DNA of 63,707 bases, the filler included, from Reclinomonas americana ATCC 50394 (taxonomy: Eukaryota): assembly GCA_048213135.1 (NCBI GenBank). It is 7 parts of 6 records of this genome, joined end to end, with 100 filler letters (N's around TTAATTAATTAA, not from the genome) between each part and the next. Parts side by side here need not be neighbours in the genome. Positions count along the whole stretch, not along the records: positions 1 to 30,951 come from PS015648.1; positions 31,052 to 47,524 come from PS015649.1; 5 more parts are not named here. One strand, 5' to 3'. Position numbers and translations under genes: made by a program. Of the stretch, positions 1-63,707 are shown piece by piece. Position 1 is the stretch's first letter. Every line of letters begins with the position of its first letter. A model generated the notes under the pieces. It was not told where the DNA came from, did no database searches, and saw only the letters and a program-made list of their open reading frames with translations.

Positions 1-215
1 GAGAGAGAGAGAGAGAAAGAGAGAGAGACAGAGAGAGATAGGCCGGTACGGAACCCAACACCGTGGTCAAGCACATAGATACAGTGTGTGAGAGAGTTGA
101 GTTGAGTGAGAGAGTGAGAGAGTGAGTGTGTGTGTGAGAGAGAGAAAGCGACACAAGGATACGTTGGCATGAAACCCAACACCGTGATCAAAGCACACAG
201 AAAGAGGGTGAGAGT

Positions 216-658
216 CGTACCCAAGTGCACCGCGAAGATATGTGGCAACATAATCCACCAAGGTGGCACGATAGCAATTGTGCAGAATAGTGACACCGAG
301 AAAGCGGTCGAACGCAGTGACGCCAAGGATCCCACGCGACCCGCTTGCTGTCACACAGATACCCCAGAGTGGAAAAAACGAGAGGCAACCATTCAGAACA
401 CAGACACGTGAAGGCAAAGCAACCACAGAGAGAGAGAGAGACGTGATCGAACTCAATCAGTGTGCACCATTCGTAGGCACAACATGCCATTGAACCGGAA
501 CCCAGAAGCAGAGAGGAAGGAACGAGAGGAACCACACAGAATACAGTGACGTGAAAACACACTAAACTCCACTCTGCCACCTCCAGATAAAGCAAGAAAG
601 ACAGAAAGACAGACAGACAGACAGGCAGACAGACAGACAGGCAGACAGACAGACAGAC

Positions 659-693
<35 letters not shown>

Positions 694-1457
694 TGGTTGA
701 ACTCAAGACGACGTGCAACGAGCACAGGCGCGCTGGAATGAGAGGGAAACGCAAAATATCCAGAAACAGAGAGGAAGGAACGAGCAGGTCTCCCTTCCCT
801 CCACCAGCCTCACCTCAATCACCCTCGCGACATTCCCATTCTTCTCCGACGACTTTAACCAAAACACCATCGGCGCTTCCGTCTCCCCATCCACAAAGAG
901 CGACATCTGTTCCGCCGGCATCAACTTGATCACGGCACGCATCCACTCCGGATCACGTTTCGCATCAAACACCAGTCGCTTCGCCGTCGCAGCAGCCTTG
1001 GCCTTCTTCGCCTTCTTATTCGCCTTCGCCTTCGCCTTTGCCCTTGTTTTCCCCTTGCTGTCATCATCACCATCACCATTGCTGCTCTCATTCTCCTCCT
1101 CCTCTTCCTCTTCATCGTCAGCATCCGACGAGGCAGCTGCGGATGACTCATCTGCTGATGATGACGATGAGGAGGAGGCATCTCCAGTACGATTGCGCTT
1201 CTTGGAGGCGGTCTTGCGAGCGCGTTGAGTGAGCGCAGAAGGCTTCACCTCGTCGCTCCCATCATCGTCGTCGTCTTCCACTGCGGAAGAGAGGGCGAGC
1301 AAACAGTCAGTCAACACACACACTGCAATCACTCACTCGCTCTTTCTCTCTCTCACTCCCTCACTCACTCACTCACTCACTCAATCAATCACTCACTCAC
1401 ACACACACACTCTCTCTCTCACTCAGGCGACTCACCCTGAGAAAACGCACGCGGCAT
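216..1457 (-). CDS. Multi-exon hypothetical protein with acidic/basic low-complexity N-terminus; probably 3'-truncated at the window edge
   Basis: ATG at 1457 (MPRAFSQ) and a GTGAG donor splice in frame to an exon at about 785-1280 (EDDDDDG...KAKAKANKKAKK...MVFWLKSSEKNGNVARVIEVRLVEG). Further small exons appear towards about 216. No family recognised. Confidence 0.5.
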
Positions 1458-1807
1458 TGCTCTCCGCAAGTGTTGAAACAAAAAGCGCGCGAAATCAGTG
1501 ACGTCACGCTAGCGACTTCTGTGCGTCGCTGCAAGGCCCGGAACATTCTTCAGCTAGTGCAGTGAGCATGATTACTCGATAGCTGCACGCACAGCGGAAA
1601 GAGAGAGTCCAAAGCTGCCAACTTCGCAGTCATCTGCAATTGCAACGTCGATCGATATCTCGACGTCTGCATGTGTTTCGCTCCTCGCGATTGCAGCGAC
1701 AAGCTGGAGGCACAGCAGACTGTTTCTCTCTAACAACTAGTACATGTTCTCCTCGCGACAAAGTGCATGCATAGCTCGCACGGGACGAACACGCCACTTG
1801 TCTTCCA

Positions 1808-3154
1808 ATGAGCTCGCCACCACCACCACCACCACCACCACCAAGCCACCACCTCCTCCTCACATGCGGAGGCAGCATCAGCCAAATCGCCCTCTCACCC
1901 CCTCTCCAACCACCACCCGCCTCCTCCTCGCAACTCATCGCCGCTGCGTGTGACGACGCCCTCGTCCACGTGTTCCACAGCTCCGACGGGCGCCTCCTCG
2001 CCTCCTCTGCCGTGCAGCAGCACTACCATCGTCCCATGTGGGTAGTGTCATTCTCGCCCACCACTGCACGCTGGTTGGCCGGCGGCACTGGGGTCAGCCA
2101 CAATGCCGAGTGCGATGTCGTGCTGTGGGAGGTCGACAAGGAACGCGCCACAGTGGAGCACGTGTGGACTGGGCGCGGACATCGTGAGGGTGTGCTTGCG
2201 GTGGCAGTGACGCGCGATGATCGGCATGTGGTGAGCGCGGCGCTGGATGGATCGGTGCGCGTGTGGCGACTGACCACGGGATTGAGCATGTCGGTGTTCA
2301 CCACGTCGCCATTGGTGTCGTCGTTGGTGCTGTCGCCGTGTGGAGAGTGCGTCGTCGGCAGTGCGTTTGACAACACGCTGCGGTGGTGGCGAGTGGCCAC
2401 GGGCGAGTGTGTTCGCACGGTGGATGATCATGATAGAGTCGAGTCGGTGATGGTGTTGCGGTTGGCGCTGTCGCCCGACGGTCGCACGCTGGCCATGGTC
2501 AACGGAAAGGGCAGTCTGCGCCTGCTGGAGGTGGGCACGGGCGAGAGACGGGAGCTGCGGAGACGCGCGGTGTTGTCGTCGTCTGTCAACTTTTCCGCCG
2601 ACGGATTGTACGTGGTGGTCGCGTCGTATGGTTGGTGAGCGGCAGGAGAAGGGGGAGGGTGTGTCCGCGGCTGACGAGTGTTGTCTTGTGCGCGCAGGTT
2701 GCACTGTGGAGGTCATCAGCGTGTTGTCGGGTCGCACGGCGGCCGTGTTTTACGGTCATCAGCAGAGTGCGTCGTCGGTGCATTTCTTGTGCGACGGACG
2801 TGTGGCGAGCAGCTCGGGCGACGGCACCATTCGTATCTGGCCGGCCGGTGAGTTGTGGCGTTGCACAGCTCACAGCAGTGTGTTTCATCTCGTGAGAGTG
2901 TGACGAGTGTTGTGTCGGTGGCAGGGCGGTGGAATGCACCGCTGTGGGCGGCCGGCGAGGTTCTCCTGGTGCGATCAGCGTTTGATCATTTGCTCGAGTT
3001 GGTGGACGACAGTGACGGCGACGGCGACGATGAGGGTGGCGTGGGACGCGAACCGTTGCCGCTGATGGTGCTGCGCTGCTTCCTCGAGGAAGATGCACGA
3101 GTGCAATGGTGGCGATGGGTGACCGCGGGCGACCCGACTGATGTCGCCGAGTGA
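1808..3154 (+). CDS. WD40-repeat protein (3 exons)
   Basis: Repeated WD motifs: GHREGVLAVAVT..VSAALDGSVRVW, GSAFDNTLRWW, GHQQSASSVHF..ASSSGDGTIRIW. GT-AG introns at about 2631-2697 and 2848-2924 keep the frame. Stop at 3154. Confidence 0.85.
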
Positions 3155-3576
3155 TGGCCGTCAAATATCGACTGGCGACGATGGCTTGGCGCGCCTTGGT
3201 GACTCTACACGACGGCGCCTCTGTCCGCAACATTCGAGGAACTGTTCCCCCTCGTTGCGAGTTGACGGCATGTGTGTGACGTGTGCTATTTGTGGATCTG
3301 CCCCGGCCGGCGTCTGCCCGTAAGTCGTGTGGCTTGTTCTGAATCCCAAGCTGCCGCTATGCCTCCCACACACACAGTATTGGCGTGAATTCGATACACA
3401 TCGGTATGGTCGAGTTTTGGTCGAGATGTCCCCCATCGATGAACACCCCAATATTTTCGGATCGAAGAAACCCGCCGACACCGCGAGACAGCCTTCAGTT
3501 GCGTGACCTACATGAAGTGGAACTGAACTTGATCCAGTCCGCTTCTCACGTGCATTTGACAGTCTCTCCGTGAGCC

Positions 3577-4600
3577 ATGAACACCCAGCCCTCCGTGCAG
3601 TCTGATCAGCGCCAGTTGCTCGCCAGCGCCGGCGACACCGTCTCGTGCGGCGCGGCTCTGCAGTCGTCGCGTGGTCGGTGGACCATTGTGCTCACCCTGC
3701 TGAGCCTCGGCATCGCCGTGGCCATCATTGCGATCGCCGGCGGCGGCAACATTTGGTCCGTGGCACATGTCCGGGCGTTTGACCTTGGAGCCTCCCTCGG
3801 CTTTGGTTAGTCAAGAGAGTGTTGTTGTAAGAGAGGGTGTCGTAGGGGTGTTCTTTGTTTGCAGCAGCGTAGTTTCGTCCGCCATCTATTGTCTTCTCAC
3901 CCTCTTGTCGCTTGCAGGTCTGCTGGTGAAGGACAGCGAGGTGTGCGGCTGTTTGGAGACCGAGTGCTCCTGCTGGTCGTTCTCGGAGGCGCCTAGCGAG
4001 TTCCGAGACATTATCGGCCTCTACGCTGGCATGTTCCCGGGCACCTCCGATCCCGTGGGCGCCTTCGTCATGGCCTTGTTGATCATCTGCGGCTCGTGCA
4101 TGCTGCTGCACGTGATCCACATTGTCGTCAACGTGCGCTACACTCGCGAGCGCGGTCGCGGCCTCAACGCTTTTGTGTTCACCGTTGGTGAGTGATTTAG
4201 AGAAGTCTTCCACGTTTTTTTGTGCTTTCACGCTCATGAAAAATGCAGGTCTCCTGAGTGGTCTCGTCGGAACCGCTGTCGTCACCGTGTTTGCCTTTAT
4301 TGGCGCCGACGGCTTCTGCTCTCCTCGTTGGCGTTGCGTTGCTGTGTTTGGCAGACATGCGTTCTTCTCTAATTTTGGAATCGACCTGCAGCCGTGTGGG
4401 TGATGTGGATTCCGCTGCTGGTCGGCTACGTTGCTCTGTGGATCGCGTACCGCAAGCTCGGACCGCCACTCAAGATCATCGACGCACCGGCGCCTGCCTA
4501 CGCCTATGCCGCGCCAGTGCCGCCGTACGGTGCGCAGTATGCCGCTCACAACGGTGCCAGCGCGTACACGAACTACGGAACAACGGCGCCGCCCGTGTAG
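3577..4600 (+). CDS. Small multi-exon membrane protein with about 4 TM helices (claudin/PMP22-like topology) and a Pro/Tyr-rich tail
   Basis: Four hydrophobic segments across spliced exons. First loop W..GL..CGCLETECSC. Tail PAYAYAAPVPPYG. One internal junction is not resolved. Confidence 0.55.
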
Positions 4601-4707
4601 ACCACCACGTAGTACGAGTCTCTCCATTGCACATCGCAGTGAACCACCATCGCCCCCTTCTTCTTTCACCTCTGTCCCTGTCCTAGTAATTTCCGAACAC
4701 ACTAATT

Positions 4708-7671
4708 ATGTTTGCGCGCGCTCGTTGCCTCCTGCGATCGACAGGTGCTGGCCAGTCGCCCCCTCTCCCGCCTCTTCTCCTCCAACGCACGATCACATCC
4801 TCGGCATCATCATCGCACTGCGTTCACACTCGCAGCGTGTCACCAAAGGCTGTGTTTGAGAATCTCGTGAAACCCGAGGTCTGCTCTCTCCCTCCGCCCT
4901 CGCTTTGACTGACTCTGTCCAACCAATGCTGTGGCACACAGATGGCCGCACTCGACTCGTCACCCACAATGGCCATGAGCACAAGGTCGTCTCCTCCTTA
5001 GTCATTGTCTTGTCATCGTCACTCATCATTGTGGAATGCAGGCTGGCAGAGATGCGAGCGCGAGGACAGCCGGTGTTTGCCATGGGCTTTGGCGAGAGCC
5101 CCTTTCCTGTTGCGTCCCCACCCCACCCACACACACGTACTGCCGGATTTCCCCCGACATTTTTTTGCTGTTTGTGACAGGTTCCGTCGGTGGTGCACGA
5201 CGAGCTGCAGAAGCACGCGCATGAGAATGCGTACTTGCAGGTTAAAGGTGCCTGAGCTTGATATGTGTATCTCTCTTTTGCCTTGCTCATTCGTCGGGCC
5301 CTGCACAGGTCTCCCGGCACTGCGCAATGCGATTGTCTCGTGGCTCGGCGACCAGTTCCCGGGCGTGCACCTGCGACCCGAGAACGTGATTGTGGGCCCC
5401 GGCTCAAAGGGCCTCCTGTACATTACGCAATTGTGCTTTGATGGAGGTGAGCCGTGCGCGCTGCGGTGAGTTCGTTGTTGCTGTTGTCACTGACCGGCGA
5501 CCACCCGCAGACGTGATCATCCCCACGCCGACGTGGGTGTCGTATCGGCCGCATGTTGCGTGTGTGAGTGCCTTGGGGTTTTGCCATGGATGTTCAGCTC
5601 ACTTGCGCGCAGGCCAACATGAGCGGATGCCACGTGCACCTGTTGCACACCACGGCTGACACCAGCTGGTTTGTCGTCCGTTTTCTTTCTTCTCGTCTGC
5701 CGCCCGCACAACAAACTCACAAAAGGAGGCAACGTGCAGGAAAGTGACTCCGGCCGCTCTCGATGCCGCCCTCCTCGTGCCGCGGCGCCGACGCCACTGT
5801 GCCGTCATTCTCAACTCGCCGGGTAATCCCACCGGGCAGGCGTACACCAAGGCCGAGTATGATGCGCTGGCGTCGGTGTTGCGCCGGCACAATGCGCTGG
5901 TGTTTAGGTGAGGCCACAGGGAGGGAGAGAAAGAGGGAGGGGGTAGGAGGGGGAAGGGAGGAAGGGGAAGGGAGGGAGGGGAAGGGAAGGAGGGAGGAAG
6001 GGAGCATGGGAGGGTAGAGAGTGGCAGAGAGAAGGGGAGGAAGGGAGAGGGAGAAGTAGGAGGAGGAGGAGAAGAAGAAGAATGCGAAGGAGAAGAAGAA
6101 GAAAGAGAGAAAGGACGGAAGATAGGGGAAAAGAAGAATAAGGAGAACGAGAAGGAGAAGGGTGTGTGAGGGACGGGGAACGTGGAGGAGGCGAGGACAA
6201 AGGAGGAGGAATAGGAGACATTGGTGGAAGATGGGAGACATGGGGAGAGGAAGAGATGAAATGGAGGGGGAGAGAGAAGAAGATGGACAAGGAGAATGCC
6301 GAAAAGAACACCAGGTGGCGGAGGAAGTGCAACGCGAGATTGAAGAAGAAGAAGAACAGCAACAGCAACAACAAGGAGATAGGAGTTTAGTGGAAGAGAC
6401 TTGGTGCGTGTTTCTCAAGACAGCTGTTGCGCATCGCACTGCTTTCTCGCAGCGCAGCGCATCGCTTTCCATCTTCCTCCCTTTGCCTGTTGTCGGTGTT
6501 GTTGTTGTTTCATTGAGTCTGACCACCCGTGCCTCGCAGTGATGAAATCTACGCCACTGCCACATTCGAGGGGACGCCGGCGTCGATGGCTGCCAGCTAC
6601 CCAGAGGGCACTGTTCTGTTCTCTGGTCTCTCCAAGTTGCGCTCGTATGTGCATCAACTCTGGCGTTTCAACTCATTGTTCGCTGACTCGTTGGCATTGT
6701 GTCAGGTGGGCAGGTGCAGGTGGATGGCGCCTGGGTGAGTGTGGAGTGGCGAATTGTCTGCGTGTGTGTGTCTCCTCCCTCACGCGAGTCTTCGATTAAC
6801 AGGATTTGCGGCATACCCGTCCTCTCTGTCGTCGCTGGTTGTGGCAGCATCTGCCGTGGCCTCGCAGATATTCAGCTGTGGTGAGTGGCGTGATCCGATG
6901 GCCAAAGGGTGCATCGCACTGACCGTCATCATTCAGTTGCCTCGCCGGTGCAGTACGCGGCCATCAAGGCCTATGACGTGAACGAGAAATCGTTGAGTGG
7001 CACAGCATCTGTCCCCTTGATGTCTATTCCTCACCTCTCGCTCTGCCCGTCAGCATTCAGCGCTGCATCCTCCACCAGAACCACATTCTCCGTGCCATTG
7101 CTCGCCACTGCCATCAGGCACTCGAGGTGGCAGGCGTGCCTTGCGTGCCGGCAGCGGTGAATGACGATGGTCAAAGCTGAATAGCACAGTGAGGTGGCTT
7201 ATTTCATTGTGGCGGCATCACAGGGTGCGTTCTATTTGTTCCCCGACTTTGAGTCGTTCCGCGAACAGCTGTCGCGACGTGGAATCACCACCTCGGCTGA
7301 GCTATGCGATCGCCTGCTGGCCGAGTCGGGTGTGGCGCTGCTGCCTGGTGCGTGTGGGGGAGGAAATTAGGGTGACGTTGTGCGCTGTCTCACTCGCAGT
7401 GTGCATGCAGGCTCGGCGTTCGAGCGGCATCCGCACGAACTGACTGCACGACTGGCATTTGTGAACTTTGACGGCGCCGCGGCGTTGAAGGCCTCGTACG
7501 CACTGGTTCGTTGTCGTATCGTCGTTCCGATGGTGACGACGCTCACAATCCCGCTTGTCCGCAGGGCGACGCTGCGCGGTCGGTGGCCACAGACGAGGAG
7601 TTTGTGCGTGCACATTGCCCGCAAGCCGTGGCGGCCATGGATGCCATGCGCTTGTGGATCAGCCGGTTGTG
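4708..7671 (+). CDS. Class I/II PLP-dependent aminotransferase (aspartate aminotransferase-like), more than 12 exons, possible mitochondrial presequence
   Basis: Spliced motifs: MGFGESPFPVP, GLPALRNAI, IVGPGSKG, PTPTWVSY, NSPGNPTG, SDEIY, SGLSKWAGAGGWRLG (PLP lysine), GAFYLFPDF, GVALLPGSAF. N-terminus MFARARCLLRST is Arg-rich. Confidence 0.9.
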
Positions 7672-7985
7672 AAAGAGGGGAGGCTCATGAAGGGTTGTTC
7701 TCACTCATATCAGGGACCTGGCCGTGGGAAACATTGCGATCGAAAGCGAAGTTACTGGCGACGGAGAAAACCGCTTGCGTAGACTGCGAACACGGGTTAA
7801 CAGCAGCGATCGAAGGAAGGAGCTTGCAATCGACTGCTGCGATCGCCAAGGGTTCGCGTGACTTGGTGGAACAGCAAAAAGGTGAAAGGTAAGTCAGGGA
7901 AGATGATTTTACGACCCGTACAGACAGCTTCGATCGAAACTGGTGATGGCGGAGCAAACGCTCTGGTTCACAGCAACGTACAGTG

Positions 7986-8192
7986 ATCGCGACCAAGGGT
8001 TCACCAAGTACTGCGGCACGATAGCAAATGGTGCAAGGGAATGTCTAGATTTCAAACGACAGCGCGCGCAGCGCGCTGCAATTGCATTCGCAGCGAGGGC
8101 GCTGCGCTCCTTGAATTCGAATGCAGCGATCGCGACCAAGAAGGGTTCACCAAGTACCGTGAGATGATAGCAAACGGTGCAAGGGAATGTCT
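7986..8192. repeat. Imperfect direct repeat of about 60 bp in an intergenic region
   Basis: gatcgcgaccaag(aa)gggttcaccaagtac...gatagcaaa(t/c)ggtgcaagggaatgtct occurs at about 7986-8046 and 8129-8192, with a partial copy near 7840. Confidence 0.75.
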
Positions 8193-8430
8193 CAGGTGCT
8201 GACGACAGGTTGCGGAGCAAAACTGTACATGTGGCAGACATGAACAGCTGCAATCGAGAGCAATTGCCGAGAGCAATTGCAGCTTAGAAGTCGACTGCAT
8301 GACCAGCAATGACAGCGTACAGCACAATGGGGAAGTCTTCGTATACAGCGGAGAGGATGGCTGCACGCACAGCCTAACATCTGCATTCGAGTTTGTCCTG
8401 TGAAGTCACTCCTCTATCTCGTTTTCTCCG

Positions 8431-8563
8431 ATGGCACGCAACAACTCCACAGTGCTGATCATTGCCGTCGTGGCCGCAGCCTTGGCCTTCTACTGGCTCC
8501 TTCTCCCATCGCCCATGGACGCGCGACTGGCCTCTGAGGCAAAGTATCGAGGACCGACAGGTG

Positions 8564-8601
<38 letters not shown>

Positions 8602-8657
8602 GCGAGTGCTGACTCTCTCTCCATGCTGCAGGCGCTGATCCGCGCAACTATGCCACT

Positions 8658-8721
<64 letters not shown>

Positions 8722-8952
8722 TACCTGTGCTCATTCTTCTGTGCTTCTGTGTGCAGCGCAAACTGAGGAGAAGGCGAACAAGGTGCGCGCGTGTCGCATG
8801 GAGTGCGTGCAGCGATTATCCAAGGACAAGGTCGACTTTGAGGAGGTGTGTGAATGTTGCGAATGAGATGCATACATGTGAGTGTGTGACTCACCACCAC
8901 GTGTCGTCGTTTGCAGATCAAGAGGCGTTGTGTGCAGGAGTGCCCAGAGTAG
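8431..8952 (+). CDS. Four-exon microprotein (about 95 aa) with an N-terminal signal/TM segment and a twin CX3C motif
   Basis: MARNNSTVLIIAVVAAALAFYWLLLPSP...|GADPRNYAT|AQTEEKANKVRACRMECVQRLSKDKVDFEE|IKRRCVQECPE*. All three introns are GT-AG and in frame. Confidence 0.7.
8659..8720. repeat. Intronic (GT)n microsatellite
   Basis: Perfect GT dinucleotide run. Similar GA/CT/CA runs occur throughout the window. Confidence 0.95.
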
Positions 8953-10158
8953 TCAGAAAGCGCACATGTAGCCTCTGTGCGTGCGCGTGTGAGAGAGATA
9001 GAGGGCTGGTAAAGAAGAAAACTGATGCATTGTGCGAGCTGCTGGTGCTGCATGTCTCTCACTGGGCGGGCAGCAGCAGGCAGCTCCTTACCGTTGAGTG
9101 GATCGATGGGAGATGCAACTATCATCGCATGGTCGATCGTTCCTTCGCAGCTGCCTTGCAGCTTCGTTGGCGATGAGAATTGCCAACGAATAGTGGACCA
9201 CGGATCGACTGGCCGCTGTGCACCGGCACCTGCAGCTTGCGCTGTTGTCAGTGTCGTTGAGGGGACCACATTGCGCCATTCATCGATGTTCTCTCGTCGT
9301 TTGCACGTTATTGCTGACGTGTGCGGGGCCGGCCGGGGGCAACCGCAATTTTCTGGAGGTGAGCCGCCGCCTTCGGGTACCGTACTTGCAGACAGTCGGC
9401 TGTATGTTGTGTTTTTCTGCGGGAACGAAGATACTTGTTTTTCCGCGTTTTTCTGTTGCATTGGTGTACACGCACACAACTGGGTGCACGGTGACAGTGA
9501 GAGAGCACGTGTGCGCGTGTGTGTGTATGTGCGAGAGAGGCGAGTGAATCACATCGAACGCATATGCAGTGTCGGGTGCCGAGATGCCCCCACGGGGCGC
9601 CTCTCTTCGTGCAACCGACTTTGCATATTGCAGATTTGAGCATCGGTCGTCTTATTTTTCTTTTCTCGAAGACTGGTGAGCGGAGACCACACCCCCACTC
9701 AGTCACACATTGTGACGTCTCTCTCTCCCTCCTTCTCTCCCTCCCTCCCTCCCTTCTGCTGTGTCTCTGTGTGCGTTTCTGCGTCTCACGAGTCTCTCAT
9801 TTCCGATATGTCTGATATCTTGCCCCCCCACACGTTCCCCCTTCGCTGTCACAGGCTCTCTTTCACACTCACACTCCCACCACACAGCACGTCGACAGGC
9901 GCACTGTCAGAGAGCAGTCTATTTTTCTCGCACCGTGTGCGCCCTATTTGGCACACATTTCCGTGACCAATGCATTGACGAAGCTGCGGGGTGCCTTGGG
10001 TGCCATGTGCGCATCTGCTTCCTCTCTGATGCGCACATTGTGCGTCTGCACTCGTCTCCCTTGTCTATCTCTTTTGCTCTTCCGCGTGTCTCTGGGGCTC
10101 GCACCGCCTTCCTGTTTGTCTGAGAACTAACTCAATTGCTTGCGTGTGCAGAAAAATT

Positions 10159-13100
10159 ATGCGCCGTCAACTTTCCTCACCGATTTCCCTGCTGCTCGTG
10201 GTGGTGGCCACGGCCTTGCTCCTGCACGTTGTCGCTGCTGCTGGCGGCAGCCGTTGCGCCAGCGGCCAGTGTCGTCTGGCCGCCGGCACCTGCATGGCAT
10301 GGTTCGTGATTGGTGGTCGTTGTCCGACGACAAGTGGGGCATGTTGGTGACCTCATAGTGTGCCAACCGCAGCACTGGCAACACATTTACTCGCACTACC
10401 AATCGCTCATGTGTGGGGTACGTGTGCCGCCGGCTTCTTCGTTGACACTCTCCACTCCCTGACGCTGACACCGTTAACGTTGTCTCTCGTTCTCCTCCAG
10501 CTCGGCTGGCAGCTTCAACTGTGACGCATGGTGCGCCAGGACTTGTTTCTGTCATTGCCTTTCTCCGTGCTCACATTCACCACATTAGCCCGACCAACTC
10601 GGCCGCCAACGCCGCTCACAATTCATGTGTTTGGTAAGTTCATGCCATCCGCCCTTGCGTTGCTTCTGTCGACTCGGCTCACCGTTCTGTCACAGTGGAT
10701 CGCCGCTCGTCTTCAACGCCGACGCCGTCAAGTGTGATTGGTGCGGTGCATGCATGTGCTGCTCGCATTTTCTCAAATCTCGCATTGGGCACTGACAAGG
10801 TTGTGCAGCCCTCCCGGCTACGGTGGCGATGTCTCGAGCTGCAACATTTGGTGGGACTACCTGGCTCTCGAGCCATGCGCTTCACAGAGCTCACTTCGTT
10901 TCCTCACCACTCTCTCTGTGCTGCACAGCGACGCTGGCAAATTCTCGTCTCGCCCCAACACCGCCTGCACCGATTGGTAAGCGCGTGAATCATTTGCGGG
11001 TTGGCGGGCATGTGACTCACGCTGCGCATTTATTTGTACACAGCCCGCCCGGCACAATTTCCGACGCCAACGGCGCCACTGGCTGCAAGCGCTGGTAAGC
11101 AATTGCGTTCTCCATGCGCATCTCCATGGCAACACCGTGCATATGACCATTTTCATGCAGCCCGCGCAACTCAGTGAGCGCAGCCGGAGCTACTGCGTGT
11201 CGCCCGTGCCCCGATGCCGCCGTGTCGGACGAAAATGTGTGCCACTGGTACGTCTTGCTGTACTCACAATTTGATGATACGTGTGTGCCTGTTTTGTGTT
11301 TGGTCTCACACCATTGGTGGTCAGCTTGCGCGACAAGTTTTTCGACGCCAGCTCGTGGTCGTGCGAAGTCTGGTGATTACATGCTCGTCTGCTTTGTACC
11401 CCATGTGGTTGTTGTCTCACTCGAATTCCTGCAGCCCGGCCGGCAAATGGCTTGCTTCCAAGCCCGCTGGACACCATCAGCGTCCTCGCGATCGTGACGA
11501 TGACGATCACGATGACCATGATGACCACGACGACGACGATGGCGATGATGACCACGATGGCAAGCGTTGCATTGCTTGGTGAGTCGGCGAAGGTGGCTTT
11601 TTGTCATGTAATTGTGTTCAAAAAACTCACGTCACTTTGATTTTGGCAGCCCGGCTGGCAGTTCGCCGACCGCCGCTCGTGACGGATGTGTCTGGTGAGG
11701 AATCTTTGGACGCAGTTGTGGAGAACGAGAGTGTGTGCTCATTCTGTCCCGTTTTTCTGCAGCCCTTCCAACTTGGTGTTTGATCCGGCCACCAACTCGT
11801 GCGGCTGGTACGCATCTGTATGTGGAAAAGATTGTTCTCGCATACAACCCATACCGACTCATGATTCTCGCAGTGCTGCGCCGCGTGTGCTGAGCGCCGC
11901 TGGTGATGCGTGTCTCTGGTAAGCAGGCGCTTGTTTGATTGCACGAGACAGAGTACATTGTGCTCATGTGTGCTTTTGTGTATTACAGCCCCGCTGGAAC
12001 GTCTGGCGACCTGACCTCCGCTTGCACCGCATGGTAAGCAGCGCTTTGTTACGCAAGAACTGGAGAATGAGGGGCGCTTATGCGGAGTGTCTTCAAATAG
12101 CGCCGCTGGATCGATCTCGGCTGCCGGAGACGCCACATGCACTGCCTGCGGTGCTGGCTTTGTGTCCAGCGCTGACGGCACCGCGTGCAACCAATGGTTG
12201 GTGTGGATGTGAGAACGTGCATGCCGTGGTGAGTGCTCACCGATTATTGCACACAGCGCTGCTGGCACCTCTCAGAACGCCACCACCAACACGTGTGATG
12301 TTTGCGCTGCTGGCTCGATCTCGGCCGCCGGTGCCACCGCGTGCACTGCTTGCGGTGCTGGCTTTGTGTCCAGTGCTGATGGCACCGCGTGCAACCAATG
12401 GTTGGTGGTGTGGGTGTGAGTACGCGAGTGCTGTGGTGAGTGCTCACTGATTGTTGCACACAGCACTGCTGGCACCTCTCAAAACGCCACCACCAACACG
12501 TGCGATGCTTGCGCTGCTGGCTCAATCTCGGCTGCTGGTGCCACCAGCTGCACTGCGTGCGGTGCTGGCTTTGTGTCCAGTGCTGATGTCACCGCGTGCA
12601 ACCAATGGTTGGTGTGGGTGTGAGTACGCGAGTGCTGTGGTGAGTGCTCACCGATTATTGCACACAGCGCTGCTGGCACCTCTCAGAACGCCACCACCAA
12701 CACGTGCGATGCTTGCGCTGCTGGCTCAATCTCGGCTGCCGGTGCCACCAGCTGCACTGCGTGCGGTGCTGGCTTTGTGTCAAGCGCTGACGGCACTGCG
12801 TGTGACCAATGGTGAGTGCGTGCATAGTATCCATTCCATTTGCCAACAACTCATCTCTCTTGCAACCCTGCGTCCGCAGTGTTGCTGGCACCGCTCAGAG
12901 CGCCGCTACCAATACATGTGAATTGTGTGCCGCGGGCTCGATCTCGGCTGCTGGTGCCACCAGCTGCACTGCCTGCGATGCTGGGTTTGTGTCCAGCGCT
13001 GACGGCACCACTTGCGTGCAATGGTTTGTGTATATGCTTGAGTTTTCTTGTTGTCCCTCAATGCTGGTTGCTAACTGGCGGAGCGGTCCCTCACCAGCAC

Positions 13101-24706: not shown

Positions 24707-27700
24707 TTGTTGGAACGCTTCTTTACTGTCACCAACTACAACGCAAAGGCAGTACGCAAGGTGGCCAGTTGCTCGCGGCCAAGGCGGTGTTTTCTCAACT
24801 CAGAAGTGAAGAGAAACGTACGCGTGTGACGTCGTGTTCTTTTTTGTTTGCCGTGTACGTGTTCTTTCCTCGTTTGTTCTCACTCCACCGTCGACTCTTG
24901 TGTTGTCTCCAGCAATCTGGAAGCCTGCCACTGCCGCGGTCGACAATCTTGTTCGTTTGCTGGGCCAGTTGATCAACGACGGAGTCGAGGGCATCGATGA
25001 GCAGGCTGCTCGAGAGCCGCACTGCGCACCACACATCGTTGACGATGCACTGGCTCAGTTTCGCACGGAGTTGGTTAAACTCGGTGAGAGGGAAGAGTCG
25101 ATGGCCGATCTGCTGCAGTAGAATTCTCACTCTCCAGTACGCGCCATTTCGTACGTACAGGTTCTGGCCCACGGGGAGTATTTGGCGTGCTCAGTGGCAA
25201 CCGCGCTGCCTCGTCCTCAGCGATCGCGAGTGACAAAGAGCAGCAGCAAGGTGTGTGGCCATGGGGTTTTCGCAGCGCGCGCGCTGGTTTAAATTTGCCT
25301 TGATCTGATCAATCTGCATGCAGACACACTTCGCCATGCGCAGCGAAACTCGCTGTTCTTGGCCGCTGCTGTCGGGTATACTGGGCCCGCTGGCGCCAGT
25401 GGCGTCGGCGTCGACGACGGCCTGGCTGCTCATGCGACCAGTTTCCTGCGTGGCATACCGGGCCTCGCGGAACACGCAAGATTGCACAAGGCAGGCGCCG
25501 CGTTCACACGTGCTCACGAGTCGTTTCGTCGCCTATTGGACGTGATTTGTGATGCACTGCTGGTGCAGAAGGGTGCGCCTTGTGTGTGCTGTTGATTTTC
25601 TGCTCTTCCTCTGAATTCGAACTCACACGCCCGCACACTGCAGAGTTTGCACGACCTCGCATTCAACACCTCTCCGCCGCCGCCTTCGCCTCCGAGACCA
25701 TTCGCATCCAAACTGCGTTAGTGACCATCACGGGCCACCTTTATCCCGCTCTGGAGCGTGTCAGTGCGTCAGCGTGTCGTTTCTATATATGTCACCCTGA
25801 AGCTTCACTTGCAAGGCCATGGCTCATTTTGCCGCGCGCTCACTCTTGCAGAGAATGAGGATCGCACACTCTCTGGTGCAATGTTCCCAAAGCAGAAGAA
25901 TGAGACGCCTGCAGCTGCCCCTGCGCATGCCCCAAGTGCAACCAAGAACAAGAGCAGGAGCAAGAGCAAGGCACGACCGGTCGCCAGTGGTGCTGCAGCT
26001 GCAGGTTTGTGCTTTTGTGTGCCTTAATTATAAGCTTGTGTGTGTGTGACTGTGAGTACATGTACTGACTCGCGAGGTGACCAGCACCTGCTGCACCGCA
26101 CTGCACAGTGTCCATCTCCGATCCACGCTTGCATGAGTGCAAACAGCAGCTCGGAGAGAGTGTGCACCACTATGCATCGTGCATCGCCAGCGTCGTTGAC
26201 AATCGTCGCGGGTGGCGGCCACTTGCGCGGATTTGCGCGGGAGAGGCCATTGACGCCACACTTCTTGCTGTGCAAGCTCGTCTCGAGACGGCCAGTGCCG
26301 ACTCACTGAGCCTGCGCGATTGCGTCGACGTGGTTTGCGCCGTGTTGAAAGAGGCCAGTGCGGATGTTCGTTGTGCGTGGGAGCGCGCACTTGCGGAAGC
26401 GAAGAGGCGTCGACAGGAGAAGAAAAAGGCTCGGGAGGCGAAGGAGAAGGAGAAGAAGCAAGAGACGGCCGCAGCGGACGGCGACGACGACGACGAGGAG
26501 GAGGAGGAGAAGGAGGATGAAGAAGAAGAGGAGGAGGACGAGGAGGAGGAGGAGAATGATGTGAGCCCAGCACGGAAGCGAGGTGCGAACCCAACACACA
26601 CACACACACGTGCACACACACACAAATGTCTCTCTTCTCACTCGATGGTGTCACTACAGTCGAGAGGATTATCGGCGAATGCGTGCAACTTTGCCTTGGC
26701 ATCAGCCGCACAGCGCGCTCCGCTGTCCTCCACAACATGGCCAGTGGATTTGCTCAGTCCGCTCTGCCGACCTGCGAGACTTTGTTCGAGTCGACACTAT
26801 CAGGCGCATGCGCACCATCTTCGGCACCACAGGACGACGATCGGTTTGTGCATTGTGTGTGTGTGCGATTTCGCACTCGGCCGGCCGGCAGTTGCTGATT
26901 GCAATTGTCCGTCACGTACAGCACACGCACGCTGAAGCTCGCAAACGAGCGCATTCTTCGTGATCTTCTTCGTGGTGGTGCGCACAACTGCGTGTCTGAT
27001 GTGCGCCACTCGGCTGGCGACGATGCAGCGTCGCTCGAGAGCACTCGTATCTTGCTCTCGTCAAGACTGTTCTCGGCTGTCCGCCAGCTGCTCTGCTTGG
27101 TCAAACTGTCATGCGTACGAACACGCAACGGTGTCCCGTCGCGGCGACGTCGCGTGGGCCCAACACACGCGGACGATGTCGAGCTGGTAGAGATTTCCTT
27201 CGCTGCTCGGCCCCCTGCGTCGCTGTTTGCGCGGCAGATGACACACCAGCTCGCGATCGGCCACGACGCGGAAGCTGGCGCCTCTCAATCTGCCGTGCCG
27301 GCAGTCGCTCTGTCACTCGCTGAGAGATATTTCTCCGCGGGCACCGGTTCGTAAGATCTGGCTTGGACGTTGGTGATATCGATTGTCGTTGAGCTCATGC
27401 ATGTATTGCTTGCAATTGCAGGTGTGGTTGTTCTCCCAACTGCTTTTGGTCAACCAACAGTGGAATCACTGCCGACGGTGCAAGCACGGACAGCACTGGA
27501 AATTGTGAGAGTGGCGACGACGCCGCAACTCACTGCAGTGACGGACGCTGTCATGTCGCCTCCACCACCACCTCCTGCAGCAGCAGGTGCCGTCTCCGGC
27601 AGTGAGCACGGTGCGAAGCAGCTGAGTTCGCTGAGCGAGTTGCTTGGCACGCTTTCGGAAGCAGCAGTGCACCGAGGCGGAGTTGTCGCAGCTTCAGCGC

Positions 27701-30700
27701 TGGCTGCCGCCGGTGGACACGGGGAACGACTCCGCACTGCGACAGCCGCGGGCGTCATCGCCTACTGCGAGTCCACTGGGGCACTGGAACAGTGCATCGG
27801 CAGTGCCGCAGAGTTGCGCGTGGCGAAGGCGAGGCTGGAGAGTCTGCTGCAGCTGTCGACGCCCTCGCCAAGTCAGCGACTCGCCGGCTCCACCAGCCAA
27901 TTGCTCGACAAGTACACGTCAACGCTCGTCAACTTCCTCGCTCTGGTGGAGGGGACCGGCGATGCCAGCGCCTCGGCCGGCGCCTCGGCATCGCTCTTGT
28001 CGCAGTCTGGTGTGTACGGACTTGTCGCCTGCATCCGATTGATCGCATTCTCCGTCGCGCACCACATCGGGAACGCCGGCGTCGATGACGCCTCACGCCA
28101 GCTTGTTTCCGTGAGCGACGAGATTGTTCAGAGTGCCATTGCTTCGGTGTCCTTGTTGGTCTCGTCGCTGTTCGACGCGTACGAGGACTCTGTCAACCGC
28201 GGCACTTTGCGCGTCGAGAAACTCGGTACGCACGCATGTGATAATTGCCCTCGCACATGCAGTTTATTTTCTCATTGTTCCATCTTACCAGCGACAACTT
28301 GGAGCAGTCTCAAGACTCTCTGTGCAAAGACCGCGGCCGGCGTTGAGAGCCGTGGCCGGCGCCGCCAGCGCGATCAATTGCAAGCCCTCAAGGCCGCAGC
28401 TGCGTTTGACGACGCAGTCGAGAGTGCTGTCGAGTTCTGGTTCGGCCACCTAGGCAGTGCCTACGAGCGTGCCACTTTACCACGTGCGCGTTCGACCGCT
28501 CGAGCCCACAGTGCACTACCAGGTGCGGCTCTCTCTCTCTCCTCCCCCCCTCCCTCTCTCTCTCACACACACACACACACTCACTCACTCACTCTCATTC
28601 GCTTCACTTTTTCTTACTTGTCTGTCTGTCTGTGTCTCTCTCTCGCACACTCACTCACTCACTCCTTTCCACACTTCTTCCGGCCCTCGTTATTCATCAC
28701 TCTCTCTCACACACCATCTCACTCTCTTTCTCTGTTCCTCTCACTTTCTTTCTTTCTTTCTTGTGTGTCTGTCTGTGTCTTTCACTCACTCTCTTTTTCT
28801 CTCTCATTTTCCTTTCTTTCTCCGTCTGCTGTGTCTGTCTGTGTCTTTCACTCTTACTCACTCATGATCACTCGCTCCTTTTCGCACTTCTTCCGGCCCT
28901 CGTTATTCACTCTCTCTCACACACCATCTCACTCTCTTTCTCTGTTCCTCTCACTTTCTTTCTTTCTTTCTTGTGTGTCTGTGTCTCACTCTTTTTCTCT
29001 CTCATTTTCCTTTCTTTCTCCGTCTGTCTGTGTTTGTCTGTGTCTTTCACTCTCACTCACTCACTCACTCCTTTTCACACTTCTTCCGGCCCTCGTTATT
29101 CATCTCTCTCACACACACTCACTCTCTTTCTCTGTTCCTCTCACTTTCTTTCTATCTTGTGTGTCTGTCTGTGTCTCTCTCTCGCACACTCGTGATCACT
29201 CATTTTCCATCTTTCTTTCTTTCTTTCTCCGTCTGTCTGTGTTTGTCTGTGTCTCTCTCTCGCACACTCACTCACTCTCATTCACTCTCACTCACTCACT
29301 CATTCCACACTTCTTCAGGCCCTCGGTATTCATCACTCTCTCTCACACACTCACTCACTTACTTCTCTCTCTCCCTCTCTCTCTCTTCTCTGTGTGTTTC
29401 TCTCTGTATCTCTCTCACTCACTTTCCCTGTTGCCAGTCAATGGTGCCGCCCTCGCCACTACGACCGACCGCGCCACGGAGACGGTGAACAGTGCGCTGC
29501 GGAGACATCTGGACTACATTAAGCGCCAGCTGGACGTCATGGACGGTCCCTCTGCGCGCGCGCGAACGGCGAATGTCCTCCCGACGTCGTTTCTCACGGC
29601 AGCACTGCACGATCTGCAAGAATTGTGGACGTCGGGCGTCGGTGCAGGAGACGACGACGTGTCGGTGTGCACTCGACTGCTGTCTGTTGAGACTTCCTTG
29701 GGCTGCGTCTCCGATGAATTCCTCTGCGCGACCAAGAGCCATCTGTGCGGCCTGCTCTCCGTTGCCGCTCAGGTGGGTGACGTGCTTCGCAATCACCTGG
29801 AGAATCCCGAGGAGTGTGGCGCCGACCGTGGTGCAGCGACGTCTGCGATTATCGACTCCATTCTGGAAAACAAGTTCGCGACGCGTGTAATTAACGCACT
29901 GCATCGCCGGCCACAGCGCGGTCAACACGGGCGGCGGTCACGCGTTCCATCATCGGTTGCCACGAGTGCCGCCGATGCATTCTTTGCACAACGATCGGCT
30001 GCGTCTGTCCAAGACAGGAACCGCGCACGTTTCAGCCACGAGGCGGTTGAGCTCGTCAAGCTTGCCCTCGCCGCGGTGGCCAGCACAGCGTCGCTCAGCG
30101 ACGTGTGGCGCGTGCTTGGAGGTGCATACTGTCTCTTCTCTTGCTCTCCGTTGTCGCGACCACTCACTCACGTGCTGTCATTGTCAGCTGAGATGAGGAT
30201 CCCTCGGAACCAGTCAATTCTCCTGTGTGGGTGGGCACCCGCAAAGCCGGGACGCCGACCAAACGCTGCCGTCGACTTAGCCACGCAAAAAGCTGGTAAG
30301 TTCTCTCTTGATCAATGACTCTCGCTGTCACTCTCTCACTCTCCCTCCCTCCCTCCTCTCTCTCATCTCTCTCTCTCTCTCTCTCCCTCTCTCTCTCTCT
30401 CCAGATGTCAACACGCTTGGCCGTGACATCCTGCACCTGCGGCAACGCATCCGTGACTCAGTGGTGTCGTACGTCATTGAGGGCCGCAATCACGCACAGT
30501 GGCGAAGGAGACGGGAGGCGAAGCTGGCTATGCTGGCTGAGCTTGCCGTGGAGCGTGCGAGTGATCGTGACGGTACTGGCCCAGAACCGGGCACCGTCGA
30601 GTCGTCGGTGGCGATGCGCTTGGCGCATCACCACGATGGCTATCTGCAGGTGTGTGGTGCACGAAGGCGGGCTGTGGTGCAGGGCGCTGCGATGCTCCCG

Positions 30701-32153
30701 GAGTGTCTGCGTGAAGCGAGGGAGGCATCTATTTGCCTCGACACACACAATGCCAGTGTCAAGGCGGAGGGGAGACAGCGGCGCCTGGTCAAGGATCCTG
30801 GGAACCCGTCGTCTTATGTTCAGCAGAACAGAACAAGTTACAGTACGCTCACCACGCACGCACGCACGCAGTCTGTGATGTAACTTTCCTCACTCTCTCT
30901 CCCTTCCCCTCTTCTCTCTCTCTCTCTTTCTCTCATTCCCTCTCTCTCTCCNNNNNNNNNNNNNNNNNNNNNNNNNNNNNNNNNNNNNNNNNNNNTTAAT
31001 TAATTAANNNNNNNNNNNNNNNNNNNNNNNNNNNNNNNNNNNNNNNNNNNNTGACCCATTTCACATGCATCGTGTTGCCACCATTCTCGGACTCGATGCA
31101 GTCGATGGCGGCTCGTCACACATTGCGAGTGTTCGACGATGGCTCCTGCGAGGAGAGGACTCGCGTTCTCACCTCTGGTACGACCAACTCTTTGCTTCTC
31201 GGCGCGTTTGGTCGATTCGCAAATCGTCTGCGACAAGCGGTACGTTTTGTGCGTGCGTGTGTGTGTGTGTGTGTGTGTGTGAGGAAGAGAGAGAGGGAGA
31301 GAGAGAGAGAGAACTTGTTTGTGTTTGTGTTTGTGATTGTGTTTGTATGATCACTCATTCTCTGCCACACTCTCGCACCTAAGCAGATTGACAAGATCAA
31401 CGCGAAGCGCGCCCTGTTGGGCATCGCCCCCATCGTCATTGTGGAGTGCTCTGAGGCGCACACAACTCGCCTGTGCAGCTGTGGCGAGCCATTTTTCCCG
31501 GCTCCTGGCGGTGCGACCAAGATGACATGCAAGAACAAGGCCTGCCCGCTCGAGGGGGTGGAAGTGGCCCGCGATGACTCCTCCACGAAGAACATCGCTT
31601 GTGTCGCCATTGAGCGTACATCGGAATCATCACCGCCGGCGCCCGCAGCAGCTGGGAGCGCCGCCATGGAGATCGATTCCTCGCCCCCTCTTCGTCCACT
31701 CCCCGTCTCCTTGCCTCTGCCGAGCGACGCCGATCGACCATTCCCCGACTTTGATTTCTTCTCGCCTCTGGCCATGGATCTGGAGCTGTCTCTGCTGGCC
31801 ATGGGCGACGCCGATCGACAACTGTCACCTGGGTGAGTTATTATCTGTCGAGCGATCTTGCGATGCTGAATAATTCGTTGCGTCTCACTCTTCGTGTGCG
31901 CAGTCGGCGGGATGATGCAGCAGCGAATCAGATGCTGGACGGCTCCATGAGTCCTCCCCCTCCACCGCCACCGGTAGCACCAGCTGCAGCATCGGCACGT
32001 GCTCCGCCCCGAAATCGTCGCCAGGGTGGAACTATAGCTAGCGCCGCAGCGTTGGCACGTGCTAGCACTCCGCCCCGACAGGGTGGAAAGCACCCCCGAT
32101 CTGCTCCGGTCGAAGGAGCACCGCCGCAAAAGCGGCCGCGGAAGAACAAGTGA
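24707..32153 (+). CDS. Giant intron-rich Fanzor/TnpB-like RuvC nuclease with a long N-terminal extension (5' end uncertain; interrupted by the assembly spacer at 30952-31051)
   Basis: Fourteen exons from 24707 to about 30842 splice in frame and end in LVKDPGNP (D at 30794). After the spacer: THFTCIVLPPFSDSM..RVLTSGTTNSLLLGAFGRFANRLRQA|IDKINAKRALLGIAPIVIVECSEAHTTRLCSCGE..TCKNKAC..VARDDSSTKNI. C-terminus PPQKRPRKNK*. Confidence 0.75.
28523..29437. repeat. CT-rich intron containing about four tandem units of roughly 200-230 bp
   Basis: cacttcttc(c/a)ggccctcg(t/g)tattca recurs at about 28672, 28885, 29078 and 29308 within (CT)n/(CTCA)n sequence. Confidence 0.85.
30952..31051. other. Artificial 100-nt contig-joining spacer (N44-TTAATTAATTAA-N44); also at 47525, 49817, 50979, 56367 and 62038
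   Basis: Identical all-frame stop linker flanked by Ns, seen six times. Confidence 0.95.
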
Positions 32154-32529
32154 CACACGAGGTAGATGTTGTTGCGGATGGGATGGATGGCGACGTGATG
32201 CAGGCCTGCTGCTTTGCCAATGTCGTGCCGCAACGCGCGAGCGCCGCCGCCGCCGCCGCCGCCGCCGCTTGGTGTGCTGCAGGTACGACTCGTGTTGACC
32301 GTGTGGTGGCACCCTGTCATTTGTACCAAGTCCCTTTTGTTGCGTGTTTTCCACAGGCTCATGTATTGTGCCCTGCGCGCGTGGCTCCCTCGCTGCGCGC
32401 GAATGTGGTGTAGTAGGTCACCAGCTGTGTTCGCGCGGCCCGCGGCCACTCGCGTCAATCGTCGTTGGACACATCAATGACACGCTCGAATGCAGTCCGT
32501 CCCGCGCGACTTGCTCGAGCACCATCACC

Positions 32530-33191
32530 ATGGCGACGCGCGACGACTGTGTGCTGAGGTGCGTGCGTGTGTGAGAAAGAGGGAGAGAGGGAGAGGGAAA
32601 GAGAGCTCNNNNNNNNNNNNNNNNNNNNNNNNNNNNNNNNNNNNNNNNNNNNNNNNNNNNNNNNNNNNNNNNNNNNNNNNNNNNNNNNCTATCGGTGGTG
32701 GAAGATGTGCTCACGTGCGCCGTGCTACAGTCGGCAGCCGTGTCGGTCGCCTCGTCAAGTGGAGGGTCGGCCGCTGGTCGGCCCTCGCAGCCATCGCAGT
32801 TGGACGCCATGCAGCGGGAGTTGGCACACGTACAACCAGGTGAGCGATGCGATTTTTTCCTCTTTTTGACGCTCTTTCTTGTCGGCTGACAATCGATGGC
32901 ACAGGACCGGAGCGGTGGAACATGTTGAGAGCCAAGTGGACAGGTGCAGGGTCTGTGGTCGCCGGTGAGTCGGGCGCCAGTGGCAGTGCCGGTGGCGAGT
33001 CGTCTTCTGCAGCAACGCCGGCTGCGACACGGGAGGCGCGGAAGCGGCAAGGGCGGTCACCGCCCTCGATTGACTCGATCTCCGAGTGCCTGGTGAACCC
33101 GGGAAGATCACGACTCGACGAACCAGTACCATTGCCGTACATGGTGGCTGTACTCACCGCCATGTGGGAGGAAGAGGGATTGCATGAATGA
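32530..33191 (+). CDS. Gag1-like clamp (DUF4050) domain protein
   Basis: G|PERWNMLRAKW ... RLDEPVPLPYMVAVLTAMWEEEG matches the W..R..W and P.PL..MV..L...W..EG pattern. An N gap lies in the first intron. Confidence 0.7.
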
Positions 33192-33652
33192 CCGCTTTTG
33201 CACGACGGGGCTATTGTAGTGTACGGCAGCATGTTTCGTTTCGTTTTTCTTCTTGTTCCTAGTTTCAAAATGTCATGGCGCGCATCGGGTCGAGCTTTGC
33301 CAATGGAGGAGTGGCAGCTTGAACGGGTTGTTGCACCAAAAAATTTCTCTGGCCCCCCTTCGGGAGATAATCCCACCGAGGAAGAAAACCCCCATCGAAG
33401 AGAAGCGTTAAGTTTCTGTAAGAGCTCCAAGCACACACTGCTGCGCTAGTGTACGCCGCGACATTGCCGTGCGTCTTGTGGGACATTGTTTTTTTGAACC
33501 GTGCATGAGATCGGAGAAAAAATGGTGGCAAGTGGCGTTGGACCGCCATCGGTAGTGCGTGTGTGCAGATGCACGTGGAGCGCATGTTGTTGTGTGATGG
33601 TGGGAGGTCGGCAGCGGCGCGACAGCAGCAGCAACACCAACGCGACAGAAGG

Positions 33653-36600
33653 ATGCGCATTGTTGTGGTGGTGCAGGCGAGCATGCTCGTGGCGATGACG
33701 GTGATGCTGGTGGTGACGGTGAGCAGCGTGGAGGGCGGGCTGCTGGCCTCGTCACAGGTCAGCAAGTGCGTGCGTGATGGGAGTGGGCGCGACACGGCCA
33801 GTGGCATCTCGTGCACGGAGAAGTTTGTGTTGACCATGTCGGTCGACATTGGGCAGGTGGGGTTGGCGCCGGAAGCTTCACTCGTGCTGTGCTTATCGTG
33901 ACGTGCACGTGTGCAGAACAACACCGAGGCACTGCTGGCCACGGTCGATCGTGTGGCGGATGAGACCGGCAAGACGCGCGTCTTGCAGAAACCGTGGGAG
34001 ATCTCGGTGAAGAAGACCAACGCGTACGTGCGTTATCCGGTCACGTATCGACAGGTTTGTACGTTGTTGTCTCTACGCGTAGGGGAGTTGTGGAAGTGGT
34101 GGTCGCTGAATGACGCTGTTGGGGCGTACAGACCTTCAACACCAAGCCCAAGGAGCGCATCGTGTTGCAGTCGCTGCTGCTGAGCCAGTGTGTGGCCGGC
34201 GACCACGACGACAATCCGTCGTGTGGCTGGTACACCGACGCCAACAACAACCGCGTGCAGTACTCGCAAGGCTTTTGCTGCTCGTGTTCCATTGGCGACG
34301 TGCTCGGCGGACTGGTGGGCTCTGGCAGTGGTCCAGCGCGTGGCAGTCTGAACTGCGGCCTCTTCTCCGACTCGGGTCAGAGTGCACACTGCATGCGCTT
34401 TCGCGATCTGTGGTACAATGGCTACGAGATCGGCGAGTGGGAGGTGTTCTTCATCATCACGGTGAGCATTGTGCGATACACCTCCGACAACGAGACCAGC
34501 ACGGAGCTGTTGCGAGTCAGTCCCACGCAGTTGGGATCGCTGTCGTCGGATGGAGCGTGAGTCGATCACACGCATACACATGGCACAGACTGGCCCTCCG
34601 CACGTGCTGATTGTGTGCATCGCAGTGTGCAAGTGCGACTGGTGGGCGACTTCTCACCATACACCTCGCCGCCGATACTCGCCAACAAGATCATGATGGT
34701 GCCTTGGATCCCGGTCGACGATCCCGTTGTGAAGCTGGTTTGCCTGGAGTGTTGCCGATCTGCAATCCAGTGTTTCACTCTTCCATGCATAAATCGCTGC
34801 GCACTAGGGACCTGCCGCGTGGATGCTGGTCGACCGTGAACTGATCACATTCGACGGTCGCGAGTGCGACAAGATCGGTGTCGGTTTTTACGTTGTGTTA
34901 GCTCGCTGTTTTATGCCAGCAATGGTGGTTCGCTCGTGATGCTCACCGCCATGCTCTCGCAGGCATTCAAGTACGATGCAAATGCGTGCGATAAACCAGC
35001 CGGCTCCTGCCTCAACAATCAGCTGCAGGACTTGTACCAGGTGCTGCTCCAAGTGTTGCTGGTGTTGCATGTCCACTATCTCAAGGAAATAACGAATGCG
35101 CGCAGTCAGATCTGCAGCGCGTCAGTCAGGGCCTAACGCCACGCTACCTGCTGGACGGCTTCGGCAACTTTGTGAGCCTACGCGAGAGCGGTCGCAACGA
35201 CACGTACCTGGCGTACCAGATTCGGAGCTTGCAGGCCAGTGTGATTACAATCACACTGAAGGCCGACAATGTGCAATATGTGGTGAACAGGTGCGGTCTC
35301 CACTATGGCGCACACGGGGCCGATGATGTCTGCGTTTACTGACGAGTGTGAGGTGCAGGAGTGGCGGTGTCATCAGAAGTGCCATGGTCGGCACGTTCGA
35401 GGGCAACTCCAACAACGGCAAGATGAAGGTCCTGGTGGCCAGCATCGGCAACGTGACTGCCGACTTTTACGTCACTGTGGCACAGTGTTCGAGTGATATC
35501 AAGGAGGTGCAGGCGCAGACGGCGTCGATCGCACCGGGTGATACGCACCTGTTTGTGTTTGACATTTTCGCCGAGACATCAGTGCAGGCGGATCACATTT
35601 GCTCAGGTGCCGTTGATGTGCTCAGCAATGGCTTCCATCTGTTGCTCATTACGTGGCGCACGTGCAGTGCTGCTGTACGACAGCGGGCAGTCACTCATCG
35701 ACACTGTGGTGGTCAGCTTCAACACCACCGCCATGATGATCAACCAGGGTATGCAGGGTGGGTCGGCACCCAGTGACTCGGGGACGCCTGCCATTCTCGG
35801 GTCCGGTGGTTCTGACAGCTGTTCATGTGGATTGTTGCGTGCGATTCGTTCTGCTGACCATCCACGTGTGCGGGTGTGCCTCACCCGAGTGTTGCGACTC
35901 CCGCAGCTTCAACATTACGTGCTCGTTGTTTAGCGGCTGCTGGGGCAAGTTGGCGGCCTCACTGGCCTTCTACCTGGGATTGCTCGCCCTTCTGTATCTT
36001 GGCTTGTTGCGTGCCCACATCAGTTGCATGTTGGTCTGCTGTGGAGTGCTGACACGCTGTATAGCAAGTTTGGCATCTTTCGGAAGCTGTTTTCCATGTG
36101 TTGCTGTCGCAAGAAGTCCACCAGCACCGACGGCGACGACGATGACGATAGCAGCAGCAGCAGTAGTGACAGCGACAAGAAGGATGACAAGCGTCGGAAT
36201 CGGGAGTCCAAGGCGGCAGCTGCGACGAGGTTTGTCGTCCACATGAACTGGGATCAGCCTCCCACAAGCCTCATTCCCTTTATTGCGTTTGCGGCAGTCG
36301 CGAGAAGAAGGCCGCGAAAGAGAAGCGTCAGCGAGAGCTGTTGCGCAAGCAGCGTCGGAAGCTGGTCGAGATTCGTCGCAAGGAGTTGGAAGAAGAGCGC
36401 CGGCGACAACGCGACCAGCAGGAGGCCACGGCGAACAGCGACGATGATGCGTCGAGCACCGACAGTGTCTTGGACGCGGACGCAGAGTACTTGCGCGATG
36501 TGGGCGACGTGCAGCTTGTCATCAACGACGACGAGGAGGTGGTGGCTTCGACGCATCACCGCCGTCGCCGTCCGCCTCCACAAGAAATGCACGTGCGCGT

Positions 36601-37166
36601 ACGTGAGGAGCCAGTCGCCAGTGTCGGTCTCGATATGGAAACGGCACTGCATGCCGCCGATCACCACCTCGACGTGTACCTGCATCTCCAGCAGCAGGAG
36701 TCGCGCTCATCGAGACAAGTGCATGATCTGGAGGTTTGGCGAGGCGATGGTAATTGTTCTTCTCTCCACCATTGCTGACTCCAGCGCGCGCAGCGTCCGG
36801 GGCATGCGTTCTCGGTGCACGGCATGCTTGTGCGCGAGTACTCGAATATCGACGGACCAGGTGCCTCTGTTGCCACACTCTGGTTCGTGCTGTCACCCGA
36901 CAGCCAGTGGCAGGTGCGCGGACACAGAAAACAATATCATCGCGTCTTTCCTCCCCCCCTTACACCATCACGATCAGACGGTGTATTATGACGCCGGACT
37001 CGGGATTCATGTTCCGCTGCCGCCCGACGAGGTCATTCCGCTCGACCCGCAGCAGTTTGCCGCCCCGCTGAGTGCGCGGCAAATACGCACGCGGTTAGCC
37101 CTGCGACCCTTCATGCCATGCATCAATCCGCCCACGGACAGTCGCCACCGGGATCGCCGCACGTGA
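33653..37166 (+). CDS. HAP2: HAP2/GCS1 gamete fusogen (class II fusion protein), multi-exon
   Basis: Signal peptide; SKCVRDG..ISCTEKFVLTMSV; YPVTYRQTFNTKPKE; PSCGW...SQGFCCSC; RGSLNC..SAHCMRF..LWYNGYEIG; ECDKIGVGF; CLNNQLQDLY; Cys-rich stem, TM helix and Cys/basic cytoplasmic tail. Confidence 0.95.
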
Positions 37167-37181
37167 GAAATAGAGTCGCCC

Positions 37182-39246
37182 TCACTTCCCGTTACGAGTG
37201 AAAAACGTCGACAATGTTTTCTGCGACGCGCCACTCTTCTTGCTGCTGCTGCTGCTGTTGTTGGTGGTGACGGCGACCGCACTGGCTTTTCTGGCTCGTT
37301 TTCGGGGTGGTGGTCGCACCTCCTCTGGAGTGATCTCCACCACCTCATCGTCGTCGTCGTCGGCATCAACGTCATCACCGCCTGTTCCCTTCTCCTCCTC
37401 CATCTTCACATCCTCGCCGTCGTCGTCATCGTCATCCTCCTCCTCCTCCTTGGCTTCTTTCTTCGGTTTTCGCGGCCGCTTCGTCACCGAAAACGTGGAC
37501 AGCACCGATTTGTTGAGGGCGGCCGAGTGCAGCACCTTGCGCATGCCACTCGACAAGGCCACCTCCGCCATCTCCGCGGCCGGCACCCAGCGCCACGGTT
37601 GAGGCTGCACGACACCACGACCGGCAGCACTGCGCACCGAAGCCGACCAGTCGTGTGCGCCGAGAAGCTGACCGGTGGCGACGTCGGCACACGACGGGTG
37701 CACGCGCAACACGTGCACGTGCATGTGTTGCCGCAGATGCGAGAATGTGTGTGTCACCACAGCACACACTACATGCTCAGTCACCTGCACCGCCGGCAGA
37801 CCGACGACCTCGCGCGCGAATTCCACCAGCGCTTGTCGTTGCTCATCTGCGTCGGCCGACTTGTCCACGGCCACACTATGGCGCAGAGGAGGAGGAGAAG
37901 GATGAGGAGGAGAGCAACAACGGGGAAAAAAGGGTGTAGTTGACAAGAAGACGAACCACGGAAACTCCCACAACGATGCCAGCAGGCCCTCGGCCGGCCG
38001 CTGCACGAGCAAATACGACGGAGGTGCCTGATCGGTACTCACTACGGCCACAGCAGTGGAGATTTCTGGCACGGCGGCCTTTTTCGACTTGACCGGATAC
38101 AGGGTGACCTGCGCCACGAGTGTGTGAGAACGAGAGTACAGTGACAGGAAGGCACGTTGATTGTCGTCGCACCGCATACTCGTCGCCCTTTTCCACTTGC
38201 TGCGCGTACGCACGGCAGTGCTCCTTGATCGGACATGTGGCGCACGATGGCGACTTGGGCGTGCACACCACGGCGCCGAGTTCCATGAGGGCTTGGTTGA
38301 AGTCACCGGGCCGACCGGGATCCACCAACTCGCGAGCCAGCGACCTTGCGATCGTGAGAGGCGCCAGTGAGACGACGGTGGAAACGACACAAGCTGCACG
38401 GATGTGAGGTCGCTCACCAAAACGTCCTGGTCACAGCCGGCTTCTTGATGTCGTCGTCGATGCAACAGAGCCGCGACAGCACGCGCATGACATTGCCGTC
38501 CACCAGTGCCTCCACACGACCAAACGCAATCGACGACACGGCTCCGGCCGTGTAGTCACCAATGCCAGGGATCTGCTTGAGATCGCCCACCGTCGCCGGG
38601 ACCAGGCCACGCATCGTGCTGCAGCCGACGACCTTTTGTGCGCCGTCATGCAGCATTTTCGCTCGCCGATAATACCCCAGGCCAGCCCACGTCTCATTCA
38701 CTTCCTGCACAGGTGTGAGTGCCAATACGCTCACGATATAGCATCATCGGGCAGCGAGCACCTCGAGTGATGCACTGGCGAGGACCGACACCTGCATGCA
38801 TGCATTGCCACTGAGCGAATGCACAGCTGCAGGCTCAATCACACAAGCGCAACTGTCGGGAAGCGACGCATCCATCGCTCAAAGTACTCAATCACCGTCT
38901 GCACTCGCGTCTGCTGCAGCATAATCTCCGACACCCACACGCGATACGCATGCTGCTGGCGCTCCTCGGAGACATCGTCGTCTACGCACACAGATGGTCA
39001 CAACGCGACGCAGGAGAGCAATCACTGTGCGCAGTAGTACCTGCACAGGCAGAAGCGTACACAGGAGGTGGCTTGCGCCAGGGCAGCTGCCGACAGTGTG
39101 CATCGTACCACATCAACAGCGCCGATCGGATGCCAACTGCATTCAACGATAATGACGACGATGACGATGACGAAGCCGCTGCATCGCACACTGCTAAGAG
39201 AGAAGGAGACACGGGAGAAGAAGGCGAGACGGGTTTGCTCACCCAT
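37182..39246 (-). CDS. MUTYH: A/G-specific adenine DNA glycosylase MutY homolog
   Basis: [35 protein letters not shown]; Hh[23 protein letters not shown]; Fe-S motif [33 protein letters not shown]-terminal PIP-box-like QKTLSTFF. Confidence 0.95.
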
Positions 39247-39313
39247 TGATTGACACAAAAGAGCGCGAATGGACAATGCGTTGCGAGCAACATGACGATC
39301 AGTTGTTGTTTTG

Positions 39314-42300
39314 ATGCCGCCGAAGAAGGCTGAGAGTGCGTCCTTCCCTCCTTGCTCGCACACGCACACGCACACTGCTCACTGCTTCACTCTCTCTCCC
39401 CCTTTCCATCGCCCACAGAGCCGGTCAAGGTCGAAGAGCCACCGCCATCGCCGCCTCCAGTCACCGCAGCCGCTGATGGTGGTGGTGGTCCTTCGGGCAG
39501 CAGCGAGCATGCAACCGCAGATAGCATGTCGCCACCACGCACACCCAGTCCCCCATCAACACCACCGCCACCACCGCCTCCTGAACTGTCGTGCCAGGAG
39601 CGACTGCTGACGGTGCTGCGCGAGGTGTTCACCTCGTACTACCCGCCGCCTCGACCGCCAACCCCACCGCCACCACCACCGCCTCCCCCACCCGTTGCGT
39701 CTCTTGCATGAACGCACGCTCTCTCACACAGTGGGGTGGCCGCGATTTGCTGATGGTGGGTTGGGCGCGCGCAGGAACCGGAACCAGAGCCAGAGAAGCC
39801 GGTCAAGGGCGGCAAGAAGGGTCCACCACCAAAGCCCTCCAAGGCGCCTCCACCTCGTTGCGCTGCTTTTGTCATCTCGTCTTGTTGATGTGCCATGCTG
39901 ATTGGTGTCTGCGTGTGTGTCGCGTTGCAGCACCGCCAGAACCGGAGCCAGAGCCTGTGCCGGTGGCGCCTCCAGAGCGTTTCGTCCACGTCGTTGTCGT
40001 CTGTGGATGAAAAGGCACACTACTCACTGTTACTGGCAGCTCCACACCCGTCCAAGGGCTTGGGAGTCGACGAGCCGGACGACAATGAGCCGCAGGATGA
40101 GTACGGCTCCACGATTCGACTGGTGAAGGGTCGGGCGCGCGACTCGGTGGAGGAATGCATGCGACTTACCGATCACTTGGTGGAGGCCAGTCGGCATCGC
40201 ATGCGACGTCTGCGCGCCGAGGTCGCCAAGAGTGTGAAGCTGGACGACGAGCCGGCTGTTGTCGCTGCCTCGTCGGCGCCGACAACGACGGCAGCTGCGG
40301 AGGGCAGCGGTGCGCCGCGATCGGTGCACGCCTCCTCGCAGTTCCCCTCGGATCCGGGTGATGGAGCCGGGCCATCTGCAGTGCGTCTTTGTGCTTGAGC
40401 AACATGTCAGTGAGTGCGTGACCTGCATCTCACGTCTCATCGCCCGCCGTGCAGATCGACCATGAACACGCGGATCAACCTGGTTCGCCCCTCCATTTCC
40501 TTTTGCACGCGAGGGATTGATGAACGAATGGCTCACCAGCGTGATCGCACGTGCAGATGAGAGCTTGGTGAATCAGTTCCTGCAAGAGGACGAGGCGCTG
40601 CTGGCGCGCTACCATCTGGTGGACGCGGTGGCGCTCATGACCAGCAAGGACAGCAGCGTGTTCAGGACGTTCCAGCCGCTGCCGCTGGCCTCCAAGCGCG
40701 AGTCCATGCCTCGTTTTGCTTCTGTCACCCTTTCGCGTGGCAGTCAAGTCAACCTCGGTGCGTATGCACTGGTTAGCGGAGAGAGTGAGCATTCAGCTGA
40801 ATTCATACGTGTGCACAGACCGATCACCACCGCCCACGCGCCCACCTGTTGTCACTGGCGGTGGGCAGTCGCGTGCCGGCTCTGTGGTGCGCTTTGTGGA
40901 CGAGGCTGAGGTGCAGCAGAGGGAGTTTGAGAGCCACAAGGAGCGTCTGACGGAGATGGTGGTTCCGCTCAAACTCGGTGGTGACGGTCAGGTCGTTGGT
41001 GCCTCCACACCGACAAAGCGACAGCGATTGCGCACAGCGGTGGCCCAGCAGCATCCGGCTGACGCGCAGCTTGAGGCTCACATGACTAGCAAGTTGAACT
41101 TCCGTGTGAATCCCCGATTCCGCGACTTGCCGAGCAAGGACGAACGACCGCGACTGAGTGGTACACGGCGAGACCAAGCGTTTGCGCTTTCCACCAACAC
41201 CGTGACCTTCTCGGCGTACAGGGTCAGTGGTGGCCATGTACAGTGAGGGTGGGGGCACGGAGCATTCTGACTGATTACGGCGTCGTATGTTTTGTGTTCG
41301 ATGCGCAGGTGGGTGAGCAACTTGAGCAGTCGTTCACGGTGATGAATGTGTCGAGCACGTCAAGGCGGTTGCGCGTGCTGCCACCGACCACTTCTCGCTT
41401 TTCCGTGCACTTGGCCAAGCTGCCGAACAACAATGCACTGGTCGCACCGGGTATGAGCATCACTGTGGTGGTGTTGTTCAAGCCGGACAGTGTGGCCGAT
41501 GTCGACGACGCCGCCGTGGTGGTCACTGACTTTTCCGAGTTGGAAGGTTGGTGGTTTATTGAGCAGGAGAGATGCAGATGTGTTTGTCATCTCACTTCGC
41601 CTCTTCGTATCATAGTGACTCTTCTCGGCCGTAACCACCCACCGCGACTGACGCTGCCGAATCGGCTCACCTGCAAGTTCCGTCGTCGTCGTCATTGTGG
41701 GGTGGAGTTGATGACTGGGGTGCTCATTGTTCTTGTCTGTCTTTTGCAGGCCTGCGTTGATCGGATTCGAGTCCGACAATGTGTTCCGCTGCAAGAACAT
41801 CGGTGGCAACGGCAACTTTTGGCTGCTCTCCGAAGACGGTTTGTGTGCCTCGCGATAGAATGCGTGGCGACGTCCCTTCTCATCGTCACCGATTGTGTTG
41901 GCAGAATTCCTGCAATACGAAACTGAGGGCGTTGGTTACCTGTTGAGCTCGGCTCTGGCGGAGCGCACACGTGTGCAGTGTGGTGTCAACTTTGAGGTGT
42001 ACCCGACCGACTTTATGCTCGTGCCATCGTCTGGTGAGAGGAGCATCAGCGAGTGGTGATTCTGCGAGTCGGCGGAAGCTAATGCTTTCCTCCATTTCTT
42101 TGGTCGCAGAGGTGGATGTGCAAGTGTTGTTTGCGCCACTGTCGACCGACATGGCTGAGCAGAATCTGTATATTGTGTGCGACAACATGACGGTGTTCCG
42201 GTACACGCTGAACGGTATGCTTGCGTCGACGCGCTGCGTGTGGTCGCCTTCACGCGCCACCGTTGCTCATTTGTGGATGCTGCAGGTACTGGCACGCTGC

Positions 42301-45300
42301 CGAATGTGTTTGTGAGCAAGGTCAACGGCGAGCCCTTTGATCCCAGAATTCACTCATCGACGCTGGCGTTTAATGAGACCACGCTGACGTCGAAGGAAGT
42401 TCGCGCGGGTGAGTTTTGCACATGGTATCGTGAGTTGTTGTCACCAACTTGTTCACCGTTGTTTGTTTTGTGCGTGCGCAGTCGAAGTGACAAACTCGAG
42501 CCTTGTACCCCTGACTGTGACGTGGAAATTACTGGTATGTGTGTGCCTCTGTGCGAATGTATGTCGGCGCTCTTGTCTCACTCAACACTGCCTACTCACC
42601 AGAACCAGCAAGGGAAATCGTCGTCAGTGTTCCTGGTGGAGCCTCCATCACGGCAGGTGGCCGCGCAAGACACGGCGGTCTTCCACTTTGCCTTTGCGCC
42701 TCCAGGCGACGTTCACCCTGGCACTCACACTGCGGTGGCTCGTCTGTGGGTGGAGGGGCTGCCTGGTGGATCGCTCACCAAAGAGCTCTCGGAGCGCACA
42801 CAGAACGGTTGGTTGTTCGCCTTGTTGTTTGTCGTCTTGCTGTGTATCGATTCTCACGCGGTGGCGTAGACGAGGCCGAGTTGGATGCGTCGCTGGTCGG
42901 TGCCACTCTGGATCCGAATCACTTCTTCGCCACAGATGCACTGCGGCGTTTGCTGGTGGACAGTGATCGGGAGCGCGGCTGCTATGACATGTCCGTGCAG
43001 CGCTTCGACATGTTTGGCGATGCGTGCCAGGTCAGCGTCGAACTGGTGCCTCCCATCATTGCCTTCCAAGGCAAGATGCTGCTGGGTGAGCGCTACGACC
43101 GGTACATTACGCTGCACAACCGTGGCGATGTTGCCGTGTCGTTCAAGTGGGAGCTGCCGGAGGGTGTGCACAATGGGATTCGCAACAATCGCGAGTACAA
43201 CTACGCCGAAGAGGAACGCAAGAGAACACGATCACTGGAGGGCGACTCACACGGTGACTACGAGGGCATCACCACCGACGACTCGGATTTCGGGCCGTAC
43301 GCCATCCAGTTGCAGCCTTTCAACGGCAAGATTGCAGCCGGCCAGGCCATGCAGGTCCGTTCCTTTTCATGCTTCCAATTCATCTTCATTTCTTCCTTGG
43401 CTCAAACGCCTGCCACCATCCTGCAGGTCAAGGTCAGCTTGCTGATCAACTCTCCCCAAACGCTGGCTCTCGTCCTCCCATGCAAGTTCGACGCGGCGCG
43501 ACCAGTGAAGCTGTACATCTCGGGCCAGGTGGCCGGTCCGCAGGTCTTCCTCGAGGAGGCCGCCATCGACTTTGGTGTGGTCGAGGTCGGCACCGAAGTT
43601 GCCGCCACACTCACCGTGGTCAACGACTCGCCGACGCCGGTGCACTGGATGCTGGCCGAGCGTGTCACGGCAAGCCGGTTGCGAGATAGGTGCGGCGCTG
43701 TTTCGTCTCTCATGCAGTGTGCTGTGTGAGATGCTTACTCCTTCCAATCCTCGGTACTGTGGTGCAGTGACGACTTGACGCACGAAATGTCGGAGCAACC
43801 CAAGTTCCTCTTCCTGCCTCCCGAGGGTGTGCTGGCCAAGAAGTCCAAGGAGGTGTGCATGCCGACATGTTGCTGTGCGCTTAATTTTGCAAAGGCAGCT
43901 GACGCCTCGTGTCACGCAGATTGTGTCGGTCGTGTTCAATCCCGAGTATCCGTTCCGTCTGGAGGGTCTGGTGGAATGCGCTGTCGAAGACGGCGAGAGT
44001 TGCTTCATTAGTGTTCGAGCGGTGGTGGACGCCCCAAAGGTGCTCCTCCATGACTCTCTCTCTCTTTCTGTATCAGTGGCCATCGGTATTTACTGTGGTG
44101 CGCTCAGGTCGTCATGAGACCACCGGTGATCGAGCTGCCGCCGTGTACCATCAACGTCCCGCAACTGTTTGAGATCACACTGCAGAATTTGAGTCTTGTG
44201 CCCGCCGATTTCGAGTGGATCAGTGTGCAAGCTGACGGTTTGTGTGTGTGTGCATGCGCGAGCTTGCACAGTACACTGTGATCTCACGTGGTCGTCCTCG
44301 TGTGTGCACAGCCTGCATGGTGGGCATTTCGGCGGCAACTGGGCGCATTGCGCCGTGCTCCGATGCCCTGCTGACGATGCAAGTGACGCCGACCGTTGTG
44401 GGTCCGTTCCGCATCCTGCTGCCGTGCTGGGTGCAGGGTATGGAGACGCCGATTGCACTGGCGGTGTCTGGTCGCACCGAGGGCATGGTGCTGTCGCTGG
44501 ATGTGGCCAACGAGGAGGCGAGTCGCACAGCTCGCCTTGCCGAAATCCTATCATCACGAGCTCACTGTGCATACATAGGAGGTCACCACGCAAATCGCTG
44601 CCGAAGTCGGCGCACTTGCCAGTGGGTTTGTCGAAGGCACCAGCGAGGCCACGGCGGGAACTGCCACTGCCGACTCGGCCGACGCGTTCGACGGCGATGT
44701 TCATCGAGTCAACAAGCCCATTCAGCCGTGCGTATCCCCCACGCGCCATCGTCATTCTTGGTTGCAATCTGTAGTTATTTATTCACGCTATCTCATTCTC
44801 TGCGCAGTTTTGCCTCTTGGCTGGTGGATCAGTGCTTTGAGCGAGCCACGACGACGGCACCGCCGACTGAGCGGCCGCCGACGGCGCCAGTACCGTGTCT
44901 CGATTTCGGCATGGTGGGCCTGTTTGAGCGCAAGACGCTGACACTGACAGTACGAAACCACTCGTCGGCCAGTGCAGCGTTCTCTGCCTATGTTGATCGC
45001 CTGTCGTTCCCAGCGGTGCGTGGACATGCATGCATGTGACTTGGTTACTCTTATTGTCTTGACTCAACTCGTCATCACTCTCGCAGGCCGACGCTGTCTC
45101 CGCAACAGGNNNNNNNNNNNNNNNNNNNNNNNNNNNNNNNNNNNNNNNNNNNNNNNNNNNNNNNNNNNNNNNNNNNNNNNNNNNNNNNNNNNNNNNNNNN
45201 NNNNNNNNNNNNNNNNNNNNNNNNNNNNNNNNNNNNNNNNNNNNNNNNNNNNNNNNNNNNNNNNNNNNNNNNNNNNNNNNNNNNNNNNNNNNNNNNNNNN

Positions 45301-47225
45301 NNNNNNNNNNNNNNNNNNNNNNNNNNNNNNNNNNNNNNNNNNNNNNNNNNNNNNNNNNNNNNNNNNNNNNNNNNNNNNNNNNNNNNNNNNNNNNNNNNNN
45401 NNNNNNNNNNNNNNNNNNNNNNNNNNNNNNNNNNNNNNNNNNNNNNNNNNNNNNNNNNNNNNNNNNNNNNNNNNNNNNNNNNNNNNNNNNNNNNNNNNNN
45501 NNNNNNNNNNNNNNNNNNNNNNNNNNNNNNNNNNNNNNNNNNNNNNNNNNNNNNNNNNNNNNNNNNNNNNNNNNNNNNNNNNNNNNNNNNNNNNNNNTCC
45601 GGATACTGCCGAGATTACACCGCGACTCTCTGCGTTGCGTCGTCGCTCTTTGTACTTGTTCCATGTGTTTTTTAGCTCACCCTCGTCTTGGTGTGTCGTG
45701 CAGCCACGAGCCGCCGACTGACACGAGCGTGTTTTTCGTGGAGCCCGAAGAAGTGGTGCGTGTTGCATTTCTCGCAAGTCGTCGCCGACAGCACTCTCAC
45801 ATCGTCAACAGCTGGTTCGCGCACACGAGAGCGGCCGAGTCACAGTCACATTTATGCCACCGGCCGATCCCGGCATCCACGACCAGTTCTTCTTGCGCGG
45901 TCTATCGAGTCTCGCACATCCCATGGTGTGTGTTTGTAAGTGCTGTTCACGCAATCCCGCCTGCATCGGCTAACCCACCACGACAGGCTCCTGCCTCCGC
46001 GCACGAGGCACTGCCGCCGCCGAGCAACACGCGCGACGAGCTGTTCCGCGAGCTGCGAGTGAATCTGACGGGCGCCACCGAGGTGCCGGTCCTGACGCCC
46101 GACGTATCCAACAAGCTCAAGTTCACCACCACGTACTCGCAAGTGAGCGCGCTGGAGGCCAGCGGCGGCGGCGGCGCAATATCAGCACGCAGTGGAGGCA
46201 GTGCGCCCCGAGCACGACCGCCGATGGCATCTGCCGCGGCTAATGGTGTGTGATGTTTGTGCGCAGTTTGTGTGTCGCGCGTGCTGAGTCTTCGCGCAGC
46301 TGCTCCGTCGGGATTCCCTTGTGTGCGCTCCATGACGCTGCGCAACTTGACCAGCTCCACTCTGGTGTTCTCGTTGAACGCCCGTCCTTCGCACCTCTTC
46401 CGCCTGATCAAGACACACACCTCGGCACCGGGTCACCCGTTGGCCGGCGGCAGTACGTTGAAGTCGAAAGCGATTCCGCGACCCGACACGCCGTCGACCA
46501 TTTTCCAGCTCGGTCCGCAAGACTCGGTGGAGGCTCTGGTCGCATTCACACCTTCGTCGGAGATGCGGCCGAGCGCCGAGGAGAACGAGGTCGCCGGTGG
46601 AGAAGGTGTGTGTGTGTCGAGCAAGAACTCACAAATCACCCTTTCTCGTGGCCTGACTTCCTCCTCCTTCTCCTTCTATAGCCTCGTCGACCAGTCTCAC
46701 GGGCGAGTTGGTGGTCCACTACGCCAGCAACCACACGCAACTCCTGCCGCTGGCCGGTGTGCTACATTTCCCGCAAGCCGAGCTCAACACGCCCGACGTG
46801 GACTTTGGCAACGTACAAAAGGCCTACACCATCACTGTGGTGCTGTCGAACCCCTCTTTCGACCAAGTGTCGTTGCGTCGCTCGGTATTGCAGCCATGTG
46901 GTGATGTTACTTCTGCCCTCATTCGATACACAGGTGGCACGTGGAGCACGTACCCAGTGGCACGCGCTTCATGGCTCAAGCGGGCGACATGGCCGAGAGC
47001 GACGACCCGCACGCCTTCCGTTTCGAGCCGGACGCCGGCGTGCTGCGGGCCAGCGAGCAGGGCAGTGAGGTGCCTCGCCAGCGCATCGCCATCACCTTCA
47101 CCCCGCCCCGTCGCGGCGCCTTCCGCTCCCAGTTTTGCCTGCGCACAACCGGCGCTTCCACCGCCCTCCTGCTCACGGCACACGGGCAGGCCGTGTACGA
47201 CGAAATCCGCGACGGAAGATCATGA
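39314..47225 (+). CDS. DLEC1: DLEC1/CFAP81-like ciliary protein with multiple ASH (hydin-like) domains; contains an N gap
   Basis: Start MPPKKAE; KLNFRVNPRF; FSAYR|VGEQLEQSFTVMNVSSTSRRLRVLPPTTSRFSV..LVAPGMS...FKPD; repeated DFG...L...N ASH motifs; stop at 47225. Confidence 0.8.
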
Positions 47226-47624
47226 TATTCATAGTCGTAGTGTAGTTAGAGTGTACGTTTCATTCTTTTCTTGTAGCATCTTGTGTGGTTGTGGAGCTGT
47301 ACCAAAACATATAACAGGGAGGAAAAACAGCCGTCTCGCTGACTGCGGCGCAAGCGAGAGTGATTCAAAAATGGGTCAAAAACAACATGGAATATCCATC
47401 AGCCGCTCCCTCTCAGCGCATACAGGTCGCCGGCAGCGGCGGTGTGCCACTGGCGGCGCGCGGAGTCAGCGGCGACGGCGGCGCATGCTCACTCAACATC
47501 TCATACGAGGAGGCACTGGAGAGCNNNNNNNNNNNNNNNNNNNNNNNNNNNNNNNNNNNNNNNNNNNNTTAATTAATTAANNNNNNNNNNNNNNNNNNNN
47601 NNNNNNNNNNNNNNNNNNNNNNNN

Positions 47625-50524
47625 AACGGCCAAGAGACGACCACTGTCGTCGGCACGCTTCTTCTTGCCGACAGCACGCCCACTCAGCACGGCAATGAAG
47701 CGAGCGAGCACACGTTGGTACTGAGAACGGGATTGAGATTGCGAGCAGAGAAAAGAATCACACTCGAATAAAAGAGACAAGCTACGCAACCAGCAATGCC
47801 TCCTGCGTGCTCAGCTCCGACTCCACTGCACTACGCAGCAGAATTCGCAGCATGCCCTCCAGGGTATCAATGGCCACTTCGTCGACCGCCTTTTCTGCCA
47901 CTCCCGGGCGCTCCAATTCATTGATGCAGCCGCGAACAAATGCAGCGGCGGAGCCTGCCAGGCGACGCGGGGCTGCGCAGCACACAGGTTGAAAATCTGG
48001 GGGAGAGAAGAGCATTGTCGTGATGGGGACGCACCGACACCGGGCTCCTGTGCGGCGGCGATCTCGTCGAGGTTGCGGCACATGAGTTGCACGCGCGACT
48101 GCAGGTCCGGCAGCAGCGAGTTAATGTGTGCGTCCAGGAAGCGCTGCGGCGCATCGCCCAGCTCCGCCACATGCGATGCTACGTCGCACAGACGCGTCAC
48201 CAGGCCACACGTGGCAACTGCAAGAGAGGCGGCAACCTTTCTCAATACTCCCGTATACGCAGAGAACTACGGGTGCATGCCACCAAACCTCGAACTTCAT
48301 CAGTCCAGCCAGCAGCAGTGGCGTCAACGGTGCCAGCGACCTGCGTCGCCTCCAGTTCGGCGCGCACCGTTGCGTGGAAACCTGGTTGTGCGGAGAGTCA
48401 GTCTATTGGTCTTATCCAGACATGATGACGGTGGCACGTAACCCCAGTCCACAGTCGATCCGTCAGAGTGGAAGTAAAAGTGCACACGGTCACCCTGCAC
48501 CGTCACTGGCTCCCACCCGGCGGGTCCGGGGCCAGAGCGGCGAGTGCCCACTTCGTCGACGCGATTGGCCTGTCGGAATACCTGCAAGTAGTCGTGCCTG
48601 GCGAATCATACGAGATGAGAGCGATGAAATATGACTGCGCACTACTCAGCAGAAGATAAATGCTCTCTCACCGTGGCTCGGTACGCGTCCGCGGATCGAA
48701 CGTGACAGTGATGGACTGCGCACCAGGGAAGTGCACTTGCCAGTCTTGATCCATGTTGTTCTCGTAACTGCACGGTTGGCAGATTCAGCGGCATGGCTCA
48801 CCAAAACCAGATACGAGGGGGGAAAAAGGCAACGCAACGGATGATTCGTCTCAATGACGCGCTCCTCGGCCTTCTTGCTACGTGTCTTGCGTGGCGTGCG
48901 CATGGAACGCAAATGCACGCCAAGCAAGTGGAGCATGATGCCAACTGAAAACGCATCGGCGCGCGACTCCTCGGCCGTGCGCAGCGTCTCGCTGTGTGTG
49001 TGCGTGTGAATCCAAGTACTGAGCGACAACATACGCGAGCAAGCATCACTCCACTTGCAAAGTGACGCACCTGCCAAACTGCCCGCTCAGGTCCTCCAGC
49101 AGCACCACCAGCGACTCCGACGTGCGCCGATCAAGCTCGAGCACGAACGGAACAAAGAGCGGCCTCTGCGATTCGTCGACGGTGCATTTGGCCTCGTAGT
49201 CGAAAGCGACCAGCGCCGAATGGATGAGAATCAGGGTCGCAGCCTCCACTGCGGTGAACTGGCGACCTGCTGCCTCGATGCGATCGCCGTTGCACAGCTC
49301 GGCGGCAACGGTGCGCGCCTGCACGGCACTGGCCGATAAACCGTCAGATGAGCTCATGAGGAGCTGGCGCACCTCGTGCACCAGCACATGCAACGAGGTC
49401 ACGGGGAACGTGTGGCCTGGTGTCGTGTAGTGTGAGTTTCGCCTACATGACTGACTCCAATGAGATGCGCGACATTGACGAGACCTTGCAGCTTGGGCGA
49501 TCGCAGCCACTGCACCATGGCAAGTGCGAGCGCGAGAGAGCCACGAGCACGCCAAACAGAAAGCAGTGTGCGCAGCACTGCTGCGTCTCCAATCTTGTCG
49601 GCAAACGAGTACTCGTTGTGCAACAGTGCGCGCACAATCTGCACTCCATGCGTGAGAACGGCGCGCAGGTGTGAGAACGCTGGTAAAAATTATAGAGGAG
49701 TACGCAACCGAGTCCAGCGTGGCCTCCGACATTGGTGGCTCCGGTGCTCCTCGCGGTCGAGCAGCTGCCGGTCGCAGGCACGCCATTGGCAGGCGCTCCA
49801 GTGCCGTGGAAAATTTNNNNNNNNNNNNNNNNNNNNNNNNNNNNNNNNNNNNNNNNNNNNTTAATTAATTAANNNNNNNNNNNNNNNNNNNNNNNNNNNN
49901 NNNNNNNNNNNNNNNNAAAGCTGCAGGAACGAGGAGTGAGCGCACAGTCTGACGAGGCACATTGGACCAGCGCGCGTGTGTGTGTGTGTGCACGCAACAA
50001 GTGCCACGGGCACTGGGCGGTGTCGGATGCGGGTGCGTGAGCGGGAGCAAGTACGGGCGGCCGCGCGCGCGGGCCACGTACGAGCGAATGCGCTGCACAC
50101 GCGCTGCGCAATCACCGCACGTGTCATAGTCGCACAGATTGCAACGATAGCGCGGATGCACCGGGTTGCCGAGACAACAGTCGCATGTCCATCCTGAGAG
50201 TGCGCGCGCGAGAAAGTGAGTGAGTGAGTGAGTGATGACGCGATGCATGCATGTGCGGAACAAATCGCAGTCAGATATAAAGAGCAACTCACATGCGCGC
50301 AACATGCGTGTGCGCGTGTCGCGTGTGTGCATGCATGTGGGTGTGTGCGTGTGCAAGAGAGAGAGAGAGAAAAGGGGGTGCCGGACAACAACTTTGAGTG
50401 TGCAAGTGTGTGTGTGCGTGTGTGTGTGTTCCGACTCACCAGAGCGATTTCCGGGTTCCAGAATCAGCGGATGATGATGCGGGGAGCCATCACCTGGCGG
50501 AATGCTCCCAGCAGGCTCAGCCAT
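47625..50524 (-). CDS. 5' part of a large protein with an N-terminal ZZ/DC1-like zinc finger and a CUB-like domain (HERC/ZZEF1/HECTD4-like architecture), split by a spacer
   Basis: HHHPL..SG|WTCDCC...RYRCNLCDYDTCGDC at about 50100-50524. YLQVF..GWEPVTVQGDRVHFYFHSDGSTVDWGY at about 48440-48590. Confidence 0.6.
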
Positions 50525-51249
50525 TTCTGCTCTCTGTGTGTGCGCGCGGGGGTGCAAGTGTGAGGGACGCACATAGACATTATGAGAGATAAAGAGGCGG
50601 ACACGCACAATGCGCGCACAGAGCAGGGGAGAAGAGGAGGAGATGGAGGAAAAGATGGGGGGAGAGAAGAGAGGGTGGGAGGGAGAGAATTTACCTGTGT
50701 GGATGCACTGCGCACACGGAGGCCGCGGAAGATTGAAAATCTGCCGGACGGAGTCGACTGGACGACAGGAGGGTGGGTTTCGTGTTTGTTGTCTTGCCTT
50801 TCCCCTCACCACAGCACGTGCACGTAAACAGCTCATTAGTTGTGTGTATTCAAGAACAGTGATTATAAGGTTGTGGGTAATTAGGAGCATGTGGCGAGGA
50901 GCTTCTCGGCTGCAGTTGTCAACGCGGCGAGCGGATTGGTGTCGTCATTGGGCAAGTCGGTCGGTTTTTGCTCGAGAANNNNNNNNNNNNNNNNNNNNNN
51001 NNNNNNNNNNNNNNNNNNNNNNTTAATTAATTAANNNNNNNNNNNNNNNNNNNNNNNNNNNNNNNNNNNNNNNNNNNNTCGCACGCTCGCACGCGCGTGA
51101 CCGTTCTGCAGCGCACTGCTCCACAGACTGCCAGAGGCGCCACTGCAACTGACACGACAATGCGGGCAACACAGCACAGCGCGCGCGGGAGACGGGGTGA
51201 CAGAGGGAGGCCCGCGAGTGCATTTGTCACGCGGGCCGCACACTTTCGA

Positions 51250-54200
51250 ATGTACGACGACGACGGCGACGACGACTACGCCACTGTTGCGTCTCTCTTT
51301 CTCTCTATCCTTCCTCTGTGTGTGAGAGAGTGACTGAGTGACTCTTTGTCGCAGGCTGGTCGCTCGCGCAGTGCTCACGATGACGACTCATCGGCATCCT
51401 CGCCGCATGTGCGTGTCTATGCGAGGATACGCCCGTTCTTGCTAGCTGAGGTGCGTCTCACTGTGTGTGAAAGAGAGAGAAGATGACTGTGATTACGATG
51501 ATGATAGTGATGATGAGGTTGAGCGGTTTGGTTGATCTGTATGTGCTCTTCCCATCCGCAGCTGGAGCGCGGTGACAGCGACTATGCGTGGTCATCGTCG
51601 GAGGAATGCACGCATGTGTTGCCGAACTTGGATTACGTGCGCGCTCCGTCGTACCCGTTTGGTGAGACATATCGATGCTCGTGTTCTCTGTCGCTCTCTC
51701 TCTCTCTGTCGCTCTCACACGCATGCGCACGTCGTTCTCAGACTGCGTGTATGGCGACGAGGACACGAGTGAGGATATGTATGGGCCGACGGTGGAGCCA
51801 CTGGTGGATGCGGTGCTCGATGGCATCAATGGTTGGCGCATCGGTGTGTGTGTGTGTGTGTGTACCGTGGTCATGACTGACACCAACGCACAGGAACGGT
51901 GATGAGCTATGGAGTGACGACGTCGGGGAAGACGCACACGCTGCTTGGCGATGAGCACGATGAGGGCCTGATCGGCTGCCTCGTTCGTGACCTGTTTTAT
52001 AAGATCGACAGGGTGTGTGTTGTGATGCTCGTCACTGTTGTTATCGTCGCTTATATGTCTGTGACAGCTGCCGGGTCGTGAATTCCTCGTGCGCTGCTCG
52101 ATGGTGGATCTGGAGAATGAGAAGACACGCGATTTGTTGGGATCGTCGCCCGAGGTGCGTTTTGCGTGGCACACCGGGTGGATCGTGAGAAAGAGAGACA
52201 GCTCACTCACGACGATGCCAGGTCCCCGTTGCCGATTCGATGGAGATTATTCTGCAATCGGGTTCACACGCACTAGCTGTAATTCGGCGTGCACTGTGTT
52301 GCGTAGTGACACGAAGCGATGCTTTTGGGCGGTTCGTTTACTGATTTCCTCTCGTCTGTGCAGTGCACCGCAGCGTGCTGGACGCGTCGCGCAGTCCTCT
52401 CAGCAACCGCGCCGTGTGTCTGTGCCGCATTGTTGCGTTTCACGCGCTGTGCATCGCTTCACATGCGACTAGTATGTCTCACACGCTCGCTCGCAGACGG
52501 TGGAGAGCAGGGTGCGCGAGTTCGAGTCCGAGTGGTGCGTCGACGCGCTTGCTTGCATACATGGTGGGGAGATTTCTTCAGTTGATCGTGTCATTTTTGT
52601 CCGTTTATCGCAGGCCACAAGAGCCGCATCCAGCGTTTGCGGCATCGCTGGTGAGCCAATGACGGCAGTCAGCATGCTTTCCAAGATTTTCGTGCTGACG
52701 GGTGTGCCTCCGTGTTCGCAGCTGCTGGTCGACATGGCTGGCTCGGAGCGCATTGGAGCATTTGATGCGCGAGAACACGAAGTGGTTCGCTCTGGCACTT
52801 TCGTCAACAAGAGCATGCTGACGCTTCACCGCTGCGTCACTGTTCTCGCCGAAACTCGCAAGTGCGTGAGCAGCGCTGATCCTCTGCTCGAAATGCGTGC
52901 ACACTGATCGCTCCCCGCCTCTGCGCACAGATCGGGAGCACCTGTGCCCTACCGGGAGAGCCGTCTCACTCGCTTCCTGCAGCAATCACTCGGTGGCAAC
53001 TCGAAATTGGTGATCATTTGCTGCGTGACTCCGTGCATCGAACACGCCGAGGAGAGCCAGAGGTGTGCCTTGATCTCTCGCCTGTGAGAATAATCAGTGA
53101 GTTGAGTTGAAATCTCTCATACCTCTTGCCCAGCACCCTTCGCTTCTGCCAGAACATGCGCAAGATTGTGAACTCACCGACGCGCAATGAGGTAAGTCTG
53201 GGCGATGATGAGAGGAGGAAGTACAGGCAGACTCACATCTCCACATTTTTCGCGCAAGCAGACCAACGACGATAGCCAGGCGTTGATCCTGCGTTACAAG
53301 GCAGAGATCCGTCGCCTGCACAACATGCTTGCCCAGCGCGAGCCCACCGAGGTAAGAGGCGTTGCTTTCAGTGACCGTCGTCGTGATTGTGCTCACTCTG
53401 TGCGTGCAGGCTCAGGCTGCACTCATGGCCAGTGAGGTGGACGGATCCCCGAACCGCAAGCTGAGTCTGGCGGAGCTTCGGACGGGCATTGAGAGCAAGC
53501 TGTCACTCCTGCAAACCTCCATCATCTCTGCACAACACAAGAACAGCGCTTCCTTCCGTTGCGTACGCTGTCGAAGGTGATCTTCTACATCCACATGTTT
53601 GTGTCTTCTGACAGTCGTTGCTGTGGCAGGCTCCGGAGCAGGGCTCGGTTTCATGGGCGACGAAGTTCCCTCCATTCAAGTCGCTGTCCAGCACAGCGGT
53701 TTGGTGCGTCCTTGCTGCTGCTGCGGTCCCTCCCACGCGTTCTTGTGTCATGACTGACTTGCACCCGCAGCCGAAGCGATATCCATTCCTGGGAGTGAGT
53801 GCACTGCAGTGCTGCGGCATGATGGAGTCTGTTGCACTTCGTGACTTATCGCCCTCCGTTCTGTGCAGACTGAAAGACACCACACCGCTGCACTCGATGC
53901 GCTGCCGCAGTCGCCGCCCTCCGCCCTCATGCGCCTGGTATGTGGCGGGGAGGAACAGGAAAATGTGTCCGAGTGTGGGGCATTGGTGTGTTCATTTCGC
54001 GTGCGTGGAAACTGCAGGCCACAGAGGTCAATGGCCACGACGGTGAAGACGATGATCATCACCAAGCGTACGGCGAACCGCCTGTACACCGCTCGGCCGT
54101 TGATGTGCCACTGGTCGACATTGCGCAGGCCGGCTTTGATGGTGAACACAAGATGGGGCGCGTGAAGAGCGCTTCGTCCCCTCGACAGGCTGCAATGTCG

Positions 54201-56253
54201 ATGCCGCCGGGAGAGTCGCCCATGAAGCAACACGGTGCAACGGTAGGGGAGCCGGTGGAGGTCGAGCGATTCAGCAGCAGCAGCAGTCACCTTGACGGCC
54301 ATTACGACGATGATGACGATGATGATGACGGCGAGGTGTGTTTGCGTCTGTGAGTGCGAGACTGCCCACGCACGTGGTGTCTCTGATTTGCTGTTGTGTC
54401 GAAAGGACGCGGACTCGGAAGAGTTGGAGGACCTTATGCGGGAGCTCATGGAGCGTGGAGCGCTGGGCCCAGTTCCGCCACCCGTGGACAGCCTGCCCGA
54501 GGTTCTTCGATGACGTGTTGCCTTGCTGAATACGCTACTGTCAGTCGCTCACCGACCTGCAGATTTCTCGCCGTGAGACGAGCTCCGCGTCTGCTGGCGA
54601 CTCGTCCAGTGGCAGCACTCAGCGAGGCGGAGCTACGCACGATTCAGTGCGACCACGTGCCAAGACTACCCCAGCGTTCACTGCCAGCCCAGCGCCTGCA
54701 CCTGCACCCGGGTCACAGGCCTCGTCGGACGGGCCACTCGACCCACTGGAACAGTTGACGAATGTGGTGCGCGAGGCGAAGAAGGAGCGTGACATGCGTA
54801 CTCCGCGGATGATGTCTGCGGCAGACGGCAGCTCGATACCAGTACTGCTGCCGTCGCAACTGCGAACTGTGCTTTCGCATGAGCGGACAGAGGAGAAGTT
54901 GCGAAGCCGAGCGCCACCGTCGGATTCGGACTCGGAGGAGGACGAACCACCGACTCCTGAGCGCCTCGGCAGTCCGCGTGGTGGTGGTGGTGGTGGTGGC
55001 AGCGGCACGCACAGTTCGCCACCGGCGCCTTCACAGCCGAGTCCATCAGCTCACGTCCTCAACAACGCCGGTGCAGAGGCTGCTGCACGTAGCGTGTACG
55101 CAGAGGTGAAGCGCGAACAGGATCTGTCGTCGACAATTGAGATGCTGCGTGATGAGCTGCAGCGCAGCAACGAACGGGCGAACGAGTTGGAGCAGGCTCT
55201 CAACCACAAGGAGGATCTGCTCATCACGGTACGTCTGTACGCAAAAATGTGACGCTTTTTTCGCGCATGTGTGTTGATCTCTGAAGTGTGTGGGTCGCTT
55301 CCCAGCTGCAAGCCAAGGCCGGCAACATTGAGACCGACCTGACCAAGACAAACAAGCACCTGCTGGAGCATATTTCATTCCTCCAGCAAGTGGTGCGTTG
55401 CTGCTGCTGCAACTCGTGTGATGAAGTCGCTGGGCGGGGGAGTTCACAGTGTCCTTGCACAGGTGGTGGAGAAGGAGGACATGATCAAGAAGCTGACCAT
55501 TGAGCATGCGGCCGAACTTGCACGACACGAGGCTGCACACGCACAATTACGTGCCGAGTTGCAGGCGCAAGAGTCGCGGCTGGCCAAGGCGCGTGCCGAC
55601 GAAATGAACACGGCCGAAAAGGTACGACGAGCTTGCGTGCGAATCAGGAAGTGCATAGTGCTGACCGTTGCTTGCAGATGGTGTCAGTACGACAGGAGGC
55701 TGCGTCGCACGAGCAGGTGGCGCGTCGCGAGTTTGAGTTGCAAATCCAGGCACTCAAGTCGGACAACATGCGCAAGGATGCGGTGATTCGCGACCTGCAC
55801 CAAGCCAAGGCTCGCGTGGTATGTCTGCACTCCTCGTCACTCGAGAGATGCGCGCTTAATCAGACTGTTGGATTGCTCCAATAGGCGGAGTTGTCGCACA
55901 CAGTGAGCCAGCGCGACGAGACGATTGCTTCACTCCAACGCACGCTGGACGAACAAAGCCGACAGGCGACAGTGCGCCTCTCGGCTGTGGAATCCGAATC
56001 CGCTCATTGGCGCAAAGTGGCTGAGGATAAGTGCGTCTCCGATTCGCTTGTCGTGCTGTCTTGCGTTGCTTGTTGTCGCTCAACTGTCTTTTCGCACAGA
56101 GTCGGCGAGACTGACGCAGCGCTCGCCAAGACAAAGGCAATGGAGAAGCGCTTTGCCGACTGGACACTCTTTATGCAAGCGCTGTACATTGCGCACACGT
56201 ATCGCGCCCCGAACTCGCCCAAGTTGCGCTTCCCTCACTCCGCGTTTGTATGA
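51250..56253 (+). CDS. Kinesin motor protein, kinesin-7/CENP-E-like, with coiled-coil tail
   Basis: [10 protein letters not shown]-loop [48 protein letters not shown]; neck [13 protein letters not shown]; heptad-rich C-terminus. Confidence 0.9.
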
Positions 56254-56466
56254 GGACCGTGAGAGAGTGACAATGCACTGTGCAGAGCCCGCTCGATACA
56301 GCGTCCTCCTGGGCAAATCAAGTCGCCCACATCGATTCCAGTTGTGTGTGTTTGTGGATTGTTTGCNNNNNNNNNNNNNNNNNNNNNNNNNNNNNNNNNN
56401 NNNNNNNNNNTTAATTAATTAANNNNNNNNNNNNNNNNNNNNNNNNNNNNNNNNNNNNNNNNNNNN

Positions 56467-57103
56467 GCCAGCCGCCCGACAAATGCTCACCAACTCGCGC
56501 TGCTCCTCATGCGACATGACATACCCGGTCGGGTTATGCGGGCAATTGACGACCACCAGTCGCGGAGGAGGATCACTGGCCGCCACCACCTCGCGCAACT
56601 GCTGCAAGTCCAATCGCCATTCAGGCGCGCGCGTCTCCCACCGCGTGACTTGCGCCCCACACGCCTCCGCCACCGCAGTCAGCGACTGGTAGCACGGCCA
56701 GTGCACCACCACGCGATCGCCCGGCACAATGCACGCTCGCACAAAGGCATAGATGGCCTCCTGCGCGCCCACGTGCACCAGCAGGTGCTGCTCGGGGTCG
56801 ATGGTGGTGTAGAGTGTGCGGGCAATGGTCTCGCGGAGGTGGAGATCGCCGGTGGATTCGGCGTAGCCGAGGCGGAGGTCGAGGAAGCGGTCGAGGGTGG
56901 AGGTGGAGGAGGTGGGAGAAGAGGTGGGGGTGAGGGAGAGGAGGTCGCGGATGGAGGTGCTTTCGGCGTCGGAGCAGCAGAGGAGGAGCGGGGTGGTGAA
57001 TTCGTAGCGGGCGAAGAAGCTGGGTGGGTGGTGAGTAAGGGAGGGGAGGGAGGGAGGGAGGGAGGGATGAGGAGGCGAACCGTTCGAGTTTGAAGGGCTC
57101 CAT
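56467..57103 (-). CDS. Class I/II PLP aminotransferase (bacterial-type subfamily), 3'-truncated by a spacer
   Basis: MEPFKLER|FFARYEF..LCCSDAE..LGYAESTGDLHLRETIA..GAQEAIY..PGDRVVVHWPCYQSL..VNCPHNPTG. One GT-AG intron. Confidence 0.85.
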
Positions 57104-57305
57104 GATCGACGACTGATTGGTGTGCAATCAGGGCGGGCGGACATCGAAGCAACAGTGATCCCCAGCAAGCCTCGTGTGGTTTTCTTCTCGACTGGGTCGT
57201 CGATGTTGGGAAAATAAAGACCCCTTTCCAAGTCACATAAACTCTGCCGGCGACGTCGACTTTACAGGCTCAGCATCGTGGTGTCGATGAGTGGCCAGAG
57301 GTCAA

Positions 57306-57339
57306 AAAGGGTCAAGGGTCAAGGGTCAAGGGTTGAGGG
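57306..57339. repeat. Short tandem (AAGGGTC)n, G-tract repeat
   Basis: aagggtcaagggtcaagggtcaagggttgaggg. Confidence 0.7.
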
Positions 57340-57525
57340 CACAGAGCCCACAGGCTTGCCGCTGGGTGTGTGATACCAAGGCCAACAGGCCAATATCCTT
57401 CAAGTCCTTCTCCATGCTGTTGTACACATCGCCAGCAAGGCACTCGCAGTCCGATCTCCACCGCTAAACAATCCACAGCACGACTTCATAAACACCACAT
57501 TACCCAGATTAGCCATCCCTCCCTC

Positions 57526-58406
57526 TCACAACGTCCTCGTGGAGACATCCACAATGGCCGCCCGCCGCTCACTAAACAACCTCCACTGCTCTGTCGCAAA
57601 GAACCGATGCAGCGAGTCGCACGTCAGCGTGCGAATAATCGACACGGAGGCGCGATCAAACGGCGTCAACATCGGAACGTCGGTGTGCCCGAGCACACTC
57701 TCGATGCCTCCCAACTCCTTGGCGTCACCGGCACCGGCCGGACGCGGCAACTGCAGCTCCTCCGTCGACTCTGGCTCGCTGTACAGCTCGTGCAGAAACT
57801 CGGCGGCGCTGGCCGGCAGATTCAACTCGAATTCGCCACCGTGCCGCACAAACGAGTTGTAGAGGCGCCGTCCGTACTGCAGCACTCGCTCGCGCTCCAC
57901 CGGAGAGTGCGGATCGCGCAGGTAGGCCTGGCAGTGCAATCGGTACTTGGGTAGGGCGAGAATGTACTGCAGGTTCTGCGCGATGGAGTGAGTCTCCACC
58001 GGAGGTTGAAGGGGTTAGGTGCACACATACGAACTTCGACGCTGAACTGCACGCGAGAAGGTAGAGTGGGTGAGGCGGGAAATGGCACAGAGGGGGGTGG
58101 GGATAGAGCGACGCAACTTCACGCTCCAGATGTGCGGCAAATAATCTCACAGCCTCGTGACTCTCTGTGAGGCAAGTTAGCGATTTAGTAGGGCGGGAGC
58201 ACTTCAAGCAAAAGTCACTCACGAAGCACGTCGCCGAGACTGGCACCGAGGAGGAGCTCCTCCTGCACGCACAGACGTTGAGGCGCATTCAACACAGGCA
58301 TCTTGCGCGGCACATACACGCGGTAAAACCAGGCAAGTACACTCTCACTCATGGCCTGTCTGCCTGCCACTGCCCATTCGATCCTCACTGCTCACACTGT
58401 CTCCCT

Positions 58407-58451
<45 letters not shown>

Positions 58452-61400
58452 GCATTCACTCACACATTCACTCCCACGCACACACATTCACTCACTAATG
58501 CACTCCCTCACATACACATTCTGTAGTTAAGTCAGACTCTCTTGTCGCACATAGTCGCACATCCACTCCCTCAGGTACTCACTCACTTTCTCGCACTGCA
58601 CTCAGGCACACATTTTCCCATTCAACCACTCACTCACTCTCCCTCTCTCCCTTTCTTCCTCCCTCCCTTCCTCCGTCCCTCTTTCTATCTCATCTACTCA
58701 CCCCCTTTCCCCTCTCTTCCCCTCCTTTCCCGTCCCTGTCCCTCCCCCCTCCTCTATGTCCCCCTCACCCACCTTCATCGGCTCACTCGATGGCGCTCGA
58801 GTAAATCCAAAGCGGCGTGCACGCAGCTCTTTCCACGGCCACATCAACGTCGGCAGGCAGTTGAGGGCGGAGACGGTGAGGAAGGTGAACGTGTAGAGAA
58901 CCAAGAACGCGACAGAGCTGCACGGGCACAAAGTAAGAGGTGGTGATGCAAGTGGATGCAAAGCGTGGTCGTAACTTGGCATTCAGAATTGCGAAATACA
59001 GGCCTACCAGGAACGAGAGATAAGCGACGATCAAAATGCTGGTGAGCCACATGTACAGCTTGAATCCGAGCACTGTAGAGCACAGAGGGAGCAGATGGAT
59101 CAGCAGAGAGAGAGAGAGTAATAGGCAAAGGGCACGCGTCAGCGCAGGGGAACAAGACACAGTCAACAGTCAGTGAAATGAGGTACGACAAGCAAGAAAT
59201 GCAAAACGGAAGACAATCGAGAGAAGAATGGCAAGAAAAAGAGCTGAAGTGGGTGAGCAGTGACACGAATGGCACTTGCCTCAAGAAAAGCAAGAGGAGC
59301 AATAGTCGAAGCAAAGTCAACGAGCTAAGGAAAGAGAGCGACAAAACAATGGACAGCGAAGTTCAAGCGCGAAGATAAAACGAGGCAGACAAGGAAACAG
59401 GAAGAGATAAAGCATGAGAAAGAGAGCTTAATTACGAGGACAACAATGCAGTGAAAAGAGAATCGATAGAAACAAGCAAGAACCGATGACAGAGACCGAA
59501 GAATGTACAGAGTCAAAGCAAAGACAGAGAGCTGAAGAAAGAGAGCTAACAATCGAGAGAATCGAATTGAGAATGCACACAAGAACGAGAACAGAAGAAG
59601 CATGAAACAGAGAGCTGAAGGCGAGAGCGAGAGGATGACGGGCAGTGAATCTTGCGGAAGCGACCAAGCACCGAGGGCAGACAAGAGAATAAGATGCAGA
59701 GACGAAGTGGTAGACAGGGAGCTGAACAGGAATGGATCTGTTCAAGTCACATCGACATGAGAGTGTACGACGAGAGCAAAGAGAAAAAAGGAAATGGAAA
59801 CACAAATAATGTGGGAAAAGAGCAGCACCGAAAGGAAGTAAAAATAGGAAGGTTGACGACACTGTAAAGGAGAAGTGAGGCGAGAAGCACCAAGAGACAC
59901 AGAGTGACATATGCAAACACGTTGTCCTCTCAGCAACGTCTCCCTCGCACTCTCATCCACCCACCATCATCTTTTCTCCACCTGCAAGCAGCGAACTTTA
60001 ATCAGCACAGACAGCAGCAAGAGCAGAAGACAGTGACTGCACGCAACACGAGAAACAGGAACACCGGCGAGCTGAGTGTGCACAACGAGTACGCAGCCAG
60101 CAGTGTCAGGCTGACGCCGTCTACAACTCGTACACACGCCGAGGGCACAAACGTGAGCTGCGCGGATTGTGAGTTCACAACGTCGTACACATTTCTGCAG
60201 CGACACACTTACCGCCAGTGCCAACACTGCGCCGACGCATCCCAGACCAACAATGGTCCACGCCAGTCGCTGGTCGGAAAAGTAACGCAGCCATCGACTT
60301 GCCACGGTATGCTGACTGCGCACCAGCGACGAGCTGCTGATGGAGTTTTCTCTAGTGCGTGGTGAGAGCGCCTCGGTGTCTGCGTGTCCGCCTCCAGCCA
60401 CCTTGCTGCTGATGATTTTACACCGAGCTGTGACACACAGGACGAGTGAGCGATATGGAAGGAAAGTGAAAGAACAATATAAAGTCAAAAGAGTCAGCGA
60501 CCGAGTAAGAGTGAAGCGAGGGTGAGAGTAAGAGACGGACACACACACGGAGAGACACAGCCCGAATGTGCGCGTGCGTGCGTGCGAAAGAGTGAGTGAG
60601 GGAGAGCGAGAACAGAGAGATCGATCGAGTGACGCATAGACACACACGGAGAACGAGGCTGAGAGAACAAGAGGAAAACAACAGAGTCAGCGACCGAGGG
60701 ACAAGAGAGATGCATTCACTCGAAACTATAAAGGGTGAAGAAACGGCGAGACTAGCAGAAGCATACACATAGACACACGCAGAGAGAGAGAGAGAGAAAG
60801 AGACCAACCTTGTGAAAGAAAACAAAGATAGCGAGAGATAGAGAGACTGATGGACAGAAACACACGAATTCATGAAAAGAATGCGAGCACGCACCCTCAG
60901 CTGCCTTGAACATGGCGACGTAGCGGAGGTTCTGCGCGGTCGGGCAGAAGAGAATTGGCGGGAACGCGCAACAAACGAGCCACAATGCCACCTCCTGCAC
61001 CGATACGGTCAGTGTGCACCTCGTGGATGGTGTGAGTGTGCGGCGAGCGCACGCAACACACGGTGGCACAATGTCGACGGAGAGCTCGATGAGAATGCTG
61101 AATGAGATGGCGAGAAGCGAGGCGTTGCCGATGAACAGCACGGCCGATAACCTGACGCCGACGAGCTGGGGGAGGAGAGAAGGGAGGGGAGGGATGAATG
61201 GAGATAGTGAGACACGACAGTGGAGAAAGAGTTCAACGTGAACGCTGGAAGGGGGGGAGGAGAAACAGGGTGAAAAATGATCGTAAAGAACGAGTGCAAG
61301 CAACTGAAGAGAGGATGAAGAGAAGCAAGAATGAGAGCAACGCACAGAGAGACACAGAACGAATGAGGAAATGCTTGAGCGTGAGAGAGAAGGGGGAGGA

Positions 61401-61850
61401 CGAGAAAGGGGCAACGATTGCGACTGAATGTACGCAAGGGATCGGAAGGAGCGAAGAGAGAAACCCCAAAAAGAAAGAGGAGAAGGTGTCAGACAGGAGG
61501 TGAATGAGAGGGTGAAGGATGAGGGCAGGAGAGAGCAACAAAGGAGGGAAAGACAGAGTGTGTTGAATTCGAGACATGACCGAAAATGAAACAGAAGAAG
61601 GCAACTGCAAGCAAGCAGACAGGAGGTGGATGTGAGGATCAAGGATGAGGGAAGGAGGGAGCAAGAAAGGAAAAGAGAGAAAGAGAGAGGGATTGAGAAA
61701 AGCGTCAGAGATGAAATAGTCTGGAGGGTGAGAGGAAAAGGCTGCAACACCAACACGCGGAGAGAGGGAGAGAGAGAGAGAGGGAGGGGGTGAGAGTGTA
61801 AGAGAAGGAGAGTGAGCGAGTGAAAGGGTCGGACCATTCGGTTTCGCTAA
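57526..61850 (-). CDS. Multi-TM protein with a C-terminal RGS domain (7TM-RGS type); 5' end uncertain
   Basis: Hydrophobic exons (IGNASLLAISFSILIELSVDIVPPC; LAWTIVGLGCVGAVLALAVS; LYMWLTSILIVAYLSFLVGLYFAIL) are followed by RGS motifs LFAAHLERE|FSVE, LYNSFVRHGGEFELNL and DSLHRFFATEQW. Confidence 0.7.
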
Positions 61851-62610
61851 TGCAATCACACAATGTGCTCTCTCTCTCTCACACACACAGACACACACAC
61901 AGACACACAAACACATACACACATTCAGCCATGCTTTCACTTCCCTCTCTATATCTTCTTTGTTCTCTTTCTCTCTCTCACACACACTCTCTCCCCGCTC
62001 CCTCCCTTCCTTATTCTTCGCTCTCTCTCTCTCTCTCNNNNNNNNNNNNNNNNNNNNNNNNNNNNNNNNNNNNNNNNNNNNTTAATTAATTAANNNNNNN
62101 NNNNNNNNNNNNNNNNNNNNNNNNNNNNNNNNNNNNNAATTACCTTTCCTATCGCTCGCTTCTGTGCCGTTCGTAGCGTGTCATCTTCTTCCCTCCGCTC
62201 GCACTCACGAGCACTACTCGATCGCACGGAGTACGCTCCTTCCCTTTCGTTCTGCACCTCGTACGTGCTGAGGAGTCTCTCTCTCTCTCTCTCTCTCTCT
62301 CGTTCATTTCTTGCCCAGGGCCTCGTCTGCCCACTCTCATGCAGAAGGACATCCTTCTTCCTTTGCTGGGCTGCTGTCTGCTCGCTCGCTTTTGCATGTG
62401 CTGACGATTCCTCTCTCTCTCGCTCACTCCTGCCTCTTCTCGCACTCGCAGTGAAGGGCGTCCTCATTCCTGCTGGGATTCTGTCTCCTCACTCAGGACT
62501 CCTCTCTTGCCTCTCTCCCATCCTCCACGTCACATCTGCTGCGCTGAGCTTGTTTCGCATCCCATCCCAGCCTAACTCCCATTCCTTCCTCCCCTTTTCC
62601 ATTCTCCCAG

Positions 62611-62943
62611 GCGTGTCCACGGACCTACTCGGCGGACGATTCACGTTCCTGTTCGCCAACACGGGCGCTGCGTTGGTGCTTTCCCTTCCTCTCGTCCTTT
62701 GTTTCCGCGTTGTGAGTACTCACTCTCCCTTCCCCGCCCAGGCCACGTTTCTGTTTGCGGCAGGCTACAATCACCGACTCACGTGGTACTTGTTTGGCTG
62801 GTGCCTCATTTGCTTCCTCAAGACGGGATCGTGGGTTGGTGCGTGTGCATACCGCGTTTATTCATGGAGACCATGTGCTCACCTGTGTATCATCGGCAGG
62901 TCTCATCCGCATCGTGGCGTTCTGGGTGCCGCCAGAGAGACAC
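62611..62943 (+). CDS. MFS transporter fragment (GlpT/SLC37-like)
   Basis: GVSTDLLGGRFTF (MFS motif-A-like), then WYLFGWCLICFLKTGSWV|GLIRIVAFWVPPERH. Flanked by gaps. Confidence 0.55.
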
Positions 62944-63707
62944 GTGCGTATCTTCCTGCCCTCTCTCTGTCTCTCTCCCGTCGCACGAGTGGGGCGTATC
63001 NNNNNNNNNNNNNNNNNNNNNNNNNNNNNNNNNNNNNNNNNNNNNNNNNNNNNNNNNNNNNNNNNNNNNNNNNNNNNNNNNNNNNNNNNNNNNNNNNNNN
63101 NNNNNNNNNNNNNNNNNNNNNNNNNNNNNNNNNNNNNNNNNNNNNNNNNNNNNNNNNNNNNNNNNNNNNNNNNNNNNNNNNNNNNNNNNNNNNNNNNNNN
63201 NNNNNNNNNNNNNNNNNNNNNNNNNNNNNNNNNNNNNNNNNNNNNNNNNNNNNNNNNNNNNNNNNNNNNNNNNNNNNNNNNNNNNNNNNNNNNNNNNNNN
63301 NNNNNNNNNNNNNNNNNNNNNNNNNNNNNNNNNNNNNNNNNNNNNNNNNNNNNNNNNNNNNNNNNNNNNNNNNNNNNNNNNNNNNNNNNNNNNNNNNNNN
63401 NNNNNNNNNNNNNNNNNNNNNNNNNNNNNNNNNNNNNNNNNNNNNNNNNNNNNNNNNNNNNNNNNNNNNNNNNNNNNNNNNNNNNNNNNNNNNNNNNNNN
63501 NNNNNNNNNNNNNNNNNNNNNNNNNNNNNNNNNNNNNNNNNNNNNNNNNNNNNNNNNNNNNNNNNNTGAAGGGGGAGAAAGGGGGAGAAAAGGGGAAAGG
63601 CGGAAGGGGGAAGACCGCAGGGGGAAGACGAAGGGAGAACGGGAAGACAGAAGGCGGAAAGACAGAGGAGCGACAACACCGACATTCACAAGCCAGTCAC
63701 GAAGGCA

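Follow-up and report, generated by a model that had tools for sequence, protein, structure and literature searches.

Probable C-terminal half of a very divergent Fanzor2-type gene beside an assembly join in Reclinomonas americana

Within a 63,707-nucleotide stretch of the genome of Reclinomonas americana ATCC 50394 (GCA_048213135.1; hereafter the window), two plus-strand exons at 31054-31239 and 31387-31832, possibly joined by a third at 31904-32153, probably represent, judging from their sequence, the C-terminal half of a very divergent gene of the Fanzor2 or alternative-Glu TnpB type. A Fanzor/TnpB protein binds a guide RNA transcribed from the 3' end of its own gene and cuts matching DNA, and the rearranged RuvC site combines the RuvC-I Asp, a Glu relocated to a position directly ahead of the zinc finger, and the RuvC-III Asp. 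We propose that an assembly join at 30952-31051 would cut the nuclease gene within its RuvC domain; as the data stand, the locus is an incompletely assembled, divergent member of the Fanzor/TnpB family. In published accounts, Pro or Gly replaces the RuvC-II Glu, with an alternative Glu farther along the chain, and Fanzor genes are described as having gained introns (PMC10530073, partial text); DPG together with a Glu six residues before the finger is typical of Fanzors (PMC10711439, partial text). The gene lies in an intron-rich eukaryotic genome and would have acquired introns of the host type.

The exon at 31054-31239, matched by hhalign and a local HMM, encodes the strand of RuvC-II and leads into the next helix (FGRFANRL). 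Pro at 31078, in CIVLPPF, occupies the canonical RuvC-II Glu position, and in the HMMER alignment IVLPPF lies opposite IllPkf, the consensus of 38 or 33 viral relatives. It is followed by a 147-nt intron (31240-31386, GTACGT...CAG), which is occupied by (GT)n and (GA)n microsatellite. The profile alignment crosses the exon junction without an indel, and the two exons, which score 6.3 and 3.7 bits apart on the local Fanzor2-like HMM, reach 11.4 bits when joined; the position of this predicted intron is confirmed by homology. The exon at 31387-31832, recovered with Pfam, NCBIfam, ESM Atlas and hhalign, encodes the alternative Glu (31453), then, after six residues, the first Cys of a TNB finger (four Cys, at 31474, 31480, 31528 and 31543), the RuvC-III Arg-Asp with its Asp at 31573 and a subsequent KNI, and a low-complexity tail. 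The original prediction had placed CIVLPPF, Glu and Asp at these same positions, and its second knuckle, C-x4-C, is likewise present in this exon; the first knuckle is C-x-C in the sequence and not C-x-x-C. Its count of three exons after the gap stands, with CIVLPPF and FGRFANRL sharing a single exon and 31904-32153 forming the third.

That third exon is putative, as is the 71-nt intron preceding it (31833-31903, GTGAGT...CAG; splice sites and frame from the sequence), whose retention would end the protein at a TGA at 31834-31836. Its translation is Pro/Ala-rich and ends in a basic KRPRKNK before the stop, which, from the consensus of such signals, may be a candidate nuclear localisation signal. 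The codon-usage score is negative across 31904-32153, and the status of this segment as coding sequence is doubtful. The open frame at 31351-31836 spans 161 codons, which by our estimate is unlikely in neutral sequence of the same base composition, and frames staying open over such lengths after the gap suggest that the coding gene has been maintained and is not an old wreck. No paralogue or second copy of the post-gap exons was found within the window.

A weak but consistent match points to TnpB-superfamily membership of the predicted post-gap peptide, in the form of a TNB finger flanked by RuvC-II and RuvC-III. In agreement with the rearranged RuvC of Fanzor2/IS607 type that had been proposed, the peptide finds its matches in Pfam, NCBIfam, ESM Atlas, the local HMM and hhalign. 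The exon at 31387-31832 matched Pfam PF07282 (E = 0.063) and NCBIfam NF040570 guided_TnpB (E = 0.0088) at profile positions 336-387 of 389, i.e., the last 52, with library scores under the curated cut-offs (13.9 bits vs 26.3; 15.3 vs 100). A translation of 31054-31650 with the intron left in and the in-frame stop written as X did not improve the NCBIfam/Pfam scores. When the same exon was searched in ESM Atlas, 25 of 30 hits fell within the PF07282 set (top score 0.94).

For comparison, viral contigs scanned for a short Fanzor-type motif yielded 122 loci, from which 82 ORFs with the motif and then 38 with DPG...Glu...finger...Asp (giant-virus Fanzor2-like) were retained; because this set was picked by its motif, a match to it is partly circular in the finger region, and that of the RuvC-II strand is not. 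A profile of 33 of them, every one of which contains PF07282 (33/33), had the mimivirus TnpB-like L79 (9b0l) as its best match (E = 2.4e-93). On the local Fanzor2-like HMM, the spliced post-gap protein ranked 1 of 1255 (E = 0.0077) and the unspliced post-gap ORFs ranked 2 and 4, the ORF containing exon 31054-31239 being, at rank 2, the top among raw ORFs. The first 150 post-gap residues scored 14.2 bits on the 38-protein profile, whereas the best of 2000 shuffles reached 2.1. Aligned by hhalign to the 33 viral Fanzor2-like proteins, exon 31054-31239 fell on columns 446-461 (P = 0.0087) and exon 31387-31832, collinearly, on columns 496-549 (P = 0.0012), the hhalign probabilities being only 19% and 5%, whereas three pre-gap control exons gave P = 0.54, 0.57 and 0.83.

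The relaxed motif E-x6-C-x1-2-C-x12-18-C-x2-4-C-x4-9-D had one match in the window, from 31453 to the final D at 31573, and none in 300 block-shuffled windows, a count that is partly circular because the motif was loosened after the sequence was seen. The strict published Fanzor regular expression (PMC10711439, partial text) had no match in the window; the finger geometry here is C-x-C, C-x4-C and nine residues to the RuvC-III Asp, against the published C-x2-C...C-x2-C and 4-8. The post-gap copy is very divergent, so that phmmer with its conserved 88-residue core matched no family member among 1.84 billion representatives. Two phmmer matches of the core were spurious, being internally repetitive proteins aligned in 4-6 stretches, and the PDB sequence matches were only sodium-channel and thrombomodulin noise. 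A word-index homologue search ("longer" lengths only) with exons 31387-31833, 27424-28225 and 30407-30841 found none, and no related loci were found in viral contigs (one query) or metagenome contigs (two queries). Single-sequence AlphaFold2 of the core exon was of low confidence (pLDDT 46); a bacterial TnpB alignment as input for structure prediction was rejected as circular.

Compared with Fanzor2 (Acanthamoeba polyphaga mimivirus TnpB-like L79, PDB 9b0l, and giant-virus relatives), the locus shares the Pro at the RuvC-II Glu position, the alternative Glu that precedes the first Cys of the finger by exactly six residues, the four-Cys TNB finger (a C-x4-C second knuckle also occurs in 6 of 38 relatives) and the RuvC-III Arg-Asp...Asn-Ile, all in collinear order. 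It differs from Fanzor2 in a stretch from the RuvC-II strand to the alternative Glu that is longer by about 23 residues (about 76 residues from Pro to Glu, against about 45-50 in the family), in a C-x-C first knuckle, which the comparison set could not contain by selection, in the nine residues from last Cys to Asp (vs 4-8), in SSTKNI in place of NGARNI, in its introns, in a front half that is not recognisable, and in scoring about 11-14 bits, against 72 bits on PF07282 alone for a viral member. Bacterial and archaeal alternative-Glu TnpB (IS607-associated "pro-Fanzors", TnpB2) follow the same rearranged RuvC logic (PMC10530073, PMC10711439; partial texts), in line with the guided_TnpB match at the end of that profile. 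The locus, in contrast, is eukaryotic with spliceosomal introns, and neither a serine recombinase/TnpA among the scanned ORFs nor an omega-RNA family in 20-36 kb was found. Fanzor1, by description, has in common with the locus a eukaryotic host, introns and RuvC/finger insertions, and reaches about 800 residues (PMC10711439, partial text); intron density in Fanzors has also been treated (PMC10530073, partial text). However, the WED-domain TDG motif of Fanzor1 was not seen by eye in the pre-gap exons, and the locus showed neither terminal inverted repeats nor an associated eukaryotic transposase.

The stretch at 30952-31051, originally called the spacer, is not biological but a 100-bp scaffold linker (N44-TTAATTAATTAA-N44), that is, an assembly join and one of six identical linkers in the window. 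The gap may therefore be of any size and the flanking contigs need not even be adjacent, and DPG (30794) and the other RuvC motifs are on separate contigs. The linker at 56367-56466 served as a control: it interrupts an aminotransferase ORF at profile position 177 of 361, and not one of the 28 minus-strand ORFs beyond it carries the remainder, so joins of this kind can conceal 185 codons or more, or connect sequences that are not neighbours. The post-gap frame is open to the first bases of its contig (31052), which implies that exon 31054-31239 continues into the join. Microsatellite strand bias, used as a test of contig orientation, gave a mixed signal. The kinesin gene of the window sits within one scaffold.

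The last exon before the join (30405-30842, plus strand) bears DPG at 30794-30802, as originally located, and is the candidate for RuvC-I. A donor, GTACGC, stands at 30843, 16 codons past DPG; left unspliced there, the exon runs into an in-frame TAA at 30881-30883. DPG occurs seven times in the six-frame translation of the whole window and only once in any frame between 23 and 33 kb, and at the window frequency a DPG would fall by chance among the ~76 codons preceding the join in about 0.4-1.3% of cases. Its flanks are unlike those of all 38 viral relatives (38/38), with Lys directly before the Asp where every one of them has Leu, Ile or Val. Between DPG and the alternative Glu, 97 residues are visible across the linker, against 120-160 in Fanzors (PMC10711439, partial text); were DPG to be RuvC-I, about 55-75 residues would be hidden in the join. 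The exon showed no similarity to Pfam, NCBIfam, local HMM or hhalign profiles and no usable match in ESM Atlas; single-sequence AlphaFold2, at low confidence (mean pLDDT 59), gave strand-turn-strand around DPG. We rate the identification of DPG at 30794 as RuvC-I at just under an even chance. With DPG on the other contig, its exon devoid of profile signal and its flanks foreign to the relatives, the "apparently intact" triad of the original prediction is not supported; the profile comparison that it proposed came out divided, since only the post-gap exons match TnpB/Fanzor profiles.

Farther upstream on the same strand, two exons at about 29438-30121 and 30188-30295, placed by splice sites and frame, are in frame with the DPG exon and would have to supply WED/REC if DPG were RuvC-I. 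Exons 29438-30295 gave P = 0.57 with hhalign against the Fanzor2-like profile and no meaningful Pfam/NCBIfam family; WED/REC (HTH_OrfB_IS605 / OrfB_IS605) found no match in exons 29440-30121 and 30405-30842 by Pfam, NCBIfam, local HMM or hhalign; these domains may be masked by divergence or by the gap. The window lacks the N-terminal P...Q...R..YN motif, which 20 of 38 relatives carry. Before these exons lies a CT/CA-rich stretch of 915 nt (28523-29437; repeat families D5, D7, D8 and D10) with a minisatellite of about 190-210 nt; with its donor GTGCGG, acceptor ...TGCCAG and length a multiple of 3, it represents either an in-frame intron of unusual length or the spacer between two genes. The upstream exons of the "helical N-terminus" (24707-28522) are ab initio, from a codon-score profile and dynamic-programming exon-chaining, and clear coding signal begins only at about 27.4 kb. 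On 24707-28522 Pfam returned only low-complexity matches, at an acidic run near 26.4-26.6 kb; a weak TTI1_C/CDC45/BUD22 match (26081-26932) was dismissed as an effect of the acidic low-complexity run. An in-frame GT-AG chain to 30842 can be built much as originally described, with 12 exons from 24812, and a longer version reaches back to 22.5 kb (17 exons, 1560 aa). The chain is not unique, since the interval from 28.3 to 30.4 kb allows two different in-frame solutions, and joining in frame therefore carries little weight as evidence. The helical N-terminus of 1,400 residues is probably a gene of its own or one that is unverified, and its claimed fusion to the nuclease reduces to an ab initio chain whose exons resemble no TnpB/Fanzor or other protein in the profile and word-index searches.

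No transposase, serine recombinase or TnpA domain was found among the ORFs scanned, as the original prediction had noted for transposases and resolvases. No terminal inverted repeats or transposon ends were seen, the repeats at the locus being all microsatellite-driven. Rfam gave no match to a guide or omega-RNA family at E<=1 in 20-36 kb, and the lowest folding z-score downstream of the gene was -2.1. Ordinary host genes flank the locus, with HAP2 at 34.1-35.9 kb.

These observations bear differently on three other readings. It is unlikely, in our assessment, that one giant gene of about 1,700 residues or more unites the helical protein (24.7-30.8 kb), the DPG exon and the Fanzor C-terminal half into a domesticated effector with new accessory domains. 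The in-frame chain, from which the 915-nt stretch can be removed in frame, would allow it, but alternative chains exist, the DPG exon meets its in-frame stop at 30881, and a start near 29.5 kb already gives a protein of normal size, while Fanzors reach about 800 residues at most (PMC10711439, partial text). The rare DPG, on the same strand and 16 codons before a plausible donor, speaks in its favour, as does a DPG-Glu distance that fits the published 120-160 (PMC10711439, partial text) if the join hides about 25-65 residues; against this, its flanks differ from 38 of 38 relatives, no pre-gap exon resembles TnpB/Fanzor, and P...Q...R..YN is missing. Flanking host genes such as HAP2 and the lack of a transposase domain among the scanned ORFs also count in its favour, yet the gene is cut by a scaffold linker, and at another linker a gene fails to resume. 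The ~1,700-residue fusion is not supported as originally claimed.

We give appreciable weight, though less than even and slightly less than to DPG as RuvC-I, to the reading in which only the C-terminal half is Fanzor-derived: the pre-gap exons would belong to an unrelated host gene ending at the TAA at 30881-30883, DPG would be a coincidence, and the front half would be unassembled, elsewhere or lost, leaving a truncated relic or an exapted module. It accounts for the silence of the profiles before the gap and for the Lys before the DPG Asp, and the linker control allows it; the one-residue finger deletion and SSTKNI for the NGARNI consensus hint at relaxed constraint. However, a same-strand DPG so close to the join would arise by chance only rarely, the post-gap exon continues into the join, and the long post-gap open frames argue against an old pseudogene. 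That a Cys-rich peptide unrelated to TnpB mimics the motif by chance is very improbable. All scores do lie under the family cut-offs, 1.84 billion representatives held no significant match, and the region was originally chosen for its motif; but none of 2000 shuffles reached the real score, the two exons match the profile collinearly, one of the matched elements being a strand that played no part in selecting the comparison set, three independent libraries name one family, and the relaxed motif was absent from 300 shuffled windows.

We thus return to the divergent Fanzor2 or alternative-Glu TnpB-type C-terminal half as the preferred reading. Whether its predicted protein would act as a nuclease is, on sequence grounds, rather doubtful, and we consider it quite improbable, more so than the giant gene itself, that the locus is a single-copy, transposase-free, intron-rich fusion of a lineage-specific helical protein with a still catalytic Fanzor2-like RuvC, i.e., a domesticated nuclease. 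Were the fusion true, the nuclease would be about twice the size of any described Fanzor. The locus also illustrates that scaffold linkers can pass for biological spacers. To our knowledge, no RNA-guided DNA nucleases other than Fanzors are known from eukaryotes. If complete and expressed, the gene would be a candidate host-retained (domesticated) Fanzor, of a kind that is not described in the literature searched (PMC10530073, PMC10711439; partial texts).

Two exons that follow the join at 30952-31051 (31054-31239 and 31387-31832) link the locus to TnpB/Fanzor nucleases. Exon 31387-31832 matched Pfam PF07282 (Cas12f1-like TNB; E = 0.063, profile positions 17-60 of 60), NCBIfam NF040570 (guided_TnpB; E = 0.0088, positions 336-387 of 389) and, in the ESM Atlas, the PF07282 set (25 of 30 feature matches, top score 0.94). 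All three matches lie under curated cut-offs; across the three libraries, the predicted correspondence to the C-terminal end of TnpB is solid. For comparison, viral contigs were scanned for a short Fanzor-type motif, yielding 122 loci and 82 motif-bearing ORFs, of which 38 carried DPG, the alternative Glu, the finger and Asp in order. A profile of 33 of these 38 had the solved mimivirus TnpB-like L79 (9b0l) as its best match (E = 2.4 × 10−93), and PF07282, OrfB_IS605 and HTH_OrfB_IS605 occurred in 33, 28 and 25 of the 33, respectively; because of this match and domain content we treat the set as Fanzor2-like.

When scored with a local HMM built from the 38 relatives, the spliced post-gap protein ranked first among 1255 sequences (all six-frame ORFs of at least 30 residues in the window, plus two gene models of our own; 11.4 bits, E = 0.0077), with the unspliced ORFs containing the two exons at ranks 2 and 4. 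Its first 150 residues scored 14.2 bits, compared with a maximum of 2.1 among 2000 shuffles (1204 scored). Using hhalign, exon 31387-31650 fell on profile columns 496-549 (P = 0.0012) and exon 31054-31239, collinear with it, on columns 446-461 (P = 0.0087), while three control exons gave P = 0.54, 0.57 and 0.83. In the profile alignment, IVLPPF (Pro at 31078) lies on the consensus IllPkf, placing Pro at the canonical RuvC-II Glu position; Glu 31453 aligns with the alternative Glu of the family, and Arg-Asp at 31570-31575 (Asp at 31573) with the RuvC-III DRD. No indel interrupts the alignment at the 31239/31387 junction, so the intron there is confirmed by homology.

The original prediction described a Fanzor-like nuclease with an apparently intact RuvC triad, read across 30952-31051, which it called a spacer. 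This interval is an assembly join, one of six identical 100-bp N44-TTAATTAATTAA-N44 linkers in the window (30952, 47525, 49817, 50979, 56367 and 62038). Plain N gaps (20, 80, 488 and 566 bases) are present as well, and past 31 kb the right half of the window consists of short 1-16 kb pieces strung together. Hence DPG (30794) and the Pro, Glu and Asp motifs (31078, 31453, 31573) lie on different contigs, and the size of the gap is not fixed by the linker length. As a control, we considered the linker at 56367-56466, which cuts a class I/II aminotransferase ORF (56467-57261, minus strand; Pfam E = 1.9 × 10−22) at position 177 of the 361 in the Pfam profile. The 2.8 kb across that linker contain 28 minus-strand ORFs of at least 35 residues, and not one supplied the second half at E ≤ 1; kinesin exons of 40-60 residues were readily picked up by the same kind of scan. 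Such linkers can thus conceal at least ~185 codons, or join non-neighbouring pieces.

Of the proposed triad, Glu 31453 and Asp 31573 lie in the post-gap exons; for DPG, across the join, we put the chance that it is RuvC-I slightly below even. In its favour, DPG has seven occurrences across the six translated frames of the window and a single one at 23-33 kb. That one lies in the best-scoring frame, 16 codons 5' of a GTACGC donor, and shares its strand with the post-gap exons. Given how often DPG occurs in the window, one would fall within the last ~76 codons by chance with a probability of ~0.4% (one frame) or ~1.3% (three frames). Ninety-seven residues are visible between DPG and Glu 31453, so that the published spacing of 120-160 residues (PMC10711439) would be reached with 23-63 residues concealed in the join. 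A single-sequence model of the DPG exon (30405-30842), of low confidence overall (mean pLDDT 59), predicts a strand-turn-strand around DPG, with best local confidence of ~75. Against the assignment, the exon had no match in Pfam, NCBIfam, the Atlas or hhalign, and ranked 405th with the local HMM (-3.9 bits). The residue before the Asp of DPG is Lys, in contrast to Leu, Ile or Val in every one of the 38 relatives; the Arg-Thr-Phe usual after DPG-x is missing, and the N-terminal P...Q...R..YN motif, carried by 20 of the 38, does not occur in the window. An in-frame TAA at 30881, 3' of DPG, and the unverified join also count against it.

A giant helical N-terminus fused to the nuclease, in a protein of about 1,700 residues or more that may have been domesticated, had likewise been proposed. 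An in-frame GT-AG chain to 30842 can indeed be built, and even lengthened to 17 exons and 1560 residues by starting at 22.5 kb, but it is not unique, as two distinct chains are possible at 28.3-30.4 kb, and no homologue or family was found for the upstream exons. Our dynamic-programming chainer links any open segments, and the scarcity of stop codons in CT-rich repeats keeps frames open across them. Segment 28523-29437 (915 nt), by far the longest intron if it is one, contains a ~200-nt minisatellite (28619-29320; period ~190-210 nt, 4-5 copies, 60-90% identical) inside a CT/CA microsatellite, and could be a long intron or equally an intergenic spacer. If translation began near 29.54 kb, where the first in-frame Met lies, ~360 residues would stand ahead of DPG; this would give a protein of ordinary Fanzor size, with DPG near the place of Asp 324 in the mimivirus enzyme (PMC10530073). 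We consider a single giant-fusion gene unlikely.

In Fanzors, RuvC-II is reported to carry Pro or Gly, a Glu being located further along, and acquired introns and nuclear localisation signals are also described (PMC10530073), as are DPG and a Glu six residues ahead of the finger (PMC10711439). The post-gap exons share the RuvC-II Pro, the later Glu and an intron. In the finger, the first knuckle is C-x-C and the second C-x4-C, the latter as in 6 of the 38 Fanzor2-like relatives. The strict published expression had no match in the window because the finger spacing departs from it, including 9 rather than 4-8 residues from the last Cys to the RuvC-III Asp. A relaxed motif, loosened after the sequence had been seen, matched this site alone in the window and nothing in 300 shuffled windows. 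Relative to the Fanzor2-like set, there is also a ~23-residue insert between the RuvC-II strand and Glu 31453. With phmmer, the core had no family member among its matches in 1.84 billion representatives; the sole matches, two repetitive proteins, were rejected. Searches of PDB sequences and of viral and metagenome contigs found nothing.

The window is eukaryotic (GC ~57%), its genes interrupted by short GT-AG introns rich in CA/CT/GA microsatellites, and the neighbouring genes are ordinary nuclear genes. They include a WD40 protein (1775-2635), the HAP2/GCS1 gamete fusion gene directly downstream of the Fanzor-like gene (34114-35930, plus strand; at least four exons, best Pfam E = 3.2 × 10−25) and a MutY-like glycosylase (37185-38555, minus strand; NUDIX_4 E = 7.9 × 10−14, endonuclease III iron-sulfur loop E = 1.4 × 10−4). 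A DLEC1/CFAP65-like ciliary Ig/ASH-domain gene (41090-45036, plus strand) and a kinesin motor encoded in short exons (51666-53084, plus strand) indicate a flagellated organism. Between the Fanzor-like gene and HAP2, an ORF (32844-33188, plus strand) weakly matches a Gag1-like clamp (PF13259, E = 7 × 10−4, below cut-off). Three homology-anchored HAP2/kinesin introns (35291-35351, 52860-52930, 51835-51893) carry CTGAC or CTGAT, which may be a conserved branch site, just 5' of the acceptor, and have degenerate donors (GTGCGG, GTGCGT, GTTGGC).

As originally proposed, no transposase was seen nearby: a transposase domain was absent from the ORFs scanned (at least 90 residues at 17.8-41.3 kb, at least 110 from 44 kb, and selected long ORFs elsewhere). 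Nor did we find a second copy within the window, an Rfam family (20-36 kb, E ≤ 1), or terminal repeats apart from microsatellites; the downstream RNA had no strong structure (lowest z-score -2.1). The codon score of the putative third exon (31904-32153) is negative, so the basic C-terminal KRPRKNK that it encodes may not be translated. The 161-codon post-gap open frame and its precise intron suggest a maintained coding gene. The locus is a real, incompletely assembled and highly divergent Fanzor2-like gene.
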